Part shown: positions 1-64,000 of the stretch, in pieces
Layout of the letters: each line of letters starts with the position of its first letter
Position numbering within the stretch: position 1 is the stretch's first letter
DNA from: Patescibacteria group bacterium
GTDB lineage: Bacteria > Patescibacteriota > Patescibacteriia > UBA1558 > GWA2-36-10
DNA: 64,000 nucleotides
Assembly (NCBI GenBank): GCA_018819405.1
Contig: JAHJQF010000001.1
Coordinates: forward strand, 371,277 to 435,276
Direction of reading: 5' to 3'
The notes under the pieces: model-generated
The model's input: only the letters and a program-made list of their open reading frames with translations
What the model was told of the DNA's origin: nothing
Database searches by the model: none
Made by a program: the position numbers and the translations under genes

Positions 1-16
1 TTTTGCTTTTTATACG

Positions 17-361
17 TTGTCATCGGGCCTAGCTTTGCAGGGTTTAGATATAAATTTTTGGCATTCTAATAATATCAGTCAGGTACAAAATACATCAGGA
101 ACTCAAATAGTTAATATGGTTGTTGACTATAGTGGCTATACGCCTAGTGTTTTTAAAATTCAAAAAGGCGTCCCGGTAAAATGGCTAATCGACGGCCAAC
201 AGGTTTCGGGCTGCACCAACCAGATAATTGTTCCTTCTCTAAATATAAAGCAGGCTATTAATCCCGGAGAAAATATAATAGAGTTTATTCCTCAAGAGGA
301 AGGGACGATTAGCTTCAGTTGCTGGATGGGTATGGTTAGGGGTAAATTTATTGTTGAGTAA
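17..361 (+). CDS. C-terminal part of a cupredoxin-like domain protein (frame is open to position 2, so the 5' end probably lies outside the window)
   Basis: Frame has no stop upstream to the window edge. The C-terminal ~100 aa resemble small cupredoxin-like copper-binding domains (KGVPVKW...FSCWMGM). It sits directly upstream of copA. Confidence 0.4.
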
Positions 362-372
362 TAAACAAATAT

Positions 373-2532
373 ATGAAAAAAATACAACTACAAATAACGG
401 GCATACATTGTGCTTCTTGTGTGAATATTATTGAAAAAAAACTAAGTAAACAAGAAGGCATAAAAAATAGTGCGGTTAATTTTGCTTTGGAGCAGGCCAA
501 TGTAGAATATGATAATAATGTGGTGTCAGAGCAAGATATATTGGATGTTATTGCTAAAGCCGGTTATCAAGCGACTGTGATATCAGATAAACCGCAGTCA
601 GAAACCGGACAACATAAACATATAGCTGATAATACAGAAAAAGAATCAAAACAGCGACTAATAAAATTTGTGGCAGCCTTTTTATTGACAGTTTTTATTT
701 TAATTTTGGATTTTCTTATTGATATTAAGAGTGAAATGACTATTATGTTGATTTTGGCTATTGGTTTGTTGTACACAGGTCAGGAATTTTATAAAGTCGG
801 TTTTCCATCACTTTGGCGTAGACAACCAAATATGGATACTTTGGTAGCTCTGGGATCGGGTACAGCTTTTTTGTATTCAGCTTATATTGTTTTATTTGTT
901 AATCACGGCAAAACATATTTTATGGATGTAGGCTTTATTACTACATTTATACTTTTGGGAAGATACTTAGAAGCTAGAGCCAAAGGCAAGGCATCAGAGG
1001 CTATAAAAAAGCTTTTGCAACTGGCTCCAAAAATTGCTCATAAAGTAACGGCTACTAGAGAGACTGAAGATATAGCTCTAGATTTGGTAAAGATAGGTGA
1101 TCAGCTTTTGGTAAAGCCGGGGGAAAAAGTGCCGGTAGATGGGGTCATAGTGGAGGGCAGTGTCAGCATTGATGAATCTATGATAACCGGAGAGAGCTTG
1201 CCGGCAGAAAAAACAATCGGCGATAAAGTAATCGGTGCTACTTTGAATAGTACACAAGTATTTATAATGAAGGCTGAGAAGATAGGTTCTGAGACTGTTT
1301 TATCTCAAATTATAAAAATGGTTCAGGACGCTCAGATGTCCAAAGCCCCTATTCAAAAATTGGTAGATAAAATATCAAATTATTTTGTCTGGGGCGTATT
1401 GGCTATATCTATAGCTACATTTTTTGGTTGGCTGGCAACGGGTGTTGAGGCTGGTAGAGCTTTATTTTATATGGTGACGGTATTGGTGATTGCCTGCCCT
1501 TGCGCTTTGGGGCTGGCTACGCCGATTTCTATTGTAGTAGGCACTGGTAGAGGAGCCAAGCTTGGTATTTTGATAAAAAATTCAGAAGCCTTGGAAAAGA
1601 TGAAAAAAATTACCGCCATTGTTTTTGACAAAACAGGTACTTTGACAAAAGGAAAGCCGGAAGTGGTAGAGATAAAAGGTGATAAAAATATTTTGGAGAT
1701 TGCCTATTCTTTGGAACAAAACTCCGAACATGCTTTGGCCAAGGCAATTGTAAAAAAAGCTAAGCAGGAAAATATTTCTCATCAGTCAGTCAAAAATTTT
1801 AGGGCGATTGTCGGCCGAGGAGTTGAGGGAGAGCTGGGCAATAAGAAATATTTTTTGGGTAATACCTCTCTACTTAGAGAAAACAATATAGATTTTACGG
1901 AAGCGGAAAAAAGTATTATCAAAGAGGGGGAGGGCAAGGGTCAGACAGCGTTATTATTGGCTGATACTGAAAAATATCTAGGAGTTATTTTTGTAGCTGA
2001 TAAATTAAAAGAAAACGCCAAAGATATAATTGCAAAAATTAAGAAAATGAATATTACTACCATTATGATGACGGGTGACAATTCTTTGACCGCTCAAGCA
2101 ATTGCCAAGGAGGTTGGTATTGATAATTTTTATGCTCGTCTGATGCCGGATGAAAAAGTAGCCAAGATAAAGGAGTTGAAAAAACAGGGAGAGTTTGTAG
2201 CAATGGTAGGTGATGGTATTAATGATGCTCCAGCCCTGGCCTTGGCAGATGTTGGTATTGCTATGGGTACAGGTACTGATATAGCTGTGGAAACAGGTGA
2301 TATTGTCCTAGTCAAAGGAGATTTGGAAAAAGCGGTTGAGGCTATAAATTTATCAAAAGCGACACTTAGAACTATAAAACAAAATTTGTTTTGGGCTTTT
2401 ATATATAATAGTGTTGGTATACCAATTGCTGTTTTGGGCTTTTTGAATCCAGCTATTTCAGCCTTAGCTATGTCATTTAGTAGTGTTTCGGTGGTCTTAA
2501 ATGCCCTGAGGCTTAAAAGGGCTAAATTATAA
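373..2532 (+). CDS. copA: Copper-translocating P1B-type ATPase
   Basis: N-terminal HMA motif GIHCASC, CPC transmembrane metal site ACPCALG, DKTGTLT phosphorylation motif, [10 protein letters not shown] hinge; 719 aa. Confidence 0.95.
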
Positions 2533-2643
2533 AATATCATAAGCAAAGGCACCTTGAGCATAATGCAAAGGTGTTTTTGCTTTTCGCTTAAAAATGATAT
2601 AATCTATATGAATAATTAAGTTTGTTTATCTAAAATAGAAAAA

Positions 2644-3195
2644 ATGAATAAAAATATCCGACAATCATTTAGCTTGGTTTTTACAAAAAAGGATTATATT
2701 ATTTTAGCTTTAATTATCGCCTTGTTATTTTTTTTGGTGGGTATTCTTATACCAGGCATCCCTTTTTTGAAACTGGTTTTTTCCTATACACCACCTGAGT
2801 TTTTGCCCAGATTAAAAGCTGTTTTAAAAGTCTGGGATTTTTTTAAGTCAAATTCTACGCTGTTTAGTAGATATTTATTATTTTTTGTGGCAATACTGAC
2901 GGGCATCAATTTGTCTATGTTTATTTTTTATTTAAAGCGCCGGATAAAATTGGAAAAGTCAGTAGGAACCGGATTTTTTGGCATAGTAATAGGACTCTTG
3001 GGCGTGGGTTGTGCTTCATGCGGGTCAGTTGTCTTATCTTCTTTATTTGGTTATACAGCTGTGACAGGCTTTTTGGGTATATTACCTTTCAAAGGAAAGG
3101 AGATAGGTTTTGTGGGGCTTGCTTTACTTCTGACCTCTATTTATCTGATAGCCGATAAGATACAAAACCCAAATAGTTGTAAAATTGAAAATTAA
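2644..3195 (+). CDS. Hypothetical 4-TM membrane protein with an intramembrane CxxC (GVGCASCGS), possibly metal-related
   Basis: Hydrophobic profile with a CASC motif inside a predicted TM helix; located in the copper cluster. No family recognised. Confidence 0.45.
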   Translation: MNKNIRQSFSLVFTKKDYIILALIIALLFFLVGILIPGIPFLKLVFSYTPPEFLPRLKAVLKVWDFFKSNSTLFSRYLLFFVAILTGINLSMFIFYLKRRIKLEKSVGTGFFGIVIGLLGVGCASCGSVVLSSLFGYTAVTGFLGILPFKGKEIGFVGLALLLTSIYLIADKIQNPNSCKIEN

Positions 3196-3206
3196 ATTTT
3201 TGTAGT

Positions 3207-3659
3207 ATGAAAATTATTAGCCCAGCTTTTGGTCATATGACTTCTATGCCGGCCAAGTATACTTGCGATGGTAAAAACATCAATCCGCCTTTGGAGTTTG
3301 TGGATGTGCCTCAAGAAGCCAAAAGTTTGACTCTTATTATGGATGATCCAGATGCTCTCAAGCCGGCTGGGCGAGTTTGGGATCATTGGTTGGTGTGGAA
3401 TATGCCTAGTGTTACTAGAGTTATTGCGGAAAACACACAGCCAGCCGGCGTAGTAGGGCCAAACACTAGGGGTAATCACGCTTATAGAGGGCCTTGTCCG
3501 CCAGATGGTGAGCATAGATATATTTTCAAACTTTACGCTCTAGACGTTGAACTGGATATTGATGGAGAAAGTAACAAGCATGAGCTGGAATCGGCTATGA
3601 GTGGCCATATTTTGGCTCAGGCGGAACTAATTGGCCTATATAATAGGGAAAATTACTAA
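3207..3659 (+). CDS. YbhB/YbcL family phosphatidylethanolamine-binding protein (PEBP / Raf kinase inhibitor-like)
   Basis: Characteristic PEBP motifs DDPDA, WxHW, GPCPPxGxHRYxFxLYALD. Confidence 0.8.
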   Translation: MKIISPAFGHMTSMPAKYTCDGKNINPPLEFVDVPQEAKSLTLIMDDPDALKPAGRVWDHWLVWNMPSVTRVIAENTQPAGVVGPNTRGNHAYRGPCPPDGEHRYIFKLYALDVELDIDGESNKHELESAMSGHILAQAELIGLYNRENY

Positions 3660-3660
3660 T

Positions 3661-4023
3661 ATGGCAAAAAACGATTTTGGTCTAGTATTCTGGGCGCATC
3701 TAATAGTGATTTTAGTTTTTATATCTTCTCCTTTTTGGCTGGGCTGGCAGTGGATATTATTGTTAGTTATATTATTTGTAATACAAGATAAAACGGCTAA
3801 AAATTGTGTTTTGACCAAAGCTCAGTTTAAGGACAGAGAAGACATTGTCTCAGAGGAGCTTAGTTTTTATGTTTATTATTTTAAAAAAATGGGCTTAAAA
3901 ATAAACGCCAAAAAAATCAAAAAATATTTTGCTTGGTCGCTTTTGTGGGTAGTATTTATTTTTGCTGTTTTTTGGCAGCTTGATCTGGGGCAGTCGCCTT
4001 GGTGGTTTGCTAATTTATTTTAA
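3661..4023 (+). CDS. Hypothetical small membrane protein
   Basis: ORF with 3 predicted TM helices. Start moved to the internal Met at 3661 to avoid overlap with the upstream stop. Confidence 0.45.
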   Translation: MAKNDFGLVFWAHLIVILVFISSPFWLGWQWILLLVILFVIQDKTAKNCVLTKAQFKDREDIVSEELSFYVYYFKKMGLKINAKKIKKYFAWSLLWVVFIFAVFWQLDLGQSPWWFANLF

Positions 4024-4067
4024 AATATAGTATTATAAATTTGGCTTAATTATTAAGCAATAAACAT

Positions 4068-4658
4068 ATGAAAAAAATTAAAAAGTTACCAACTAAAGTG
4101 ATAAAACATTTAGAAAAGGCAGGTATCAAGCACGATATGTTGGAACACCGGACAGTTTATACAGCTATTGATGCAGCAGCTACCATGAGAAAGAAAGTAG
4201 ATGAAGTGGCCAAGGCGCTATTGGTAAAAGCAGATAAAGATTATTATGTAGTTATTTTGCCAGCCGATCATAATCTGGATATTGTTAAACTTCAGAAAGT
4301 AATTTCCAAGGCTAGTGGCAGACCGATAAAAGTGGTCAAAATCCCGGGTGAAACTTTGGCTCGAGAAGTGCTCAAGATAAAAAATAATGCCATGGCAGCT
4401 TTTGGGTCATTGTATAAATTGCCTGTTTTAATGGAGTCTAAGCTAACTAAAACAAAGAAAGCAATATTTTCATCAGAAAGTTATAATCATTCGGTTGAGA
4501 TGGCGGTCAAAGATTTTGTGAAATTGGAAAATGCTCTAGTGGCTTCTTTTGGTGCTAAAAGAAAAATAAAAAAAGTACCGGCGCCAAAAAAGAAAGTGGT
4601 CAAGAAAAAGATAACTAAAAAAAAGCTTGTTAAAAAAGCAGTTAAAAAGAGAAAATAA
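4068..4658 (+). CDS. YbaK/ProX-family aminoacyl-tRNA trans-editing deacylase with a ~40 aa lysine-rich (histone H1-like) C-terminal tail
   Basis: YbaK-domain pattern (HD/HRTV...KALLVK...YYVVILPADHNLDIVKL). C-terminus is KRKIKKVPAPKKKVVKKKITKKKLVKKAVKKRK. Confidence 0.65.
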   Translation: MKKIKKLPTKVIKHLEKAGIKHDMLEHRTVYTAIDAAATMRKKVDEVAKALLVKADKDYYVVILPADHNLDIVKLQKVISKASGRPIKVVKIPGETLAREVLKIKNNAMAAFGSLYKLPVLMESKLTKTKKAIFSSESYNHSVEMAVKDFVKLENALVASFGAKRKIKKVPAPKKKVVKKKITKKKLVKKAVKKRK

Positions 4659-4660
4659 AT

Positions 4661-4699
4661 AAAAATTCCCGCCGCGCTGAGCGCGGCGGGAATTTTTTA
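4661..4699. terminator. Bidirectional rho-independent terminator between convergent genes
   Basis: Perfect 12-bp GC-rich stem ttcccgccgcgc / gcgcggcgggaa with a 3-nt loop, A-run before and T-run after. Confidence 0.8.
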
Positions 4700-6178
4700 T
4701 AAATCTATAGTAACATCTGAGTCGGTATATAAGAGCATAAGGTGGTCTTTTATATATCTAAGATGCATATTGTGGTACTGAGGCTTTATATCAAGCCCAT
4801 TGGTAGTAAATAATTTGCTAAAAACATAATCAGTTAGCATTATATAAGACGGACCAGGTATATTATATTGATTTTTATCTTCTTCGGGATACAACCAATA
4901 TATTTGGTGGCCTGAATAATAACTTATTACATCTGGTACTGGGCCACTAAGAAAATACAAAGGTAATTCTGGCTTGTTGTCTTCTCTAATAATTAGACCT
5001 ATTTCTTTTAGGTTTTGGTCAAACTGATAATGTAGGGTTCTTAAGATTTTGTCGTTATGTCCGATGGATAAAGAAATAGAATAAATAACCAAAATAGTAA
5101 AAATGATAACATATAGTATTTTTATAAGTTTGTTTTTGCTAATTTTCCATAAACGATAAAAAGCTAAGCCAATTACCGTTGCTATATAGGGATAGGCGGG
5201 TATGAGATAAGTAGATATTTTTGTCTTTGATAGTGAATAAAATAAAATTATAAATAAGACAGAACACAAGCTGACCATAAAAAACTGTTTTGTCTTTTTA
5301 TCTTTATAAAATTTATTGATTATCAAGAAAATAATAATAGAAAGCAAAAATATTTGCCACCATGGTTGGCTAAAATTCCATAATTTATTTAAGTAGGCAA
5401 AATATTCTACTTTTTCTTTTATTCCAAAACCACCTTGAGCCCTTTCCCAAACATTCCAAATAATATATTTTTGCCAAAATTCAGAACCCCAGACCAGATG
5501 TTGGTTTATATGCCAGGGCAGTACAATTAATAAAGATAAGGGTAAACCAATCCATAGCCACTTACTTTTTAACCAGCTCCATTTTTTATAAAAAAAACTA
5601 AATATAAAAAATATAGGTATTACTGCCAATATAGAGACGCTTTTCATCAAAAAACCTAAGGCAAGAAGAGGTAAAATTGTCAGAAGATATTTTTCTTTTT
5701 TCCAGCCTACTATCAAAAAATATACTGAGGCTAGCATGATAGCATTTAGAGGAGTATCCAACCTTACTTGTCGTGAGCTAATGTAGAAAAACGGAATTAT
5801 AGCTAAAATAAAAGATGATAACAAAGCCAGATATTTTTGCTGGCTTAATTTTTTTATAATCAAGAAAATCAGCAATACAGAAAAAATGGCCGACAAAGCT
5901 GAAATTATACGGTAGGCTATTTCTGTATCACCAAATATTTTGACCATTGGCATACTCAGCCAAAAATACAACGGAGGCTTTTCAAACCAGTTGTTGCCCA
6001 TATGCTTCAGGGTCATTATTTGCCCGCTGTTTAGAGTATCTCTAGTGACCTGGGCATAGATACTTTCATCATAAGCAGTAATTGGTAGACTGCCCAGTTG
6101 CCAGAAATAAAAACAATAAGCAAATGAGATTATGAAGATTAGGGGAAGATAATGGATTATTTTTTCTTTGTTTAACAT
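4697..6178 (-). CDS. GT-C fold glycosyltransferase (ArnT / PMT family GT39/83-like), 12-TM membrane protein
   Basis: N-terminal DE-containing loop (AYDESIYAQV...EKPPLYFW) typical of ArnT/dolichyl-phosphate-mannose mannosyltransferase-like enzymes; polytopic. Confidence 0.6.
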   Translation of the reverse strand: MLNKEKIIHYLPLIFIISFAYCFYFWQLGSLPITAYDESIYAQVTRDTLNSGQIMTLKHMGNNWFEKPPLYFWLSMPMVKIFGDTEIAYRIISALSAIFSVLLIFLIIKKLSQQKYLALLSSFILAIIPFFYISSRQVRLDTPLNAIMLASVYFLIVGWKKEKYLLTILPLLALGFLMKSVSILAVIPIFFIFSFFYKKWSWLKSKWLWIGLPLSLLIVLPWHINQHLVWGSEFWQKYIIWNVWERAQGGFGIKEKVEYFAYLNKLWNFSQPWWQIFLLSIIIFLIINKFYKDKKTKQFFMVSLCSVLFIILFYSLSKTKISTYLIPAYPYIATVIGLAFYRLWKISKNKLIKILYVIIFTILVIYSISLSIGHNDKILRTLHYQFDQNLKEIGLIIREDNKPELPLYFLSGPVPDVISYYSGHQIYWLYPEEDKNQYNIPGPSYIMLTDYVFSKLFTTNGLDIKPQYHNMHLRYIKDHLMLLYTDSDVTIDL

Positions 6179-6288
6179 TCTCTAAGTTTAACTAATTTTT
6201 TTAAATTTGGCTATACAGTTTTTTGCTTTGTCTAAAATACCTATTTCTGGTATAATTTATATGATAAATTTTATTTTTATTATTTAAA

Positions 6289-8019
6289 ATGGCTTCACAT
6301 TTACCAATAACTCAGGAGGAACTAAAAAAAATACTTCTTGACGCCAAAGTAATCAAAGAAGATGACTGGGCAGAGGCTGACGATAATGCTCACCGTAGAA
6401 GAAGAGGAGTAGAAGAAGTGCTTATTGAGCGCGGTTTTGTCAATGCCAGATATTTGTATGAATTGGTGGGAGATTTTTTGAAAGTGCCTTATGTGAATTT
6501 GAGAAAAAGAAAACTTGACCCGGAAGTTTTGAAAATTATAGATGAAAAAACCGCTAGATCAGCCAAAGCAATTCCTTTTAATTTGGAAAAAGATGTTTTA
6601 AAGGTAGCCTTTGTTGATCCTAGAGAAAAAGCAGTGATTTCGGCGGTAAAATCAATGAGTAAGAAAAAAGTTGAGCCATATCTGACTAGCTACAAGAATT
6701 TTTTGTTTGCTTCTAGGCTGTATCAAAAAGATATTCAAGATGAATTAAACAAAATATTGGATGAAAAGATACTCAAAGTAGACGGTCGCCCAGCAGAAGT
6801 GGAAATCCCAATTATCAAGATTATAGATATAATTTTAGAAGCAGCTCTTTTTGAGCAAGCCTCAGATATACACGTAGAAGCCTTACCAGATGCCGTGGTA
6901 GTTCGTTTTAGGGTAGATGGTCATTTGCATGACATGGTAGAATTGCCAGCCTCAGTGCACGATGCCTTAGTGGCTCGTATCAAGATATTGTCTAATCTTC
7001 GTATTGATGAACATCGCGTGCCGCAAGATGGTCGTTTTTCTTTTAAAATAGAAGATGAAGAGGAGTCAGTCAGAGTATCGGTAATTCCGGCTTTTTATGG
7101 GGAAAAAATAGTCATGAGGCTTATGACTGATGAGGCTCAAAATTTGAGTATGGAAGATTTGGGATTTTTGGAACACAATGTAGAAGTGATGAAACGGCAG
7201 ATTAAAAAGCCTTTTGGCATGATATTGGTTGTTGGACCAACAGGATCTGGCAAAACAACTACTCTGTACTCAGTTTTAAATATTTTGAATACCGAAGAAG
7301 TAAATATTTGTACCATTGAGGATCCGATTGAATATGGAGTACATCGGGTCAATCAAACTCAGGTAAATCCCAAGGCCGGTTATGATTTTGCCAATGGTTT
7401 GAGGGCGCTACTTAGACAAGATCCTGATATTATCATGATTGGAGAAATCAGAGACAACGAAACAGCTCAGATTTCCGTCCGGGCGGGTTTGACAGGTCAT
7501 TTGGTATTATCAACCCTCCATACCAATAATGCAGCTGGTGCACCGCCTAGGCTTTTGGATATGGGAGTAGAACCATTTCTGGCCGCTTCCACCCTTAATG
7601 TAGTTATTGCTCAGAGATTGGTAAGAAGAATTTGTCTAAATTGTATAGAAAGTTTTCATCTTAAGAGTGATCAGCTAAAGAGTCTGAGTAGAGAGTTTAA
7701 TTTAGATGAAATGTTAAAGCGTTTCAAAGAATTTAAATTGGTAGAAGATAAAATAGAATCTTTTTCCAAATTGACTTTCTATAAAGGTAAGGGCTGCTCT
7801 AGGTGTAATGGCTCTGGTTATGATAAGCGTATTGCGGTGCTTGAGCTTTTGGAAAATAATTCAAAGATACAGGACGCAATTATTAAAAATTCTTCATCAG
7901 GTGATATAGAGAGGATAGCCAAAGAAAGTGGTATGGTCACCATTTTTGAAGATGGTATGCAAAAGGCGCTTTTGGGCATGACCACCATTGAAGAGGTGCT
8001 CAGAATTAAAAGAGAATAA
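6289..8019 (+). CDS. pilB: Type IV pilus assembly ATPase PilB (GspE family)
   Basis: T2SSE N-domain, Walker A GPTGSGKTTT, Asp/His boxes, C-terminal CxxC...CxxC zinc motif (CLNC...CSRC). Confidence 0.9.
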   Translation: MASHLPITQEELKKILLDAKVIKEDDWAEADDNAHRRRRGVEEVLIERGFVNARYLYELVGDFLKVPYVNLRKRKLDPEVLKIIDEKTARSAKAIPFNLEKDVLKVAFVDPREKAVISAVKSMSKKKVEPYLTSYKNFLFASRLYQKDIQDELNKILDEKILKVDGRPAEVEIPIIKIIDIILEAALFEQASDIHVEALPDAVVVRFRVDGHLHDMVELPASVHDALVARIKILSNLRIDEHRVPQDGRFSFKIEDEEESVRVSVIPAFYGEKIVMRLMTDEAQNLSMEDLGFLEHNVEVMKRQIKKPFGMILVVGPTGSGKTTTLYSVLNILNTEEVNICTIEDPIEYGVHRVNQTQVNPKAGYDFANGLRALLRQDPDIIMIGEIRDNETAQISVRAGLTGHLVLSTLHTNNAAGAPPRLLDMGVEPFLAASTLNVVIAQRLVRRICLNCIESFHLKSDQLKSLSREFNLDEMLKRFKEFKLVEDKIESFSKLTFYKGKGCSRCNGSGYDKRIAVLELLENNSKIQDAIIKNSSSGDIERIAKESGMVTIFEDGMQKALLGMTTIEEVLRIKRE

Positions 8020-8022
8020 AAT

Positions 8023-9264
8023 ATGGAATATATTAATAATCAAAATGATAAAATTTCTGAAACCAGAGTCTCTGTAGATAATCTAAGGAAAGACGGGGAG
8101 CTTACTAAAGTAAGTCCGCAGATGACTTCTTTTAAGTTGTATACCAAAAAACCTACTTCTAAAACTGCAAAGAAAGAGGATAAAGAAATAACCCCGATTC
8201 ATAAAAAGGGATTTATTTTAGGTAGAGTGAGTCTGACTGACAAGATGCTTTTTATGGATAATATGTCTACTATGTTGAGGGCTGGTTTGGCTCTAGCTCC
8301 AGCTCTTAGGACGCTAAAACAAGAAATAAAAAATAAATATTTTAGGGATATTTTGGATTATCTTGAGCGCCATGTAGAAAATGGTCAGCCACTTTCTAAA
8401 GGTATGAAATATTATCCCAAGATTTTTCCGGAAATGATAATCGCCACAGTAGAAGTAGGAGAGAGTACTGGTATGTTGGCGGATTCTTTTGGCAATTTGG
8501 CTGATATTCTAAAAAGACAAAAGGAGCTACAAGGCAAGGTAATTAGTGCTGTCATGTATCCGTCCATTGTCATGTTGGCGCTTATTGCAGTATCAATATT
8601 TTTGGCTTTAGTTATTTTTCCTCAGCTAGTTGGTCTTTTTCAATCGGCCAATGTAGAATTGCCTTTTGTCTTGAGGGCAGTACAGGCGATAAATGGTTTT
8701 ATTAGAAATTATACTTGGCATACTTTGGGTGGCTTGGTTATTTTTGGAGTGGCTATGAGATTTATATTTAAATTTCCAAAACCAAAATTTTTCCTTCACA
8801 GCATGATGCTCAAGATACCTTTTATTGGTAAGATAATCAGAGAGTTGTCGCTCACTAGATGGGCTGGAAATTTACAAGCTTTATTGGGAGCAGGATTGGC
8901 TATTGTAAATTCTATGAAAATATCAGCCCAGACACTTGGTAATATTAGATTTAAAAATGCAGTGTTAGAGATGTCTGATGAATTGGAAAAAGGCACTTCT
9001 CTAGAAAAAGCCATGCTTAAAAGGCCTGATTTATTTCCATCCTTATCGACTCAATTGTGTCAGGTAGGCGAGACCACTGGTGAGCTGGAGGAAATCCTAG
9101 GCAAAATTTCCAAATTTTATGAAGATAGAGTCAACAACATTTTGAGTAATTTATCTACTATTTTAGAGCCAATTTTGTTGGTGGTAGTAGGTGTAGTGGT
9201 CGGATTTATTGCGGTATCAGTCATTGGTCCGATGTATGAACTCACTCTTAGCTTTGCCGAATAA
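8023..9264 (+). CDS. pilC: Type IV pilus platform protein PilC (GspF family)
   Basis: Two GspF repeats and polytopic membrane profile, immediately downstream of pilB. Confidence 0.88.
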   Translation: MEYINNQNDKISETRVSVDNLRKDGELTKVSPQMTSFKLYTKKPTSKTAKKEDKEITPIHKKGFILGRVSLTDKMLFMDNMSTMLRAGLALAPALRTLKQEIKNKYFRDILDYLERHVENGQPLSKGMKYYPKIFPEMIIATVEVGESTGMLADSFGNLADILKRQKELQGKVISAVMYPSIVMLALIAVSIFLALVIFPQLVGLFQSANVELPFVLRAVQAINGFIRNYTWHTLGGLVIFGVAMRFIFKFPKPKFFLHSMMLKIPFIGKIIRELSLTRWAGNLQALLGAGLAIVNSMKISAQTLGNIRFKNAVLEMSDELEKGTSLEKAMLKRPDLFPSLSTQLCQVGETTGELEEILGKISKFYEDRVNNILSNLSTILEPILLVVVGVVVGFIAVSVIGPMYELTLSFAE

Positions 9265-9272
9265 TATAAATT

Positions 9273-9749
9273 ATGTTTAAAAAATATCAAGGAGGATTTT
9301 CAATAATAGAAGTTATCATGGTTTTGGGTTTGGTTGGTTTGGTAGTTGGTTTTGGAGCATCTGGTTATCAGGTTTGGCAAAAAAATATTCATCTCAATAA
9401 TGTCAGGGATGAAATAAAAAGTAGTCTATTTAGGGCACAACAGTTGGCTACAGCTGCCGCCAAGAGCAATCCTTGGGGAGTCCATTTGGAAGTTGATAGC
9501 TATACAATATTTAAAGGAAACTTTTATAACGAAGACGATCCGGATAATATGAGCTGGCAGTTGGAGGGCGTAGAAATTCTAGAACCATATAGAAGTTTTG
9601 ATGATGGGGCAGGGAGCACTACGGCGGATGTTTTATTTGGTAAGTTTGATGGTCAGACTATTAATACTGGCATAATATCTCTTTCTCCTATTGCTGATCC
9701 AGCTTTGATAAAAACTATTGAGGTGGAAGCACCAGGGCAAATAAATTGA
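9273..9749 (+). CDS. Type IV pilin-like protein (class III prepilin signal)
   Basis: N-terminus QGGFSIIEVIMVLGLVGLVV matches the prepilin peptidase motif G/FxxxE followed by a hydrophobic helix. Confidence 0.7.
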   Translation: MFKKYQGGFSIIEVIMVLGLVGLVVGFGASGYQVWQKNIHLNNVRDEIKSSLFRAQQLATAAAKSNPWGVHLEVDSYTIFKGNFYNEDDPDNMSWQLEGVEILEPYRSFDDGAGSTTADVLFGKFDGQTINTGIISLSPIADPALIKTIEVEAPGQIN

Positions 9750-11656
9750 TTATGTTTGATTATAAAAAAACAGAAGGTTTTTCTTTGATGGAATTATTGG
9801 TCGTCATATCTTTTGTCAGTGTGATGGTTTTTTTGATTTTGGGTGTCAGCAATTCAAATAATAAAGTAAAAAAATTAAATGAAGAAACAACCCAAGCTAT
9901 GTTTTATGCCTCTGAAGCTCTGGAAGCAGTCAAACTGATGGCGTGGGATGATATTAGTACTGGACAATATTCTGTAGAGTTGACTGGAGACAGTTGGACA
10001 CTATCTTCTGGTAGCCAGCTTTTGGACGGGTTTTATACTAGGCAGATTGAAGTCAGTGATGTATATAGAGCTAATATTTCTAATGGTCATAGTTATGGAG
10101 AAATAGTAAGTAGTGGAGGTTATCTTGACCCTGATACAAAAAAAGCTCAAGTGATAGTTGTTTGGGATAGTAAATCTGGCCATCAGGAAACGCAGACTCT
10201 AGAAACATATTTGCATCGTTTCAAAGCTGATCGTTGGCACCAGACAGACTGGGTAGGTGGAGATGGCCAGGAGCTGTGGAGTGATGAAACTAAGTTTTCT
10301 TTTAAAGATTCAGGTATTGATAATTCAATACCGGGTATTGTTACTTTAAAGGCCGGATTTATAGATTGGAGCTATGCCAATACTACCTCTACTTATGATA
10401 CACCGGGAAATTTTGATGATAATGATGTATATGAAATAAATGATATAGCCTATTTGGTGACAGAAAATAATAGTTATGGCAGTGAATTTTATATTTTAGA
10501 TGTCAGTGATATTTCTAGTCCCACTTTGATTTCATCTATGGATATTGGCGCAGCAGTAAAGTCAGTTTTTGTGCAAGATAATTATGCTTATATTGCTACT
10601 GATTCCAACTATCGTGAATTCCAAGTAATAGATGTGTCTAACCCAAGTAGCCCATTTATTGCAGATTATTATGATATGAGCGGAAATAGTAATGCTCTGG
10701 ATGTCATGGTAGATGAAAGCAAAGCCTATGTTGTCCAGGGAGATTATCTATACTCTTTTGACATTACTGATCCCACTGATATTCGATATCTTGATAGAAT
10801 AAGCGTAGATGATCAGGCTAGAGAATTATTTTTATCAGAAAGCTATGTTTATATAGCAACTGAAGATGACAATAAGGAGCTTCAAATAATGGATGTGACT
10901 AATCCAGCTAATTTGTCAGCTGTTGGTCAATATGACTTGCCAGGTTCTTTGAAAGGAACGGACGTAAATGTCAGGGGTAGCAGAGCTTTTATTTCCACTC
11001 AAAACAATGGTTCTGGGGCGGAGTTTTTTGTAATTGATGTGACTAATCCAGCTAACCCCAGTCTTTTGGGAAGTTACGCCGTTGATGAAACCATACATTC
11101 ATTTGCTATAGTCGGTCCATATGCTTTGGTGGGCACAAACTTTTTAGATCAAGAATTAGTGGTCTTAGATATCAGCTTTCCCGAAACTATAAATGAAATT
11201 TCCGGTTTTGATTTGAATGGCTATGTTTTGGGTATGAGTGCCAATTGTTCTGTCATATACGCGGCAACATCTGGAAATACTGGTGAATTTTTTATTATAT
11301 CTACCGATGTATTAGACTGTGAGTATGCAGATTATGGTACTATGGATTCTTCCACTTTTGATACTGGTAGCAACCAAGTAACCTACAATTGGATTGCCTG
11401 GACAGGCACTGAACCAAGTGGTACTGATATTCGTTTTCAGTTGGCTACTTCAGACAATGAAGCAGGCCCATGGAATTTTATCGGACCAGACGGTAGTAGC
11501 TCAAGTTATTATACAAATTCTATTCAAGAATACATAAATTATAGTGCCCATCAGGATGATAGATATATCAGATATAGATTATTTTTGGATAGTGATTCGG
11601 AGTGGCAAGTGCCTGTGGTAGAGGAGGTATTTATTAGTTATTCTACTTATCCATGA
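9746..11656 (+). CDS. Large pilin-like protein with LVIVD-repeat beta-propeller domain (putative pilus tip/adhesin subunit)
   Basis: Prepilin N-terminus EGFSLMELLVVISF. At least 5 tandem LVIVD-type repeats (YAYIATDSNYREFQVIDVSNPSSP, AYVVQGDYLYSFDITDPTDI, VYIATEDDNKELQIMDVTNPANL, AFISTQNNGSGAEFFVIDVTNPANPSL, ...). Confidence 0.65.
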   Translation: MIMFDYKKTEGFSLMELLVVISFVSVMVFLILGVSNSNNKVKKLNEETTQAMFYASEALEAVKLMAWDDISTGQYSVELTGDSWTLSSGSQLLDGFYTRQIEVSDVYRANISNGHSYGEIVSSGGYLDPDTKKAQVIVVWDSKSGHQETQTLETYLHRFKADRWHQTDWVGGDGQELWSDETKFSFKDSGIDNSIPGIVTLKAGFIDWSYANTTSTYDTPGNFDDNDVYEINDIAYLVTENNSYGSEFYILDVSDISSPTLISSMDIGAAVKSVFVQDNYAYIATDSNYREFQVIDVSNPSSPFIADYYDMSGNSNALDVMVDESKAYVVQGDYLYSFDITDPTDIRYLDRISVDDQARELFLSESYVYIATEDDNKELQIMDVTNPANLSAVGQYDLPGSLKGTDVNVRGSRAFISTQNNGSGAEFFVIDVTNPANPSLLGSYAVDETIHSFAIVGPYALVGTNFLDQELVVLDISFPETINEISGFDLNGYVLGMSANCSVIYAATSGNTGEFFIISTDVLDCEYADYGTMDSSTFDTGSNQVTYNWIAWTGTEPSGTDIRFQLATSDNEAGPWNFIGPDGSSSSYYTNSIQEYINYSAHQDDRYIRYRLFLDSDSEWQVPVVEEVFISYSTYP

Positions 11657-12201
11657 TTTTGAAAAATAACAAAATAAAAAAAGATCAAAAAGGTTTTACT
11701 TTTATAGAAACTTTACTTTATATTTTTATTTCCAGCATGCTTATTTTGATAATAAGCAGTATGGTAATGAGTATTTTCAATATCAAAAGGCAGTTTCAGG
11801 CATCATATTTAGTTCATAACAATGCCCGTTTTATTACCAATTTTTTGATGAATAGGATTCATAATGTAGACAGTATCCAAGATGCTAGTCCACTGCCTGA
11901 GGGATTTCATTTTTATGAATGGCCGGATATTCGTTTTAGTATAGATGCCGAGGGAAATGATTTGGTATACAGAGAGACGCATGATGTGGGAGCTGGTTTT
12001 CCTGATCAATCTACAGCCACGGCGATGGTTTTAAACTCAAATAAAGTAATAGTCAGCGATCTAACGCTGACGCCTATTTCCGATGCCTATGGGCAAGCAA
12101 ATCAGGGTATAAATATTACCTTTACTTTGACCACGGGCAATAGTAGTTATAGACATGGCTATTTGCAGAAAACTTTTAATACCTTTATAAGTATCCGTTG
12201 A
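11653..12201 (+). CDS. Minor pilin-like protein (prepilin N-terminus)
   Basis: N-terminus KGFTFIETLLYIFISSMLILII. Overlaps the previous gene by 4 nt (operon). Confidence 0.6.
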   Translation: MILKNNKIKKDQKGFTFIETLLYIFISSMLILIISSMVMSIFNIKRQFQASYLVHNNARFITNFLMNRIHNVDSIQDASPLPEGFHFYEWPDIRFSIDAEGNDLVYRETHDVGAGFPDQSTATAMVLNSNKVIVSDLTLTPISDAYGQANQGINITFTLTTGNSSYRHGYLQKTFNTFISIR

Positions 12202-13151
12202 TGAACAATAAAATAAAATCACAAAATGGGGCAGTGGCTTTGATAGCCACTCTGGTAGTAGCGACTGGTATGTTTTCGGTAGTTTTGTCAATTTTATTTA
12301 TTTCTATAAACACTAGGGAGAGCTTGATATCTTTTGTGGATTCTATGCAGGATTTTTATGCTGCCGAATCGGGAGTAGGAGAGGCAATGATGCAACTTAG
12401 AAAAGAGCATACTAATTTTGATTTTCGTAGTATAAATGTAGGGGGTATTGTAGCTTCTAGTGAGTTTTTTGATATGCCTGGAGAATGTATGCCGATTCCG
12501 GAGTGTCAATTTACACCAGGGTCAGGTTGGTGGGCTGAATATTTTAATTATTCTGTCACTCATCCTGATATGGAGGTCAATCCTTATCCCGGGCCAACTC
12601 CTAGTCCACTTGATCATGATTGGTATTGGGATATTTATAAAACACACGAGCAGGTTGATGCCAATATTGATTTTCTGACCAGTATGTGGTTTCCCTATGA
12701 TGGGACTATTTACGAAAACAAAGAGGGGTTTTTGCATGATTACCATTTTGGTATGCACTGGCGAGCAAAGGTGACAGCACCAGCTGATAGTGATTATAGA
12801 TACTATTTAGCATCAGACGACGATTCTTGGGTTTTATTGGATGATATAGTAATAGTAAATAATAGTGGCACTCACGCTGCTAATATAAAAACAGGCACTA
12901 TATTTTTATCAGCCGGCGATAGTATAGTAGACATATATTTTGCTGAACGCCACACCGTAGAATCAGGCTTTAGTTTTTATTTTGAGGATACCAATTTGGT
13001 TATTACTCCTTGGCCAGAAGGTTGTGGTGATGATTTGACTTGTAATTCTCATATAGAGTCGACTGCTTCTACTACCAAAGCCACCAGAAAAGTAAGATAT
13101 ACTTGTAACCAGGATATTTCCAACTGTAATTGGAGTGAACTAGTGCCATAG
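12198..13151 (+). CDS. PilX_N-like pilus protein carrying a PA14-like carbohydrate-binding domain
   Basis: N-terminus QNGAVALIATLVVATGMFSVVLSILF resembles the PilX N-domain. The C-terminal half matches the PA14 pattern (GWWAEYF...MHWRAKVTAPADSDYRYYLASDDDSWVLLDDIVIVNNSGTH...IFLSAGDSIVDIYFAE). Confidence 0.55.
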   Translation: MMNNKIKSQNGAVALIATLVVATGMFSVVLSILFISINTRESLISFVDSMQDFYAAESGVGEAMMQLRKEHTNFDFRSINVGGIVASSEFFDMPGECMPIPECQFTPGSGWWAEYFNYSVTHPDMEVNPYPGPTPSPLDHDWYWDIYKTHEQVDANIDFLTSMWFPYDGTIYENKEGFLHDYHFGMHWRAKVTAPADSDYRYYLASDDDSWVLLDDIVIVNNSGTHAANIKTGTIFLSAGDSIVDIYFAERHTVESGFSFYFEDTNLVITPWPEGCGDDLTCNSHIESTASTTKATRKVRYTCNQDISNCNWSELVP

Positions 13152-13155
13152 GTGT

Positions 13156-13164
13156 GCTATAATA
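13156..13164 (+). promoter_or_regulatory. Extended -10 promoter element (TGcTATAAT) upstream of the ClpB-D1-like gene
   Basis: tgctataat lies 28 nt upstream of the ATG at 13192. Confidence 0.35.
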
Positions 13165-13191
13165 AACCCAGTTAAAAATATAATATAAAAA

Positions 13192-14130
13192 ATGGAAGTA
13201 TTTGATAAATATTTATTTTATAATATAATCCTGCTGATTTTAGTGGGTGTTTATTTATTAAAGAGTAATCAGGACAAAAAATATGGTCAGTCAAATTTTT
13301 TTGGTAAGACCAAAATTTTTCAGCCAGTCATAGAAAAATTTACAACCAATCTCACTCAGCTTGCTATAGAAAGCAAAATTGATCCGGTAGTGGGCAGGGA
13401 CCATGAGATAAAAAGACTGATTCAAATATTATCACGACGAAAAAAAAATAATGTTATTTTGTATGGCAAAGCCGGTATTGGTAAAACAGCCATTGTAGAA
13501 GGTTTGGCTATGGCCATTTCTCAAGCTAGGGTTCCGCAGTCTCTTTTGGGTAAGACAGTTCTTAAATTGGATATATCATCAGTTTTGGCGGGCACAAAAT
13601 ATAGAGGTGAGTTTGAAGACCGTTTCAAGGCTTTGATTGATGCCATTATAAGTTTGGAAAAACAGGTAATAGTTTTTATTGATGAGATTCATACTATAGT
13701 TCAAGCCGGTGGCGTGGAAGGAGCTATTGACGCTGACGATATTATAAAATCTCCTTTGGCACGTGGCGATCTGCAGATGGTAGGAACTACTACCACCAAA
13801 GAGTTTAAAGAATTTATTTTAAAAGACGCCGCTTTGACTAGACGTTTTGAAGCAATTTTAGTAGAAGAGCCTAGTGCTGAAAAAACTATTTCTATGCTCA
13901 AGGCACTGCGTAAAGATTATGAGGATTATCACAATGTTATTATCAGCGATAAAATAATAGAAAATATAGTTTCTTATTCGGCTAAAATAAAAAACAGAGT
14001 TTTTCCTGACAAGGCTATTGATATAATGGATGAAGTATCGGCCAAGGCAAGACTTGATCATGTTGACAATAACAAAACCATCACAATCACAAATAAAGAC
14101 CTTAGCGATGTTTTAAAAGATTTTAAATAA
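13192..14130 (+). CDS. Membrane-anchored AAA+ protein: N-terminal TM helix fused to a single ClpA/ClpB/ClpC-type first nucleotide-binding domain (D1), lacking the M-domain and D2
   Basis: Collinear with ClpB D1 (LAIESKIDPVVGRDHEIKRLIQILSRRKKNNVILYGKAGIGKTAIVEGLA...VIVFIDEIHTIV...ARGDLQMVGTTT...DAALTRRFE...DKAIDIMDE) and then terminates. Hydrophobic N-terminus. Confidence 0.7.
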   Translation: MEVFDKYLFYNIILLILVGVYLLKSNQDKKYGQSNFFGKTKIFQPVIEKFTTNLTQLAIESKIDPVVGRDHEIKRLIQILSRRKKNNVILYGKAGIGKTAIVEGLAMAISQARVPQSLLGKTVLKLDISSVLAGTKYRGEFEDRFKALIDAIISLEKQVIVFIDEIHTIVQAGGVEGAIDADDIIKSPLARGDLQMVGTTTTKEFKEFILKDAALTRRFEAILVEEPSAEKTISMLKALRKDYEDYHNVIISDKIIENIVSYSAKIKNRVFPDKAIDIMDEVSAKARLDHVDNNKTITITNKDLSDVLKDFK

Positions 14131-14139
14131 AGTTATATT

Positions 14140-14328
14140 ATGAGTGAAGTAAAAATAATTCAGGCCATTTCTATAAAAACCAAAACACTGTTGGCAGTCA
14201 TGATGCTTTTGTCGGTTTTTAGTATGGCTTTTTTGGTCGCTCTTATAGCCAGGGGTATGAGTGCTCTTGGGCAACAAATAGCCAGTCACGATATTGGTAT
14301 GGAAACACAAAATTATCTTAAAAAATAA
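14140..14328 (+). CDS. Small single-TM protein, hypothetical
   Basis: 62-aa ORF with one hydrophobic helix, 10 nt downstream of the AAA+ gene. Confidence 0.3.
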   Translation: MSEVKIIQAISIKTKTLLAVMMLLSVFSMAFLVALIARGMSALGQQIASHDIGMETQNYLKK

Positions 14329-14463
14329 TAAAAAATAAGACTCTGGCAGGGTTCTTTTTTTATTTACCCTGTTAAATTTTTTTTTAATGGGGTTTGACAA
14401 AAATATTTAAAAAGCAAATAATTAATAGTAATTAGGAGGAATAATAATTTAAAGTATAAATGT

Positions 14464-15252
14464 ATGTTTTTCTCTAAATTTAGATTTTTTGTAGGGTTTT
14501 TGGCTATTTTTAGTGGTATTTTGCTAATGGGAGCCAGCTGTCAAAATAATCAGGATCTTTATAATCAAAACAATAGTAATATAGTAGAAGAACAACTTGA
14601 TAACCAACCTTTAATTGGCGGTGATAAGGATGAGTATGGCTGTCTTATATCGGCAGGCTATTCTTGGTGCGAGACAAAAAATAAATGTTTGCGCACTTGG
14701 GAAGAAGAGTGCTCGGTAGTTGAAAATTCTAATCAAAATCAGACAATTCCAGTAGTTAAAACACCTGATAGTATTGTAGACTCTGTAGATTGGCAAATAT
14801 ATGAAAATAAAAAATTTGGTTATACAGTTTTGTATCCAGATAACACAGAAATTATTGCCAATAATTTAGACGAGTTTGTAGAGTTTGTGGGACCTTTGCA
14901 AGATGGAGAACGCTGGCCAAGGATTAGTATCTCACATTTTGACACCGTTGATTATCATCCGGAGGTGGGGGTCAATTTACAGGAATGGTTGGAAGATAGT
15001 ATTGGATCTTATGAGACTAGGGTTATTGGTATTGATGGAGGTATAGAAACACTACATGTTATTCAGCCACAGACAGTTGATTCTGATGGGGCAGATTATT
15101 ATTATTTTGTAAAAGACGGGCAGTTATTTAAGATTACTTTTTTGCACACTATCGGAAGTCAAGATTGGCCTATGTATATAAAATTTTTGTATAATTTCCA
15201 TTTTAATGTACCTACTACTAATGATATAGCTACCACTACTCCAGCACAATAA
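14464..15252 (+). CDS. Secreted protein / possible lipoprotein, hypothetical, cysteine-containing
   Basis: Signal peptide ending LLMGASC; no recognised domain. Confidence 0.5.
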   Translation: MFFSKFRFFVGFLAIFSGILLMGASCQNNQDLYNQNNSNIVEEQLDNQPLIGGDKDEYGCLISAGYSWCETKNKCLRTWEEECSVVENSNQNQTIPVVKTPDSIVDSVDWQIYENKKFGYTVLYPDNTEIIANNLDEFVEFVGPLQDGERWPRISISHFDTVDYHPEVGVNLQEWLEDSIGSYETRVIGIDGGIETLHVIQPQTVDSDGADYYYFVKDGQLFKITFLHTIGSQDWPMYIKFLYNFHFNVPTTNDIATTTPAQ

Positions 15253-15273
15253 TATTTTATAAATAAAAAATAG

Positions 15274-15311
15274 ACCTGCGGCGCGCTTTGGCGCGCCGCA
15301 GGTTTTGTTTT
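15274..15311. terminator. Bidirectional rho-independent terminator
   Basis: acctgcggcgcgc / gcgcgccgcaggt perfect 13-bp stem with tttg loop, flanked by A-run and T-run; separates convergent genes. Confidence 0.8.
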
Positions 15312-16374
15312 ACAGGCTATCGAGAATCTCGGTCAGCTTTTCAGCGATGACCGTAGCTACTGAGACATTTTCCACCAGACCGCCAGTCTGGTTTTCGTAA
15401 GAACGATGGATAGTGTCTCCAGCCAGGACTCGGGTGAAAGGACTGGTCCTTTTGCGACCAACCCTTCTTTTCCAGGGGGGCGAACACTTCATGTGGGTGG
15501 CGACCAGCTCTACCTGGAAAGCCTCGGCTCGCAACAGGTCGCGGCAGGTGTCAGCGGCAGTACCACCGGTATCGAGCTCATCTTCCCGCATGATGATGTA
15601 GGCGTCCTTGACGGTTTCCGAGTTGATGAGTTGGATTTCAACTCCATATTCCTGGCTTATCTTTTCGATGAAAGTCAGGTCTTGCGGTGTGGGTTCAACA
15701 TTGGTGACAATGTTGCCGGTTTCTTTGCGCTTTTTCAAGCTCAGGAGCACCGGTACGTCCAGTGACTTAGCAATGGCTACTGCCCTCAAGAGTGAACCTT
15801 TGTCCGGGGACAGAATCTTGAATTCTTTGTCGAGTTCCTTGGCCTTGGTCAGGCTGGACTTGAGAGCCGCTATGTACAACGGTGTAGGTTTGACGTGGTA
15901 GGTCTCCAGGCCGACTTGCTGGCAGTTGAGCATTGTTCTTTCGGAATGGATGTCGCAGACAAGCATACGGTCTGCTCCGTTGGCCTTGATGTTCTCCATG
16001 AACCAGAGGTTGAGGTCAAATTCTTCGGGGATCTCCGGATGATCCTGTCGTCGAAAAGCCATAAAGGGCTGAACAACGGTCAGACTCTTGGCGCCGTACT
16101 TTTTCTTGATCGCTCGGATGAGGATCAAAAGCTCCAAGACTAGGTGTGGTTTGTGGGTGCTCAGAAAGAGTACTGCGTGCTTGCCGGCGATGTCTTCCCA
16201 GCGGTCAAAACAGAAGTCAGGCTCACTGTCCGGCCACCAACCGAAATCGGTGTGGGACAGGCTGAGTGGTACTTATTTGATCCGGCGTATATTGACAGCG
16301 TCAATGATTTTTTGGGCCAGGTGGTTGGTGTCTCCGCGTCCGCAGAGCATCAGGATTTCTTCGGAGTGTGCCAT
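15310..16374 (-). pseudogene. prs: Ribose-phosphate pyrophosphokinase (PRPP synthetase, Prs family)-like gene interrupted by one in-frame TAA (minus-strand codon at 16275..16273), in a ~55% GC island
   Basis: Prs-collinear translation: MAHSEEILMLCGRGDTNHLAQKIIDAV...(TAA)...FLSTHKPHLVLELLILIRAIKKKYGAKSLTVVQPFMAFRRQD...DELDTGGTAADTC. Strong SD gggagg 5 nt before the ATG. GC content far above flanks. Confidence 0.55.
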
Positions 16375-16505
16375 TTTTGCCTCCCTGTTCATGTAAAGGA
16401 CTAGTGAAGTCCGTGTGTTGGCTTCATTACTTGCGCCTTTATATAAAACTAAATCAGACCTTTTGTCAATTTTTTATTTTTTCAAATAAATGATATAATT
16501 TTATT

Positions 16506-16940
16506 ATGAGACTTTGGAGTATACACCCTAGCTATTTGGATACCAAGGGTCTTTTGGCTCTTTGGCGCGAAAGCCTTTTAGCCAAAAAAGTTTTAAAAGG
16601 TCAAACTAAAGGGTATACAAAACATCCACAATTAGAACGCTTTAAACAAAGTGATGACCCTTTAAATCTCATCAATCATTATCTCAATTTTATTTGGCAG
16701 GAGGCGAATATTCGTGGTTACAATTTTGATCAGTCAAAAATAGAGAATTTTATCCCGACAAAAAAATTACCGGTTACCAGAGGGCAGATTATTTATGAGT
16801 TAGATCATCTAACTCATAAACTAAAAATTAGATCACCTCATTTTATCCGAGTTTTACCTCATCCAAATAAGGCTCAGACACATCCAATATTTTATGTTGT
16901 AGAGGGAGATATTGAAGCCTGGGAAAAATTATCTTTTTAG
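16506..16940 (+). CDS. Pyrimidine dimer DNA glycosylase-like protein (Pyr_excise / T4 endonuclease V-like family), tentative
   Basis: N-terminus MRLWSIHPSYLDTKGLLALWRESLLAKKVLKGQTKGYTKHPQLERF matches the conserved start of this family, from memory. Extended -10 tgatataat upstream. Confidence 0.5.
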   Translation: MRLWSIHPSYLDTKGLLALWRESLLAKKVLKGQTKGYTKHPQLERFKQSDDPLNLINHYLNFIWQEANIRGYNFDQSKIENFIPTKKLPVTRGQIIYELDHLTHKLKIRSPHFIRVLPHPNKAQTHPIFYVVEGDIEAWEKLSF

Positions 16941-16980
16941 TATATAATACAAAAATTAATAATTAATAAATAGTATATAT

Positions 16981-17391
16981 ATGAAAACATATATTTTAGC
17001 GCCAATTTTGTTGGCTACAGTGCTTTTGACAGGTGGCTGTTTGAAAAAAAATCCTTTGGTCACAAATGATCAAACTTTTGTAAATCAAAACCAAGAGGAA
17101 AACATGGAAAATATAGAAGAAGACGGGCTGATGGCCACTCAATATGACATGGCAGAGATCGCCCAACATAATAATGCTGACGATTGTTGGCTCCTTATTA
17201 GTGGCAAGGTTTATGATGTGACCAGCTTTATCGCTGGTGGCAATCATGGCGGTGGTGATGCCATACTGGAAGGTTGTGGTATTGATGCTACTGAGCTTTA
17301 TGAAACTAGACCCATGGGATCTGGTACACCTCACTCTGATAAGGCTCGTGGATTTTTGGAGGGTTTTTATATAGGAGATTTTAGAGAATAA
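16981..17391 (+). CDS. Cytochrome b5-like heme/steroid-binding domain lipoprotein
   Basis: Lipobox LLTGGC. Cyt-b5 core DDCWLLISGKVYDVTSFIAGGNHGGG. Confidence 0.6.
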   Translation: MKTYILAPILLATVLLTGGCLKKNPLVTNDQTFVNQNQEENMENIEEDGLMATQYDMAEIAQHNNADDCWLLISGKVYDVTSFIAGGNHGGGDAILEGCGIDATELYETRPMGSGTPHSDKARGFLEGFYIGDFRE

Positions 17392-17397
17392 CAAAAA

Positions 17398-17428
17398 CAG
17401 CCTCATATTTCGAGGCTGTTTTTTATTT
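17398..17428 (+). terminator. Rho-independent terminator
   Basis: cagcctc / gaggctg stem followed by ttttttatttg. Confidence 0.7.
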
Positions 17429-18052
17429 GTTTAATTGTTCTATTACTTCTTGGTCAGTAATCTGTCGGAAGTCAGCATAAAAATTACCAATAGCCATAAA
17501 AAGATGAGGTAAGTGTACATAAAATAATTCTTCGGATAAAGTTTGAAATTTTTCTAAGGATTCTTTGGGTAATACTGGAACAGCCAATATTATATGTTTG
17601 GCCTTTTTATTTTTAACAGATAATATAGCGGCTTGCATAGTAGAGCCGGTAGCTATGCCGTCATCAATTATTATAGCGGTTTTATATTTTAAATCTAAGG
17701 GAGTTCGGTGACCGCGGTATAGCTTTAGTCTTCTCTGGGCTTCTTTTTTTTCTTTGGTGATTTCCTCTTCAAGGTATTTCTTGTTTATACCCTCTTGAAT
17801 GATTATATCCTGGTCAAATACCGAGTATCCATCTTCGGAGATAGCTCCTATAGCAAATTCTGGGTTTTGAGGAGCGCTGATTTTTCTTGGTATTACAATA
17901 TCAAGCGGCAAGTTGAGGGTTTTTGCTACTTGGCCGGCTACTATGATACCGCCTCGAGGCAAGCCGATAATGATAGTATCTTTTTTATTTTTAAATTTTG
18001 CCAATTTTTCAGCCAATTTTTGGCCGGCGTCTTGGCGGTCTCGGAAAAACAT
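17423..18052 (-). CDS. Phosphoribosyltransferase-domain protein (PRTase type I fold)
   Basis: PRPP-binding loop AIIIDDGIATGSTM; N-terminal FxDRxDAGxxLA motif typical of stand-alone predicted PRTases. Confidence 0.7.
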   Translation of the reverse strand: MFFRDRQDAGQKLAEKLAKFKNKKDTIIIGLPRGGIIVAGQVAKTLNLPLDIVIPRKISAPQNPEFAIGAISEDGYSVFDQDIIIQEGINKKYLEEEITKEKKEAQRRLKLYRGHRTPLDLKYKTAIIIDDGIATGSTMQAAILSVKNKKAKHIILAVPVLPKESLEKFQTLSEELFYVHLPHLFMAIGNFYADFRQITDQEVIEQLNK

Positions 18053-18108
18053 ATATTTGTGTTATATTTTTATAATACACTTATGAGCCTTATTTGTCCA
18101 AAATGAAA

Positions 18109-18140
18109 ACCGCGGATTTCTTTAGTAAGAAATCCGCGGT
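18109..18140 (-). terminator. Palindromic terminator hairpin for the minus-strand membrane-protein gene
   Basis: accgcggatttctt / aagaaatccgcggt 13-14-bp perfect stem. Confidence 0.6.
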
Positions 18141-18143
18141 GGC

Positions 18144-18587
18144 TCAAATCAAATCGTACAGCCGGATGTCAAAGATGACTTTGCTGGCAAAATTGACTAG
18201 GGCAATGCCCACGCCGATAATCCAGCAGGTCAGCAGGAACTTGAATTGGAATTTTCTCAGACGTGGGTATTCTCTTTTTGTTCCTTTGGCTATCAGAAAC
18301 AAAAAGAGGGAGAAGAAGCCAAATAAACCAATGCCAGCCAGGCTGATATGAGTGATAAACAGCAGGCTGTGCCATGGCGCTTGGTCTGTCGAGTTCATTC
18401 GTGGTAGAGATCCTGAGGAAGCGGATACAGCCATGACGATGTCCAGGCAAATGCCTATTGTCAGCCAGAGCATGAAATGCCCTTTATTTTGGTAAAATCG
18501 GACACTGGCTATCAGGTAAGGCAGAAAGGCGATGACTTGGATGCCTATGACCCACAAATGGGCTAAATACCAGGGCGAATTTTCCAT
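18144..18587 (-). CDS. Hypothetical polytopic membrane protein (GC content ~47%, above local background)
   Basis: 4-5 predicted TM helices; no family recognised. Confidence 0.45.
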   Translation of the reverse strand: MENSPWYLAHLWVIGIQVIAFLPYLIASVRFYQNKGHFMLWLTIGICLDIVMAVSASSGSLPRMNSTDQAPWHSLLFITHISLAGIGLFGFFSLFLFLIAKGTKREYPRLRKFQFKFLLTCWIIGVGIALVNFASKVIFDIRLYDLI

Positions 18588-18661
18588 GATTTCCCTCCTT
18601 TTGACGCTTGTGTGATTGTACTTTACTCAATAAAATTATTACATATTTTATCTGGTGTCAA

Positions 18662-19465
18662 CTAAAGTCTTTTGAGGTAATTTTTTGCTGCTACTTTTGT
18701 TTCAAAATGCAGAGCTTTTTTTATATGGGTACTTTCAGCACCTTCAGATTTTAATCGGTGAGCCAAAGTGTTTCTTAGTATTTGGGGGTTGATAATTACT
18801 GGCGGATCAATACCTATGGCATATTTAGAAATCAGCCTTTCAATTGAGCGGACACTTAAATGCTCATTTTTACTTTTATTTGATCTATCAAAATTTATAA
18901 ATAAATATTGATTGTTATCTAGCCTTTGGTTTATGTATTTATCAAGATGAAACCAGGTTATAGGTTTTATAAGAATATGTTTTTTGGGATTGATAATAAT
19001 TTCTTTTTTTATTTGATCTATTTGATCAAGGCGCAACTGGCATAATTGTCCGACTTTTAATCCGCTGTAATATAAAATCTCTAATATTGCTTTATCACGC
19101 AGGGCTATCAATCCTTTTTTTGTCAGAGGTTTATCTAAAAATACCTGAAGTTGTTCATTATTTAATATTTTGATTGGCGCATCTTGATCAGAGAGAAGAT
19201 CAAATTGAAATCTTTTATTTAAAAATTTAAGATAGTTATTTACAATTTTTAGGCGTAGATTGACAGTATTTACTCTTTGATATTTTCTAGTTAAATATAT
19301 AAAATATAATTTAAGGTTTTTTTCGGTGATTTTTTCTTCCCCAAGCCAAACTAGGAATTTTTCCAAATTCCAAAGATAGCTTTTTATAGTACTAGGGGCT
19401 AAGGCGAGAGATTTTAAGTATTTTTTGTATTCATTTACCCCGTTAGAAATTTTAGTAGTCGACAT
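18662..19465 (-). CDS. Tyrosine site-specific recombinase (XerC/XerD / phage integrase family)
   Basis: N-terminal SAM-like core-binding region and C-terminal catalytic segment with R...HRL...Y (LRNTLAHRL...KNYLKRL). Confidence 0.75.
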   Translation of the reverse strand: MSTTKISNGVNEYKKYLKSLALAPSTIKSYLWNLEKFLVWLGEEKITEKNLKLYFIYLTRKYQRVNTVNLRLKIVNNYLKFLNKRFQFDLLSDQDAPIKILNNEQLQVFLDKPLTKKGLIALRDKAILEILYYSGLKVGQLCQLRLDQIDQIKKEIIINPKKHILIKPITWFHLDKYINQRLDNNQYLFINFDRSNKSKNEHLSVRSIERLISKYAIGIDPPVIINPQILRNTLAHRLKSEGAESTHIKKALHFETKVAAKNYLKRL

Positions 19466-19565
19466 ATATTTGTTTTATTATTTGCACCCCCTATATCATA
19501 AATTTTTAAACTCATTAGAAGCTAGATTTCTAAATCGGTTTAATTGGGTGGGTATTTATATTTTA

Positions 19566-19602
19566 CCCCGCACCATTTTTTCCGTCAAAAAATGGTGCGG
19601 GG
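19566..19602. repeat. Perfect 16-bp inverted repeat (ccccgcaccatttttt / aaaaaatggtgcgggg) with 5-nt spacer, upstream of the recombinase
   Basis: Seen directly. Only a weak T-run follows, so it is not a canonical terminator; possible regulatory or recombination site. Confidence 0.6.
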
Positions 19603-19770
19603 TTTAGCATATTACGACACGTATATAATTAGCTTGTCTTATTATAGCATCTTGACTTTGTCCTTGAAAAATGTTAGTCTAAGCCCAGATAATTAATTAA
19701 TTTCCTAGTTCTTGGTTTGGCCTGACAACTAACTAGAGGCCTTACTAGGATGTAGGAGAAAGGACAATTT

Positions 19771-20118
19771 ATGTTAGATAAAAAAAAGAAGCAAAAGCTG
19801 ATTGAGAAGTATAAAACTCATAAAAGCGATACTGGTTCGGCTGAGGTGCAGATTGCAATTCTTACTGAAGAGATAAAAGAATTGACCAAACATCTTCGTG
19901 AACACAAAAAAGATTTTTCATCACGTCGCGGATTATTGGCTAAAGTATCTTTGCGTCACAAATTACTTCGTTATTTGGAGCGCGAAGATGAAAAGAGATT
20001 TAGCAAAATCATCAAAGCTCTGAGTTTGAAAATGGCCAAAAGAGAGAGATATGATATTTTGGAAGAAGTTCCAGAATTGCCAGAAGAAGAAACAGAAGAA
20101 GAGTCAGAAAAAGAATAA
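19771..20118 (+). CDS. rpsO: 30S ribosomal protein S15 with acidic C-terminal extension
   Basis: S15 signature HLREHKKDFSSRRGLLAKVSLRHKLLRYL. Structured leader upstream with nested stems (tcctagt...actagga, ggcct...aggcc) and SD aggagaaagga. Confidence 0.9.
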   Translation: MLDKKKKQKLIEKYKTHKSDTGSAEVQIAILTEEIKELTKHLREHKKDFSSRRGLLAKVSLRHKLLRYLEREDEKRFSKIIKALSLKMAKRERYDILEEVPELPEEETEEESEKE

Positions 20119-20128
20119 AATATAAAAA

Positions 20129-20153
20129 GCCCCGGAGCTCTCGGCTTCGGGGC
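20129..20153 (+). promoter_or_regulatory. rpsO-pnp intergenic stem-loop (possible processing/attenuation site)
   Basis: gccccgg...ccggggc hairpin without a strong T-run between the co-oriented rpsO and pnp genes. Confidence 0.35.
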
Positions 20154-20245
20154 TTATAGTTTAATAATAATTAAACTGATCGAGGGTTGATAGGTAAGCA
20201 TTAGATAGTTAGGTTTAGCTGTCTGGGGTTTGCCATATCAGCTCA

Positions 20246-22477
20246 ATGTCAGTGATAAAGGAGCATGATATGCAAGTTCAACAATTTAAGACCGAGGTGG
20301 CCGGTAAAGAGCTGGTCGTAGAAATCGGTAAACTGGCCAAACAGGCTCATGGAGCCTGTACTGTCACTTATGGTGAGACAGTGGTTTTGGCTACAGCTGT
20401 TACTTCAGGACAAGCTAGAGAGGGGGTAGATTATTTTCCGCTTATGGTTGATTATGAAGAAAAAATGTATGCAGCGGGAAAAATAAAAGGCTCACGTTTT
20501 ATCAAACGTGAAGGCCGAGCTACCGATGACGCAGTACTTACTGCCCGATTAATTGATCGTTCTATTAGACCGCTTTTTAAAGAAAGCGACAGAAATGATG
20601 TGCAGGTAGTAGTGACAGTTTTGTCTTACGATGGTGTCAATGATCCTGACTTTCCATCTATGGTAGCTACTTCTGTGGCTTTAGGAATTTCACCTATTCC
20701 TTGGAGCGGGCCACTGGCTGGTGTTCAGCTTGGGCGTATAAATGGTGAATGGGTTTTGAACCCTAGTGTTGAGGCTAAAACCAAAAGTGATTTGGATCTT
20801 TTTGTCAGCGGCTCAAAAGATGAGGTGATTATGATTGAAGCTGGTGCCAAAGAGACCAATGAAGCTGATATGTTTGAAGGTATTAGCTTTGCCGGCAAGC
20901 ACGTTAAGAAAGTTTTAGAATTTATAGAGGAAATAGTCAAAAAAATCGGTGTTTCAAAGCAAGTAGCAGAATTAGATTCTGAAAATGAAGAAATACGTGG
21001 CAAGGTCAAGGCCAAAGTAAATTCAGTTTTGGCTTCTCATGATTTGGCAGACTGTTTTAATCCTGACAAATCCAAAATGAAAGCTGCTATTGAAGCTGTT
21101 ACTGAAAAGGTGAATGAAGCTCTAAAAGAGGATAATGAAGTATCCAAAGACATGAGAGCTATGGGCGTAGCTATGATTGATGAAGAGCTTACCAAGGCTT
21201 TTAAAAAATTAGTTTTAGAAGATAAGAAAAGACCCGACAATAGAAAATTTGATGAAATCAGAGAACTATCTGCTGAAGTAGGATTGTTACCTCGTACTCA
21301 TGGCAGTGGATTGTTTTCTCGTGGTGAAACACAAGTACTTTCAGTAGTTACTTTGGGTTCGCCGGGAGATGAACAGACCCTAGACACCATGGAGGAGTCA
21401 GGCACCAAAAAATATATGCACCATTACAACTTCCCTGGTTATTCAGTCGGTGAAGTAAAGCCTTTGAGAGGCCCGGGTCGTCGTGAGATAGGCCATGGTG
21501 CTTTAGCCGAAAAAGCTCTAATACCTGTTTTACCAAAAGACGAAGATTTCCCCTACACTATCAGAGTTGTTTCTGAAGTTTTGGGCTCAAATGGGTCTTC
21601 ATCACAAGCTTCAGTTTGTGGATCCACGCTTTCTTTGATGGATGCTGGTGTGCCGATCTCCAAGCCAGTGGCTGGAATTGCCATGGGTCTTGTCCTTGAC
21701 GATGATGACAAAAACAAGTATGAAATTTTGACCGATATTCAAGGCATTGAAGATCATGCTGGTCATATGGATTTTAAAGTGGCTGGTACTAGAGATGGTA
21801 TTACAGCTATTCAGCTCGATATAAAACTCGGAGGAATCAGCTATGATATAGTTGAACAAGCTTTGAATAAAGCTAAAGAGGCTAGATTGAAAATTTTGGA
21901 TGTGATGAAGCAGGCTATCAGTGAGCCAAGGGCAGATTTGTCTCCTTATGCTCCTAGAATTACTACCATGCGTATTGATCCTGAAAAAATCAGGGATGTT
22001 ATTGGCTCGGGTGGTAAAATTATAAATGAGATTATTGATGCTTGCGGTGTTAGTATTGATATTGAACAAGACGGATTGGTGATGATTACCTCTACTGATG
22101 CTGATGGCGCCAAGAGAGCTCAAGAATGGATTGCCAATATTGTCAAAGAGCTAGAAATTGGCGAAGTCTATGAAGGTAAGGTAGTAAAGATTGTTACTGA
22201 CAAAAATAATGGTAGTGAAATAGGAGCTATTGTAGAATTGCTACCAGGTAAAGACGGTATGGTCCATATCTCACAAGTTGCTTATGAGAGAATAAATAAG
22301 ATTTCGGATGTAATAAATATTGGTGATATGGTCAAAGTCAAGGTAATGGATGTTGATAAAGAAAAAAATAGAGTAAGTCTTTCTATCAAAGATCTATTGC
22401 CAAAGCCAGAGGGCTACCAAGAGCCAAAAAAAGATTTTAAATCTAGTCCGCGTAGACCAAAATTCTTCAAAAAATAA
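20246..22477 (+). CDS. pnp: Polynucleotide phosphorylase (PNPase)
   Basis: Two RNase PH domains, KH and S1 domains (GEVYEGKVVKIVTD...), 743 aa; classic rpsO-pnp synteny. Confidence 0.95.
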   Translation: MSVIKEHDMQVQQFKTEVAGKELVVEIGKLAKQAHGACTVTYGETVVLATAVTSGQAREGVDYFPLMVDYEEKMYAAGKIKGSRFIKREGRATDDAVLTARLIDRSIRPLFKESDRNDVQVVVTVLSYDGVNDPDFPSMVATSVALGISPIPWSGPLAGVQLGRINGEWVLNPSVEAKTKSDLDLFVSGSKDEVIMIEAGAKETNEADMFEGISFAGKHVKKVLEFIEEIVKKIGVSKQVAELDSENEEIRGKVKAKVNSVLASHDLADCFNPDKSKMKAAIEAVTEKVNEALKEDNEVSKDMRAMGVAMIDEELTKAFKKLVLEDKKRPDNRKFDEIRELSAEVGLLPRTHGSGLFSRGETQVLSVVTLGSPGDEQTLDTMEESGTKKYMHHYNFPGYSVGEVKPLRGPGRREIGHGALAEKALIPVLPKDEDFPYTIRVVSEVLGSNGSSSQASVCGSTLSLMDAGVPISKPVAGIAMGLVLDDDDKNKYEILTDIQGIEDHAGHMDFKVAGTRDGITAIQLDIKLGGISYDIVEQALNKAKEARLKILDVMKQAISEPRADLSPYAPRITTMRIDPEKIRDVIGSGGKIINEIIDACGVSIDIEQDGLVMITSTDADGAKRAQEWIANIVKELEIGEVYEGKVVKIVTDKNNGSEIGAIVELLPGKDGMVHISQVAYERINKISDVINIGDMVKVKVMDVDKEKNRVSLSIKDLLPKPEGYQEPKKDFKSSPRRPKFFKK

Positions 22478-22496
22478 TTTTTAACTATAGTTTTTT

Positions 22497-23855
22497 GTGG
22501 ATTTTCTAAAATTAGTTCACAAAAGAGAACAAAAGGCAGATAATAAGATCATCTTTGGTCTGATCGGCCTTTTGTTTTTGATAGCTTTATTTTTTGTGCT
22601 AGTAAATTTTTTGCCAAAGAAAGAATATCGACCACTGTTTTCTTATTTGCCAGCGGATACAAATTTTTATTATCATTTTACAGATAAAAAAGTATTTTAT
22701 CAGGATATTTTGGAAGATTTTAAAATCTTTGATAGTTCGGTAGCCACTGACAAAGTAAAGAGTTTGGAGAATTTGTTGGGCGCCAGCTTTTTAAATGCCC
22801 GAGAAATAGTCTGGTTTAGGACTGATCAGTCAGATAGTGACAGTTATCTGATTAGATTTAGTCATTTACAAAAGAAAAGTCTGACACAAATACAAAATGA
22901 CCATTCCAATATGTATTTTTTTCAGGCTGACAATGATATTTTATTGGTTTCTTATTCGCTAGAAGTTTATAATGAATTTTTATCTAAAGAATATAAAGAC
23001 GAAATAGCTACTTCAAGGTCTCAGGGCTCTCAGGGTATTGATATGTATTGGCAACTTGGTCATTTACCAGAATTTTTGAATGATTTGATACCATATTTAT
23101 TTTCTATTTTTGAATCAGGCGATGCTTACGCCAATTTTTATAGAAAAGAAGACAATGGATTAGTCATCAATCTCTATGGTACTAGTCCTATACCTCGTGA
23201 TAGTTCTTTTTTTCAGTACAAAAGTCCACTCAAGCCAGATTTTGTCTTGGCATTTTCCAAATATACCCCTCAAGGCATTAAAAACTCTTTAGAAAATGAT
23301 CTTATTCGTTTAATATTTTCTAGCCTGCCTTATTATAATCTAAATTCACAGTCTATTGAGCAGGCTATCTTGAGTGGAGGAGTGATATTTCAAAGAGATG
23401 GTGCTTGGTTGATTGCCACTCCGCTTGATAGCTCAGCTATTATTTTAGATTTAGTAGATTATTATCAGGTGAAGGAACAAAAAAATACCTTATCTGACGG
23501 TACTCTATATATTGAGCTCTTGGCCAATGATAATCCCAATAAGATAGAATATAGCTATAAGGACAAAACATATTTTCAGGTGTCTAATGTTTTTGTTTAT
23601 CAAGAGGCGGGCATTAACTATCTGAGCAGTAACGAGGCTTTTGTTTGGGAGATTATAGAGCTTAGTCAGCCGCTGAGCAATTTATGGCTCAATTGTCAGC
23701 CAGAAGCAGGTCAAGTAAGTGATTTTATATATTTAGACACTAATAAGCTGGATAATGACCAAATTAAGGAATATTTGAGCAATAAAGGCGTAAATAAGCT
23801 ATGGGCTTTGTCATATTACACTGCTAGTCATGCTGGTTTGCAATTTTGTCTATAA
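22497..23855 (+). CDS. Hypothetical N-terminally membrane-anchored protein (452 aa)
   Basis: Single N-terminal TM helix; no recognised domain. Confidence 0.45.
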   Translation: MDFLKLVHKREQKADNKIIFGLIGLLFLIALFFVLVNFLPKKEYRPLFSYLPADTNFYYHFTDKKVFYQDILEDFKIFDSSVATDKVKSLENLLGASFLNAREIVWFRTDQSDSDSYLIRFSHLQKKSLTQIQNDHSNMYFFQADNDILLVSYSLEVYNEFLSKEYKDEIATSRSQGSQGIDMYWQLGHLPEFLNDLIPYLFSIFESGDAYANFYRKEDNGLVINLYGTSPIPRDSSFFQYKSPLKPDFVLAFSKYTPQGIKNSLENDLIRLIFSSLPYYNLNSQSIEQAILSGGVIFQRDGAWLIATPLDSSAIILDLVDYYQVKEQKNTLSDGTLYIELLANDNPNKIEYSYKDKTYFQVSNVFVYQEAGINYLSSNEAFVWEIIELSQPLSNLWLNCQPEAGQVSDFIYLDTNKLDNDQIKEYLSNKGVNKLWALSYYTASHAGLQFCL

Positions 23856-24511
23856 ATAGGCACCTCTTTACTGTAATATATGAAAATTTATTGCTTGCAC
23901 CGTAGAATGAACGAAGTGAATTTCTACGGTGTGGATAAGTTGTTGATATTTTGAAATATTTTTTTGGCTATTTGTCAAATTATATTTTAATATATTATTT
24001 TTTTATCTAAAATTAGCTAATATACGCCGTTGACTAAAAGCTCTAGATATGATATACTTAATATGTTCATAACTGATCGTTTACATCGTCAATTAAAGGA
24101 CTGAGCATTAATTTACAATTTAGTGACCAATCCTTTCCTCTCTACTGTTTTATCAACAATAAATTGGAAGGCCCTAACCCTTCTTCCAAAAACAAAAATA
24201 AAAACAACAAAAAGGACAATCCTCATTCATACAATGGAGATTAGATCCATAAGATGGTAGAGCGGGTGTGCTCTGAGTTAGGGATGAGCGTTGACAGAAC
24301 GCTTCTACATAAATAGTATTTGCCAATTTTTAACTTACAAAGAAAGTTCGACAAATCGTATGTATAAGCGCTAAAGGCGCACCAACCAGCCACATAACAA
24401 CAATTTGGGCACCGGACGTGCGCCTTTTTCATTTGCCAAAAAATCTTGATTTTTACCTATCAATCTGTTAATATTTAGGGGTATTTTTAAAGGGTTATTA
24501 ATTATAAATCT

Positions 24512-24874
24512 ATGAAAATGGACGCAAAATTTATAGAAGTAAGAAAAGCAGAATTAGAGCAGAGGAGACAGGATATTTTAAAAGAACTTGAAGCTGGTGC
24601 GGTCAAAGTAGCTGATAATGATTACAGTGCTAAGTTTGTTGATTTGGGAGACAAAGATGACGAGAATGCTGCTGAGGTAGCTATGTTTGAAAAGAATTTA
24701 TCTTTGGAAAAAACATTGGAAGTTTCTTTGTACAATGTAAATAGGGCACTTAAGAAAATAGAAGAGGGTAATTATGGGCTGTGTGAGAAATGTGGAGGAC
24801 CTATCAAGCCAGAAAGGTTAGAGGCTTTCCCATCAGCCACATCTTGTATGGATTGCAAAAAGAAATCATTGTAA
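24512..24874 (+). CDS. DksA/TraR-family C4 zinc-finger protein
   Basis: Coiled-coil N-terminus and C-terminal CxxC-x17-CxxC (CEKCGGPI...CMDCKK). Confidence 0.7.
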   Translation: MKMDAKFIEVRKAELEQRRQDILKELEAGAVKVADNDYSAKFVDLGDKDDENAAEVAMFEKNLSLEKTLEVSLYNVNRALKKIEEGNYGLCEKCGGPIKPERLEAFPSATSCMDCKKKSL

Positions 24875-25381
24875 ATGATCAAATATTTTGCCAGTTTAAT
24901 AGCTTTATTTGTTTTAGATAGAATAACTAAACTTTATTTTATAGAAAATCCATCTCTAGCAGGTGGTTTTCTTAGTTTGCATATAAATAAATATATTGCC
25001 TTTTCTTTACCACTTACTTATTTTATCCTCTATCCGCTTATATTTTTAATTTTGGTAATACTGTTTAGTTTTTGGTTGAAGAGCTTCAAAGAAAAAAGTA
25101 TTTTGATTTGGCCTTGGGGTATATTGATAATAGGATCAATCAGCAATTTGTTGGATAGATTCCGTTATGGCGGTGTAGTAGATTTTATCAATGTACCATT
25201 TTTTACAGTTTTTAATGTTTCAGATATTTATATATCATTGGCAGTAGTCTGGATACTTTGGCATAGCTGGTTTTATCAGCCAAAGCAAAAATCCCTAGCG
25301 ACTGGTCTTCGATTCCAAGGCGAGGCTTGGGACTCAGACTCAAGGCGCGGGCAGGTTGACAAAAAAAAATCGGAGTATTAA
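24875..25381 (+). CDS. lspA: Lipoprotein signal peptidase II (C-terminal ~35 aa extension is atypical)
   Basis: Conserved NLLDRFRYGGVVDFI and FNVSDIYIS motifs; 4 TM helices. Confidence 0.8.
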   Translation: MIKYFASLIALFVLDRITKLYFIENPSLAGGFLSLHINKYIAFSLPLTYFILYPLIFLILVILFSFWLKSFKEKSILIWPWGILIIGSISNLLDRFRYGGVVDFINVPFFTVFNVSDIYISLAVVWILWHSWFYQPKQKSLATGLRFQGEAWDSDSRRGQVDKKKSEY

Positions 25382-25603
25382 GATATTGATATCCAAGAAA
25401 AGTGATTTGAGAGTGTCCCGCTCTGCGGGATTGGCACGGTTGGTTTTTTGTTTGCCCTTCGGGGGTTGGGTAGGCTAAAAATTAATTTTTAAGTCACTTT
25501 TCTTGGGTTATGAAAAGTGATTTTTTATATTTATCTTGTTAGCAATTTAGTCCTTTATTTTTGGGAGTATAAATTATTGCTATGGTTTATTATTATAATA
25601 CTA

Positions 25604-27127
25604 ATGGGATCAAAAAAAATTTTTACAATTGCCCCTTTGGGTCTTAAAGGAGTACTGGTCGAGGTGGAAGCTAATTTATCTAGGCATTTGCCTAAAATAA
25701 TTGTAGTGGGTTTACCTGATGCGGCTGTCCAAGAAGCTAAAGAGCGTGTTTGGGCAGCTATTGAAAATAGTGGGCTTAATTTCCCTCGTCAAAAAGTTGT
25801 AATCAACTTATCACCAGCTCAGATTCGCAAAGAGGGAGGGTCATATGACCTACCAATAGCTATTAGTGTTTTACAAGCTGGCGGTATTTTATCAAGTATT
25901 GATGACAAGAGTGCTTTTATAGGAGAGCTGGCGCTGTCCGGTGAGCTAAAGCCTATACCAGGAGCTTTGGTAATGGCAACAAGTCTTAAAGACATGGGCT
26001 TTAGACAAGTTTATTTACCTTATCAAAATGCCAGAGAAGTCGCTATTATTGAGGGCATTGATATTTATGCGGTTAAAAAATTAGAGGATTTGGTGGAGCA
26101 TTTAAGTGGTCGACAAAAAATACAAGCCATTGAAAAAATAGATTTTTTACCGACAACAGCCAAAGCGTCTGTAGATTTTTGTGATATACACGGACAAGAA
26201 CAAGCTAAGCGAGTAATGGAGATTGCCGCCGCCGGCGGGCATAATATACTAATGGTTGGTCCACCCGGAGCTGGTAAGACAATGCTTTCGAAGGCATTTT
26301 TATCAATTTTACCAGAGCCTAGTTTGGAAGAAGCTTTAGAAACCAGTAAGATTTTTTCTTTAGCCGGCTTACTTTCTAATGACAGGTATTTGATTGACTC
26401 ACGGATTGTGCGGGCGCCGCATCATTCGGCCTCTGTTTCGGCTATAGTAGGTGGAGGCTCTTGGCCGCGACCAGGAGAAATAAGTCTAGCTCATAATAAT
26501 GTCTTATTTTTGGATGAGATATTAGAATTTCCTCGTCAGATATTAGAGGCCTTACGTCAACCTTTGGAGGATAAAGTAATTACTGTCTCCAGAGTAAAAG
26601 GTAGCTTTGATTTTCCGGCGAATTTTATTTTACTAGCCACCGCCAATCCTTGTCCTTGCGGATTTTTAACTGATCAGGAAAAAGAATGTAGTTGTAGTGA
26701 TTATGACGTCAAAAAATATCAAAAAAGATTGTCCGGTCCAGTGCTTGATAGAATAGATTTGCATTTTTTTGTCAATAAAGTGCAGACTCAGAAATTAGCT
26801 ATAGATACCAAACTAGCAGAAAGGTCTGAAGATATAAAAAGTAGAGTCATGAAAGCTAGAAAAATACAGGCGAGTAGATTTGGCCCAAATAATTTTAGTC
26901 TCAATGCTAATATGGATAGTAAGGATATAAAAAATTTTTGTGCCTTGTCTCTGTCTAGCCAAGATATTTTGCGGCAAGCGGCTAGAAAAATGAATTTATC
27001 AGCCAGAGCATATTTTAAAATTATAAAAACAGCCAGGACTATTGCTGATTTGGAAGCGCGGGATGATATAGAAGATCATCATATCTTGGAGGCTTTACAA
27101 TATCGGAGTAAAATTTTTGGGGATTGA
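25604..27127 (+). CDS. comM: YifB/ComM-family Mg-chelatase-like AAA+ ATPase
   Basis: Lon-like N-domain (VEVEANLSRHLPKIIVVGLPDAAVQEAKERV), Walker A GPPGAGKT, C-terminal ChlI-type region. Start moved to the internal Met at 25604. Confidence 0.85.
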   Translation: MGSKKIFTIAPLGLKGVLVEVEANLSRHLPKIIVVGLPDAAVQEAKERVWAAIENSGLNFPRQKVVINLSPAQIRKEGGSYDLPIAISVLQAGGILSSIDDKSAFIGELALSGELKPIPGALVMATSLKDMGFRQVYLPYQNAREVAIIEGIDIYAVKKLEDLVEHLSGRQKIQAIEKIDFLPTTAKASVDFCDIHGQEQAKRVMEIAAAGGHNILMVGPPGAGKTMLSKAFLSILPEPSLEEALETSKIFSLAGLLSNDRYLIDSRIVRAPHHSASVSAIVGGGSWPRPGEISLAHNNVLFLDEILEFPRQILEALRQPLEDKVITVSRVKGSFDFPANFILLATANPCPCGFLTDQEKECSCSDYDVKKYQKRLSGPVLDRIDLHFFVNKVQTQKLAIDTKLAERSEDIKSRVMKARKIQASRFGPNNFSLNANMDSKDIKNFCALSLSSQDILRQAARKMNLSARAYFKIIKTARTIADLEARDDIEDHHILEALQYRSKIFGD

Positions 27128-27161
27128 GTAGATTGATATTTTCCGCTAGAATATATGATGT

Positions 27162-28853
27162 ATGAAAGATTTATTGAAATCCCCTTGGGTATTAATCATT
27201 GTTATATTTTTTGGAGCTTTGCTCCGTTTTTGGAATATTTTGGCTAATGATATTACCAATGATTTGTCTATCAATGCTTTTAGGGCCTATGGCTGGCTAG
27301 ATTTTTTAGTAGGTGATGGTCAGACTTCGCCGATTGTTTGGTTTGGTTTTAGGCCTTGGTGGAGCCTATTGTCTTTTCATGATTTACCGCCTTTGATAAT
27401 GGCTATCCAATATTTATCTATAAAACTAATTGGGCCAAGCTCATTGGGTGTTTTATTCCCTTTTTTATTATCGTCTATATTAGTAACATTTTTTCTTTAT
27501 TATTTCCTAAAGAAAACAGCTAACCAGAGTATAGCTATCATAGCCAGCTTGATATTTTCTATTTCTTCATATAGTGTTTGGGCAGCTCGTACAGGATATT
27601 TGGAAGGGGCAGAAGTTTTATTTATTATTTTAGCTTTTTTCTTATTCATTTTATTCATAAAAACTAAGAAAAATAAACATTTTTATCTATTTTCTATATT
27701 TATAGCTTTGGCTATATTATCAAAATACACCTCTATATTTCTTATTCCTTCAGCTTTGGCTTATCTGGTCATATTTGAAAGAAAAATTTTTAAAAATAAA
27801 CATTTTTATTTGGCTATATTATCAGGTCTGATATTACTAACCCCAATAATTATTTATAATATTTTTGTTTTTAAAACAAAGGGGCATTTTGACGCGGCTT
27901 TATCATCAATGGTCGGTATGCATCCTCAGGATTATGATGTGATAGCTGAGCGGGGGGTCAATGCTAGTATTTTGAAAAATTTAGGTTCGATCATGGTGGT
28001 TATATTTCGAAGCAGTTCCCTGCCTTTGGTCTTGGTCTACGCTTTGTCTTTCATATTTTTACTAATTAAAGTTACCAGAAGGCAAACAAGGTATTGGCAG
28101 AATTTTTTGGCTATAAATATAGTGATGATAATTCTCATGTTTTCTTTTTCCGGAGCACCGCCTAGATTACTTTCTATAATTAATCCTTTTTTGGCAATCT
28201 TAGCCGCTTGGTTTTTATATAGATTATTTATTTTGGTAAGAAATAAGAAATTTTTAAACTATTTTCTAATATTTATTTTTATTATATTTGCTTTAGCAGA
28301 GATTTTTTATAATATAAATACCAATGTGTTGAGAAAACCAGTTGGACCTTTGTGGCTGACTTATTCTGGGTACCGTTTTTATAATCGAGGTTTTATAGAG
28401 CTAGAAAAATATATTAAAGAAAATATTTATATAAGTAATAAAAAAGTCAAGCTAGATACCTATAAAGACTTGCGGTCTGTTAGTCTGGAGGGAAATAAAA
28501 TAATGCTTTTTGATGAAAGGCTGGATTGGTTTGCTAGAGTCTGGTATATCAATCGTTACATGTTATATTATAAGGCGCCTTTATTTTATTTTCAGGACAT
28601 TGAGCCGGCTATGAAGCAGGCGGGAGTATCTGATGTATTTGCTTATTTCAATAAATTTTTGGATATCAATGAGTTTTATTTTGTTTATGTCATAGATGAC
28701 GAATCTCGTAGTAATAAAAGTCAAAATTATATTGATCAAATGAATCTGATAAAAGATAATTTGGAAAAAAGTGGTATTAATCCTGATAGAGAAATTAAAG
28801 ATTATAAAGGTGAGGTTATTTATAAAATTTACCATTTTTATATAAACAACTAA
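27162..28853 (+). CDS. GT-C fold glycosyltransferase-like polytopic membrane protein (PMT_2/ArnT-like), tentative
   Basis: More than 10 TM helices with an N-terminal periplasmic-loop architecture like ArnT/PMT enzymes. Weaker match than 4697..6178. Confidence 0.45.
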   Translation: MKDLLKSPWVLIIVIFFGALLRFWNILANDITNDLSINAFRAYGWLDFLVGDGQTSPIVWFGFRPWWSLLSFHDLPPLIMAIQYLSIKLIGPSSLGVLFPFLLSSILVTFFLYYFLKKTANQSIAIIASLIFSISSYSVWAARTGYLEGAEVLFIILAFFLFILFIKTKKNKHFYLFSIFIALAILSKYTSIFLIPSALAYLVIFERKIFKNKHFYLAILSGLILLTPIIIYNIFVFKTKGHFDAALSSMVGMHPQDYDVIAERGVNASILKNLGSIMVVIFRSSSLPLVLVYALSFIFLLIKVTRRQTRYWQNFLAINIVMIILMFSFSGAPPRLLSIINPFLAILAAWFLYRLFILVRNKKFLNYFLIFIFIIFALAEIFYNINTNVLRKPVGPLWLTYSGYRFYNRGFIELEKYIKENIYISNKKVKLDTYKDLRSVSLEGNKIMLFDERLDWFARVWYINRYMLYYKAPLFYFQDIEPAMKQAGVSDVFAYFNKFLDINEFYFVYVIDDESRSNKSQNYIDQMNLIKDNLEKSGINPDREIKDYKGEVIYKIYHFYINN

Positions 28854-29057
28854 AAAATTTGACATAAGTCAAACTATAATATATACATACAGTATAGGGT
28901 TATTTGAAAACCTTAGATTCTCTTCAGCGCACTTAGCTGGAGTTTTTTCAAACTAGAGTGCCCTGGAGAGAATAAACTTGGGCAATTTGATGGCCTGCGA
29001 GGATAGTCGAATCTTCAAAAATATTCTCCCAGGCTTTGTAGCCTAAACGACAAAAAT

Positions 29058-29237
29058 ATGTTCCGTGCTTTGTATGGATTTTTCAACTTCATATTTTTGA
29101 TCATCTTGTTCAAGATGTTTGCTCCAGGAATTTACCAGTTAGTCATACAGCTTTTCACCACCATCTTGGTGATGGCTAATGATACAGCCAGCGCGATGGC
29201 TACTGGAGCTCCTTACGAATTTCCAAATGGTATCTAA
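29058..29237 (+). CDS. 59-aa two-TM hydrophobic peptide (below ORF-track threshold) in a GC-rich patch
   Basis: MFRALYGFFNFIFLIILFKMFAPGIYQLVIQLFTTILVMANDTASAMATGAPYEFPNGI. ~200-nt structured leader downstream of ttgaca...tataat (28861-28884). Terminator at 29265..29291. Confidence 0.3.
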   Translation: MFRALYGFFNFIFLIILFKMFAPGIYQLVIQLFTTILVMANDTASAMATGAPYEFPNGI

Positions 29238-29264
29238 GATACTGTTTGGAAACCCCATTTCCAA

Positions 29265-29291
29265 GGACTGGCTCACGCCGGTCCTTTTTTT
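29265..29291 (+). terminator. Rho-independent terminator (plus strand)
   Basis: ggactggctcacgccggtcc followed by ttttttt. Confidence 0.6.
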
Positions 29292-29307
29292 GAACAAAAA
29301 AAATGAG

Positions 29308-29332
29308 CCGGGTGACCCTAGGGTCACCCGGC
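29308..29332 (-). terminator. Strong rho-independent terminator (minus strand; palindromic)
   Basis: gccgggtgaccc tag ggtcacccggc perfect 11-bp stem; T-run on minus strand (A-run 29296-29303 on plus). Confidence 0.8.
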
Positions 29333-29524
29333 ACAGCCACACATGGAGTTGACAAACATGGCCAGCTCCAGATCGTGCTCTTCAAAGAGCTCGTCGCCTA
29401 CTAGGATGTACCAACTCTGGCCACCGTCGAAAGAGTAGCCATCAAAGTGGATGCCAGCTCCCAGGTTCCAGCGACTCGGTTTCTCTATAATGTTGAGGTA
29501 GAGGAGCAGGAAGTTCTCGTTCAT
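29324..29524 (-). CDS. Hypothetical 66-aa protein with strong SD, 5'-UTR hairpin and dedicated terminator, ~55% GC
   Basis: SD ggaaagga 5 nt before the ATG. Stop TGA embedded in the terminator stem. Upstream 10-bp IR gctgagctaa/ttagctcagc (29577-29620). Confidence 0.4.
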   Translation of the reverse strand: MNENFLLLYLNIIEKPSRWNLGAGIHFDGYSFDGGQSWYILVGDELFEEHDLELAMFVNSMCGCAG

Positions 29525-29671
29525 AGCTGTCCTTTCCAGAAGAGTAGTGTTGGTTGGTTTTTTAGCTTTTGCTGAGCTAAGTGGAATATACTGGAAGATG
29601 CTATTTAGCTCAGCTTAATATTTATTGATTTATTTGTCAATAATCATATTTATTGCTAAGATGACACTATT

Positions 29672-30517
29672 ATGAAAAAATATTTTTTAATTATACTAGT
29701 AGCTTTGGCGTTGATAGCATTTGGCATTTGGTATTATTGGGATAAGTCCAAAGAAAATATTGATTTGGATTTACCTCCAGCGCAGACTTATAAAGATTTT
29801 AAAAATTTGGCTGAACAAAATCCAACTAATAATGAGAGTGTTGATAATTTTCAACCAGAGGAGCTAATTGTCAATAACAACACCAATGAAGTTGTAGAAC
29901 AGCCCGAAAAACCAGACTTGACGGATAATCAAAATCAAAATCCCTTGCCTGTAACCAGCATAAATCTGAATGTGCCTTTTACTTCTCAAGCGCCGACTGC
30001 CAATTGGGAACAACCTTTTCAGGATGCTTGTGAAGAAGCGGCAATACTAATGGCTGATTATTATGTGCAAGGAAAGTCCATGCCGTCAGTTACGGAAGTA
30101 GAAAATATTTTAAAAGATATGATTGATTGGCAGAGCCAAAATATGGACGGGGAAATAGACATGGATATTTCAGAATTGGCTTATTTTGCCAAAAATTATT
30201 TGGGTTATGAAAAATACGAAATAGTAGAGGATTTGAGCGTAGAAAAAATCATCAGTTATTTGAATAGGGGATTGCCATTGGTTGTTCCTGCCAATGGCAA
30301 GTTATTGGACAATCCCAATTTTAGCAACGGCGGGCCGGTCTATCATATGTTGGTTATAAAGGGTTATAAAGACGGACATTTTATCACCAACGATCCTGGT
30401 ACCAGACTAGGTCATAATTTTATTTATACTTTTGAAAATATGCTTTATTCCATTGCCGACTGGGATGCAAAAACGGGCCAGGCAACTGGTCCGAAAAGGG
30501 CTTTAGTTATTTATTGA
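29672..30517 (+). CDS. Membrane-anchored Peptidase_C39_2 (YvpB-like) domain protein, tentative
   Basis: N-terminal TM helix, low-complexity linker, then VPFTSQAPTANWEQPFQDACEEAAILMADYY resembling the C39-like peptidase family start with catalytic Cys. Confidence 0.5.
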   Translation: MKKYFLIILVALALIAFGIWYYWDKSKENIDLDLPPAQTYKDFKNLAEQNPTNNESVDNFQPEELIVNNNTNEVVEQPEKPDLTDNQNQNPLPVTSINLNVPFTSQAPTANWEQPFQDACEEAAILMADYYVQGKSMPSVTEVENILKDMIDWQSQNMDGEIDMDISELAYFAKNYLGYEKYEIVEDLSVEKIISYLNRGLPLVVPANGKLLDNPNFSNGGPVYHMLVIKGYKDGHFITNDPGTRLGHNFIYTFENMLYSIADWDAKTGQATGPKRALVIY

Positions 30518-30519
30518 AA

Positions 30520-31188
30520 CTAAGCTAATTTAGTGTTATTTATTTCTAGATGAAATTTGTATTTTAGATAAGCGGCGGCTTTTTGACAATAGTTCATGCG
30601 TTCTACAAAAATAGAGAAGTAATCCATAATACAGGTAAAATTAGTATCCAGCTTCAAAGATAAAGTAATTGTCTTTTTTTGTTTATCTATTTTGAGATGA
30701 TTATCTGTTACAGCATAGTTTACCCTATCGTGAATGTCAGCTTTTATATCGTTGATATTTTTGGTTTTTACTCTGTTTCTGTGCACGTCTGATTTGTCAG
30801 CAATAATCAGGCAGGCGGTAGTAGCATCTATTATCTTTAGGTCGTCTTTGTCATGAGCTACGATAGCCTGAGAAATTTTGGCTATATTCTCGGGTTTATC
30901 AGTAGTATTTAGAAAACATTGAGAAAATAAAATAGCCGCCCAATAATGATGCTGGGTACGTCCTAAAAAATTTCCCATATCATGACACCAGCCGGATATA
31001 GCGGCTATCTCTTGGTCATTTTTTGATAAACCGATTTTGGTGGCAATCATTCTTGATCGGTCACTGACAATGTCTAGGTGACGGCGGCCATGATCGGTGT
31101 AACCTAAAGATCTGAGGTATTTATCAGTTTGGTCAATAAAGGCGTTGATCCGTAGATCAGCCTTGACCTCTTTGAGAGTTGGTTTCAT
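30520..31188 (-). CDS. HD-domain phosphohydrolase
   Basis: H...HD motif (HGRRHLDIV ... WCHDMGNF). Confidence 0.7.
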   Translation of the reverse strand: MKPTLKEVKADLRINAFIDQTDKYLRSLGYTDHGRRHLDIVSDRSRMIATKIGLSKNDQEIAAISGWCHDMGNFLGRTQHHYWAAILFSQCFLNTTDKPENIAKISQAIVAHDKDDLKIIDATTACLIIADKSDVHRNRVKTKNINDIKADIHDRVNYAVTDNHLKIDKQKKTITLSLKLDTNFTCIMDYFSIFVERMNYCQKAAAYLKYKFHLEINNTKLA

Positions 31189-31467
31189 TTATTTTTTTAA
31201 AGCGTCTTTTAGAGTTTTGCCAGCTTTGAACTTTGGCACAACGACTTCAGGAATTTGAATCCTTTCTTTTGGATTGCGAGGATTGACTCCAAACCTAGCA
31301 TGTCTTTTTCTAGCTGAAAAAGTGCCAAATCCGGTGAGAGTCAATTCTTTGCCTTCCTTGAGTCTCTCAATAGCCAAATCTTCAAGAGCCTGAAGCACAT
31401 CCTCAGCTTCTTTTTTGCTGACTCCTGCTTTGATGGCTACGCTTTCGATGAGTTGGGCTTTATTCAT
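31189..31467 (-). CDS. hup: DNA-binding protein HU
   Basis: MNKAQLIESVA...GFGTFSARKRHARFGVNPRNPKERIQIPE, 92 aa. Confidence 0.9.
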   Translation of the reverse strand: MNKAQLIESVAIKAGVSKKEAEDVLQALEDLAIERLKEGKELTLTGFGTFSARKRHARFGVNPRNPKERIQIPEVVVPKFKAGKTLKDALKK

Positions 31468-31471
31468 ATGA

Positions 31472-32278
31472 TTAATTTATTATTTCTCTTAAAAGCTCAA
31501 TGTGAGTTGTTTTGTGTGTTTTATTATCTATTTCTAATAATACTGCATTTACCTCAATTTGACCAGTTCTTGGCAAATCATGGACAATCTTTTCGTCAGT
31601 GAGAAATTTTTGGATGATTATTTCTTTTTTAATACCAAGCACAGAGGGATAAGCTCCTATCATGCCAATATCAGTTAAATAGCCTGTGCCGTTTGGCAAA
31701 ATTTGAGCATCAGCTGTGGGCACGTGAGTGTGGGTACCAACAATAGCTGATATGCGACCGTCCAAATATAAGCCCATAGCTCTTTTATCACTGGTTGCCT
31801 CAGCGTGCATATCAATAATGATATTGGCATCTTTGGGTAGCTCATTTAAAAACTCATCAATTTTGATAAAAGGATTGGCAATCTGCTCATCCTCATATTG
31901 GATAAAAGTTTGGCCTTGTAGATTGATAACTATTAGATTTGTGCCATTTACTTCTACACTTTGATAGCGGTATTTATCTGGTGTACGAGAGTCATTGATA
32001 GCTGTGGCTATTTTGTAGTCAGTTTCCATAGCCAGTTGTCCAATATCATATTTTTTCCAAATATGATTACCGCCAGTAAAAATACTAACGCCAGCATTGG
32101 CCACTTCTTCAATGGTTTTTATGGTAACACCTTTGTTGTGGGCTATATTTTCAATATTGCCGATAAAAATATCGGGATTGTATTTTTCTTTCCACTGAGG
32201 CACTATCTTTTTGACACCTTCTCTACCCAAGACACCTGAGATATCGCCTAGGAAAATGATTTTTGTTTTATCTGGCAT
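31472..32278 (-). CDS. ymdB: YmdB-family 2',3'-cyclic-nucleotide 2'-phosphodiesterase (metallophosphoesterase TIGR00282)
   Basis: IIFLGDISGVLGREGV...GNHIWKK...GTHTHVPTAD pattern; classic rny-ymdB pairing. Confidence 0.8.
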   Translation of the reverse strand: MPDKTKIIFLGDISGVLGREGVKKIVPQWKEKYNPDIFIGNIENIAHNKGVTIKTIEEVANAGVSIFTGGNHIWKKYDIGQLAMETDYKIATAINDSRTPDKYRYQSVEVNGTNLIVINLQGQTFIQYEDEQIANPFIKIDEFLNELPKDANIIIDMHAEATSDKRAMGLYLDGRISAIVGTHTHVPTADAQILPNGTGYLTDIGMIGAYPSVLGIKKEIIIQKFLTDEKIVHDLPRTGQIEVNAVLLEIDNKTHKTTHIELLREIIN

Positions 32279-33782
32279 ACTCAGTAATCCTTTTCTCTCT
32301 AATAATAGTTACTCTAATTTCACCTGGATATTTTAAATCATTTTCAATTTTATTGGCAATATCACGGGCTAGTTTTTCAGCCTTGTAGTCGTCTATGACA
32401 TCAGGGGAGACAAAGACTCTGATTTCACGTCCAGCCTGGATGGCATATACTTTATCTACTCCTTCAAAAGACTTGGCAGTATCTTCTAACTCAGTCAATC
32501 TTTGGATATATTCTTCAAATGAATCACGGCGAGCGCCGGGACGTGAGCCTGAGATTGCATCAGCAATTTTGACAACTACGCCTTCCAGTGTTTTTGGGTG
32601 ATCTTCATGATGGGAGACAGACATATAGGCCACTTCTTCCGGTAGACCAAATTTTTTCATAAGGTCATAACCAATATCAGGATGTGAGCCTTGTATTTCA
32701 TGGTCCAGCGCTTTACCAATGTCATGGAGCAAACCACCTTTTTTACATACATTAACATCAGCTTTTAACTCGGCAGCCAAAAGACCTGATAAGTGGGAAA
32801 CCTCCAGAGCGTGTTGTAATTGATTTTGTCCGTAGCTAGTTCTGTATTTTAAGCGACCTAATATTTGGATAAGTTTACTATCCAATCCTACTACACCAGC
32901 TTGATAAGCAGCCTCTTCGCCAGTTTTTTTGATATCAATAGCCAGCTCTTTTTTGGCCTGCTGGACAGTCTCTTCAATTCTTCCTGGGTGGATGCGTCCA
33001 TCAGCCATAAGCTTTTCCAGAGTCCTTTTGGCTAGTTGACGTCTGATGGGATTGAAAGCAGATATCAGGATTGATTCTGGAGTATCGTCAATAATAATTT
33101 CCACACCAGTCAACTGCTCGATAGTTTTAATGTTTCTGCCTTCACGACCAATGATGCGGCCTTTCATTTCTTCATTTGGTAAATTCACGGCAGTAGTAGT
33201 GGTTTCTACAGTATGAGGAGCGGCACAGCGTTCAATAACAGTAGACAAGATTTCTCTGGCCCTTGATTCAAGCTCATCGGTGCCTTGTTCTTCTAACTTG
33301 CGCATTCTTTGGAGCAAATCATCTTTCATTTTAACCTCAGTATTTTTGATGAGTACTTCTTTGGCCTCGTCTTGAGTCAGGTTGGCTATTTTTTCCAGTT
33401 TAGCCATTTGTTCATCTTTGATTTTTTTGATTTCCTCCTTATTTTTTTCCAATTGGCTTTTTGTGTTATTTATTTTTTGTTTATCTTCTTCCAAATCCAT
33501 CAATTTTTTGTCAAACAGACCTTCTCTTTTGGTCAATCTATCTTCCAAATCATGAAGACTGTTTCGTCTTTCTCTTTCTTCATTTTTTGCTTCTTCTATA
33601 ATTTTCAAAGACTGCTCTTTTGATTCCAAAAGGGCATCTTTGGCTTTTTGCTTGGCGCTCATTATAATATCTTCAGCTTTTCTTTCGGCTGATTCAATAT
33701 CTCGGCTAGCTAGAAATTTTTTGATGAAAAATCCAAAAACTATACCCACAAGCGCGGCAGCTAAATACCATACGATTTCCAT
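32268..33782 (-). CDS. rny: Ribonuclease Y
   Basis: N-terminal TM helix, long coiled coil, KH domain (GRIIGREGRNIKTIEQLTGVEIIIDD), HD domain (HSLEVSHL...LLHDIGK). Confidence 0.92.
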   Translation of the reverse strand: MEIVWYLAAALVGIVFGFFIKKFLASRDIESAERKAEDIIMSAKQKAKDALLESKEQSLKIIEEAKNEERERRNSLHDLEDRLTKREGLFDKKLMDLEEDKQKINNTKSQLEKNKEEIKKIKDEQMAKLEKIANLTQDEAKEVLIKNTEVKMKDDLLQRMRKLEEQGTDELESRAREILSTVIERCAAPHTVETTTTAVNLPNEEMKGRIIGREGRNIKTIEQLTGVEIIIDDTPESILISAFNPIRRQLAKRTLEKLMADGRIHPGRIEETVQQAKKELAIDIKKTGEEAAYQAGVVGLDSKLIQILGRLKYRTSYGQNQLQHALEVSHLSGLLAAELKADVNVCKKGGLLHDIGKALDHEIQGSHPDIGYDLMKKFGLPEEVAYMSVSHHEDHPKTLEGVVVKIADAISGSRPGARRDSFEEYIQRLTELEDTAKSFEGVDKVYAIQAGREIRVFVSPDVIDDYKAEKLARDIANKIENDLKYPGEIRVTIIREKRITEYAR

Positions 33783-34272
33783 TTTATAGTGACTTTCCGG
33801 TTTACTGTTTTAGTTTTTCTATAGAGAGATAAAAATAACCCGAGATTTGTGTTCGTTTAGAGTAAAAATTGTTTATATGAGATTCTAATTTTGCTATTAG
33901 ACATTGAGGTTATTATCCCAAAAATATGTTTAAAATTCAGAATAGTTTGAGAGTGTAGTCTCTTCAGTGATGTTGAACCAAACAGTAAATTAATTTGTTA
34001 AAATTGGAGGATTTTGCCTTATTTTCTATATATTTGGCACTATTTTTTAATCCTCACTGGTGAGATTACCATAAAAGGCTTTTAAAATCAAGAGCCTTAA
34101 GGGCATTTAACTAAAAGACCATCAGCATGATGTAAGACATCCTTCGAAGTCTTTCGACTATCAATTGATGTTTTACGCTGATGGTCTGGTGGCGAGTTAT
34201 GTCGAGTTGGATTAAATAACCCAAAAACTCACCTTGCAAAAATATTAGCACATTTTGAAAATATTGAAAAGA

Positions 34273-34845
34273 TTATTTTATGATTTTATCCACTAGGCCA
34301 TATTTGAGTGCTTCTTCGGCTGTCATATAATGGTCGCGGTCAGTATCTCTTTCAATATTTTTTATGGGTTGTCCGGTATGACGAACGAGTATTTTGTTTA
34401 ATCTGTCTTTGAGTTTTAGGATTTGTTCGGCTTTTATTTTTATATCACTGGCTTGGCCGCTAGCGCCACCCATAACTTGATGAATAAGTATTTCTGAGTT
34501 GGGTAATGCATAGCGCATGCCTTTGGCTCCACCGGCCAAAAGCAGGGCGGCCATAGAAGCTGCCAGTCCTATCGAAATAGTAGAAACTGGGCTTTTGATG
34601 TGCTGCATAGTATCATAGATTGCCAGGCCGTCAGTCACAGATCCACCGACTGAGTTGATATACATCTTGATTGGTTTTTTATTATCTTGGGCATCCAGAA
34701 ATAGTAGTTGGGCAATTATTATATTTGCCAAATGGTCGTCTATTTGGTCACCTAAAAAGATTATTCTATCCTTGAGTAGACGAGAATAGATGTCGTAGGC
34801 TCGTTCGCCACCAGGGACTTTTTCTATTACTGTTGGTATTAACAT
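34273..34845 (-). CDS. clpP: ATP-dependent Clp protease proteolytic subunit
   Basis: ClpP core [11 protein letters not shown] with catalytic Ser, plus His and Asp positions; 190 aa. Confidence 0.9.
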
Positions 34846-34888
34846 ATAATTCAGTTTAAAGTTTAAAGTCGAAAGTTTTGATTTTTTA

Positions 34889-35854
34889 TTAAATAATTCT
34901 TAGTTTATTATTATCATAGACTAGCTTTCCTGGCAAGGAAAAACCGGCTGCCTTTTTGTGTCCACCACCGCCAAATAAAGCGGCTAGCTTTGTCAAATCT
35001 ATATTGGAGGTTGTACGGAGTGAGCCTTTGACAGTGCCATCGGCTCTTTCGGTGAGCACCATGATGATTTGTCCCTCTTTTAAAATATGTAAAAAGTTGG
35101 CCAAACCATCAGAAGCATTTTCATTGGCCTGGCAATTTTTGAAATCATCCTGTGTAATCCAAGTATATACTATATTATGCTTGTCTATTTTTTTTAGGCG
35201 CTCTAGGGCAATACCCCAGAGTTTTAAACTCTCTATGTTTATTTTGTTTAGAGAGTTTTTGATTATTTGTTGAGTTTTTGCACCATAGGCTATAAGATCA
35301 GAAGCGGCGGCCAAAGCTTGATAGTTTGTAGCTCCATTTTTGAAACCGTCAGTATCGGTGATAATACCCGCTATCAAGCAAGTGGCTATATCTTTGTCCC
35401 ATTGTATATACCAATCTTTTAGGAGGCGATAGACCACCTCGGAGGTTGATGAAGCACTATCAATCACTAAATTGATATCGCCGTACAATGGGTTGCTGAT
35501 ATGGTGATCTATATTGATTAGGGTGTAGCCTAGTGGAAGAGCTGACATTAGATTATTTATCCCAGCATAATCTAAGTTGGAAGAATCTAGGGTAATGACT
35601 AGGTCATATTTTTTTGTAAAAACAAGGTGGTCAGTAGTTAGTTGGTAGCTGTTGGGCAAAAATTCTAAATTATCGGGCACAGGATCTGTACAAAAACTAC
35701 TTACATTTTTATTGAGTTTAGACAGATAGGAAAATAAAGCCAAGCTTGAGCCAAGTGTATCTCCATCTGGTTTTTGATGAGAAATCAACAAAACATCCTG
35801 GGATTTTTCCAAGAGTTGAAAAATGCTTTGGCTGATTGCTTTATGATTATGCAT
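34889..35854 (-). CDS. nrnA: DHH/DHHA1 phosphoesterase, NrnA-like bifunctional oligoribonuclease/pAp phosphatase
   Basis: DGDTLGS, NIDHH (DHH motif) and [10 protein letters not shown] (DHHA1) motifs. Confidence 0.75.
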
Positions 35855-35986
35855 AGATCAGTTAGAACTTTTATTTATTTTTTGCTTATTGACCAAACAA
35901 GATATAGCCAGTCAGTATAGCCAGAAATTAAAGCAAAGTCAATGCTTTGTCATTGCTGATTGAAAAACCCTGCTGGATTAGCAGGG

Positions 35987-36313
35987 TTAATTTTTTAGGG
36001 CTTCATCAATTGCTTTGTATTTGAGGTCTCTATCATCTAATTCAAATTGGATTTTTGGAGTTACCCGGATAGATATTTTTTTGCCGATTTGTCTTTGGAC
36101 ATGTCCGGTGAATCTACGGATAGCTTCCAGACCACTTCCGGTTTTGTTTTGAGGTATAACACTTACATAAGCAGTGGCATTTTTTAAATCGTCGGCCACT
36201 GTTACTTGTGACACACTGACGAGCATGCCCATTGGCGCTTCAAAATCACGGATTATTATATTGTTTATTTCGCTACGCAGTAGCTCGGCTATTTGTTCAG
36301 TCCTCTTACTCAT
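35987..36313 (-). CDS. rbfA: Ribosome-binding factor A
   Basis: RbfA KH-like fold sequence pattern; immediately downstream of infB (8-nt overlap). Confidence 0.8.
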   Translation of the reverse strand: MSKRTEQIAELLRSEINNIIIRDFEAPMGMLVSVSQVTVADDLKNATAYVSVIPQNKTGSGLEAIRRFTGHVQRQIGKKISIRVTPKIQFELDDRDLKYKAIDEALKN

Positions 36314-38282
36314 ATGATTCTTGGAAAAATTCTAAAATATCGCCGACTTCTATAATTGGTTCACCTTTATATTCTAAGCCAGCTTCATTGCCGGTTACTA
36401 CTTCGGCGACATTTTCTTTGGCTGACTGCAGACTGACAAGTTGGCCAATGGTCTCTACTTGTTCATTTTTTAGGACTTTTATTTTGCTGTCTTTGCTTAT
36501 TTTTCCTTCTATGACTTTGCCACCAACTATCATGCCGCCTTTGGTGGTTTTAAATATTGCCAAGACCTGCATTTTACCCAAAAATTTGTGAATAGTTTTT
36601 TTACCTTTTATGGCAGTCAATATCTTTTCTACTTCTTCTAATAGTTTGTATATAATATCAAAGTGGAGGATAGTAACATGTTTTTCATTGGCTAGGGTGG
36701 CAGTGTTTTTGTTTTCTTTTATATGAAAACCAATAATAATAGCATTAGTTGCTTCGGCATTTAAGACATCATCTTCAGTAATCTGACCCAAACCTTTTTT
36801 GATAACTTTTAATCTGGTATCTTCTACTTTTATTTTTGACAATGATTCTTCTATGGCTTCGGCTGACCCCATTACATCTGATTTGATGATTAGATTAAGA
36901 TGGGCAGTATTTTGTTCTTCCTCGCCATTATTATTGCTACTATTACTGACTTTTACGGCTTTGCTTTGGCTACTCATTTCCTTGAGACGTGATTTGAATT
37001 CTTTTTTGTCTTGGATGACTTCTAATATTTCGCCGACTTTTGGTAATTGTTTTAGGCCGAGGATTTTAACCGGAGTAGAGGGTAGAGCGCTATTTAGGTT
37101 TTTACCAGTCCAGTCCTGCATGATTTTTATCTTGCCCGATACTGAGCCAACACAAAAAGTATCACCAAGTTGCAGATTACCAGCTTGGACTAAGACAGTG
37201 GCTACTGGTCCGGCGCTTTTGTCTACATGAGATTCAATGATTGTGCCGACAGCCGGTCCTGTAGAATCAGCTTTCTTTTCTTCCATATCAGCCACCAAAA
37301 GAATCATATCCAAAAGCTCAGGAATATTTTTTTTGAATTTGGCAGATATTGGCTGGCAGATTATTTTGCCACCCCAATCTTCTGGGATCAAATTAATTTC
37401 GGAAAGCCCTTGTTTTACTTTGTCGATGTCAGCTTCCTCTTTGTCGATTTTGTTTATTGCTACTACGAAAGGTAATTTTTCTTTTTGGATGACAGAAATA
37501 CTTTCTAGTGTTTGCGGTTGCAAACCATCATCAGCCGCAACCACTAGGATAGCTACGTCAGCTATTTGGCCTCCGCGACTTCGCATAGCCTTGAAAGCTT
37601 CATGTCCGGGAGTATCTAAGAAAGTAATCAGTCTATCGCGAGTGACTACCTGGTAAGCACCAATATGTTGGGTAATGCCACCTGCTTCTTGATCAACTAC
37701 ATTGGTTTCACGGATTGCATCAAGCAACTTTGTTTTACCGTGGTCGACGTGACCCATGACTACTACTACTGGTGGGCGAGTGTCTTTGGCTGTGCGCTTG
37801 CCCAATAGCGATTCTAGTTTTTCTCTTTTGCTCTGCTCTTGTATTATTTCTTCGTCGGATTTTATAGCTTTGAATCCTAAATCCTCAGCTATGATAGTGG
37901 CTGTATCAAAATCAATACGCTCATTGAGAGAAACCATAATGCCGTTTTTCATCAGTTCACCCATCAGCTTAGCGACTGGCAACTTCATAAGCTCGGCCAT
38001 ATCTTTGACAATTATGGTTTCACCCATTGATATTTCTTTACTAGCTTTTTTTTGTTCAGTTTCAGCTTGTAGATTTTCTTTACCCCTTTCTTCTACCTGA
38101 GAAAGCTCGTGTTGCATACGGGCTTTTTTGACCTGTTTTCTCCAAGCCTCGGTTATTTTGGGGACCAAGTTGTCATCTACTTTGATAGCTCTAGCTCCAA
38201 TATCAAAACCAAGTTCCGGTAATTTTTCCAGGAGCTCGGTGGTTGTTACTTTGAGTTGTCTAGCAAGAGCACTTACATTCAT
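36306..38282 (-). CDS. infB: Translation initiation factor IF-2 (short N-terminal region)
   Basis: G domain GHVDHGKT, DTPGHEAF, NKID; C-terminal beta-barrels; 658 aa. Confidence 0.95.
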   Translation of the reverse strand: MNVSALARQLKVTTTELLEKLPELGFDIGARAIKVDDNLVPKITEAWRKQVKKARMQHELSQVEERGKENLQAETEQKKASKEISMGETIIVKDMAELMKLPVAKLMGELMKNGIMVSLNERIDFDTATIIAEDLGFKAIKSDEEIIQEQSKREKLESLLGKRTAKDTRPPVVVVMGHVDHGKTKLLDAIRETNVVDQEAGGITQHIGAYQVVTRDRLITFLDTPGHEAFKAMRSRGGQIADVAILVVAADDGLQPQTLESISVIQKEKLPFVVAINKIDKEEADIDKVKQGLSEINLIPEDWGGKIICQPISAKFKKNIPELLDMILLVADMEEKKADSTGPAVGTIIESHVDKSAGPVATVLVQAGNLQLGDTFCVGSVSGKIKIMQDWTGKNLNSALPSTPVKILGLKQLPKVGEILEVIQDKKEFKSRLKEMSSQSKAVKVSNSSNNNGEEEQNTAHLNLIIKSDVMGSAEAIEESLSKIKVEDTRLKVIKKGLGQITEDDVLNAEATNAIIIGFHIKENKNTATLANEKHVTILHFDIIYKLLEEVEKILTAIKGKKTIHKFLGKMQVLAIFKTTKGGMIVGGKVIEGKISKDSKIKVLKNEQVETIGQLVSLQSAKENVAEVVTGNEAGLEYKGEPIIEVGDILEFFQESYE

Positions 38283-38602
38283 CCCATTTAGAAATTTATT
38301 TTGTTAAACATGGTAAAATCATAAAAATTTTATGAGCTATACTGTCTAATTATATTAGTCAAATATAGTATAATTGTTTTACTCCGTTAGAGTTTTGTGA
38401 GTTTCTAACGGGTTCATGATTTTGTAGAATTAAATGAATACACTGAAAAAACGTGTATTTTTTAAATAGTTCGCCCTAACTCTACTAAATTATCCTAAAA
38501 AAGTCAATCCTTCCACTTGGCTCAGGCTAGATAATTTGTGGTTTTTTAGTATTGACAATATTCCATAAATGTTATAGATTTAATGGTCAAAATAAAATTT
38601 AA

Positions 38603-39712
38603 ATGGAATTAGAAATCAAAAAATTAAATAAGCTTTTGGGGCAAGCAAATAATATCTTGATCAGCGGACCAAAAGATTCAAATTTGGATGTGTTAGGCGC
38701 GGCTTATGCCTGGCATATTTTTTTATCATCCAATAAAAAGAAAGTAGATATTGCTTTTGATGGTAAGATAGCTAAGTATAATTTTTTTCCAGAAAATATA
38801 AATATAGATAATAGTCTGGGGGAATTAAATAAATTTAAGATTATTTTGGATGTTTCCAAGACTCAAGTCAAGCAACTTAGCTATGATGTCAGGGGAGATA
38901 AGTTGGAAATTGATATAGTGCCACAAGACGGTTTATTCTCAGCTCAAGATGTTAGTACGGCTCGGGGGAATTATAAATATGATTTGGTTATTACCTTGGG
39001 GGCGGATAGTCTAGATGTTTTGGGTAATATATTTTCAGAAAACAGGGATTTATTTCACAGTCGTCCTATAGTCAATATAGATAATTCTGTTTTAAATGAA
39101 AATTATGGGGAGTTGGATATAGTAGAAGCTAGCGCCACTTCAGTATCTGAAATATCCTATAATATTTTAAAAAAATATTTAGATAAAGAAATGTCAACTT
39201 ATCTTTTGGCTGGCATGATATTTGCCACGTCCAGTTTTCAGTCGCCAAAAGTGACACCTTATACTTTAGAAATTGCCAGTAATCTGATAATAAAAGGGGC
39301 TCAACGAGAAAAAATAATAGACACTTTATATCGTACTAAAGATATAAGCACTCTCAAGAGTTGGGGTAAAGTGCTTTCTAGGATAAAAAAAACGGGGCCA
39401 CTTATTAGCTCATTTTTGCGTCACGAAGAAGCTGAATATTTACCAGAGAGCTTTGAAGAAATGATAAAAGATTTGATACTGTCTACGCCAGATGCTCAGG
39501 TAGCAATTATATTTTATCAGCTGGAGCTGCAGCGTACCGAAGTCTGGGTCTATGCCAGTAATAATATAAATGCTAGTGACTTGGTCAAAGATATCCAAGG
39601 TAAAGGTAATCGTCGCAGCGCTAAATTGGAAATAGATAAAGATATAGAGGCTGCCCAGGAATTTTTGTTGGATAAGATACAAAAGAAATTGGATATTATA
39701 AATAGTGCCTAG
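38603..39712 (+). CDS. DHH-family-like protein with degenerate catalytic motif (NIDNS in place of NIDHH), probably non-catalytic paralog
   Basis: Overall DHH/DHHA1 architecture (ILISGPKDSNLDVLGAAYA ... NIDNSVLNENYG) but the DHH His residues are substituted. Confidence 0.5.
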   Translation: MELEIKKLNKLLGQANNILISGPKDSNLDVLGAAYAWHIFLSSNKKKVDIAFDGKIAKYNFFPENINIDNSLGELNKFKIILDVSKTQVKQLSYDVRGDKLEIDIVPQDGLFSAQDVSTARGNYKYDLVITLGADSLDVLGNIFSENRDLFHSRPIVNIDNSVLNENYGELDIVEASATSVSEISYNILKKYLDKEMSTYLLAGMIFATSSFQSPKVTPYTLEIASNLIIKGAQREKIIDTLYRTKDISTLKSWGKVLSRIKKTGPLISSFLRHEEAEYLPESFEEMIKDLILSTPDAQVAIIFYQLELQRTEVWVYASNNINASDLVKDIQGKGNRRSAKLEIDKDIEAAQEFLLDKIQKKLDIINSA

Positions 39713-39763
39713 ACTTCACAAAAAGTCCGTCTTACTCTATAATATTTATGTTTATTTAATTTA

Positions 39764-39840
39764 TCGTCCTGTAGCTCAGCTGGTTAGAGCACCACTCTTA
39801 TAAAGTGGGGGTCCTGGGTTCAAGTCCCAGCAGGACGACC
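39764..39840 (+). tRNA. tRNA-Ile with anticodon UAU (reads AUA)
   Basis: Manual fold: acceptor cgtcctg/caggacg with one G-U, D-arm gctc/gagc, anticodon stem ccact/agtgg with loop cttataa (anticodon TAT), T-arm ctggg-ttcaagt-cccag, discriminator A, encoded CCA. Confidence 0.8.
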
Positions 39841-39898
39841 AGATTGACATTTTATCCACTATTTGCTATATTTCTATCGTTAAATTTATTATCAAGAT

Positions 39899-39988
39899 AT
39901 GGGAACAAAACTAAAGAATAAAAGATTATCTGTAAAAAGACGTCGCAGAAAGAAACTCAAGAGACGCAATAGATTTAAAAATAAATAA
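39899..39988 (+). CDS. 29-aa highly basic peptide (MGTKLKNKRLSVKRRRRKKLKRRNRFKNK), possibly a bS22-like small ribosomal protein
   Basis: Unlisted short ORF; composition and MG(T/S)...KRRR..KKL.RR.R pattern resemble small ribosomal protein bS22. No SD. Confidence 0.25.
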   Translation: MGTKLKNKRLSVKRRRRKKLKRRNRFKNK

Positions 39989-40167
39989 TTTTTACCTGTC
40001 TACGGTAGGTAGGTATTTATTCAATAAAGAACCGTTTTTGCCTAGCGCGATTATTGTGGCATTAGCGGTTTTTTGTTAGGTTTAAAAGATAAAAAATCGC
40101 GCCCCCTTTTTCCAACATAGGATTAAGGGGGCGTTAGTATAGGCTGACCGCCTATTGTGTTGTAGAC

Positions 40168-40461
40168 TCAGGCCACCTTGGCCAGAGTAGGGTAGGAGGA
40201 GATCCTAGCCAAACCAGGGTCTTCAAACTGGACAGCAAAGTAGGAATCGGACATCCCGACCAGCCGGCCTTGTCTGATACCAGAAAGCCAGTAGATCCAG
40301 CGTATATCACCACGCTTGACGACCACGAAAGTGCGGCGTCCTTTGTGGATGATGGCCTTGCGTCCGGTTAGGGAATTGGTCAAGGTCAGGTCTCGGTGTA
40401 GGATAGCCGTTACGCGAGGCAGTTCCGGTAGGAGTTCTTGGAGTTTTTCCAGAGTAGACAT
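40168..40461 (-). CDS. Small basic protein, candidate RelE/ParE-like toxin partner
   Basis: 97 aa from internal ATG 40461 (MSTLEKLQ...). Segment RRTFVVVKRGDIRWIYWLSGIRQ resembles RelE/ParE-fold toxins (weak). Confidence 0.35.
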   Translation of the reverse strand: MSTLEKLQELLPELPRVTAILHRDLTLTNSLTGRKAIIHKGRRTFVVVKRGDIRWIYWLSGIRQGRLVGMSDSYFAVQFEDPGLARISSYPTLAKVA

Positions 40462-40465
40462 GAGT

Positions 40466-40708
40466 TTAGCTCCCTTCAGGCAGGCGAAGCAGCCGATTGA
40501 AGATGCTGGGGTCTTCGACAAAGCTTCGAATTTCACCAATCTGGTCAAGGTCGTAGTTGAAGTAAAGGGTGTAGGAGCCAGCTGGCAAAATGATGATTTC
40601 TTGGACTTGTCCGGTTATAGGGTCGATGACTTCAACACTGGTGTTTGTGTCCAGGACAATGGTCTTGGGATCAGCGAGGATTGACTGAAATTTTTCGGCT
40701 TGAGTCAT
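40466..40708 (-). CDS. Small acidic protein, candidate antitoxin of a two-gene toxin-antitoxin-like module (GC-rich island)
   Basis: 80 aa, pI acidic. Stop separated by 4 nt from the downstream basic ORF; SD aagggag for the downstream gene lies in its 3' end. Confidence 0.35.
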   Translation of the reverse strand: MTQAEKFQSILADPKTIVLDTNTSVEVIDPITGQVQEIIILPAGSYTLYFNYDLDQIGEIRSFVEDPSIFNRLLRLPEGS

Positions 40709-40978
40709 GACATTTTCCTCCTAGTGAAAAGAACAGATTTGAGCATAAAAAAATATTCCTTTTCAGGAATATTTAATTCACTCTATATAAATATTTTTTT
40801 CTTTGACAAATTCAGAACTGAGAAAAAATAAAAGCCCTTTATCGGGGGTCATTTTCTGATGATGGGCATATCTTTTTTTCATCTTTATAATTATAGCAAA
40901 AATAAATATTTGGTCAACTAGTCTTAAAATAAAGGGAAAATTGAAGCCCCCACCAAGATGTCTGTCTATAGTGGGGGC

Positions 40979-41176
40979 TCAAGCTTGGCCGGGGCTTAGT
41001 GATCCGTTTTGGATCAATTGGAGGTGCTGTCTCAGTGCTTGTTCAACTTCTTGGGCCGTTTCTTTCCGGCAGTAGAGGCGAGCTACATCAATCGCCGCAT
41101 GTAGGGTTTTTTCATCGGGTAGGGAGTAAAAGTTTTGGATAGCCATGGCCATGAGTTTGGCGCCGTCTTCTTGCAT
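40979..41176 (-). CDS. 65-aa hypothetical protein with canonical SD and sigma70-like promoter
   Basis: SD ggaggtga 4 nt upstream of ATG. Promoter TTGACA (41266..41261) -17 nt- TATAAA (41243..41238) on minus strand. Confidence 0.4.
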   Translation of the reverse strand: MQEDGAKLMAMAIQNFYSLPDEKTLHAAIDVARLYCRKETAQEVEQALRQHLQLIQNGSLSPGQA

Positions 41177-41306
41177 GGTTTCACCTCCTTGAGGTTTCGA
41201 GTTAAGGACAGGGCGGAGAAAAATAGAGTAATATTTATTTATAATATTAATATTGGTATTTGTCAAGAAAAGGAAGGCCGCCCGACTAGAAGCCGGGCGG
41301 CTATGT

Positions 41307-41657
41307 TTAGGAAGCATTGACAGCCTCTTCGGCATCATTGTCTTCCGATACGTCCTCGGTAGGTGTGAGTTGTGGCAGCAACTCCAGGACCTTGAGAGGC
41401 ACGATGGAAACCCTGAGACCAGGGTAGTCTTTTTGGGTGGAGGCCCAAATCCAGCTGGTTATAGATTGGCCGACCATGCGACCTTGGTCAAGCTCTTTCT
41501 TGATGACCAAGAGGTCATGAGGAAAGATAGTAGGATCTCCTGGATTGGCTATCCTGACCAACTTGTAAGTACCAGCGGCGTAGACTATTGGTTTCCCCTG
41601 GATAAGAGGGCTTGGGAACAGGGTATCCTCCTCTGTGGAAAAGTCTATGAGGTTCAT
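41307..41657 (-). CDS. 116-aa hypothetical protein (strand choice uncertain in GC-rich DNA)
   Basis: Co-oriented with all other island genes and protein-like composition. The overlapping plus-strand ORF 41253..41687 is the alternative. Confidence 0.3.
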   Translation of the reverse strand: MNLIDFSTEEDTLFPSPLIQGKPIVYAAGTYKLVRIANPGDPTIFPHDLLVIKKELDQGRMVGQSITSWIWASTQKDYPGLRVSIVPLKVLELLPQLTPTEDVSEDNDAEEAVNAS

Positions 41658-41965
41658 CGGGTGATGAGCAACGAGGGTGAAGATTAAGTGCTTTGCGACG
41701 TTGCCTCCGTGCTAGAGAAGTGAGTGAGGTGCGAGTGGCGGGGGGATATATTTTTATTATACACAAAAAATAGGATAAGGGAAATTTTTATAATTTTTAT
41801 AAAAAGAAAGCCGCCCTGGAACGTTTGGCGTTCCAGGGCGGAGGGAAAAACAAGGTCAGCTAGCTTGTACGTATCTAGGACTTGTTTTCGAATTGGCTGG
41901 GGTTGAAATCAACAACCACTATCAGTCGTTGGGGGAGATGGCAGATTTAGTATAATAGTTCCTTT

Positions 41966-42592
41966 CTAGACAGGGTAATTACCTCTGAGTCGGAGCCACT
42001 CTTCACGACCTTTGGGGCGTATAGCTTCGGAGCCGGCCAGACACAAGGGACAGTCCTGAGGTTGCCAGGTGTCAATCTGGGGAGCGATCAAGCTGATGAT
42101 CTTACGACCATCCAGATCAGATAATCCCGATCGGTTGACCAGCGCTAGAATGGTATGGCTCACAATCCCGCCTGCTTCGCTTATACCGGCGATGCTCTGG
42201 CGGGTGGTTTTGCCAGTAGTCATGACATCTTCAACCATTAGTACCCTGGTGCCAGGCTTCAGTGGAAAGCGTTTGAGCAACATCTGGTTGTCAACCTTTT
42301 CGGTGAAGCCGGCTTCCTTCTCCATACTCAGAGCCAGTTGGTAGGCCAGAGTGACGCCGCCCATGGCTGAACCAATAACCATATCATATGGACAATTGTG
42401 TAGCCAGTTGGCCTGATTGGCCAGGTGCCAGCAAGCCTTTTCCAGTAGAGCAGGGTTGCGGATAATTAGGCTACAGTTGACAAAGCCGTTGGAGTGCAGT
42501 CCACTGGTCAAAAGAGCGTGGGGACGCTGAGGATTGTTGTCGTGGAGCCACAGGGCACCGGTTTGTTTGAAGACTTCCAGCCACATGAACAT
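41966..42592 (-). CDS. Orotate phosphoribosyltransferase-like PRTase (PyrE family), in GC-rich island
   Basis: PRPP loop VLMVEDVMTTGKTTRQSIAGISEAGG and DMVIGSAMGGVTLAYQLA segment are collinear with PyrE. Confidence 0.6.
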   Translation of the reverse strand: MFMWLEVFKQTGALWLHDNNPQRPHALLTSGLHSNGFVNCSLIIRNPALLEKACWHLANQANWLHNCPYDMVIGSAMGGVTLAYQLALSMEKEAGFTEKVDNQMLLKRFPLKPGTRVLMVEDVMTTGKTTRQSIAGISEAGGIVSHTILALVNRSGLSDLDGRKIISLIAPQIDTWQPQDCPLCLAGSEAIRPKGREEWLRLRGNYPV

Positions 42593-42679
42593 GATTTAGC
42601 CTTTCTGTTGGGAGTGAACTATTTTTGACAAGCTAGCGCCTTGTCTGTTTTTCGGACTAATTTTTCTATATTTAATGAT

Positions 42680-42730
42680 TTTTGTCAATTGATAAAGCTT
42701 TTTTAATTTTGAGAAATAAGGTAAAATATA
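42680..42730 (+). repeat. 51-nt direct repeat copy 1 (promoter-like: ttgtca ... taaaatata)
   Basis: Identical to 42832..42882 except one base (g/c). Confidence 0.8.
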
Positions 42731-42733
42731 GAT

Positions 42734-42823
42734 ATGAATTTAAGAAAATTTTATTTAGGTAGAGCTATAGGATTTGTAGTAGTTTTGGTGCTAGCTTTTA
42801 TTTGGTGGTTATTTTTTAAATAA
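42734..42823 (+). CDS. 29-aa hydrophobic single-TM peptide (MNLRKFYLGRAIGFVVVLVLAFIWWLFFK) between the two repeat copies, upstream of mgtE
   Basis: Unlisted short ORF beginning 3 nt after repeat copy 1 and ending 9 nt before copy 2. Confidence 0.3.
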   Translation: MNLRKFYLGRAIGFVVVLVLAFIWWLFFK

Positions 42824-42831
42824 TAATATTA

Positions 42832-42882
42832 TTTTGTCAATTGATAAAGCTTTTTTAATTTTGAGAAATAAGCTAAAATATA
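42832..42882 (+). repeat. 51-nt direct repeat copy 2, immediately upstream of mgtE
   Basis: See copy 1. Confidence 0.8.
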
Positions 42883-42904
42883 AGTATAGCATTTTAAAAT
42901 AAAA

Positions 42905-43897
42905 ATGGATAAAAATCTAAGCACTAATTTTCCAAAACATTCAGCCGGAGACATTATGACAGTCTCGGTGCCAATAGTCAGTCCGGAAAATACTATCCGA
43001 ACCGTAGAAGAATATCTTCTCAAAGATGTCAGGAAGTTGGAATCCATAAACTATGTTTATGTCCTTTCCAAAACAGGTTTATTAAAAGGTGTAATGTCGG
43101 TCAAAGAGATTTTTCGTCAGCCAAAAAACAAAATCGTATCGGAGGTAATGGTCAAAAATTTAGTGACGGCTCATCCCTATACAGATAGAGAAAGAGTGGC
43201 ATTTATATCTTTGAAAAATAATATCAAAGCTGTGCCAGTTGTTGATAAGGATAATAAATTTTTGGGTGCGGTTTTGAGTGATACTATATTAGATGCTATT
43301 TATCAGGAGTCTCAAGAAGACATTTTGCACTTAGCTGGTGTGGAACAGTACACCAAATTCAACATTGATAACATCAGCTCTTTGTCCATGCTTGTATCTT
43401 TGAAACATCGTTTACCATGGCTGATCATTGGTTTGTTGGGTGGTATATTGGCCGCTCAAATAATAGGTCTTTTTGAACACACGCTGTCTGAAAATATTAT
43501 TTTAGCTTCTTTTATACCATTGGTAGTTTATATGGCCAGCGCGGTTGGTACTCAAGTGGGCTTTTTTATTATTCGTGATTTAGCTATCAACCCAAAACTT
43601 AATTTTTTTATTTATACCATAAAACAGTTTAGGGTAATATTTTTTATAGGTGTAGTGGTCAGTATTTTAATATTTATAGTTACTTTGGTTTTTTATAGTA
43701 ATATCTCGGTAGCTTTTGTCTTGGCTTTGGCTATGTTTTTGGCAATTTTGTCTTCTATTATTACGGGCTTATTTATTCCTTATGCATTTTCCAGATTACG
43801 TTTTGATCCCGCTAATGCTAGTGGCCCGATTGCAACGATTATTCAGGATCTAACAAGTGTGACAATATATCTCTTGGTGGCTAAATGGCTTTTATAA
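42905..43897 (+). CDS. mgtE: Magnesium transporter MgtE (CBS pair + MgtE TM domain; short N-domain)
   Basis: Two CBS motifs, then TM domain with PWLIIGLLGG and DPANASGPIATIIQD signatures. Confidence 0.8.
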   Translation: MDKNLSTNFPKHSAGDIMTVSVPIVSPENTIRTVEEYLLKDVRKLESINYVYVLSKTGLLKGVMSVKEIFRQPKNKIVSEVMVKNLVTAHPYTDRERVAFISLKNNIKAVPVVDKDNKFLGAVLSDTILDAIYQESQEDILHLAGVEQYTKFNIDNISSLSMLVSLKHRLPWLIIGLLGGILAAQIIGLFEHTLSENIILASFIPLVVYMASAVGTQVGFFIIRDLAINPKLNFFIYTIKQFRVIFFIGVVVSILIFIVTLVFYSNISVAFVLALAMFLAILSSIITGLFIPYAFSRLRFDPANASGPIATIIQDLTSVTIYLLVAKWLL

Positions 43898-43911
43898 ATA
43901 ATTTTAATAAT

Positions 43912-44394
43912 ATGAAAAAATCACAAAATATTAACAAATTATTTATTGCAATTGTATTGTGTTTGTCAGTTGGTTTTTTGGGTTCAATTTTTACTACACC
44001 GGCTATAGACACCTGGTATAATACTTTGCAAAAACCGGATTTTAATCCGCCTAGTTGGATTTTTGGACCGGTTTGGACAACGCTTTATATACTGATGGGA
44101 ATTGCTTTATTTTTTGTCTGGCAAAAAGGGCTTAAAAAAAGAAATGTGCGTTTTGCTTTTTGGCTGTTTATAATGCATTTGGTTTTTAATCTTTTTTGGT
44201 CAATTTTATTTTTTGGATTAAAAAATATAGGTCTAGCTATGATAGATATTTTAGTTTTATGGCTTATGATTATAGCTTTGATTTATAGTTTTTGTGAGAT
44301 AGACAAAAAAGCGGCTTGGTTACTAGTGCCATACTTTTTTTGGGTTAGTTTTGCCGGTGCCTTAAATTATGCAATTTGGCTTTTAAATAAATGA
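43912..44394 (+). CDS. tspO: TspO/MBR family tryptophan-rich sensory protein
   Basis: WYNTLQKPDFNPPSWIFGPVWTTLYILMG...VPYFFWVSFAGALN; 5 TM helices. Start at the internal Met. Confidence 0.8.
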   Translation: MKKSQNINKLFIAIVLCLSVGFLGSIFTTPAIDTWYNTLQKPDFNPPSWIFGPVWTTLYILMGIALFFVWQKGLKKRNVRFAFWLFIMHLVFNLFWSILFFGLKNIGLAMIDILVLWLMIIALIYSFCEIDKKAAWLLVPYFFWVSFAGALNYAIWLLNK

Positions 44395-44577
44395 TGAAAT
44401 ATTTTAGCTAATCAAGACAGGTTTCTTTTTGATATAGTGCTATTATTTGTGGCCATAGTATTAATCTTGGGTGGAGCGGCATTCCTAATCAAAAAATATA
44501 AAAACTAGAAAGTATAAAAAAGCGCTTGTTAAAAAGCGTTTTTTTGTTTTTCTTGTCCATTGTACCATCATAGTACA

Positions 44578-44667
44578 TGGCGGTGGGGGTGGGATTTGAA
44601 CCCACGAGCCGCTTTCACGACTACCGGTTTTCGAGACCAGCGCTTTCAACCACTCAGCCACCCCACC
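44578..44667 (-). tRNA. tRNA-Ser (anticodon CGA), long variable arm
   Basis: rc sequence ggtggggtggctgagtggttgaaagcgctggtctcgaaaaccggtagtcgtgaaagcggctcgtgggttcaaatcccaccccaccgcca; anticodon loop ctCGAaa. Confidence 0.85.
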
Positions 44668-44679
44668 ATTTTATATAAA

Positions 44680-45708
44680 TTATCCAATCTTTTTATTATC
44701 CATATCTTTTAGTGTATTTAAAAATCTCTTGCTATATTTTGGCAAAGTGATAGAGACTCTCATCATATCTTCTCCTAAAAACATCGCTACTTTAAAATTT
44801 TGTTTGGCCACAATGTTTTTTAATTTGTTCAATATTTTTTTGTTTACTTTGATCAATATAAAGTTGGTGCAACTTTTATAGGCTATAAAATTTTTTAGTT
44901 TGTTTATTTCTTCTGTCAGATTGTCACGATCTTTAATTATTTTTTTGGCAATATTTCCGTAATAATTAGTTGAGTCTAAGGCAGCGATAGCAATATTTTC
45001 CAGAATTTGGCTGAAATTTAAATAATATGCTTGATAATTTATAATTTTTAAAGCCTGTTTTCCAGCCAGAGCATAGCCAATGCGCAGTCCTGCTAAACCA
45101 TAAAATTTGGAAAAAGTTCTGACCAGCATTAGGTGAGGGTATTTTTTGGTAAGGTTAATATATTTTTTATCTTGATAGTTTGGGTCAAAACCAAAGTATG
45201 CTTCGTCCAGTATTACTAGAGTATTTTTTGATACAGTATTTAAAACTTTTTTTAAATCAGCAAAATTTAGTACATTGCCGGTTGGGTTGTTTGGTGAAGT
45301 GAGTAAGACTATACTTGGTTTATATTTTTTATATTTTTTTATCAAATCATCTATATCAAAATAAAAACTATTTTTATCAGACACCATTTTGGATTCATAC
45401 ATTTTTATTTTTAGGTGTTTGAGATAGCTAGAAAAATAAGCAAAGTGGTATTGGTTGACTAAGATGGAATCTTTTTTTCTATCAAGTGATCTAAAAAGTC
45501 CTCTAAAGAAATCTTCCAAGCCATAAAATATCAAAATTTGCTGGCTAGGAAAATTGAATTTTTTGGATATTTTTTCAGCCAAAGGAGAATGATAATAGCC
45601 ACCTATATATCGGGATATTTTTTGTTGGGGGAAATTTTTGATAGCTTTTTTTACTTTGTCTGATGGTGGGTAAAAAAGCTCATTGCGATTTATGATGTAT
45701 TGTTTCAT
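44680..45708 (-). CDS. Class I/II PLP-dependent aminotransferase (HisC/CobD-like)
   Basis: SPNNPTGNVL, ILDEAYFGF, FSKFYGLAGLRIGY (Schiff-base Lys). Start trimmed to the Met at 45708 because the longer ORF overlaps the tRNA-operon 3' hairpin. Confidence 0.6.
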   Translation of the reverse strand: MKQYIINRNELFYPPSDKVKKAIKNFPQQKISRYIGGYYHSPLAEKISKKFNFPSQQILIFYGLEDFFRGLFRSLDRKKDSILVNQYHFAYFSSYLKHLKIKMYESKMVSDKNSFYFDIDDLIKKYKKYKPSIVLLTSPNNPTGNVLNFADLKKVLNTVSKNTLVILDEAYFGFDPNYQDKKYINLTKKYPHLMLVRTFSKFYGLAGLRIGYALAGKQALKIINYQAYYLNFSQILENIAIAALDSTNYYGNIAKKIIKDRDNLTEEINKLKNFIAYKSCTNFILIKVNKKILNKLKNIVAKQNFKVAMFLGEDMMRVSITLPKYSKRFLNTLKDMDNKKIG

Positions 45709-45735
45709 GGTTTTATAATAATTGCCTTTCGACTC

Positions 45736-45845
45736 GCTTCGCTCGCTCAAGACACTCGATTCTACAAATCTAGAATGGTCGTAGGTGTTTTTAAACACCG
45801 AAAAACACGAGTGAGGCTTTTGCGAAGCAAATGGCGAATCGAGTG
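45736..45845 (-). terminator. Large imperfect inverted repeat immediately 3' of the tRNA operon (probable operon terminator/processing hairpin)
   Basis: Arms cactcgattc (45753-62) / gaatcgagtg (45836-45) plus gcttcgc/gcgaagc extension; inner palindrome ggtgtttttaaacacc (45784-99). Confidence 0.4.
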
Positions 45846-45920
45846 GTGGACCGTGCCGGAATTGAACCGGCGGCCTCTACAATGCGAATGTAGCGCTCTA
45901 GCCATCTGAGCTAACGGCCC
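45844..45920 (-). tRNA. tRNA-Ala (anticodon CGC), G3-U70 identity pair present
   Basis: rc gggccgttagctcagatggctagagcgctacattCGCattgtagaggccgccggttcaattccggcacggtccacca. Confidence 0.85.
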
Positions 45921-45944
45921 GCGTTGCTAGGAAGTGGTTATACG

Positions 45945-46021
45945 TGGTCGGAGTGGTGGGACTTGAACCCACGACCTCATCGTCCCGAACGATGCGCGCT
46001 AGCCAACTGCGCCACACCCCG
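45945..46021 (-). tRNA. tRNA-Pro (anticodon CGG)
   Basis: rc cggggtgtggcgcagttggctagcgcgcatcgttCGGgacgatgaggtcgtgggttcaagtcccaccactccgacca. Confidence 0.85.
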
Positions 46022-46123
46022 TGAACTACTCGTCGTTTGACGACTCGAGTTCACGGCAGGCCTCTTAATTATCTAAGTAGATGGGGCTTGCCATAAACCG
46101 GAGCGCCAAGCGCGACTGGTTTA

Positions 46124-46210
46124 TGGTACCGAAGAGAGGACTTGAACCTCCACGTCCTATTGGACACATGGCTCTGAACCATGCGCGTCTACCAATTCCG
46201 CCACTTCGGC
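46124..46210 (-). tRNA. tRNA-Leu (anticodon CAG), long variable arm
   Basis: rc gccgaagtggcggaattggtagacgcgcatggttCAGagccatgtgtccaataggacgtggaggttcaagtcctctcttcggtacca. Confidence 0.85.
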
Positions 46211-46669
46211 ATACAAATAAACCTTGTTTTTTGATAATGCTATATTGATGCCCCAATAGATTTGCCAATTCTCGTAGTCCCGCAAAGCGGGGCGCCACTT
46301 CGGCCTGTTATTATTATAGCAGTGATTCATTATATAGATAAATATGTAAGAAGTCAAAACTATAATAATCCTTTTCATATTTGTCAAAATATTGTGTAAT
46401 AGTTATATAAAAACAAGATAAAATTAAATAAAAACTTATGAAAAAATACATTATGATGTTTATAACTATAAGCATTTAGGCTACGCTACGTGTGGCTGTG
46501 TTTTTGATAGTTGTAATCTAGTCCCAAAAAGGGTAAAATAATAGTATAATTTTATTATAAATAATAAAAAATAAATTTATGAAACCGCCAGTATTTTTTT
46601 GGGTAATTATTGCTTTTCTAATCATTGCTCTTATTTTTGCCGCTATATTAAAATTTAATCAATAAAAAT

Positions 46670-47095
46670 ATGGGAAAAACATTTTATTGGCTGCCGAGAA
46701 TATTTGGTATTTTATTTACATTATTTGTTTCATTGTTTGTCCTAGATGTTTTTGATGGGCAATTTTCTTGGCTAGCACTTTTGATGCACCTTTTACCGAG
46801 TATATTACTTTTGATAGTCCTCATTGTATCTTGGAAAATGGAAAGGTTGGGGGCGGCACTTTGGTTTATCCTAGTCGTGGTGTATATAGTGATGACTTGG
46901 GGCAAGATTGATTGGTCAGCTTATCTGGCCATGGCTTTGCCAGCTCTAGTAATTGGCGTATTATTTTTGGTGTCTAATGGTTATGGTTCAGGGTTTTCTA
47001 CAACAAGTGATATCTCAATACCAAAACCTCAGTTTCGGTCAAAGCAAGATGCAAATTCTGCCAATAAGAATAACGATTCGTCAGCAGTTGGCTAA
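46670..47095 (+). CDS. Hypothetical membrane protein (4 TM)
   Basis: Hydrophobic ORF with a low-complexity C-terminal tail. Confidence 0.45.
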   Translation: MGKTFYWLPRIFGILFTLFVSLFVLDVFDGQFSWLALLMHLLPSILLLIVLIVSWKMERLGAALWFILVVVYIVMTWGKIDWSAYLAMALPALVIGVLFLVSNGYGSGFSTTSDISIPKPQFRSKQDANSANKNNDSSAVG

Positions 47096-47254
47096 TAAAT
47101 ATTTAAATCTATCAAAAAACGGCCAAAAAAGTTGATAAGTTGACATTATCTGAATAGCTATTATATTTAAAGGGTAGTTAGTTGTACACGTGTTGACGAA
47201 AGGAGGGCTTTTTTGGCCGTTTTTGTTTTTCCCCAAACCAAGGAAGGAGCCAAT

Positions 47255-47407
47255 ATGGCTAAGCCGTTTAGCAGGCCTGACAGCACGCGTTGTTTTTCTG
47301 GCAAGAGGTTGAAAGCACCTTGTAGGCGCTTGAGTCGTTGGCAGCTTGTCTGCCACCAGAGAAGAAAACCCATCATTTACTATAGATTGCGGCCTTACGC
47401 GGCTTGA
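47255..47407 (+). CDS. 50-aa Arg/Cys-rich peptide (MAKPFSRPDSTRCFSGKRLKAPCRRLSRWQLVCHQRRKPIIYYRLRPYAA) with canonical SD in GC-rich patch
   Basis: SD ggaaggag 6 nt before ATG. Promoter-like ttgaca-16-tatatt at 47138-47166. Terminator hairpin agccccc...gggggct after the stop. Confidence 0.3.
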   Translation: MAKPFSRPDSTRCFSGKRLKAPCRRLSRWQLVCHQRRKPIIYYRLRPYAA

Positions 47408-47549
47408 CAAACTAGGTCTGAGCCCCCAGCTGAAAATATTTCGGTCGGGGGCTTTGCTTTTGGAAAAGTCTTGATTTTTTTAATTATTTGAGTTATACTT
47501 TTCCTGTTTTATTTTATAATTAATAAGAAATTAATAAATAGTAAATTTT

Positions 47550-48893
47550 ATGAATGGAAAAATAAAAGAGTTGATATTCTTTATCCTTGAAGTTGCTGTC
47601 ATTTCGGCAATTTTATATTTTGTCCGCAATGGGCTGGTTTCTTCAGAAAACCATGAAGTCAGTAATTATATGCCGATGTTGATTGATATTGCCTTCTTGG
47701 CCTTGTTTGCTTCTTTTGGTGGTAGGATGGCCAAAGCAATTGGTATTGCTCCAATGGCTGGCAAAATTATCATGGGTATTATTGCCGGACCGGCAGTTCT
47801 GAATGTGCTTGATCCTTATTCACACGGAGTAGAGCTGGCCAGACTAGCTGGTGTTTTATTTATATTATTTGAGGCAGGTTTACATTTTGATATGGAGCTT
47901 CTCAAAAAGAATATAGGCATTGCTACCTTAGTAGCGTTTTGTGGTGTTTTGGTACCTTTGGTATCTTTTGCCGCACTAGGACACTATGTTGTGCATCTAG
48001 ATTGGATACCAGCTATTTTCTTGGGCGGTATTTTTACAGCTACTTCAGTTGGTTTGTCAGTCGAGGCTTTGAAACGGGCTGGTAAACTGGAAACCAATGT
48101 TGGCAATCAAATAGTTGGTGCCGCTGTCATAGATGATATTTTGGGTGTTATTATTTTGACTATTTTAGCCAAATTGTCTTCTACTGGAGCAGGTGAACAC
48201 GCAGTTGCCGAGGGCGGTATCAATCCTTTTGTTGCCTTAGCAATTGGTGTAATAGTATTTTTGGTAGCTACTTATGCTCTATGGAGCTTGGGTGTTGCTC
48301 ATAAAATTTCCAAATATTTGGATACTAGATATGTAGAAAGTTCAACTGGAATATATACTAGATTTTTCTTTGGTGCTTTGATGGTCGGTGGATCAGCGGC
48401 AGCACTTTTGGGTCTAGAGCCAGTCTTGGGTGCTTTTGGAATCGGAGTAGTACTCTCTAAAGTAGACAATGAAATAAAACACAGTGCCTGGGAAAAGATT
48501 GAGGGATATATGCATATTTTTGTCGGTGGATTTTTGGTTAGTATTGGCACGATGCTTCCTCGTGAAGCTTTGGTAGATGCCAAAGTCTGGATGTGGGCAA
48601 TATTATTTACTGTTTTAGCCTTCTTTGGCAAATATATTACTAAATATTTGTTTAAAAATAGAAAAGACGGACAGTTGGTCGGATTAGCTATGGCTATTCG
48701 TGGAGAAGTAGGTCTAGTCTTTGTGGCAGTTGCTTTGGCTAATCATGCTTTGGATGCTACCATGGCCTCAGCTTCACTTTTGGCGGTAATATTGGTGACA
48801 GTCCTAGGAGCAATACTTTTTGAAAAAGAAGTAATGAAGCAAGTCAAGCATGAAAAAGAAGGTCCAGTTACTCCAAATCCGGAAACAGTTTAA
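47550..48893 (+). CDS. Cation:proton antiporter (CPA2 / Na+-H+ exchanger family)
   Basis: 12-13 TM helices with Na_H_Exchanger-like organisation. Confidence 0.65.
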   Translation: MNGKIKELIFFILEVAVISAILYFVRNGLVSSENHEVSNYMPMLIDIAFLALFASFGGRMAKAIGIAPMAGKIIMGIIAGPAVLNVLDPYSHGVELARLAGVLFILFEAGLHFDMELLKKNIGIATLVAFCGVLVPLVSFAALGHYVVHLDWIPAIFLGGIFTATSVGLSVEALKRAGKLETNVGNQIVGAAVIDDILGVIILTILAKLSSTGAGEHAVAEGGINPFVALAIGVIVFLVATYALWSLGVAHKISKYLDTRYVESSTGIYTRFFFGALMVGGSAAALLGLEPVLGAFGIGVVLSKVDNEIKHSAWEKIEGYMHIFVGGFLVSIGTMLPREALVDAKVWMWAILFTVLAFFGKYITKYLFKNRKDGQLVGLAMAIRGEVGLVFVAVALANHALDATMASASLLAVILVTVLGAILFEKEVMKQVKHEKEGPVTPNPETV

Positions 48894-48990
48894 ATTTTAT
48901 CTTTTTATAAAATCCGCCATTTGAATTTGTCTTTTGGCGGGTTTTTATTTTTGGTTTATTTATGTTAAAATGTATTTATAATTTTAAAAT

Positions 48991-49941
48991 ATGTTTACTT
49001 ACGTTTTATTTATTGCAGGCTTTTATTTTCTTATCAAAGGTGCTGATTGGTTAGTCGATGGCGCTTCTTCTGTAGCCAAAAAATTTAAAGTTTCCAATAT
49101 TGTGATTGGCCTCACAATTGTCTCTTTTGGTACTTCGGCTCCGGAATTGATAGTAAACCTTATGGCATCTTTTAGGGGCAGTAGTGATCTGGCAGTGGCT
49201 AATATAGTCGGCTCAAATATTGCCAACATATTACTTATTTTGGGTATTTCAGCTATTATTTTTCCCTTAGCTGTCAAACACGGTACTGTTTTCAAAGAAA
49301 TACCATTTTCATTATTAGGGGTAGTTATTTTGTGGTTTTTGGCCAATGATATGATTGTTGATAAAGTCGGTTTTAATGCTTTGACTAGGATAGATGGAGT
49401 AGTTTTGCTTTCATTTTTTGTTATATTTTTGTATTACAGTTTTGGTATGGCCAAAGTAGAGGGAGAGGGGGAAGATATCAAAGAAATATCCAACTGGCTG
49501 TCTATAGTGATGATTATTGGTGGCATGCTGAGCCTAGCCCTAGGAGGGCAGTGGATAGTAGATGGGGCTATTGCTATTGCTGTCAAACTGGGCATGAGTG
49601 AAGCTTTGATTGGCCTGACTATTATTGCGGTCGGTACTTCTTTGCCTGAGTTGGCGGCTAGCGCTGTAGCAGCTTATAAGCATAAATCGGATATTGCTAT
49701 TGGTAATGTAATAGGCTCTAATGTATTTAATGTATTTTGGATATTGGGAGTTAGCTCGCTTATTAGGCCGATAGTCTTTTCACCAATCTTGAATTTTGAT
49801 ATATATTTTTTGGTGGCTATTACGTGTTTTTTATTTTTATTTATGTTTGTTGGCAAAAAAAATCTTTTGCAGCGTTGGCAGGGGATATTTTTAATTGCTC
49901 TTTATGTAATTTATATTATTTATTTAATAATAAGAGGATAA
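48991..49941 (+). CDS. CaCA-family cation/calcium antiporter (YrbG-like)
   Basis: Two alpha-repeat signatures GTSAPELIVNL and GTSLPELAASAVAA. Confidence 0.85.
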   Translation: MFTYVLFIAGFYFLIKGADWLVDGASSVAKKFKVSNIVIGLTIVSFGTSAPELIVNLMASFRGSSDLAVANIVGSNIANILLILGISAIIFPLAVKHGTVFKEIPFSLLGVVILWFLANDMIVDKVGFNALTRIDGVVLLSFFVIFLYYSFGMAKVEGEGEDIKEISNWLSIVMIIGGMLSLALGGQWIVDGAIAIAVKLGMSEALIGLTIIAVGTSLPELAASAVAAYKHKSDIAIGNVIGSNVFNVFWILGVSSLIRPIVFSPILNFDIYFLVAITCFLFLFMFVGKKNLLQRWQGIFLIALYVIYIIYLIIRG

Positions 49942-49947
49942 AAAAAT

Positions 49948-51528
49948 ATGTTTGAAACTTTTCAAAATCATAATCAAGCAAGTCAAAGTCCAGATAATAT
50001 AAAAAGGTCCCCTGACAATCCTATACCTAACATGCCTAGGTCCGAGCCGTCTACGCCAGTCAAAGGCAAAAATAAATTATGGATAATGATAGTGGCTATT
50101 ATTTTGTTAGTAATTTTGGGACTTGGCGCTTGGTGGTATTATGCTTATGGTCAGGCCATAATGTTAGTCAAAGATGTGTCTTGGAGTTGGGGTAGTACTG
50201 GTATGGAAAGTTATCAGCAGAATATTGATATGTCTTTTAACATAAAAAATCAAAATGAAGCCAACAAAAATATATCTATGATGAGTTTTTTTGGTAGTAA
50301 TTTTGATTTGACTATTAATTCATCGCAAGCTTATCTTGGTTCTGATTCGGAAGGGAGCATTTTTTTGTCAGTTTCAGACAAGAGCAAAATAAATTATCAA
50401 ATAGATTTGGAATCAAAAAAAATAAGGGAAAATCTTTATTTTAAGACAAATTGGCAAGATTTAGAAACAGCCTTGATGGGTTTTGTAGATTTTAGTAGTT
50501 TGCCCGATGATGCTTGGTTTGAGATTCCTATTGATTTTGTCAAAACTCTTAGTGGCAAAATACCTGAAGATACAGAAATAGATGATCAAAAAATAGCCGA
50601 GATAAATCAAAAAGTAGATGAGTATTTGCAGAAAATAAAAAAATCCAAAATATTTCAAGTCAAAGATACTCACCAGACAGTTGAGACTCCACAAGGAAAT
50701 TTAAAAAAGATAGAATTGATTTTAAAAGCTAACAAATTATCCGACTTGATTCTTTTATCTATAGATATGCAATTAGATGTGAATACATCGCTTTATTTAA
50801 ATACTGACAAAGAAGTTGTCAAAGCCGAGATGATAAATAGTTTTGAAAAATTCAAAACAGAAAAGCCAGATGAGTGGGCAAACATCAAAGGATATTTGGA
50901 CCATATAAAGATCTTTGTTTTGATAGACGATAAAACAAAAAATATAGGTGGGTTTGAGATTTATGTAGATAATTTAGGTATCAAATCAAAAAGTTATAAT
51001 ACTTTGCTAAATGGGCAACTGAAATATTTGATGTATTATGTTGAGCCTTATCCGGTCATTACGCCACAAAATATAAAAACTCTTGATGAGTTTTTGAACG
51101 GTTTTGGTGGCAGCACAGGTGTGTTGCCAGATACAGATGATACGGATGGCGATGGATTAACTGATTATGAAGAATCAGTATTGGGCACAGATCCAAATAA
51201 TCCAGACACAGATGGTGATGGTTATAGTGATGGACAGGAAATGGAAAATGGCTACAATCCTTTGGGCGATGGTCAGATATTTGAATATGGTGATCAATTG
51301 TCAGATTTAGCCATAAGACAGTGTCAGGATGGTGGTGGTGTCTTTCAAAATAGAGAAGAAGAAATATCATGTAGCTTTATTGATAGTCAAACAGATTGTC
51401 AGGCTGTAGCAGGTTGTTCATGGAATGAGCCTGGTTATTGTCAGGAGGTAGAATCATGGTGTGTTTGTGAGGATGGCAAAAAATTATATCTTTCTCCACA
51501 GGGTATTTTTGAAGAAACATGTAATTAA
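49948..51528 (+). CDS. Membrane-anchored protein with thrombospondin-type-3-like Ca-binding Asp repeats and Cys-rich C-terminus
   Basis: DTDDTDGDGLTDYEESVLGTDPNNPDTDGDGYSDGQE; C-terminal multi-Cys module; N-terminal TM. Confidence 0.5.
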   Translation: MFETFQNHNQASQSPDNIKRSPDNPIPNMPRSEPSTPVKGKNKLWIMIVAIILLVILGLGAWWYYAYGQAIMLVKDVSWSWGSTGMESYQQNIDMSFNIKNQNEANKNISMMSFFGSNFDLTINSSQAYLGSDSEGSIFLSVSDKSKINYQIDLESKKIRENLYFKTNWQDLETALMGFVDFSSLPDDAWFEIPIDFVKTLSGKIPEDTEIDDQKIAEINQKVDEYLQKIKKSKIFQVKDTHQTVETPQGNLKKIELILKANKLSDLILLSIDMQLDVNTSLYLNTDKEVVKAEMINSFEKFKTEKPDEWANIKGYLDHIKIFVLIDDKTKNIGGFEIYVDNLGIKSKSYNTLLNGQLKYLMYYVEPYPVITPQNIKTLDEFLNGFGGSTGVLPDTDDTDGDGLTDYEESVLGTDPNNPDTDGDGYSDGQEMENGYNPLGDGQIFEYGDQLSDLAIRQCQDGGGVFQNREEEISCSFIDSQTDCQAVAGCSWNEPGYCQEVESWCVCEDGKKLYLSPQGIFEETCN

Positions 51529-51542
51529 AATTTGTTTATTTT

Positions 51543-51572
51543 AAAACCGCCCCGTTCGGGGCGGTTTTTTGT
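51543..51572. terminator. Bidirectional rho-independent terminator
   Basis: accgcccc gttc ggggcggt followed by tttttt, with A-run before. Confidence 0.8.
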
Positions 51573-51582
51573 TATCCAAAGA

Positions 51583-52803
51583 TTATTTAATGTAGTTTAT
51601 AGGGTTTTGTTTTGCTCCATTTATCTGCACTTCCAAATGTAAATGTGGTCCAGTAGACCAACCAGTAGAACCTATCAAGGCAATAGTCTGACCGCGTGAT
51701 ACAGAGTCGCCAGCCTCAACTAGCAGTTTGGAAGCATGCCCATACAAGGTTTTGAGGCCATTTCCATGATTTATAATGACGTTATAACCATATCCTTTTG
51801 ACCAACCAGCTCTTTCTACTTTACCAGCTTCAGCTGCATAGATTGGGTTGCCTGTTTTATCACCTATGTCCAATCCGCTGTGTCCCAAGTGGTAGTATTG
51901 AGTAATGCGTTTTGATAGCAATGGCCACAGCAATTTTGTATCAGTATCTATATTCTCAGCTGGTTCATATGTTTCGTTACTATAAACTGACACTTTTGGT
52001 TTGTATGAAGTAACCACTGGTGTTGGTTTGACACCATTTGGTATAAACAAGAGATCTCCAATGGCAATATCTGAGGCATCAGCTAGTTTGTTGACTTCTA
52101 TAATTTCTTTAGCATCAGTTTGGTATTTTTTGGCAATAGCTAGTACTGTATCGCCTGAAGATACCTCGTGGTTTATGCCGGAGTTCGGTAATATAGTAAG
52201 TTTTTGGCCGGGTTTTATTAGGCTACTCCAAGTGAGATCATTTTCCCATAATATAGTATTGGCACTGATGCCAAATTTTTCGGCAATTTTACCTATCACG
52301 TCACCTGGTTGGACAACATATTCAATCGGTTGAGACCTTCTGATCTGACCACTCTCCTCAAGTTGTTCGGCATCACTAGGATTGATGATGGCCAGATTAC
52401 CAGATTCCGGATTTGTCTCCAAACCAGATTCTTCTTCAAAGGGAGTTTTAATGACTACTTCTTGTAGATTGCCTTGATCTTCTAAATAACTTGAAACTTT
52501 GGGTGCTTGTATAGCTGGGCCAGACTCTTCTATCAATTCGCTCCAGCCTTCTTCTTGGCGGGATATTAGGCTAGAGAGCAATGTACGGTTGGCATATTCA
52601 TCGCTGTTGTAGCCCTGAGCCAATATATTGTGAGTGCTGACTACTGTGATAATAATAACTATCAAAGCGCTAGGCACATACTTGCGTATGAAGATAATGT
52701 AGTTTAACTGGCTCAGTTTGAAGTTTTTTAGTTTTAGTTTTATTTTCAAAAAATTTCTATATACAAATAATATAGTAGGTAGTAATGTAAATTTACCTAC
52801 CAC
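51583..52803 (-). CDS. LysM-domain M23-family peptidase (LytM-like peptidoglycan hydrolase)
   Basis: Two LysM repeats (YVVQPGDVIGKIAEKFGIS..., HEVSSGDTVLAIAKKYQTD...). M23 motifs HLGHSGLDI ... GSTGWSTGPHLHLEV. Confidence 0.85.
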   Translation of the reverse strand: MVGKFTLLPTILFVYRNFLKIKLKLKNFKLSQLNYIIFIRKYVPSALIVIIITVVSTHNILAQGYNSDEYANRTLLSSLISRQEEGWSELIEESGPAIQAPKVSSYLEDQGNLQEVVIKTPFEEESGLETNPESGNLAIINPSDAEQLEESGQIRRSQPIEYVVQPGDVIGKIAEKFGISANTILWENDLTWSSLIKPGQKLTILPNSGINHEVSSGDTVLAIAKKYQTDAKEIIEVNKLADASDIAIGDLLFIPNGVKPTPVVTSYKPKVSVYSNETYEPAENIDTDTKLLWPLLSKRITQYYHLGHSGLDIGDKTGNPIYAAEAGKVERAGWSKGYGYNVIINHGNGLKTLYGHASKLLVEAGDSVSRGQTIALIGSTGWSTGPHLHLEVQINGAKQNPINYIK

Positions 52804-53131
52804 AAATATACCCAGACCTAGAATCTTCCAAAAAATAAAGCTTTTTTTATAGAACCAAACAAGGCTATCTGCCAGGCGGATAGCTAGTTTATTGCTTATT
52901 TTCTTAAAAAATAGACGTATATGTTTGTTTTAATTTTTAAAACATAATTTGTGCTATAAATAATAACATATCAGAGCTTTTTTTAACAGTCAAGGACTAG
53001 AAGGTTCATTTGATTTTTTAGCTAGCTGATGGTAAAATTTTACTACAATTGTTGCTAATTATGGACCCCGTTAGAAATTAAATATATTTTCTAAAAGGGT
53101 AAATATAGATAAATATTAATTTCTAAATTGG

Positions 53132-55558
53132 GTGGAATACGATTTTAGAAAAATTGAAAGTAAGTGGCAAAAGAAATGGCAAGATAGCCAGGTTTTTTTG
53201 GCTAAGGATAAAATAGGGAGAAAGTTTTATGGTTTGGTGGAATTTCCTTATCCATCGGGTGACGGTTTGCATACGGGGCATCTGAGGTCTTATACAGCTA
53301 TGGACATTGTTTGTCGAAAAAAAAGAATGGAAGGGCAAAATGTGATATACCCGATTGGTATGGACGCTTTTGGTCTGCCGGCAGAAAACTATGCTATCAA
53401 GCACAATACTCATCCCGCTATTACTACGCGCAAAAATATAGAAAATTTTCAGAGGCAGCTCAAAAACACTGGTTTTTCTTTTGATTGGTCAAGATATTTG
53501 GAAACCTCAGATCCAAAATATTACAAATGGACACAGTGGATTTTTATACAGATGTTTAAAAAAGGCCTAGCCTACAAATCTACTGAAAATATAAATTGGT
53601 GTACATCTTGCAAAATCGGTCTGGCCAATGAGGAGGTGGTGGCTGGAGTGTGTGAGCGCTGTGGCGGAGAAGTGATCAAAAAAGAAAAAGAACAATGGCT
53701 CTTGAGGATAACAGATTATGCTGATCGTCTGATTGATGGTTTGGAAAAGGTAGATTTTTTGGAAACTATCAAGAAACAACAGATAGATTGGATTGGTCGT
53801 AGCCAGGGAGCGGAAGTAAATTTTAAGATTAACTCCGTTAAAGACAATTTTGCTGGTGCGACAGAGTCGCTGACGGTCTTTACTACCAGGCCAGATACTT
53901 TATTTGGTGTGACTTTTATGGTCTTGGCACCAGAGCATGATCTAATCCATAAATTTGCTAGTCAAATAGAAAATATTGAGGAAGTTAAGAAATATATTGA
54001 AGAAGCTAAGAAAAAAACAGATATTGAACGCAGTGAAAATAAAGAAAAGACGGGAGTAAAATTAGAAGGTCTTTGGGCTGTCAATCCAGTCAGTGATGAG
54101 AAAATTTCTATTTTTGTAGCTGATTATGTAATGATGACTTATGGTACGGGGGCCATTATGGCGGTGCCGGCGCACGACCAGCGCGACTGGGAATTTGCCA
54201 AAAAATATAATCTGGAGATAAGATCTGTCATTGAAGGAGCTGATACTAGTCAGGGTGCTGACGATCCAGATGCTTTATCTATCAACTCCGGCGAGTTTAA
54301 TGGTTTGAAAACAGAAGAATTCAAAGAAAAAATAGTTGATTATTTGGAAAAGAAAAATTTGGGGCAGGAAGCAGTAAATTATAAACTCCATGATTGGATA
54401 TTTTCTCGACAAAGATATTGGGGCGAGCCAATTCCGATGATTTATTGTCAGGATTGTGATTGGGTACCGGTTTCTGAAGCAGATTTGCCAGTAGTTTTGC
54501 CTGATATAAAAGATTTTCAACCGACCGATGACGGACAATCACCGCTAGTCAAAGTAGAAAGTTGGTTACATACCAAGTGTCCCAAGTGTGGCAAAGATGC
54601 CAAACGTGAGACTGATGTCATGCCCAACTGGGCTGGCTCAAATTGGTATTTTATTCGCTATATTGATAATCAAAATAATGAGCAATTGGTCAGTCAGGAC
54701 AAAGCTAAATATTGGTTGCCAGTTGATTGGTACAATGGTGGTATGGAACATACTACCTTACATCTTTTGTATTCTAGGTTTGTTTATAAGTTTTTGGCTG
54801 ACATAGGGGTAGTGCCTATTCATAACGATATAGGAGACGAGCCATATAGAAAGCGCACTGCTCAAGGTATGATTTTGGGCGAAGGAGGAGTCAAAATGTC
54901 CAAATCAAAGGGTAATGTCATCAATCCGGATGGTTATGTTTTGGATTATGGTGCCGATACTATCAGACTTTATGAAATGTTTATGGGGCCTTTTGATCAG
55001 TCTATTGCCTGGGATGATAAAGGTGTCAAAGGTATGCATAGATTTTTGAATAAAATCTGGCAACTGCAGGATGATTTGGGCGAGGGCAACAAGACTAACG
55101 AGGTCTTGCTCCACAAAACTATAAAAAAAGTCAACCAAGATATTGAAAATATGCGTTTTAATACAGCCATTTCTCAAATGATGATTTTGGTCAATGCTTT
55201 GGACAAAGAAAAAGAAATAGCAAAAGATATTTTTGAAAAATTTGTCCTTCTTCTGACGCCTTTTGCACCTCATATAGCTGAAGAAATGTGGCACAATCTA
55301 GGGCATGATGATTTTGTGTCACTAGCCAAGTGGCCTCAGTATGATGAAAATTTGGCTACTGATGAGATGGTAACTATTGGTATTCAGATAAATGGTAAAT
55401 TGAGAGACGAAGTATCTTTGCCTTATGATATCGAGCCCAGTGAAGAAATAAAACAAAAGATATTATCTCAGGATAAGGTCGCCAAGTTTATAGCTGATAA
55501 AGAAATTATAAAGTTTATATATGTAAAAAATAAAATAGTAAGTATAGTTGTAAAATAA
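53132..55558 (+). CDS. leuS: Leucyl-tRNA synthetase (GTG start)
   Basis: HIGH-type motif HTGHLRSY, KMSKS (VKMSKSKGN), editing domain; 808 aa. Confidence 0.95.
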   Translation: MEYDFRKIESKWQKKWQDSQVFLAKDKIGRKFYGLVEFPYPSGDGLHTGHLRSYTAMDIVCRKKRMEGQNVIYPIGMDAFGLPAENYAIKHNTHPAITTRKNIENFQRQLKNTGFSFDWSRYLETSDPKYYKWTQWIFIQMFKKGLAYKSTENINWCTSCKIGLANEEVVAGVCERCGGEVIKKEKEQWLLRITDYADRLIDGLEKVDFLETIKKQQIDWIGRSQGAEVNFKINSVKDNFAGATESLTVFTTRPDTLFGVTFMVLAPEHDLIHKFASQIENIEEVKKYIEEAKKKTDIERSENKEKTGVKLEGLWAVNPVSDEKISIFVADYVMMTYGTGAIMAVPAHDQRDWEFAKKYNLEIRSVIEGADTSQGADDPDALSINSGEFNGLKTEEFKEKIVDYLEKKNLGQEAVNYKLHDWIFSRQRYWGEPIPMIYCQDCDWVPVSEADLPVVLPDIKDFQPTDDGQSPLVKVESWLHTKCPKCGKDAKRETDVMPNWAGSNWYFIRYIDNQNNEQLVSQDKAKYWLPVDWYNGGMEHTTLHLLYSRFVYKFLADIGVVPIHNDIGDEPYRKRTAQGMILGEGGVKMSKSKGNVINPDGYVLDYGADTIRLYEMFMGPFDQSIAWDDKGVKGMHRFLNKIWQLQDDLGEGNKTNEVLLHKTIKKVNQDIENMRFNTAISQMMILVNALDKEKEIAKDIFEKFVLLLTPFAPHIAEEMWHNLGHDDFVSLAKWPQYDENLATDEMVTIGIQINGKLRDEVSLPYDIEPSEEIKQKILSQDKVAKFIADKEIIKFIYVKNKIVSIVVK

Positions 55559-55568
55559 TATCTCGATT

Positions 55569-56762
55569 TTGTTTGGGATAAAAAATAAAAATAAACCCAT
55601 GCGTTTTCATTTGGTAGAGGACTATAAAAAATTAGGATTTTCTTCCGGCTTGATATCCCTCTGGTCAGGCAAACTTTTGCTTGATTTTGGTACTAATATA
55701 TTTGGTTTGTTTTTGCCGATTGTTTTATATCAGCAATTTGGTAATTTTGACGCCTTGATTATTTGGTATATAGCAATCTCTTTGGGTTATTTTTTATTGG
55801 CGCCACTTGGTGGCAATATTATAAACAAGATTGGCCTAAAAGCCAGTTTACTGATAGGTGTTTTTTTACGTATACCTTATTTCTATGGTTGGTATAGGTT
55901 TGAAGAAGACCCTATTTTTTGGATGTGGGTGACGGCTATTTGTTTGGTACTTTTGAGGATGACTTTTTGGCTGCCCTTTCAAACTGACAGTGCCAAGTTT
56001 TCTTCCAAAAGAAATAGAGGCAAGCAGTTTGGCGTGATTTTTTCTCTGGCTTCATTATTTTCTATAATTGCCCCGGTAATAGGTGGCTTTTTGATGGAAT
56101 CTTGGGGTTTTGCCTTGTTGTCTTTTGTATCAATGCTGGTTTGTATATTATCTATTATTCCTTTTTGGTTTTTGCCACACACCAAAGAAAATATGAGTTG
56201 GACTTATTGGGAGACTATCAAATATTTTTTCCATCCTTTTAATCGTAGGATGGTAACTGCCTATATGTCTGATGGGGCAGTGGGCACAATCAATACAGTT
56301 TTTTGGCCATTATTTATTTTTTCAGTTTTGGATGACCGTTATCAGTCGGTGGGCTTGATTACTGGTGGGGTGTTATTATTGGGCGTTGTATTACGCTTGT
56401 TTATCGGGAATTTATTGGATAAATTCCATAAGGTAAGGATGGTTAGATGGGGCACTTTTCTTAATTCTTCAGCTTGGTTGATAAAAGTCTTAGCTGCCAG
56501 CACTGTTCAAGTTTTTTTGGTTTCTATTTATCATACTTTAGCTTTGATTGTTTTAAGGACTTCTTTAGACACCTTAGTTTATGAAAAAGCCGCAGACAGA
56601 GGGCATTATATAGATGAATATACTCTCATTAGAGAAATGGCGATGCACCTAGGCAAGGTAATTGTTTTGTGTGTGGTAGCTGGACTTTTGCTTATTTTTC
56701 CTTTGCAGGCCACTTTTGTTTTAGCTGCTTTTGCTGCTTTATTTATAACACTACTGCAATAA
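55569..56762 (+). CDS. MFS-type transporter, 12 TM (paralog of 57423..58601)
   Basis: Polytopic; shared architecture and local similarity with the downstream paralog. Confidence 0.55.
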   Translation: MFGIKNKNKPMRFHLVEDYKKLGFSSGLISLWSGKLLLDFGTNIFGLFLPIVLYQQFGNFDALIIWYIAISLGYFLLAPLGGNIINKIGLKASLLIGVFLRIPYFYGWYRFEEDPIFWMWVTAICLVLLRMTFWLPFQTDSAKFSSKRNRGKQFGVIFSLASLFSIIAPVIGGFLMESWGFALLSFVSMLVCILSIIPFWFLPHTKENMSWTYWETIKYFFHPFNRRMVTAYMSDGAVGTINTVFWPLFIFSVLDDRYQSVGLITGGVLLLGVVLRLFIGNLLDKFHKVRMVRWGTFLNSSAWLIKVLAASTVQVFLVSIYHTLALIVLRTSLDTLVYEKAADRGHYIDEYTLIREMAMHLGKVIVLCVVAGLLLIFPLQATFVLAAFAALFITLLQ

Positions 56763-56808
56763 TATATAGTATAGAGTATAATTAACTTAATAATTAATTT
56801 TTAACTTA

Positions 56809-57411
56809 GTGAAAGAAATAAAATTAGATAAAACTAATAGAATACAGGTTTTACAAGAGGCACTCCATGTTTTGAATGAGGGTGGGGTGATTATATATCC
56901 GACGGAGACATCTTATGGCTTAGGTTGTGATTTTTACAACAAAAAAGCCATGGCCAAAATTTATAAGATAAAAAAAAGAGACCAAGGTAAGCCATTGCCT
57001 GTGATCGTGCCAGATATTATAACAGCTTCTTATCTAGTAAATTTTGATGACAATTCACGGCGCTTGGCTTTGTCTCATTGGCCAGGGCCATTGACTTTGG
57101 TATTACCATTTAAATATTGTAAGTGGCAAGGACACTGTGATGATTTTTTGGCTTTGAGAGTATCTAGTCATCCTTTTGCCAGTGAGCTAGCCAGAAATTT
57201 TGGAAAACCGATTGTGTCCACTTCGGCCAATTTTCAGGGAGCCGGTAATATTTATAGCGGTAAAAAGATAAAAGCTCTTTTTAAAGGTCAAGCTCAAGCA
57301 GATCTTTTTATAAATGCCGGTGATTTGCCAGAGACTCCGCCTTCAACAATTATAAAATTCAATGGCAAACCTGAGATCTTGCGTAAGGGAAGTTTGAAGA
57401 TAAATTTTTAA
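56809..57411 (+). CDS. tsaC: L-threonylcarbamoyladenylate synthase (TsaC/YrdC)
   Basis: YPTETSYGLGCD, KPLPVIV, WPGPLTLVLP, SANFQGAG motifs. Confidence 0.8.
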   Translation: MKEIKLDKTNRIQVLQEALHVLNEGGVIIYPTETSYGLGCDFYNKKAMAKIYKIKKRDQGKPLPVIVPDIITASYLVNFDDNSRRLALSHWPGPLTLVLPFKYCKWQGHCDDFLALRVSSHPFASELARNFGKPIVSTSANFQGAGNIYSGKKIKALFKGQAQADLFINAGDLPETPPSTIIKFNGKPEILRKGSLKINF

Positions 57412-57422
57412 ATAAAATAAAA

Positions 57423-58601
57423 ATGCTTCATTTTGTAAAAAGTTTTTTACCGAATCACATGCAAAGACAGATGAGAGAGCTTTTTGTCTCTACGACTTTG
57501 GTCAATCTGGCACTGGCGATGGTAATTATTTTTGAACCAATTTATCTGTATCAGTCGGGCTACAGTCTAAATAAAATAATGTTTTTTTATTTTGTAGTTT
57601 ACGCTCTGTATCTTTTGATAGTTCCAATAGGCGCTAAGTTTTCTAGGCGTTTTGGATATGAGCAGGGGATACTGGTAGGGACTATTATGTATATAGTTTT
57701 TTATTTGGCCTTGTTTGCTATTGGTTTTTGGCCTTGGATGTTTTTTGTGGCGCCAATATTGTATGCTATACAAAAAATGTTTTATTGGCCGGCTTATCAC
57801 GCAGATTTTGCTAGATTTTCAGATAATAGAGAAGAAGGCCGTTCAGTTTCTTCTATCACTGCTATTACTTCTTTGGTTTATATTTTGGGGCCTGTTTTGG
57901 CTGGATTTTTAGTGTCGCAATGGGGCTATGGGGCTTTGTTTACTGTAGCCTCTATTATATTTTTAACCTCCAATATCGCTACATTGGTCACCAAAGAAAA
58001 ATTTAATCCGGGGGATTTTAATTATAAAGATGCATATAAGAGTTTGTTTAGTAAAGAAAACAGGCAATCATTTTTGGCCTATGCTGGCTATGGGGAAGAA
58101 CTGGTGGTAATGGTTATTTGGCCGGTTTTCATATCAATTGTTATTGTCAATCTTTTTGATTTGGGTTTGGTAGTTACCTTGGCAACTTTAGTTACTACTG
58201 TTGCGCTATTGTATATAGGTAAATTGACAGACTCAAGAAATAAAAGAAAGATTTTATCTCTGGGAGCGGTTTTTTATTCATTAGCTTGGTTTTTTAGAAT
58301 TTTTGTCAGCACCACAGCGGGAGTATTTTTTGTAGATACCATGTCTCGTCTGGGAAAAAATGTGGTGTCAGTGCCGTTGGTAGCACTGACTTATGAGCAG
58401 GCTAAATTGGTTGAAAATCAACAGAAAAAAACTTCGGTAATGAATAGAGTGATATTTTTTGAAATGAGTTTGATAGTCGGCAAAATTTTGGCCATTATTG
58501 CTATCTATATATTGACTTTATTTGTAGCCGATGAAGTGTTGGCCTTTAAAATAACTTTTATTTTGGCCGGAGGGATGTCACTTTTTTACATGCTACTCTA
58601 A
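57423..58601 (+). CDS. MFS-type transporter, 12 TM (paralog of 55569..56762)
   Basis: Polytopic membrane protein. Confidence 0.55.
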   Translation: MLHFVKSFLPNHMQRQMRELFVSTTLVNLALAMVIIFEPIYLYQSGYSLNKIMFFYFVVYALYLLIVPIGAKFSRRFGYEQGILVGTIMYIVFYLALFAIGFWPWMFFVAPILYAIQKMFYWPAYHADFARFSDNREEGRSVSSITAITSLVYILGPVLAGFLVSQWGYGALFTVASIIFLTSNIATLVTKEKFNPGDFNYKDAYKSLFSKENRQSFLAYAGYGEELVVMVIWPVFISIVIVNLFDLGLVVTLATLVTTVALLYIGKLTDSRNKRKILSLGAVFYSLAWFFRIFVSTTAGVFFVDTMSRLGKNVVSVPLVALTYEQAKLVENQQKKTSVMNRVIFFEMSLIVGKILAIIAIYILTLFVADEVLAFKITFILAGGMSLFYMLL

Positions 58602-58602
58602 T

Positions 58603-59436
58603 ATGGATATAACACAACTTCAATTATTACTAAAACAATATCATCTTAGTCCAAACAAAATAAGAGGTCAGAATTTTTTGGTTTCAGACGAGGTGCTAAA
58701 AAACATTTTGGATGTTGCAAATATTTCAAAAAAAGAATTGGTTTTGGAGGTCGGTCCTGGCTTGGGAGCCTTGACTACTGTCTTGGTAGATAAGGCAGAG
58801 CAAGTAGTCGCTTTTGAGATTGATAAAAATTTTGTTGAGCCTCTAAACAAATTAAAAAAAGTATCAAAAAATTTGGAAATAATATGGCATGATATACTTT
58901 CCTTATCTGATGACGAGTGGTTGGGTATTATGTCTAAGTACAAAAAAAATAAATACAAAATAGTTGCTAATATACCGTATTATCTGACTGCTAAATTTAT
59001 AAATAAATTTATCTTGGCAAAGAGGAGGCCACTTAGCATGACGCTAATGGTTCAAAAGGAGGTGGCGCAAAGAGTAGTGGATCACCAAAAACACAGTTTG
59101 CTTTCACTGTCAGTGGCGTTTTATGCCAAAGCACAACTTGCTCATGTGGTGACTAAAGAAAATTTTTATCCACAGCCCAAAGTTGATTCCGCTATTTTAA
59201 ATATTTATGACATTATTGATTGGCAGTACCAGGTGGAAGAAAAAAAAGTTTGGCAACTGGTTCGTCGCGGCTTTGCGTATAAAAGAAAAAAACTTTTTAA
59301 TAATTTATTGACTGACCAGTCAATAAATAAAGAAAAATTAGCTAAAATCTTTGATAAAATGGGTTTAGATCAAAATATCAGGGCAGAAAAATTGTCAGTT
59401 TCTAATTGGCTGGAGCTAGCCAAAAATTTATTTTAA
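58603..59436 (+). CDS. rsmA: 16S rRNA (adenine1518/1519-N6)-dimethyltransferase RsmA/KsgA
   Basis: GQNFLVSDEVL, SAM motif VLEVGPGLGALT, NIPYYLT. Confidence 0.85.
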   Translation: MDITQLQLLLKQYHLSPNKIRGQNFLVSDEVLKNILDVANISKKELVLEVGPGLGALTTVLVDKAEQVVAFEIDKNFVEPLNKLKKVSKNLEIIWHDILSLSDDEWLGIMSKYKKNKYKIVANIPYYLTAKFINKFILAKRRPLSMTLMVQKEVAQRVVDHQKHSLLSLSVAFYAKAQLAHVVTKENFYPQPKVDSAILNIYDIIDWQYQVEEKKVWQLVRRGFAYKRKKLFNNLLTDQSINKEKLAKIFDKMGLDQNIRAEKLSVSNWLELAKNLF

Positions 59437-59527
59437 GCTGTAAGCACCGGACACTTGAAAATCGGTGATTTTTTCTTTGGTTATTTTATAATTTTATGTT
59501 ATAATAAATGCAACTTATCGTTTAATT

Positions 59528-60319
59528 ATGGACGAAAATTTTGAACTAAATCAATTACAAAAAAATCAGGATTTAAACAATCAAGTTTTGCCAGAAAATG
59601 TCCAGGCGAATTTGGAAAATCCTACCAATAAAAAAAGTTTGCGCGGTAAATTTTGGTTATTTTTTGTGTTTAGTATTTTTTTATTATTGATAAGTGGATC
59701 GCAGATTTATAAAAATTTGATTGAGCCAGTCAAATATGACACTCCTGATTGGCTGGATAATCAATTGAGTCCTGATGAAGAAGCGACTAGGACTATAGCC
59801 GAGCTAAAGGAAAATGATACAGATGGGGATGGTCTGACAGATTATGAAGAAAAGTATCAATATTATACTAGTATGTTTTTGGAAGATACTGATAGTGACG
59901 GCTTTACTGACTCTGAAGAAGTAGCTTTGGGGAATGATCCGCTTTGTCCACATGGGCAGTCCTGTAATCTTTTGAGACTCATCACACCCAATACTAAATT
60001 GGCCGATATAATTGAGCAGGTCAATGTTGACCCAGATATAACAGTCCAAGAGGCGGCTGTGTCTGAATTTAGGAATTTTCTCAAAGAAAATGGTATGCCG
60101 CAGGAAGACCTAGATGCCCTGACAGATGAGGATCTTCTAAATATTTTTAGAATATTTGATCAGAGTAATATTTTACCCGAAAATGCTTTGTCCAATGATC
60201 CTACTCCAGATGAAGTCAGACAGTTTTTATTGACCCAACCAGGAGCCGATCCAGCAGAAATAAACGCTTTGAGTGATGAGGAATTATTGGGTATAGCCCA
60301 AGAATTATTAGCAAGATAA
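59528..60319 (+). CDS. Membrane-anchored protein with TSP3-like Asp repeats (paralogous in style to 49948..51528)
   Basis: TDGDGLTDYEEKYQYYTSMFLEDTDSDGFTDSEE; N-terminal TM helix. Confidence 0.5.
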   Translation: MDENFELNQLQKNQDLNNQVLPENVQANLENPTNKKSLRGKFWLFFVFSIFLLLISGSQIYKNLIEPVKYDTPDWLDNQLSPDEEATRTIAELKENDTDGDGLTDYEEKYQYYTSMFLEDTDSDGFTDSEEVALGNDPLCPHGQSCNLLRLITPNTKLADIIEQVNVDPDITVQEAAVSEFRNFLKENGMPQEDLDALTDEDLLNIFRIFDQSNILPENALSNDPTPDEVRQFLLTQPGADPAEINALSDEELLGIAQELLAR

Positions 60320-60353
60320 TTATTATATTTTTGATAAGAATAAAATATAAGAT

Positions 60354-63300
60354 ATGGCAAGTTATAAAAAAATAATTTTTTCCCTAGTTCTAGTTTTTGT
60401 TACTTTTACCGGTCTATCTTTGCCGCGTCCAGCGGATGCTTTTATTGTATCGGTGGCCCATGATGTCACCGGAAGTCTAAAATGGATTTGGGATAAAGTA
60501 GAGAAAGTTTATGATACTGTCCAGGGCATTGTGGGTGCTGAATTATCAAATAAGACGGTGGGAATGTTTATGGATAGTCTGGCCTATGATGTAGCCACTG
60601 AACTAGCAACTGGTGCAGCCGGAGGTAAACCATTGTTTCGGACGACCTCTATAAAACAACATTTACAAAATGCTCAAGATAAGGCTTTTGGTGAATTTTT
60701 GGGTGAGCTTACTACCAAAGGTTTTGATGAATTGGGTATAAATCTTTGTGATCCTTCTATTGATGTCAAATTGACGCTTACCTTAGCTTTGCTTGATGAG
60801 CAAAAACCGCCAAAACCAAAGTGTGATTGGCGTAATGTCCAGAGAGAATGGAAAAATTTTGAAAAAGAAGTGCAATCAGATATTGTAAAGTTTCATCTTG
60901 ATCCGAAAAGATCAGGGACTGACAGCACCAAAGAATTTTTTCAGGGTTTGATGGATCCTGAAAATAGTGACTTGGGCGCCTTAATAAAATTGGAGACGAC
61001 TGTCAACAATAAAAAAATAGAAGCTAAAGAGGTGGAAGAACTATCTGCTTCTGAATGTCAGGGATTCATAGACAAAGCTACAACTGTTATAGAGGCTGTG
61101 AAAACTCACTGTAGTGTAGCTATGAATATGTCGGAAGAACAATGGGATTCGGCTGTTGAAAACTCAGCTAAAGCCATAGCAGCTAGAAAAGAGGCAGCTA
61201 CCAATAGGAAATTGTCAGATATTTTAAAAGATGCCGGTAGTCGTTTTGTTGATACTTTTACTTCCAAACTGATGAAAGAATGGATAAAAGACGGTATGTG
61301 GTCTTTATTTGGTGGTAAGAATAATAATGCAATAGTAGGAGATGATCTATTAGCTAGATTAAGGGGTGGTTATGATTTTTTGCAGCCTAGGGGTCAGGAT
61401 TTATTTAAAGACCTTAAAAAAATAAGGATAGAAAAAATAGAATCTTTTGATTATCTCAATGAATTTGCAATTTGTCCAAGTCAGTTTAAAAAACCAGACA
61501 ATTGTGTGATGAGTCCAGCTTTTTTACAAGCGGTAAATTCTCAGATGACTTTGAAACAAGCTATAGAAGATGGTGTAATTGACGGGCAGACTCCTTTGAT
61601 TGGGCCAAATGATCCACTCAATCATAGCACTGAAAAATGTTATCGTGATGGTTTGTGTTATGGTAATTTAGTCAAGCTCAGAAAAGCAAATATTGTACCA
61701 GTTGGATGGGAATTGGCAGCTATTCGTGGCCCAGTCAGTTTACAGCAGGCTATGGATTGTTTTGAAGAATCATTAGATTGTCGTTTTCCTATTTCAGATA
61801 AGTTTGCCGTAGATGGTAATCAACACAATCCTTTTTATCATTTGATAGATCCGGATTGGGTTCTCAAAGCACCTAGTGTCTTATGCGATGCCTATGTCAA
61901 TTCATCTGTTTTGGAATCTTCAGACAGTAGTAATCGTCAACAATATTGTGCTGATGCCAAAATTTGTTTGCGTGAAGATGATGATGGTAATTGTCTGGAT
62001 GGTCAATACGGATATTGTACTAGGACAGAAAATATTTGGCGTTTTGAAGGCGACAAATGTCCAAGTGGTGATATTTACGCCGGTTGTTTGACTTTTAAAA
62101 ATGAAGATTTGGGAGAGTTTTCTTATGTTGAAGATAGTCTTGATTATTGTACTGCTGATCAAGCGGGTTGTCGCAGGTATTCCCAAGAAAAAGACTTTGA
62201 AGGCAATTGGATATTAGATGATATCAGATATGATGATAATGATTTATTTTTGAATAAACAGGCAAATATCTGTAGCTCGGATCAGGCTGGTTGTGATCAA
62301 TATATATTAATGGCTCCTGATCTTGGTGTTAATCTAGTTCCCAATAGTGGTTTTGGTGACATCAATGATGACGGAACTCCTGATGGCTGGTCTTCAGTAG
62401 GTTTTGATTATAATGGCGATAGAATTGCCAATGGTTATGCCTATGGTGGTGGATTGGGAGTTGATTTGATGCAAAGAGTAGAGCTTTTGCCAAATACCAT
62501 GTACCAAATTTCAGTGGACATGGAGCAATATACTCCTGAAAGTACAGACCAAGGCAGAATCACTATGCATCTTTGCGATGCCTCTGGTACTTGTGGTGAT
62601 ACTAGTATTGGCGGGGCTATAGAGGAGCTTACTACTTGTGACATCGGATATGATGGACACCCAAACAATATAGACCTTCTGTCAGTACCGTCTCAAGGAG
62701 CACAAAGAGCCAAGTGTACATTTATGACCAATGAAAATACTAAAGGTGGTCAGATTAATATTTCATCTGAAAATCCTGTGGCTAGTTCTGTTATTTGGTT
62801 TGATAATCTAAAATTAGAAATTGTCAGCTCTTCAAACAGTTCATCTGTTTATACACCTTATGGACAAGGCGGTTATGTTTATATGGATAGCGGACGTTTT
62901 ATGTGTCTTGAAAAAGAAGTTGGTTGTCAGGGCTATACTCCTATAAATGGAGACCCAATGATACCAGCAGTTATTAATTCTGGTGATCTTTGTCCAAATG
63001 AATGTGTTGGCTATGATACTTTTTCTGAACAGCCTGATTTGTTTGATATTATGGAGGGTGATACGGATGTGAGGTATTTTAATTTCATACCAGATACAGC
63101 TAATTCATGTCCTGAGACTGCAGTTGGTTGTGAAGAGTTCACCAACCTTGATGTATTAGCCGAGGGCGGTGAGGGTAGAGAATATTATACATTCCTTCGC
63201 CAATGTGTGCCTTCGGAGTTTGGGGCGGCTTATTATACTTGGGAGGGTAGTGACGTGGCCGGTTATCAAATCAAAACTTGGTATATCTTAGAAAGTAATA

Positions 63301-64000
63301 TCAGCGATGCGCCTTGCACTAACATAGATCCTCATGGCACTGATTGTCGTGACAATGTCAGTATTGCTACTTGTGATGTCTCAGAGTTGGATACAAACCC
63401 AAATTGTCGCCAGTTCTTTGATCAAGACGGAGACTCTCATATGCGTTTGCAGGATAGGGTAGTATTTGCCAGCGATAACTGTCATGACTATAGACGTACT
63501 TTGACCGGTACAGAATATAGCGGTTTGCCGTCAGAAAGTATTTCTTGTACGGCAGCCAATAATAATTGCCGATCATATTATGGTAATAATGCCAATAATA
63601 TACGTATGTTATTTATTGATAATTTTGAAGGTGGTACTTATTCCCCGTGGGGAGATGGAGATCCGGGTATTATTGATTTGTCTTCAGAATCATTAAATGA
63701 CGGTGGTCATTCTTTGAAGCTTGCCACAGGGCATAGCCATGGCAGAAATATGGTTGACGAAGTTATAAAAAATAACAAAGAATATCAGGTCTCCTGGTGG
63801 ATGAAAAGCAGTGTGTCATTGAGTGATTTTAATATTCGCCTATTTTTGGAGGATGCCAATAATAATACATTTTTAGAAAATTTGAATGACGCAGAAGATA
63901 CTGATTTGTTTAATATTGAAGCTGGTAACTGGCATTATTATACTATTTCCAAATATCTGGATATATCTAGTTTGGACATGGATAATATTGATAGCCAGGC
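60354..64000 (+). CDS. Giant secreted cysteine-rich surface protein, 5' portion (at least 1215 codons; runs off the window end); absent from the supplied ORF track
   Basis: I read every line from 60354 to 64000 in frame and found no stop; the first in-frame upstream stop is 60348-50. Signal peptide MASYKKIIFSLVLVFVTFTGLSLPRPADA. Repeated CxxxxGC modules (CPSGDIYAGC, CTADQAGCRRY, CSSDQAGCDQY, CLEKEVGCQGY, CPETAVGCEEF). Two CBM_4_9-like segments (PNSGFGDINDDGTPDGWS... and IDNFEGGTYSPWGDG...GGHSLKLATG...YQVSWWMKSS). Confidence 0.8.
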   Translation, partial: MASYKKIIFSLVLVFVTFTGLSLPRPADAFIVSVAHDVTGSLKWIWDKVEKVYDTVQGIVGAELSNKTVGMFMDSLAYDVATELATGAAGGKPLFRTTSIKQHLQNAQDKAFGEFLGELTTKGFDELGINLCDPSIDVKLTLTLALLDEQKPPKPKCDWRNVQREWKNFEKEVQSDIVKFHLDPKRSGTDSTKEFFQGLMDPENSDLGALIKLETTVNNKKIEAKEVEELSASECQGFIDKATTVIEAVKTHCSVAMNMSEEQWDSAVENSAKAIAARKEAATNRKLSDILKDAGSRFVDTFTSKLMKEWIKDGMWSLFGGKNNNAIVGDDLLARLRGGYDFLQPRGQDLFKDLKKIRIEKIESFDYLNEFAICPSQFKKPDNCVMSPAFLQAVNSQMTLKQAIEDGVIDGQTPLIGPNDPLNHSTEKCYRDGLCYGNLVKLRKANIVPVGWELAAIRGPVSLQQAMDCFEESLDCRFPISDKFAVDGNQHNPFYHLIDPDWVLKAPSVLCDAYVNSSVLESSDSSNRQQYCADAKICLREDDDGNCLDGQYGYCTRTENIWRFEGDKCPSGDIYAGCLTFKNEDLGEFSYVEDSLDYCTADQAGCRRYSQEKDFEGNWILDDIRYDDNDLFLNKQANICSSDQAGCDQYILMAPDLGVNLVPNSGFGDINDDGTPDGWSSVGFDYNGDRIANGYAYGGGLGVDLMQRVELLPNTMYQISVDMEQYTPESTDQGRITMHLCDASGTCGDTSIGGAIEELTTCDIGYDGHPNNIDLLSVPSQGAQRAKCTFMTNENTKGGQINISSENPVASSVIWFDNLKLEIVSSSNSSSVYTPYGQGGYVYMDSGRFMCLEKEVGCQGYTPINGDPMIPAVINSGDLCPNECVGYDTFSEQPDLFDIMEGDTDVRYFNFIPDTANSCPETAVGCEEFTNLDVLAEGGEGREYYTFLRQCVPSEFGAAYYTWEGSDVAGYQIKTWYILESNISDAPCTNIDPHGTDCRDNVSIATCDVSELDTNPNCRQFFDQDGDSHMRLQDRVVFASDNCHDYRRTLTGTEYSGLPSESISCTAANNNCRSYYGNNANNIRMLFIDNFEGGTYSPWGDGDPGIIDLSSESLNDGGHSLKLATGHSHGRNMVDEVIKNNKEYQVSWWMKSSVSLSDFNIRLFLEDANNNTFLENLNDAEDTDLFNIEAGNWHYYTISKYLDISSLDMDNIDSQ

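Follow-up and report, generated by a model that had tools for sequence, protein, structure and literature searches.

Two unrelated small genes, transcribed convergently, occupy the part of the 64-kb Patescibacteria sequence (the entire stretch analysed, hereafter "the window") that is mapped in Table 1. The plus-strand gene encodes a membrane protein of 59 amino acids (aa) and the minus-strand gene a soluble protein of 66 aa. Both genes are real, with GenBank entries as hypothetical proteins, and both are conserved as proteins rather than as DNA only, the latter being the pattern that a first-pass annotation had said would point to a non-coding RNA. Both were missed by one of two gene callers. 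An exact-sequence look-up in an assembly index returned a gene call for neither small protein, and a word-indexed protein search recovered them only as the GenBank hypotheticals, with two relatives of the 59-aa protein. Most of the features described in the first-pass annotation lie where it had placed them, although its observations were confirmed only in part, as was its interpretation. It had, for instance, given both genes a GC content of 50-55%; this is true of the 66-aa ORF (52.7%) but not of the 59-aa ORF plus leader (40.0%). The terminator stretch has 48.8% GC and the whole window 36.7%.

Table 1. Positions of the two genes, their signals and the RNA helices (window coordinates)
Feature	Position	Strand	Details
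Promoter of 59-aa gene	28859..28887	+	-35 TTGACA (28859-28864), 17-nt spacer, -10 TATACA (28882-28887)
Conserved leader RNA motif	28903..29063	+	Covariance model from 30 homologous leaders: 110 bits, E = 1e-23
P1 long hairpin	28917..28973	+	Strand A ATTCTCTTCAG (28917-28927), strand B CTGGAGAGAAT (28963-28973)
P7, 5' strand	28977..28983	+	CTTGGGC directly after P1; pairs with ORF codons 17-19
P4 second long helix	28992..29035	+	Strand D GGCCTGCGAGGATA (28992-29005), strand C TATTCTCCCAGGCT (29022-29035)
P3 alternative local hairpin	28999..29016	+	GAGGAT / ATCTTC
P6 start-codon helix	29051..29099	+	CAAAAATATG (29051-29060, ATG included) : CATATTTTTG (29090-29099, codons 11-14)
59-aa two-helix membrane protein gene	29058..29237	+	GenBank MBU1202811.1, KKH39_02080, hypothetical
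P7, 3' strand	29108..29114	+	GTTCAAG, codons 17-19
Intrinsic terminator, 59-aa gene	29263..29293	+	10-bp stem at 29263-29286, then T-run
Intrinsic terminator, 66-aa gene	29297..29332	-	11-bp stem (29332-29307), 9 G-C pairs, then T-run
66-aa soluble protein gene	29324..29524	-	GenBank MBU1202812.1, KKH39_02085
Hairpin in 66-aa 5' UTR	29571..29614	-	Inverted repeat 29571-29587 / 29598-29614

Two small genes and their neighbours

The two helices that had been predicted for the 59-aa protein reappear in an AlphaFold2 model (residues 2-21 and 23-49, pLDDT 78). Searches of Pfam, NCBIfam and PADLOC gave no matches to it, and a HMMER scan of 1.84 billion representatives gave only eight, two of them spurious (inside long proteins); relatives were therefore sought at the DNA level. 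Homologues of the protein are found in 34 loci, and the gene in 30 distinct loci of Komeilibacteria-like Parcubacteria. It is present in 10 of the 32 species-representative genomes that have a C39 homologue, and also on 25 metagenome contigs. Although the C-terminus diverges, family members keep to 52-61 aa. The three codon positions have entropies of 0.83 / 0.30 / 1.37, all 30 loci have frame 0 open whereas the other frames contain stops in 29-30 of them, and the Arg codons of the homologues are CGY or AGA, differing between loci. Given these codon-position statistics, the ORF is coding.

In nearly all loci whose flanks are present, the 59-aa gene fills a slot between comM, which ends about 210 nt upstream of the ATG, and a gene for a C39-like peptidase 280-1190 nt downstream. 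The designation of this neighbour as C39-like is borne out by its match to PF13529 (Peptidase_C39_2, E = 7e-11); it carries an N-terminal membrane anchor, stands alone as a PF13529 protein and is not an ABC exporter. There is a single copy of the 59-aa gene within the window, and collections of phage, plasmid and viral contigs hold no match to it.

A -35/-10 pair with 16-18 nt spacing precedes the gene in most of the 30 loci, and in most its distance from helix P1 is similar, at 27-30 nt. The TATAAT (28875-28880) that had been proposed as the partner of TTGACA is separated from the -35 box by no more than 10 nt, which is not promoter spacing. Because the -10 box is instead TATACA at 28882-28887, the leader, previously put at about 200 nt, is closer to 165 nt with the positionally conserved promoter; transcription would start near 28894. 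The terminator that had been noted downstream of the ORF is present, and one of the GGACC..GGTCC-TTTTCTTTT type is found 45-85 nt past the stop codon in every homologue examined. The 59-aa unit thus reads as monocistronic, with its own promoter, leader, ORF and terminator. Shine-Dalgarno motifs are rare in this genome (ahead of only 6/48 long ORFs), and the absence of one before the 59-aa ORF is for that reason normal.

The 66-aa gene, whose product ends in SMCGCAG as had been described, lies between the membrane-protein gene and the peptidase gene. It is a real gene and belongs to a GC-rich, variable group of small genes: its GC content is 0.53 (GC3 0.70), and its homologues, in L002, L004, L040 and L049, are GC-rich too and in every case lie on the other strand from the membrane-protein gene. 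The family shares the core N(L/F)G(A/G)G(I/V)..(D/P)(G/A).S.D(G/E)G.(S/T)WY. Nothing in Pfam, NCBIfam or PADLOC matches the protein above a curated cut-off; the sub-threshold scores, for BNR (14.8 bits, cut-off 27) and bacilliredoxin (14.5, cut-off 100), are noise. Single-sequence structure prediction gave a model too poor to use (pLDDT 42), and the RNA folding z-score over the body of the ORF is about 0. The reported 11-bp terminator is indeed perfect, and its stem encodes the ..CAG codons and the stop TGA, an arrangement repeated in L040. The inverted repeat that had been seen in the 5' UTR has a perfect 10-bp core within 17-nt arms of 82% complementarity. The minus-strand sequence reads as a weak TTGACA-17-TAAGCT (29640-29612) that would start transcription at this hairpin, which probably lies at the mRNA's 5' end or close to it. 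Relatives do not share the hairpin; the homologues in L040, L049 and L004 each come second in a gene pair. The AAGGA that had been offered as a Shine-Dalgarno sequence exists (TCCTT on the plus strand at 29530-29534, 5 nt before the ATG), but carries little weight because such motifs are rare in the genome.

Two other identities for the 66-aa ORF were considered and rejected. Its resemblance to a phytoene-desaturase-like relic comes from an L028 segment at chance level (E = 0.01), has no Pfam support, and sits poorly with a short family that is conserved as such. For a double-glycine bacteriocin precursor, an idea raised by the C39-like neighbour and one that calls for an N-terminal leader ending in GG/GA ahead of a core peptide, the conservation is in the wrong place, since it is the middle of the protein (..GAGI.FDG.S.DGG.SWY) that is conserved and the C-terminus that varies; further, the neighbouring peptidase is not fused to an ABC exporter, and most loci with the peptidase are without the 66-aa gene.

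A conserved leader RNA that pairs with the coding sequence

The stretch 28885-29300, for which folding had been suggested as a check, has a predicted energy of -144 kcal/mol (z = -7.7 against dinucleotide shuffles), and the likely transcript, 28894-29292, has a z-score of -7.0. This structure is well beyond chance. The covariance model of the leader finds one full-length match in the window and one copy per locus, scoring 72-147 bits. When the window was compared with the 4227 families of Rfam 15, five tRNAs and nothing else passed the gathering thresholds. The leader had no match at those thresholds and only noise at E <= 10; no score in 28700-29700 exceeded 22 bits, where the thresholds are 35-98 bits. 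Rfam and ARAGORN together rule out tmRNA, RNase P, 6S, SRP and the known riboswitch classes. A leader peptide was also considered: the window has a TTG-started frame of 10 codons, which by eye is not conserved among the relatives. Of the two long-range pairings that the first-pass annotation had drawn, cctggagagaata (28962-28974) and tattctcccagg (29022-29033) are both present and complementary. The two halves of the other, ttgaaaac (28904) and gttttttcaa (28942), are likewise present, but belong to no helix conserved across the family.

Helices were assessed by covariation and by an alignment-free test in which duplexes between cognate strands, from the same locus, are compared with non-cognate ones. 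Seven helix sets gave better duplexes in cognate than in non-cognate pairs, which none of four negative controls did; the 30 leader sequences are related, so the p-values of this test are inflated, and several of the covarying positions represent two or three independent events. The supported helices of the leader include P1, the only helix that the RNAalifold consensus recovers and one that RNAalifold predicts from an unfitted alignment. In P1, 94% of cells are paired and 7/12 pairs show double-sided changes, one pair being UA13/CG9/GC6/UG2; its cognate duplexes (A:B) are better by 4.8 kcal/mol in 30/30 loci. P4, present in the minimum-energy fold of the window, forms D:C duplexes of -10 to -20 kcal/mol in 28/30 loci, with a cognate advantage of 4.1 kcal/mol in 29/30 and an invariant GTC (29006-29008) in its apical loop. 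Its central helix is 82% paired with 6/9 pairs changed on both sides, despite an alignment that the covariance model had fitted to its rival P3. P3 shares its 5' strand with P4, and the two are mutually exclusive; all five modelled pairs of P3 show double-sided changes, a count that, like those for P2 and P4, was made on the alignment fitted by the covariance model, and its cognate duplexes are better by 2.65 kcal/mol in 26/30 loci.

Two further helices join the leader to the ORF. P6 in the window is a perfect 10-bp duplex within the minimum-energy fold, pairing positions -7 to +3 with codons 11-14; in the relatives its reach is from about -17 to codon 16. The duplex is found in 26/30 loci, 71% of its cells are paired in an unfitted alignment as compared with 36-56% when slid, and two pairs alternate (CG11/AU8 and AU9/GC8). 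Cognate P6 duplexes are better by 2.2 kcal/mol in 25/30 loci, the figure for a control ORF segment being 0.4. P7 has a duplex energy of -9.2 kcal/mol in the window and of -9 to -15 kcal/mol in 25/30 loci. Its core of eight pairs is retained in 23-25 of 25 anchored sequences, and the pair at the third base of codon 17 varies as CG14/UA7/UG2. The TTC AAG of its 3' strand is nearly invariant at synonymous sites; apart from the ATG, no codons in the ORF have lower third-position entropies than these two (0.4 and 0.6). In the window P7 is challenged by a local hairpin (ATCTTGTTCAAGAT) and by another partner for its 5' strand, and the window's own minimum-energy fold replaces P7 with these. Four homologues have a weak P6 and/or P7 (L056, L058, L036 and, for P7, L034).

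The helices fall into sets that cannot all form together. P2 occupies the GGAC that P7 needs, which makes those two incompatible, and B:C uses one strand of P1 and one of P4. These mutually exclusive helices, P2, P3 and B:C, also co-vary, with B:C having the weakest support (1.7 kcal/mol, 22/30). Two additional pairings were dropped. P5, between the CUUGG after P1 and a conserved CUAA before the ATG, has a cognate advantage of -0.1 kcal/mol (14/30) and 76% pairing, and was rejected as a family feature; it is seen in some minimum-energy folds, that of the window included. Pairing of a post-C CUUGAA with the UUCAAG of the ORF gave a weak signal (-0.4 kcal/mol), and UUCAAG is better explained by P7.

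Proposed control of the 59-aa protein and competing explanations

That a small hydrophobic protein lies behind a structured leader able to occlude translation had been part of the first-pass annotation, and the co-varying leader-ORF pairings, which are predicted to bury the AUG, agree with it. The mean probability of being unpaired over -18..+11 of the 59-aa gene is 0.27, as compared with 0.50 +/- 0.11 for 45 other genes of the window; the predicted accessibility of its initiation region is the second lowest among the 46. Over the homologues the mean for the start region is 0.35. By comparison of the relatives, the ~165-nt leader and the first 63 nt of coding sequence fold as one unit. In this locked fold, P1 forms the 5' hairpin and P4 the second helix, P6 covers the AUG, and P7, pairing with codons 17-21, closes a junction around P4 and P6. 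With Shine-Dalgarno sequences so little used in this organism, initiation should require a start region free of structure, and the locked fold should keep translation low. Since P2, P3 and B:C cannot coexist with the first set of helices, the RNA may switch between locked and open forms, or may pass through ordered folding intermediates during transcription. Candidate openers of the lock are 5' processing, a protein, a small ligand or temperature. A simple model in which 5' processing opens the lock finds no support in thermodynamics: with strand A blocked or removed in silico, the start region stays closed (0.35 to 0.37). Thus, the proposed switch is not reproduced by thermodynamics alone.

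In sum of likelihood, we hold with moderate confidence to an explanation in which the locus consists of two genes, the plus-strand unit being a vertically inherited monocistronic gene, confined to the Komeilibacteria-like clade of Parcubacteria, whose leader-ORF fold restrains translation and has an alternative fold. The leader is a conserved, previously undescribed RNA that folds back on the start of its own ORF and probably controls production of the protein. We find it hard to credit that the ORF is spurious and the whole 28890-29290 stretch a non-coding RNA. The strong folding z-score of the stretch and the gene caller of the Logan assembly, which placed no gene at the locus, would suit such an RNA, but the coding-type codon-position entropy, the one frame open in every locus and the steady protein length refute it. 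A structure that is real but leaves translation ungated seems quite unlikely. It would serve mRNA stabilisation or processing (5' hairpin protection, RNase sites), or the leader would act as a separate small RNA, and the low accessibility would be incidental. Indeed, P1 is near the 5' end, as stabilising hairpins are, its top resembles a short terminator in the window and in L034 (28922-28942 plus T6), and start-region accessibility in silico is equal across the modelled states. However, the terminator-like top is missing in most homologues, and P6 and P7 engage the AUG and coding nucleotides and constrain synonymous sites, something for which stability alone would hardly account.

The first-pass annotation had likened the arrangement to type I toxin mRNAs. 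The likeness of the mRNA stands; the step from it to a toxin-antitoxin system is unsupported, and we think it unlikely that the 59-aa protein is a membrane toxin with a structurally self-locked mRNA and an undetected antisense or trans-acting sRNA antitoxin. The peptide is small and hydrophobic, falling below the 60 aa used to define such membrane peptides. It is encoded by a monocistronic unit that has a promoter and a terminator to itself, its 5' UTR is long and structured, with a buried start region and mutually exclusive conserved helices, and occlusion of the ribosome-binding region is predicted in silico (0.27 vs 0.50 for the other genes) and from the conservation and covariation of P6 and P7. 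Published toxin mRNAs (zorO, aapA, timP) behave similarly. It is the antitoxin that is wanting. A search for an antisense promoter opposite the ORF had been suggested; consensus-based scans found no minus-strand promoter in 28900-29300 of the window and no positionally conserved one across the 30 loci; the TTCAAG of the ORF, considered as a -35 box, has no suitable -10 box at the right spacing. Complementarity elsewhere is at most 13 nt within the 64-kb window of a ~1-Mb genome, the convergent transcript terminates before the 59-aa ORF, and many loci are without any convergent gene. There is no room for a divergent sRNA, given how close to the ATG comM ends. Nor is the distribution patchy, multi-copy or mobile, as is typical of type I systems, if not strictly defining: the gene is single-copy in the window, strictly syntenic and absent from the phage, plasmid and viral collections, and has no PADLOC match. 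Most type I toxins have one helix, and the 59-aa protein has two. On these sequence comparisons, the locus should probably not be filed as a toxin-antitoxin system.

A new riboswitch appears comparably improbable. B:C, P2 and P3 would form a three-way junction in which a conserved loop (AAUAGUCGA) and junction nucleotides bind a small molecule or ion; binding would draw strands away from P1, P4 and P7 and open the start codon of a ligand-handling membrane protein. The leader does contain a covarying, conserved, structured 5' UTR domain, and both mutually exclusive helix sets (P1+P4+P7; B:C+P2+P3) co-vary, although the link of this alternative pairing to expression is one that we infer. The loop and junction nucleotides are highly conserved, an invariant GUC among them. 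With no Shine-Dalgarno sequence and no internal terminator in the leader, control would be translational. Small membrane proteins under riboswitch control are known; a preprint abstract reports some that are regulated by c-di-GMP riboswitches (bioRxiv 2026, 10.64898/2026.06.10.731418). Against this, a ligand would have to bridge a large energy gap, the junction fold being 10-20 kcal/mol less stable than the locked one. Strand A, the rival of the putative aptamer, lies upstream and would therefore pair first during transcription; a competing strand in that position is unusual for riboswitches. The motif is tied to one gene family with no pointer to a ligand, and B:C is the helix with the least support. 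Doubtful, but conceivable, is a broader reading of the leader as a new, self-contained RNA switch specific to Patescibacteria, be it a ligand-sensing riboswitch or an antitoxin-free lock, opened by processing, on a membrane-active peptide. If true, this would be control of translation without a Shine-Dalgarno sequence, through pairing of a leader to codons 10-21 of its own ORF.

Whichever opener applies to the restraining fold that we favour, ~230 nt of mRNA structure at this core, syntenic small gene are conserved and co-vary, with selection at synonymous sites inside the ORF. So much conserved structure implies that the membrane protein is under tight post-transcriptional control. Patescibacteria are ultrasmall, with tiny genomes and few recognisable regulators, and to our knowledge almost nothing is known of their gene regulation. 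The leader, which no RNA family covers and which thus marks an annotation gap, offers a defined RNA for the study of translation-start gating in bacteria without Shine-Dalgarno sequences. Should the peptide be toxic, or the junction bind a ligand, it would be, as far as we know, the first such system in Patescibacteria.

Relation to known RNA-controlled genes

In hok mRNA, long-range pairings keep the message for a small membrane protein closed to translation, and it is in such pairing that the 59-aa unit resembles hok/sok. The overlapping mok frame, 3' processing, the Sok antisense RNA and the plasmid-borne or multi-copy occurrence of hok are not seen at the 59-aa locus. With translational three-way-junction riboswitches the leader shares conservation, co-varying exclusive helices, conserved loop and junction nucleotides and control of access to the start codon; unlike them, it matches no Rfam family and has its competing strand A upstream of the putative aptamer.

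In layout the 59-aa unit is like zorO, another monocistronic gene for a small hydrophobic protein behind a leader of ~170 nt. The zorO report describes a 174-nt UTR that hinders translation until it is processed, the full-length leader hindering its own ORF independently of the sRNA (PMC5397157). zorO is accompanied by OrzO, a divergently encoded sRNA antitoxin that base-pairs with its UTR, and is activated by 5' processing; at the 59-aa locus no sRNA was found, the protein has two helices and synteny extends across the whole clade. A structural switch has been described for timP (PMC13000454). The aapA mRNAs are controlled by folding and metastable hairpins, and for aapA1 and aapA3 (Helicobacter pylori, type I) the full-length mRNA is locked and transient hairpins are functional (PMC5416894, PMC6733600). 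The aapA hairpins conceal a Shine-Dalgarno sequence, the 5' and 3' ends pair to form the lock, and there is an IsoA antisense RNA, whereas the 59-aa locus has no Shine-Dalgarno sequence, its putative lock is made between the leader and codons 10-21, and no antisense transcript was detected. The 59-aa locus is like aapA in that covariation is seen both in local hairpins (P2, P3) and in the long-range helices taking their place (P4, P7).

The small membrane-protein gene and its setting

The two convergent small genes lie in low-GC Patescibacteria DNA (36.7% GC across the window), and Logan contig SRR6514730_11182 carries a stretch identical to it. In GenBank, both products are hypothetical proteins (KKH39_02080 and KKH39_02085) on a 1.03-Mb contig of a "Patescibacteria group bacterium"; neither matches Pfam, NCBIfam or PADLOC. 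The features described in the first-pass annotation, which likened the locus to type I toxin mRNAs, are largely confirmed, with the promoter and GC content corrected. Both ORFs, their terminators, the 5'-UTR inverted repeat of the 66-aa ORF and the C39-like neighbor are present. The ttgaca..tataat promoter fails on spacing, with a gap of only 10 nt between TTGACA (28859) and TATAAT (28875). The 50-55% GC assigned to both genes holds for the 66-aa gene (~53%), but not for the 59-aa ORF and its leader (40%).

Features of the locus (window numbering) and positions of the 66-aa family in homologous loci (L numbers)
Feature	Position	Strand	Remark
PMT_2 glycosyltransferase gene	27162-28853	+	left neighbor of the small genes
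Promoter of 59-aa ORF	TTGACA 28859-64, TATACA 28882-87	+	match to positionally conserved family promoter
59-aa ORF	29058-29237	+	
Terminator of 59-aa ORF	29263-29286	+	
Terminator of 66-aa ORF	29332-29307	-	11-bp stem
66-aa ORF	29524-29324	-	convergent to 59-aa ORF
Inverted repeat, 5' UTR of 66-aa ORF	29571-29614	-	
PF13529 C39-like peptidase gene	29672-30517	+	right neighbor of the small genes
66-aa family members	window 29324-29524 (-); L040 3259-3477; L049 294-554; L004 1763-2044; L002 958-1206		

In nearly all loci, comM ends ~210 nt before the ATG of the small ORF and the C39-like gene lies 280-1190 nt downstream of that ORF. The family promoter has the form TTGAC(A/T), 17 nt, TATA(A/T)(A/G), and in most loci its distance to the leader's first helix is constant at 27-30 nt; each homologue also has a terminator of its own, 45-85 nt past the stop codon. 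On these grounds, the 59-aa unit is monocistronic and vertically inherited. In the window, a PMT_2 gene is inserted between comM and the leader. Among the loci examined this arrangement is confined to the window, comM abutting the promoter elsewhere, and locus L056 has a PMT_2 homologue, but on the downstream side of the small ORF; the position of PMT_2 in these two loci looks like a local rearrangement or insertion. Across the promoters of 30 loci, most of the conserved -10 boxes (TATAAG, TATATA, TATAAA, TATACA) do without the final T of TATAAT, and many are preceded by TGn, as in an extended -10 box.

Using the C39-like protein as a handle, we fetched 32 loci from species-representative genomes; its best matches carry the labels Parcubacteria or Komeilibacteria. 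DNA-level conservation of window 28959-29135, which reaches from the leader through the first 26 codons, was detected in nine of the 32 (blastn) and the small protein in ten (tblastn); 25 more loci came from metagenomes, through a back-translated pattern search. The protein is 52-61 aa long (consensus MFRALYGFFNLIFLLILFKMFAPG...), and AlphaFold2 predicts two helices, residues 2-21 and 23-49, broken at a conserved Pro-Gly. Across 30 distinct sequences, the codon-position entropies are 0.83, 0.30 and 1.37, and frame 0 is open in all 30, with stops in the other two frames in 29-30. Judged by these statistics, the ORF is a protein under purifying selection and not a non-coding RNA; the alternative raised at first pass, an RNA with an unconserved ORF, is thus ruled out. 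Relatives of the 59-aa protein are almost absent from protein databases, presumably since gene callers seldom report ORFs of this kind. In the Logan assembly, gene calling left an 818-bp gap (9183-10000 of L001, the window locus itself; window 28854-29671) empty in which GenBank annotates both small genes. Small genes of this type are easily lost in metagenome annotation.

The conserved leader RNA

Rfam identifies only tRNAs in the window, with noise alone in the leader region. An alignment of 30 leaders has a strongly conserved pattern. Read 5' to 3', it consists of strand A (AUUCUCUYCAG), strand B (CUGRAGAGAAU), a "post-B" stretch (AUCUUGGAC), a small hairpin (P2), strand D (GGGAYGAAUA) followed by an invariant GUC, strand E (the 3' strand of hairpin P3) and strand C (UAUUCUCCYAGGC), then CUUGMAG, CUAAU, CAA and the AUG. 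When the alignment is turned into a covariance model, the model scores a single full-length copy in each locus (72-147 bits, with 110 bits at window 28903-29063) and none in loci without the small ORF. Literature searches returned no published description of the motif. The ~230-nt conserved mRNA structure and the family of small membrane proteins, which is confined to a Parcubacteria clade, are both new, neither being described in the libraries searched. Folding of 28885-29300, as suggested at first pass, gave structure far above shuffled controls (z = -7.7); in a sliding window, the excess sits in the leader and over both terminators and is absent from the body of the 66-aa ORF.

Helix P1 (A:B) is 94% paired, with double-sided changes in seven of 12 pairs, one of which reads UA13/CG9/GC6/UG2. 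These values were reached by 0/500 shuffles, slid controls drop to 40-52% pairing, and RNAalifold recovers the helix on an unfitted alignment. The comparative evidence places P1 beyond doubt. Every pair of P2 and P3 has double-sided changes. P4 (D:C), the use to which minimum-energy folds put D, is a long helix (-10 to -20 kcal/mol, 28/30 sequences); its central part is 82% paired, with six of nine pairs changed on both sides, even on an alignment fitted to the rival P3. The leader pairing noticed at first pass is B:C; the complementarity exists and is 88% paired, mostly through sequence conservation.

We also used an alignment-free duplex test, which compares the energy of a sequence's own strands with that obtained using a partner strand from unrelated sequences (<80% leader identity). 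The cognate advantage was 4.8 kcal/mol for A:B (30/30), 4.1 for D:C (29/30), 2.65 for D:E (26/30), 1.7 for B:C (22/30) and 1.2 for P2 (25/30); in the negative controls A:C and E:C, cognate and non-cognate strands did not differ. The P2 loop co-varies with the CUUGMAG stretch after C (1.7 kcal/mol, 22/30), extending P4. None of the tested helices accounts for the GUC of the D-E loop (window 29006-29008, same site in 30/30 leaders, inside conserved AAUAGUCGA), which may serve as a tertiary contact or be where a protein binds or the RNA is cleaved. Upper P1 in the window (28922-28948, +) and in locus L034 can refold to a terminator-like short hairpin plus T6-T7; this T-run is missing in most homologues.

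When the leaders were folded with 90 nt of ORF attached, counted from its start, two further helices recurred. P6 joins -17 to +3, AUG included, to codons 10-16; the two strands are CAAAAAUAUG (29051-29060) and CAUAUUUUUG (29090-29099) in the window, and among the variants leader AUCAACA, AUAAGCA and UAAUCA match ORF UGUUGAU, UGCUUAU and UGAUUA, respectively. It is 71% paired on a plain MAFFT alignment versus 36-56% in slid controls, CG11/AU8 and AU9/GC8 alternate at two of its pairs, and the cognate advantage is 2.2 kcal/mol (25/30), against 0.4 for a control ORF segment. P7 joins post-B (AAUAUCUUGGACA) to codons 17-21 (UGUUCAAGAUGUU) in duplexes of 8-13 bp and -9 to -15 kcal/mol in 25/30 loci, with the eight core pairs intact in 23-25 of 25 anchored sequences. 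At the synonymous third base of Leu17, pairing reads CG14/UA7/UG2, and in locus L048 a change of AAG to AAA in the ORF is compensated by CUUGG to UUUGG in the leader. We attribute to P7 pairing both the reach of DNA-level conservation into the ORF and the third-position entropy of TTC AAG (Phe18, Lys19), the lowest in the ORF after the ATG.

Predicted start-site occlusion and likeness to type I toxin mRNAs

An SD-like motif occurs at -20 to -4 in only 6/48 long ORFs of the whole window, and upstream regions are A/T-rich; the organism seems, from its sequence, to initiate translation largely without Shine-Dalgarno pairing. SD-independent initiation depends on an open start region, as it presumably does here. 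The predicted P(unpaired) over -18 to +11 is 0.27 for the 59-aa gene versus 0.50 +/- 0.11 for 45 other window genes, only one of which is lower; the mean for the homologues' start regions is 0.35. The helices split into two mutually exclusive sets, P1, P4, P6 and P7 (state 1) and B:C, P2 and P3 (state 2). State 1, in which the AUG is buried, is 10-20 kcal/mol more stable. State 2 would be a three-way junction, with P2 removing the GGAC needed by P7, and P3 and B:C dismantling P4 and P1. Because both sets co-vary, selection acts on each of them. A switch may alternate between the two; or P2 and P3, which are local hairpins, may arise as ordered intermediates of folding and be displaced later. 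Blocking or deleting strand A in silico did not open the start region. Our functional statements all derive from sequence comparison and folding predictions.

The architecture of the 59-aa unit resembles that of type I toxin mRNAs: zorO, whose 174-nt UTR blocks its own translation (PMC5397157); aapA1/aapA3, in which mRNA folding and functional metastable hairpins exert the control (PMC5416894, PMC6733600); and timP, with its structural switch (PMC13000454). However, the RNA antitoxin that defines such systems is missing. The search for an antisense promoter opposite the 59-aa ORF, proposed at first pass, found none on the minus strand opposite the locus and none conserved across the 30 loci; complementarity of >13 nt is absent within the 64-kb window, and the convergent transcript stops before the 59-aa ORF. 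Further, the window has one copy of the gene, its synteny is strict, and phage, plasmid and viral collections gave no match. We therefore liken the unit to a type I toxin mRNA without filing it as one: by analogy, the leader would work like those of the toxin mRNAs. The earlier interpretation is thus half right, its leader lock being supported and its toxin-antitoxin identity not. A riboswitch reading of the leader is on a par with the type I toxin reading, and equally unproven. Structured leaders that gate the translation of small membrane proteins are known as a kind, but not with the features seen here: no SD, no antitoxin, and pairings of the leader with the ORF under selection at synonymous sites.

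The 66-aa gene and the variable GC-rich space

Homologues of the 66-aa protein (72-93 aa) occur in loci L002, L004, L040 and L049, in every case opposite in strand to the membrane-protein gene; the core they have in common is of the form NLGAGI.FDG.S.DGG.SWY. The gene is one of the small minus-strand genes, GC-richer than their genomes, in the variable space between the 59-aa unit and the peptidase gene. Family GC3 is 0.54-0.77 (window 0.70) in loci of 36-44% GC; it is ~0.3 in the window's PMT_2 and C39-like genes, and the minus-strand membrane-protein genes beside the family are also GC-richer. Because the folding z-score is ~0 over the 66-aa ORF, RNA structure does not explain the high GC3; repeated transfer of a small-gene cassette and an unusual codon constraint are possibilities. 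The terminator stem doubles as coding sequence for the last residues and stop (window 29297-29332, -, ..CGCAG*; L040 ~3255-3290, ..AAGLA*), so that a GC-rich hairpin dictates the protein's C-terminus.

At window 29634-29672 (+), a promoter-like TTGTCA-17-TAAGAT ends 10 nt before the C39-like ATG, a distance so short that this mRNA may have little or no leader. Read on the opposite strand, the hexamer is TTGACA (29640-29635) and could supply a -35 box for the 66-aa gene, in which case the two genes would have back-to-back divergent promoters.

ARAGORN also places a tRNA-Ile with anticodon TAT (UAU) at window 39765-39841 (+). This tRNA is uncommon in bacteria, where AUA is usually read by a lysidine-modified CAT tRNA, and it may point to a genome without TilS.

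Follow-up and report, generated by a model that had tools for sequence, protein, structure and literature searches.

A genomically encoded tRNA-Ile(UAU) in a Patescibacteria genome, its spread across the CPR, and the decoding of AUA

How is the codon AUA read in a bacterium that carries an isoleucine tRNA gene with the anticodon UAU already written into it, when the near-universal lysidine system relies on a CAU tRNA whose cytidine is converted by TilS? The question is raised by one gene in a 64-kb stretch of DNA (64,000 nucleotides, hereafter the window) from the small, metagenome-assembled genome of a Patescibacteria group bacterium, a member of the Candidate Phyla Radiation (CPR). Bacterial tRNAs of this class are regarded as exceptional: tRNA-Ile(UAU) has been described in nine species from three clades that have no tilS, plus a few species with both systems (PMC3575796), in 19 species of tRNADB-CE (PMC4013482), and in 17 genomes (PMC8450103, tRNAscan-SE 2.0), and a 2026 preprint speaks of bacterial UAU isoleucine tRNAs as “rare cases”. 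Taken singly, the gene is an ordinary member of this supposedly rare class that standard annotation would find. Its interest lies in a CPR-wide pattern, in which the gene is syntenic within a large subclade and no replacement by a CAU tRNA is seen there.

An earlier note, made from the sequence alone, had folded this locus by hand into a clean cloverleaf and named it a tRNA-Ile with a UAU anticodon. The assignment is borne out by ARAGORN, which finds five tRNAs in the 64-kb window, one of them tRNA-Ile (tat) at 39765-39841 on the forward strand, and by Rfam model RF00005, which matches 39765-39838 over its full length (model positions 1-71 of 71) with a score of 71.8 bits, a gathering score of 29, and an E value of 1e-13. 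The locus had been placed correctly, and its coordinates, noted as 39764-39840, shift one base to the right. The gene and its anticodon are arranged as follows:

39765..39841, + strand: tRNA-Ile(UAU) gene, 77 nt (ARAGORN; Rfam RF00005)
39797..39803, + strand: anticodon loop CTTATAA (sequence read and Rfam alignment)
39799-39801, + strand: anticodon TAT (positions 34-36), flanked in the loop by U33, A37, and A38

In the Rfam structural alignment, the 5-bp anticodon stem CCACU/AGUGG carries a loop of 7 nt, CUUAUAA, which is the loop that the manual fold had given (cttataa), and the position of TAT inside it excludes a frameshifted reading of the anticodon. The acceptor stem is CGUCCUG/CAGGACG, followed by the discriminator A73 and by a CCA end that is encoded in the gene (39839-39841). 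Folding of the tRNA alone by minimum free energy is unremarkable (z = -1.9, as is usual for tRNAs) and is not decisive; the gene is taken as real because of its covariance-model score and its conservation in the same gene context. The window locus is thereby confirmed as a genuine tRNA-Ile gene whose UAU anticodon is written in the genome. The gene has T at position 34, where the tRNA-Ile2(CAU)/lysidine system has C34, which leaves TilS without a cytidine to modify.

The identity set recognized by the E. coli IleRS consists of A73, C4-G69, U12-A23, A37/A38, and C29-G41, the last of which is reportedly an identity pair for that enzyme. The window tRNA has the Ile-type features A73, C4-G69, C5-G68, U12-A23, A37, and A38; its 29-41 pair is A-U, so that one E. 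coli element (C29-G41) is missing and the set is mostly present. At 3-70 the pair is U-A, unlike the C-G that is typical of Met and fMet tRNAs according to the acceptor-stem signature for Ile of Silva et al. 2006 (PMC1635315). Bacterial Ile tRNAs do not usually have the C1-G72 pair that ends the acceptor stem here.

The genome is AT-rich and uses ATA heavily, as the earlier note had assumed: its GC content is ~36%, and in 58 mechanically chosen open reading frames AUA supplies 633 of 1603 isoleucine codons (39%) and makes up 36 of every 1000 codons. The meaning of the codon was read from five proteins (PNPase, IF-2, RbfA, ClpP, and LeuRS) that were aligned to their E. coli orthologues, with residues tallied in locally conserved context. 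The E. coli residues opposite AUA are Ile (14), Val (11), Leu (5), and Met (1), with Met at 1 of 37 sites. In the same five proteins, AUU stands opposite Ile (25), Val (13), and Leu (4), AUC opposite Ile (16), Val (8), and Leu (4), and AUG opposite Met (14). The profile of AUA is the same as those of AUU and AUC and unlike that of AUG, and therefore AUA specifies isoleucine in this organism. With a UAU tRNA encoded and AUA read as Ile, the alternative AUA-decoding strategy that had been proposed is present as a lysidine-independent route.

The trait extends well beyond this genome. A scan of GTDB with one genome per species, using an Ile-type D-arm, the CTTATAA loop, and a variable-loop GTC as the pattern, returned at least 120 loci in no defined order, and 80 of the 120 matches listed bear CPR names. 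Among the matches listed are unclassified Patescibacteria (17), Saccharibacteria (16), Peribacteria (10), and Dojkabacteria (8), and the list also names Parcubacteria, Paceibacteria, Magasanikbacteria, Falkowbacteria, Komeilibacteria, Doudnabacteria, Shapirobacteria, Peregrinibacteria, Sungbacteria, Moraniibacteria, Minisyncoccia, and SR1. Fifteen further listed loci are labelled “uncultured Gammaproteobacteria”, a label that is doubtful because these loci share CPR-specific synteny with the window. The non-CPR matches listed include the known case of Bifidobacterium, Dormiibacterota, Similichlamydia, and a few Firmicutes and Bacteroidota; the three Bifidobacterium copies are 70-78% identical to the window tRNA. 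The matched loci range from 26 to 57% GC, and since the UAU tRNA also occurs in CPR groups at 54-57% GC, AT-richness does not explain it. The rarity that the earlier note ascribed to such tRNAs describes the published view accurately and does not hold for the CPR lineage, where the GTDB-species scan yields at least 80 CPR-named loci. On these comparisons, tRNA-Ile(UAU) appears to be typical of the CPR lineage, across most of its named groups, and not an oddity of one genome.

The copies also bear the marks of a maintained structure. In a gap-free alignment of all 117 in-register copies (the window and 116 loci), matched to the cloverleaf, 98.7% of the stem cells are paired, as against 71.7% in shuffles and ~40% with slid partners. 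Changes on both sides of a pair were found in 540 cells, with a covariation of 0.685 versus 0.152, and in the acceptor, anticodon, and T stems, which the search pattern did not constrain, every pair but 53-61 changes on both sides. A73 is present in 117/117 copies, G3-C70 in 96/117, and C4-G69 in 91/117, which agrees with the isoleucine signature of Silva et al. 2006 (PMC1635315). The listed UAU copies are selected Ile-type tRNAs.

The genes that surround the window tRNA are housekeeping genes, namely those for ClpP, an NrnA-like DHH protein, RbfA, IF-2, RNase Y, PNPase, S15, LeuRS, KsgA, TsaC, and type IV pilus components. The immediate neighbourhood of the tRNA contains the following elements:

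38603..39712, + strand: DHH2, a divergent DHH/DHHA1-like protein of 369 aa (weakly matched by NrnA, E=1e-5)
39715..39743, + strand: sigma-70-type promoter-like site, TTCACA-17 nt-TATAAT, 11/12 matches (consensus scan)
39844-39872: promoter-like site of the mini-ORF (consensus scan)
39900..39989, + strand: 29-aa Lys/Arg-rich mini-ORF, MGTKLKNKRLSVKRRRRKKLKRRNRFKNK, directly downstream of the tRNA and conserved in relatives
39991..40013, + strand: terminator-like hairpin followed by a T-rich tail (pattern scan)

DHH2 is encoded on the same strand as the tRNA and 52 nt upstream of it; its catalytic motifs are degenerate, and the protein has no match in Pfam. The promoter-like site between them, a pattern match, stops ~21 nt 5′ of the tRNA, and tRNA-Ile(UAU) probably has a promoter of its own. 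A near-identical mini-ORF lies at the same position in the relatives L057, L065, L093, L250, L251, and L254-L258. The 29-aa product has no match in Pfam or NCBIfam; a bS22-like ribosomal protein was considered as its identity and set aside, since neither collection gave a match. Synteny detected by tblastx with 16 of 17 relatives stops at ~39,831-40,055, and the hairpin at 39991-40013 marks the close of the conserved DHH2 / tRNA-Ile(UAU) / mini-ORF module. Past the mini-ORF, ~150 nt 3′ of the tRNA, a 2.6-kb segment begins that has ~50% GC and a different Ile codon usage.

The same locus recurs in related genomes. Copies with 95-96% identity to the window tRNA, sharing its C1-G72 end and its CCA, are found in L003, L057 (Komeilibacteria RIFOXYD1_FULL_37_29), L065, and L093, and identical copies are found in L250 and L254. 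The gene order IF2-RbfA-DHH1-ClpP-RNaseY-DHH2-tRNA is common to the window, L003, L057, and L007. Across 90 evaluable GTDB loci, 23 have DHH2 directly 5′ of tRNA-Ile(UAU) on the same strand, at 30-64% amino acid identity. As an anchor that does not depend on the anticodon, 25 DHH2 proteins were aligned, and 80 metagenome loci amounting to 542 kb were taken from 443 relatives. tRNA-Ile(UAU) is present in 64 of these 80 DHH2-anchored loci; among the 77 that are evaluable, 49 have it as the first tRNA downstream, and in 7 more it follows tRNA-Val(GAC). A locus composed of DHH2, tRNA-Ile(UAU), and either the mini-ORF or tRNA-Val(GAC) is conserved throughout a large CPR subclade.

The reading we favor, with a probability of roughly 0.65, is that a native and expressed tRNA-Ile(UAU) reads AUA with no need of TilS, and that this kind of tRNA, present across most named CPR groups, has descended vertically from a deep CPR ancestor. 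Pairing of U34 with A would allow the abundant AUA codons to be read as Ile, and conversion of cytidine to lysidine would not be needed. Charging would fall to the genome's own IleRS, which would have to accept U34. The E. coli IleRS accepts U34 poorly, a single Trp-to-Arg change in it suffices, and the M. mobile IleRS uses Arg865 (PMC3575796). A linkage of IleRS to the tRNA was looked for and rejected, the adjoining class-I synthetase in many CPR loci being ValRS (LeuRS in Dormiibacterota). The tRNA would also be expected to receive t6A37, which is carried by the M. mobile tRNA-Ile(UAU) (PMC3575796); TsaC/Sua5, needed for this modification, is encoded in the window at 56809-57411. Misreading of AUG through U-G wobble may be limited by (i) competition from tRNA-Met, (ii) discrimination by the ribosome, or (iii) modification of U34. 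The window tRNAs include dedicated C34 species for UCG, GCG, CCG, and CUG, to which a relative adds GGG; with such tRNAs, G-ending codons could be read without relying on U34 tRNAs, which would fit a restricted U34 wobble.

That tRNA-Ile(UAU) is the sole AUA decoder, with tRNA-Ile2(CAU) and tilS absent from this genome, is a narrower claim that we regard as reasonably probable. The 64-kb window contains no PP-loop or TilS-like protein and, according to ARAGORN, no CAU tRNA. HMMER searches with E. coli TilS, together with a PP-loop motif search, found no TilS in the GTDB loci (~0.9 Mb) or in the metagenome loci (0.54 Mb); these ~1.45 Mb of related loci are pieces of ~200 different genomes of ~1 Mb each. 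The few matches to the motif SGGxDS were rejected as TilS, two lying in low-complexity or unrelated sequence and one being, as we take it from its motif context, QueC-like. The best 120 matches of E. coli TilS in the protein collection are all from Enterobacteria.

CAU tRNAs do occur beside the UAU tRNA in some CPR genomes, mainly in Saccharibacteria, Dojkabacteria, Shapirobacteria, and Doudnabacteria, where 34 such tRNAs are clustered with it (16 loci with two each and two loci with one). By the acceptor-stem rule of Silva et al. (PMC1635315), these comprise 18 initiators, 12 Met-type tRNAs with C3-G70, 4 ambiguous cases, and 0 Ile2-like tRNAs. Sequence identity to E. coli references had also been tried for separating elongator Met from Ile2 and was not discriminating. 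Since no Ile2 signature is found, the clusters are read as fMet, Met, and Ile(UAU), with the UAU tRNA in the place of Ile2. The 80 DHH2-anchored loci (542 kb) contain no CAU tRNA.

Among the alternatives, the one that survives best holds that tRNA-Ile2(CAU) and TilS have been kept and that the UAU tRNA is a supplementary reader serving the heavy use of AUA. Both systems coexist in some other bacteria (PMC3575796), so that presence of the tRNA alone does not imply loss of tilS, and AUA is abundant enough here for extra decoding capacity to help. We nevertheless consider this alternative unlikely. An Ile2-type acceptor stem occurs in none of the 34 CAU tRNAs near UAU tRNAs, a CAU tRNA occurs in none of the DHH2-anchored loci, and the ~1.45 Mb of related DNA contains no TilS. 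A supplementary tRNA would be expected to be patchy, yet this one stays syntenic while DHH2 diverges to ~30% identity, and GC-rich CPR, in which AUA decoding is less in demand, have kept it as well. Its retention at one locus through deep divergence and in GC-rich CPR argues that it is needed rather than redundant.

A recent arrival of the tRNA by phage or genomic island is effectively refuted by synteny. Such an origin had some appeal, as IMG/VR contigs often carry Ile-type UAU tRNAs (at least 119 copies, of which 117 of 119 fold and 118 of 119 have A73) and as the ~50% GC segment begins close to the gene. The closest viral copy among the matches listed, however, is only 84% identical to the window tRNA, against 95-100% for cellular relatives, and the surroundings of the gene, DHH2 upstream and the mini-ORF downstream, are conserved, the break in synteny falling beyond the mini-ORF. 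Integration of an island targeted to the tRNA was rejected on three counts: the tRNA 3′ end has no direct repeat within the 64-kb window, no integrase lies nearby, and the GC-rich segment starts past the mini-ORF. With synteny on both sides and cellular copies closer than viral ones, the gene is therefore best seen as an old, vertically inherited chromosomal gene. Phage tRNA-Ile(UAU) resembles it in the anticodon and in the Ile-type body; the window copy differs in being chromosomal and syntenic.

Even less probable is another identity for the tRNA or a reassignment of AUA, for example through charging with Met as for AUA in many mitochondria: the C1-G72 end is atypical for a tRNA-Ile and altered genetic codes are known within the CPR (UGA in SR1 and Gracilibacteria), but AUA sites, just like AUU and AUC sites, stand opposite Ile, Val, and Leu. 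The body of the window tRNA is likewise Ile-type (A73, C4-G69, C5-G68, and U12-A23), and the predominant 3-70 pair of the family is G-C, not the Met-type C-G (PMC1635315).

Compared with known systems, the favored reading, AUA decoding by an inherited UAU tRNA without TilS, shares its task with the canonical pair of tRNA-Ile2(CAU) and TilS, which also assigns AUA to Ile; C4-G69, C5-G68, and A73 in the window tRNA are further points of likeness, and T34 in place of C34 is the difference. Closer parallels are found in bacteria that encode UAU. Mycoplasma mobile (PMC3575796) has an encoded UAU anticodon, A37, A73, abundant AUA, and a small AT-rich genome, and in both organisms an IleRS that accepts U34 and protection from misreading of AUG would be required. 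In M. mobile, loss of tilS and Ile2(CAU), an unmodified U34, Arg865 of IleRS, and discrimination at the level of the ribosome were shown experimentally. M. mobile is moreover an isolated case within the Mollicutes, with a tRNA judged to derive from tRNA-Ile(GAU) by Silva et al. (PMC1635315), whereas the trait of the window tRNA spans a radiation.

In Bifidobacterium and Neorickettsia, which have no tilS, a vertically inherited UAU tRNA has replaced the lysidine system at the level of the lineage. They differ in their GC-rich genomes and in their IleRS, which is known to be of the eukaryote type (PMC3575796), and, for Bifidobacterium, in the low identity of the tRNA to that of the window given above. 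By analogy, the window tRNA may work like the M. mobile or the Bifidobacterium type. In Lactobacillus casei, Cyanothece PCC 7424, and Ferrimonas balearica (PMC3575796), the UAU tRNA-Ile gene is likewise bacterial. There it is sporadic and accompanied by tilS, whereas the gene of the window is syntenic across a deep clade.

Outside the bacteria, eukaryotic tRNA-Ile(UAU) carries pseudouridine at positions 34 and 36. In that tRNA, as in the archaeal tRNA-Ile3(UAU) of Nanoarchaeum equitans and Korarchaeum cryptofilum (PMC8450103), U34 takes the place of a modified C34, and Nanoarchaeum resembles the CPR in being an ultra-small episymbiont. These systems belong to other domains with other IleRS and modification machinery, and no homology is implied.

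As far as the literature searched shows, the CPR-wide UAU pattern is new, while the tRNA class itself is known; searches for work on lysidine or TilS in the CPR, Patescibacteria, or Saccharibacteria returned nothing relevant. At least some of the 371 metagenomic tDNA-Ile(TAT) sequences that were mentioned in 2013 without attribution may be explained by the pattern. As the same tRNA type is present in cultivable Saccharibacteria, with 16 loci among the matches listed, the question is open to experiment.

The broadest form of the proposal, that the whole CPR, possibly together with neighbours such as Dormibacterota, decodes AUA by an inherited UAU tRNA without Ile2(CAU) and TilS, is put forward tentatively and is, in our estimate, somewhat short of an even chance; Dormibacterota carry a similar UAU tRNA with C1-G72. 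If tilS is missing, an enzyme that is held to be essential and exclusive to bacteria, and that is a candidate drug target, would be dispensable in a large share of bacterial diversity, and anticodon recognition by IleRS would have shifted lineage-wide. If the absence is true of the CPR as a whole, it would greatly exceed in size any other bacterial clade that lacks the supposedly near-universal and essential lysidine system. It would then follow that the IleRS of the CPR, and possibly the ribosome, are adapted across the lineage for recognition of U34 and avoidance of AUG, and the result would be relevant to the suggestion by Taniguchi et al. that the reading of AUA by a UAU anticodon is ancestral.

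Directly upstream of tRNA-Ile(UAU) lies a gene for a protein family of CPR bacteria, DHH2 (38603-39712, plus strand), which has 443 relatives in metagenome contigs and is related to the NrnA-type DHH/DHHA1 phosphoesterases. Its catalytic motifs are degenerate in an alignment of DHH2 proteins: in the clade of the window, DHH is replaced by DNS or DRS, DTDGF by xTKSF, and GGGH is gone. DHH2 may be a non-catalytic paralogue that binds RNA or a nucleotide. The gene is nearly always found directly 5′ of tRNA-Ile(UAU). Of the 80 metagenome loci picked by their DHH2 protein, 64 contain this tRNA, which is the first one downstream in 49 of 77 evaluable loci, and a frequent arrangement is valS, divergently transcribed from DHH2, followed by tRNA-Ile(UAU) and tRNA-Val(GAC). 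The link between DHH2 and the tRNA is either functional or merely syntenic.

The tRNA is followed by a very small basic ORF, and a 2.6-kb GC-rich segment lies between the module that these genes form and mgtE:
39900-39989, plus strand: 29-aa ORF, MGTKLKNKRLSVKRRRRKKLKRRNRFKNK, Lys+Arg 57%
40000-42650: GC-rich segment
41966-42592, within that segment: orotate-phosphoribosyltransferase-like gene (TIGR01367, E = 1e-34, below cutoff)

The mini-ORF is kept almost unaltered 3′ of the tRNA in at least 10 relatives and, as judged by pattern matches, has its own promoter-like site and terminator-like hairpin. It may resemble ribosomal proteins that are likewise tiny and basic, for instance bS22, but has no match in Pfam or NCBIfam.

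The GC content of the segment beyond it is 43-53%, compared to ~30-35% in both flanks, and ATA codons are nearly absent. Besides the phosphoribosyltransferase-like gene, it contains three small ORFs without a family match. Shared synteny ends just 5′ of the segment in 16 of 17 relatives, and only one of the 17, the metagenome locus L254, has fragments of it in common with the window. The segment looks like a strain-variable insertion that was probably acquired horizontally; an integrase and repeats were looked for, and neither was found. The window encodes a recombinase ~20 kb from tRNA-Ile(UAU) and unrelated to that tRNA, adjoining a pair of genes with phosphoribosyltransferase domains and a gene for a pyrimidine-dimer glycosylase:
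18662-19465, minus strand: tyrosine recombinase (Phage_integrase family)

Several other genes of the window look like a repertoire for the cell surface and attachment, in keeping with CPR episymbionts:
6289-9264: paired ATPase and platform genes for a type IV pilus
9746-11656, 49948-51528, and 59528-60319: TSP3-repeat and LVIVD-repeat/beta-propeller proteins
60353-64000, plus strand, continuing past the window end: giant ORF (≥1216 aa) that begins with a signal-peptide-like sequence

Outside the window, at least 15 GTDB-representative MAGs with the record title “uncultured Gammaproteobacteria bacterium” (TPA assemblies; L006, L011, L023, L045, L046, L048, L059, L062, L069, L099, L101, L103, L105, and others) have CPR-type features, including the DHH2/tRNA-Ile(UAU)/tRNA-Val/valS arrangement, a GC content of 26-47%, and, in L023, the C34 tRNA set of the window; their taxonomic label looks wrong. 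Two loci of Candidatus Dormiibacterota (L009 and L029, 63-65% GC) carry a tRNA-Ile(UAU) 81-84% identical to the window copy, with which it shares the unusual C1-G72 end and the encoded CCA. The large synthetase beside it is a confirmed LeuRS in L029, and that of L009 is similar. This likeness could reflect either UAU decoding with shared ancestry beyond CPR or convergence. In phage genomes, Ile-type UAU tRNAs are far from rare: IMG/VR contigs yield at least 119 extractable copies, and among the copies listed, 117 of 119 fold and 118 of 119 have A73.

The window also encodes further tRNAs and tRNA-related proteins:
4068-4658, plus strand: free-standing YbaK/ProX-type aminoacyl-tRNA editing domain protein
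44578-46210, minus strand: tRNAs Ser(CGA), Ala(CGC), Pro(CGG), and Leu(CAG)
56809-57411, plus strand: TsaC/Sua5 (t6A37 pathway)

The t6A37 pathway bears on every ANN-reading tRNA, including tRNA-Ile(UAU). All four tRNAs other than tRNA-Ile(UAU) have C34, and G-ending codons therefore keep dedicated, clustered readers in a genome of ~1 Mb with a GC content of 36%. The same C34 set, together with Gly(CCC), lies beside the tRNA-Ile(UAU) of the “Gammaproteobacteria”-titled L023. In the window organism and relatives such as L023, G may be read poorly by U34 tRNAs.

Follow-up and report, generated by a model that had tools for sequence, protein, structure and literature searches.

The 64-kb window analysed here (i.e. 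the whole stretch of 64,000 nucleotides, part of a Patescibacteria MAG contig with locus tags KKH39_021xx) contains a GC-rich block that is probably an old, lineage-conserved compositional island, acquired before the lineages that carry it diverged and reshaped by later cassette exchange; we put the probability of this reading at roughly 0.6. The locus is most probably neither a toxin–antitoxin module nor a fresh tRNA-targeted integration. The island would consist of separately transcribed cassettes, each built from a promoter of the sigma-70 type, in most cases a strong SD, a GC-rich coding sequence and a terminator that forms a GC-rich hairpin. Its putative core is a PyrE-type phosphoribosyltransferase (PRTase) gene with a downstream gene for a 116-aa acidic-tailed protein, and variable cassettes (here a 65-aa orphan and a split 80/97-aa protein) would lie between this core and a landmark formed by tRNA-Ile(UAU) and a small basic peptide gene. 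The gene families involved appear so far solely in AT-rich, CPR-like contexts and seem to be GC-rich everywhere. After the inferred acquisition of the cluster, single cassettes would have been swapped among CPR genomes.

Composition and expression signals of the island

The GC content rises at ~40100 and falls again at ~42620. The stretch 40100-42620 averages 47.8% GC vs 36.3% elsewhere in the 64-kb window and is the maximum among all 2.52-kb windows (mean 0.367, sd 0.024; about +4.6 sd), which bears out the GC-rich island of ~2.5 kb that had been proposed from the sequence. The value of ~52% proposed for it holds for the coding parts (48–54%) and not for the whole island, because AT-rich promoter spacers (e.g. 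40700-40900 at 28–37%) pull the average down. All five island genes (i.e. those for the 97-, 80-, 65- and 116-aa proteins and the 208-aa PRTase) are on the minus strand in the ORF map, as expected, and their GC3 is 0.50–0.60 vs 0.24–0.38 in native genes. A composition shift as sharp as this could also come from an assembly or binning chimera of CPR sequence and a GC-richer fragment, but this is almost certainly not the case: two large contigs, one from NCBI (1.04 Mb) and one from JGI (847 kb), both encode the proteins, the spacers within the island are AT-rich and host-like, and the same junctions (tRNA and peptide gene by the 97-aa module; PRTase cluster by peptide gene and tRNA) recur in independent samples (L013, L021 and L022).

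Table 1. Features of the island, its left landmark and a similar cassette elsewhere in the window (window coordinates)
Feature	Position	Strand	Basis or remark
Prs-like gene	15310..16374	-	GC-rich; AGGGAGG SD; in-frame TAA 16273-16275
tRNA-Ile, anticodon TAT	39765..39841	+	ARAGORN; Rfam tRNA 71.8 bits
29-aa hyper-basic peptide gene	39899..39988	+	ORF; 17 K/R; native AT-rich composition
3' terminator region of 97-aa gene	40090..40155	-	sequence; two GC-rich hairpins (one at 40139-40155) and T-run
97-aa basic protein gene	40168..40461	-	pI 10.4; AAGGGAG SD; C-terminal half of two-part family
80-aa acidic protein gene	40466..40708	-	pI 4.1; AGGAGG SD; N-terminal half of two-part family
Promoter and leader of 80/97 operon	40709..40917	-	AT-rich; promoter-like sites 40917-40890 and 40809-40780; terminator-like hairpin AATATTCCTGAAAAGGAATATTTTTTT
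65-aa orphan gene	40979-41176	-	ORF, sequence; SD AGGAGGTGA; terminator hairpin 40946-40978
TTGACA-17-TATAAA promoter of 65-aa gene	41238..41266	-	sequence
116-aa acidic-tailed protein gene	41307-41657	-	ORF, homologs; 41277..41657 with terminator 41277-41301
Promoter and leader of 116-aa gene	41658..41765	-	~100 nt, conserved; alignment of four loci
PRTase terminator	41811..41841	-	13-bp stem
PyrE-like (Thermus/Helicobacter-type) phosphoribosyltransferase gene	41966..42592	-	208 aa; PF00156, TIGR01367, 4PAW
PRTase leader hairpin and promoter-like site	42627..42688	-	hairpin 42627-42645; site 42688-42660; right edge of GC-rich stretch

Textbook SD sequences had been ascribed to all island genes. 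This is overstated, because a strong SD precedes three of the five (i.e. AAGGGAG before the 97-aa, AGGAGG before the 80-aa and AGGAGGTGA before the 65-aa gene) and no strong proximal SD was found before the 116-aa or PRTase gene. The difference in composition and SD-type translation signals between foreign-looking and native genes is nevertheless real, with an SD core in 5/7 GC-rich genes vs 3/48 native genes of the window (Fisher p = 3e-4).

The expected consensus TTGACA-17-TATAAA promoter is present, and a TTGACAA(A/T)TACCAA promoter is also kept downstream of the 116-aa homolog in L005. Several other signals recur between loci: (i) the two hairpins that follow the 97-aa gene are also found 3' of homologs in L013, L014, L016 and L021; (ii) the leader hairpin AATATTCCTGAAAAGGAATATTTTTTT of the 80/97 operon is common to the window and L014; and (iii) a promoter and leader hairpin similar to those of the PRTase gene lie upstream of the PRTase gene in L022. 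The leader of the 116-aa gene contains a C-run downstream of the -10 box and a AGCACGGAGGCAAnGTCG box; it was rejected as a structured RNA, since RNAalifold on three and then four loci gave a weak fold and no covariation. The only RNA families that Rfam detects in 38000-47000 are tRNAs.

A second cassette of the same style is present outside the island, namely a Prs-like gene with a GC3 of 0.64 that is led by AGGGAGG.

Conservation in relatives and age of the cluster

The tRNA-Ile(TAT) is about 260 bp from the island and also adjoins the cluster in L013 and L021, so the left landmark is conserved. The basic 29-aa ORF described between tRNA and island is indeed present, with its own promoter (39844-39872) and terminator (39991-40015). 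Its peptide is identical at 28/29 positions in L013 (seven synonymous changes and one non-synonymous change) and at 26/29 in L021, and has no match in NCBIfam, Pfam or the PDB sequences.

The presumed relatives compared are short metagenomic contigs of 1.1–2.6 kb (L013 from JGI 3300035531, L021 from 3300038436, L022 from SRR13959604), and synteny was compared within these lengths. In L013, tRNA-Ile(TAT) and the peptide gene are followed by a fused 80+97 gene that faces the peptide gene, and DNA identity to the window is ~90% in the flank vs ~65% in the module. The order in L021 is PRTase, 116-aa homolog, a 69-aa ORF (followed by the two-hairpin arrangement seen after the 97-aa gene), a 127-aa ORF, peptide gene and tRNA-Ile(TAT), while L022 contains PRTase followed by the 116-aa homolog. 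The right flank is not the same in L022 (MgtE is beside the island in the window, Vut_1 in L022). The modules of the relatives have a GC3 of 0.45–0.78 vs 0.24–0.39 in their flanks, and third bases at four-fold sites are identical between homologs at 28–49%, i.e. near saturation. No empty site was found in a limited search that included GTDB genomes queried with the flanking DHH-like protein.

The original prediction was of a recently acquired island, and it had itself named island genes of the same composition in all close relatives as evidence to the contrary. Such genes are carried by L013, L021 and L022, which have the cluster, or parts of it, in the same order, GC-rich within AT-rich flanks and near-saturated at synonymous sites; by that test the acquisition is not recent.

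A different view of the same loci is that they form a site-specific mobile element (e.g. the remains of a prophage or of an integrative element) or a hot spot of cassette capture, at which each lineage received independent GC-rich insertions by tRNA-Ile(UAU), possibly with a recombinase acting in trans. The cassettes that separate the landmark from the PRTase/116-aa core do vary among the window, L013 and L021, the L013 module is far more diverged than its flank, L005 has the 116-aa cassette near a tRNA at a different locus (81% DNA identity), and XerC/D-like recombinases are encoded in the genome (e.g. at 18662-19465). However, the cassettes are not bounded by recombination sites or repeats, phage and viral collections contain no match, and the order of PRTase and then 116-aa gene, as well as its orientation to the tRNA, is constant across lineages. 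We regard such an element as unlikely. A phage origin was rejected, as neither DNA nor proteins matched anything in 50,697 phage records or IMG/VR, and no structure in BFVD matched.

A recent tRNA-targeted island from a higher-GC donor, which has since lost its integrase, is considerably less probable still. The foreign GC3 and SD usage, the nearby tRNA and the known occurrence of GC-rich islands in Patescibacteria (PMC12455944) are all compatible with it. Against it stands the lack of an integrase, correctly noted beforehand, in the island and in 39700-43000; the tyrosine recombinase gene nearest to the island is the XerC/D-like one mentioned above. L013 and L021 have the same genes at the same tRNA/peptide landmark with near-saturated synonymous divergence, and a repeat search over the whole window found neither a duplicated tRNA 3' segment nor any other direct repeat flanking the island, which speaks against tRNA-targeted integration. 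The sole local repeat (42658-42735 / 42810-42887) is wholly to the right of the island and represents a promoter duplication. Moreover, homologs of the small proteins are all in AT-rich contexts and none is in a GC-rich donor genome; no donor lineage could be named.

Patescibacteria are known to carry genomic islands and to undergo horizontal transfer of genes for nucleotide metabolism (PMC12455944). The island of the window resembles these acquired islands as a deviant block of nucleotide-metabolism and hypothetical genes in a streamlined CPR genome. It differs from them in that (i) it lacks an integrase and any other gene for mobility, as well as att repeats, (ii) it is common to diverged relatives at the same locus, and (iii) it is GC-richer than the host, with a promoter, SD and terminator per gene.

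Proteins of the island

The PRTase had been called orotate-PRTase-like, and its PyrE-like character is well supported. It matches TIGR01367 (pyrE_Therm) over nearly its full length (positions 3-185 of 187) with 119.7 bits, which is below the equivalog cut-off of 150.25, and it matches PF00156 with 29.5 bits, above the cut-off of 26.3, in agreement with a type I PRTase fold and PRPP-binding loop. Among solved structures, the OPRTase 4PAW is the nearest (E 1.6e-19); its ILVCEDIITTGKS aligns with the PRPP-binding motif VLMVEDVMTTGKT of the PRTase, and 477 homologs share 45–59% identity with it. Orotate is the substrate of the PyrE family. Judged by family membership, the PRTase would join a base to PRPP.

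In likeness to known orotate PRTases (TIGR01367 and 4PAW), the protein has a full-length match, the PRPP motif and a C-terminal CPLC motif, and its homologs are located beside pyrF in L001, L002/L003 and L019. By contrast, it scores below the TIGR01367 cut-off, it is followed by the conserved 116-aa gene instead of pyrF, and tblastn with two PyrF proteins found no pyrF in the 64-kb window; nor is pyrF adjacent to the PRTase homologs in L004, L018, L021 and L022. An OMP-forming role is incomplete here because PyrF is absent within the window. The same tblastn search led us to reject the small ORFs as decayed pyrF remnants. In L004, L018 and L019, the PyrE-like genes are GC-richer and SD-led vs their SD-less neighbours.

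Two orphan small proteins had been described beside the PRTase and the putative pair. The 65-aa protein is such an orphan, with no family match in Pfam, PADLOC, NCBIfam or PHROGs and no homolog in any retrieved locus. The 116-aa protein is not: it is conserved beside the PRTase, with homologs at three other loci (P0128, 67% identity; L021, 109 aa; L022, partial). Its gene is directly downstream of the PRTase gene in three lineages, and we infer from this gene order that the protein may be a functional partner of the PRTase. The gene begins with ATG in the window, whereas the aligned position in relatives is CTG/TTG. A copy of the cassette is present at a different, tRNA-proximal locus in L005, a Parcubacteria MAG, where promoter, leader, coding sequence and next promoter share 81% DNA identity with the window. 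The AF2 model of the protein (pLDDT 41) is too poor for a fold search. The family alignment gave no match in metagenome or viral contigs, and a degenerate ANPGDPTIF DNA pattern retrieved only the known Parcubacteria locus and chance matches in FabH-like and lysozyme-like genes.

The 80- and 97-aa ORFs are two halves of one protein family. Among 1.84e9 representative proteins there are five homologs of the 97-aa protein. In two of them, P0129 and P0130, a single ORF (174 and 179 aa) comprises both halves. The 80-aa protein can be aligned to the N-terminal regions of P0129 and P0130 as well as to a 79-aa ORF of L016. The two genes had been described as a toxin–antitoxin-like pair, and like type II operons of the RelBE/ParDE kind they are small, co-directional and tightly spaced (4 nt apart, with a 4-nt overlap of their counterparts in L016), the acidic protein preceding the basic one. 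They differ from such operons in the fusion of their halves in some homologs, in a long leader of their own with a terminator-like hairpin, and in the absence of a family or fold match: neither protein matches a toxin–antitoxin family in Pfam, PADLOC, NCBIfam or PHROGs, the 80-aa protein contains no detectable DNA-binding motif and has no family match, and the well-modelled 97-aa protein (AF2 pLDDT 88) has a small beta-rich fold that is not toxin-like and has no significant match in PDB or viral (BFVD) structures. A type II toxin–antitoxin module is thus highly improbable. Paralogy of these proteins with the 116-aa protein was also considered: for the 97-aa protein, BLASTP gave E = 0.005 but the profile–profile probability is 4.8%, and it was rejected; for the 80-aa protein it was likewise rejected on comparison.

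Implications for Patescibacteria

SD-bearing exceptions are known from the otherwise SD-less Bacteroidia, i.e. rpsU and rpsR (PMC7797042, PMC13000457). The window is similar in that a few strong-SD genes are found in an otherwise SD-less genome; here, however, it is GC-rich orphan genes and genes for salvage enzymes that carry an SD, rather than ribosomal-protein genes, and the anti-SD and bS21 are outside the window. Tentatively, and with considerable doubt, we propose that CPR-restricted, GC-rich, SD-led and individually promoted cassettes (PyrE-like, Prs-like and orphan small proteins) persist for long periods in AT-rich, SD-less genomes. If so, their GC content and SD would be actively maintained and would not be traces of un-ameliorated transfer. 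The cassettes might then be (i) a translationally gated set preferred by free-anti-SD ribosomes, like rpsU in Bacteroidia, or (ii) a cassette pool whose GC richness is sustained because CPR genomes often recombine with one another.

As this locus indicates, what looks like a fresh island can be old and syntenic. Recent transfer is therefore over-called in such genomes when it is judged solely from anomalies in GC and SD. The analysis also defines three very small families restricted to CPR-like contexts, namely the 116-aa PRTase partner, the 80/97 two-part protein and the 29-aa basic peptide. CPR bacteria lack most nucleotide biosynthesis, and the gain or keeping of PRPP-using enzymes therefore bears on symbiont life. 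The two gene classes (AT-rich and SD-less vs GC-rich and SD-led) could serve studies of gene flow in Patescibacteria and of how translation is initiated there.

Composition, genes and translation signals

GC content rises at ~40100 and falls at ~42620 of the window, with 47.8% GC in the island and 36.3% elsewhere; the island value is the highest among all 2.52-kb windows, ~4.6 sd above the mean. Island coding stretches have 48–54% GC and a third-position GC (GC3) of 0.50–0.60, while the native genes (n = 48) have a GC3 of 0.24–0.38. All five island genes lie on the minus strand, and each has a separate promoter-like site and a separate terminator formed by a GC-rich hairpin. Across the window, a Shine–Dalgarno (SD) core precedes five of the seven GC-rich genes but only three of the 48 native genes (Fisher p = 3e-4). 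This confirms that the predicted compositional anomaly with SD signals is real. The predicted GC content of 52% fits the coding stretches but slightly overstates the island as a whole, and strong SD sequences, predicted for all genes, are present upstream of the 97-, 80- and 65-aa genes but not of the 116-aa gene and the phosphoribosyltransferase (PRTase) gene.

Genes of the island, its left flank and two further cassettes (window coordinates)
Feature	Position	Strand	Remarks
Prs-like (ribose-phosphate diphosphokinase) gene	15310–16374	-	~52% GC, GC3 0.64; TTGACA promoter, AGGGAGG SD, GC-rich terminator
147-aa ORF, apparently membrane-embedded	18144–18587	-	GC3 0.57; GGAGG-led
tRNA-Ile(TAT)	39765–39841	+	left of island
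29-aa hyper-basic peptide gene	39899–39988	+	17 K/R; own promoter and terminator
97-aa ORF	40168–40461	-	pI 10.4; strong SD
80-aa ORF	40466–40708	-	pI 4.1; 4-nt gap to 97-aa gene; strong SD
65-aa ORF	40979–41176	-	strong SD
116-aa ORF	41307–41657	-	no strong SD
PRTase, 208 aa	41966–42592	-	no strong SD

Two further cassettes of the same style occur in the window (i.e. the Prs-like gene and the 147-aa ORF). The former contains an in-frame TAA (16273–16275) inside its Pribosyltran_N domain; the gene may be a pseudogene, the stop may be read through, or the sequencing may have erred. The latter has no family match. An XerC/D-like tyrosine recombinase of native composition (18662–19465, minus strand) adjoins the 147-aa ORF. 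At other CPR-like loci, PyrE-like genes are also richer in GC than the genes around them and have an SD, which those neighbours lack. Among bacteria without SD sequences, Bacteroidia are known to have exceptions in rpsU/rpsR, which ribosomes translate once their anti-SD is freed (PMC7797042, PMC13000457); the likeness to the cassettes is an analogy only, as the window holds neither 16S rRNA nor bS21.

Identity of the island genes and the flanking peptide gene

The predicted PyrE-like nature of the PRTase is supported: (i) it matches PF00156 above threshold; (ii) TIGR01367 (Thermus-type PyrE) matches it over its full length, although at 119.7 bits and thus under the 150.25 cut-off; and (iii) among solved structures the orotate PRTase (OPRTase) 4PAW is closest (E 1.6e-19), and both the PRPP loop and the C-terminal CPLC motif align. 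Its 477 homologs (45–59% identity) belong to Patescibacteria, Planctomycetota and Acidobacteriota. The pyrF gene directly follows the homolog at loci L001, L002/L003 and L019, which supports a true OPRTase family; pyrF does not adjoin the homologs at L004, L018, L021 and L022 and was not found anywhere in the window.

The sole homolog of the 116-aa protein in a 5.8-billion-protein index is P0128 of Parcubacteria SURF_51 (67% identity). Contig inspection reveals a homologous 109-aa ORF immediately downstream of the PRTase gene in L021 and a partial homolog likewise placed in L022, so the PRTase and 116-aa genes form a conserved pair in three lineages. The parcubacterial locus L005 contains the 116-aa cassette without the PRTase, among other GC-rich, SD-led mini-cassettes and a tRNA-Thr, and shares 81% DNA identity with the window over its promoter, leader, coding sequence and next promoter. 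A leader of ~100 nt is kept in all four loci (window 41658–41765, minus strand; L005 1890–1995; L021 690–805; L022 1610–1727), with a run of 5–6 C directly after the -10 box, a AGCACGGAGGCAAnGTCG box ~55 nt upstream of the start and no proximal SD; no covariation supporting an RNA fold was found across these loci. The leader stays in frame with the gene, and a stop codon lies immediately upstream of the box; the start codon is ATG in two loci and an aligned CTG/TTG in the other two. Two GC-richer, SD-led mini-cassettes in L005 (2400–3100) adjoin tRNA-Thr(GGT) and encode a 48-aa hydrophobic peptide and an 89-aa Cys-rich protein; both have a terminator as well as a TTGACA promoter.

The 80- and 97-aa ORFs had been read as toxin–antitoxin-like, but neither has a match among families of toxins, antitoxins or defence proteins. 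Five homologs of the 97-aa protein came out of an exhaustive HMMER search over 1.84 billion representative proteins, and two of them (P0129, 179 aa; P0130, 174 aa) are single ORFs whose N-terminal part aligns to the 80-aa protein and C-terminal part to the 97-aa protein. Outside these two the halves are separate genes, with a 4-nt overlap in L016. The pair is thus a two-part protein and no recognisable toxin–antitoxin system. The AF2 prediction for the 97-aa protein (pLDDT 88) shows one helix and, after it, a small domain rich in beta structure. The operon leader (40709–40810, minus strand) carries a terminator-like hairpin and T-run, AATATTCCTGAAAAGGAATATTTTTTT; this hairpin is conserved in a seawater-metagenome homolog (L014 30–160) and may be an attenuator.

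The 29-aa peptide ORF is a real, conserved gene, with 28 of 29 residues identical in L013 (seven synonymous changes, one non-synonymous) and 26 in L021, and it adjoins tRNA-Ile(TAT) in every case. It resembles bS22 of F. johnsoniae, a ribosomal protein of 30 aa and pI 12.7 (PMC7797042), in size and charge, and has no sequence match in NCBIfam, Pfam or PDB.

Synteny, age and origin of the cluster

We compared gene order in the relatives. L013 (1.1 kb) contains tRNA-Ile(TAT), the 29-aa peptide gene, a response-regulator remnant and, facing them, a fused 80+97 gene; its identity to the window is ~90% in the flank but only ~65% in the module. In L021 (2.6 kb), the PRTase gene and the 116-aa homolog are followed by two further ORFs, one of 69 aa whose 3' side carries the two hairpins also seen after the 97-aa gene and a GC-rich one of 127 aa, and then by the gene for the 29-aa peptide and tRNA-Ile(TAT). 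This tRNA, whose UAU anticodon is uncommon among bacteria, thus stays beside the cluster in both. All modules of the relatives are GC-rich (GC3 0.45–0.78) and SD-led, while their flanks are AT-rich (GC3 0.24–0.39) and SD-less, and third-base identity at four-fold sites between homologs is only 28–49%, near saturation. Together, this indicates that the cluster is older than the split of these lineages and that its high GC is not that of a fresh arrival yet to be ameliorated.

GC3 and SD motifs are still high despite this saturation, which is the basis for reading the cassettes' composition and motifs as actively maintained rather than as un-ameliorated traces of transfer; we consider such maintenance unlikely. 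The original prediction of recent acquisition at the tRNA is contradicted by the shared synteny, the GC-rich modules of the relatives and the near-saturated synonymous sites. An integrase is indeed absent from the island, and the duplicated tRNA 3' segment expected at its edges did not materialize, no att-like repeat being present. The only repeat near the island (42658–42735 and 42810–42887) is a duplicated MgtE promoter region. This direct repeat spans 78 nt, with a 55-nt core containing one base difference, and a hydrophobic ORF of 29 aa (42734–42823) follows the first copy. An assembly chimera is excluded, as the junctions are common to two independent assemblies (an NCBI contig of 1,035,872 bp from a Patescibacteria MAG, with locus tags KKH39_021xx, and a separate JGI contig of 847 kb) and three independent samples.

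For Patescibacteria, both genomic islands and the transfer of genes for nucleotide metabolism are already documented (PMC12455944). In brief, the feature is ordinary in kind: a CPR genome carries a compositional island that holds a salvage-type PRTase gene and orphan genes. With a probability of roughly 0.6, it represents an old cluster, conserved within the lineage, whose autonomous SD-led cassettes come from a gene pool restricted to CPR and are occasionally exchanged.
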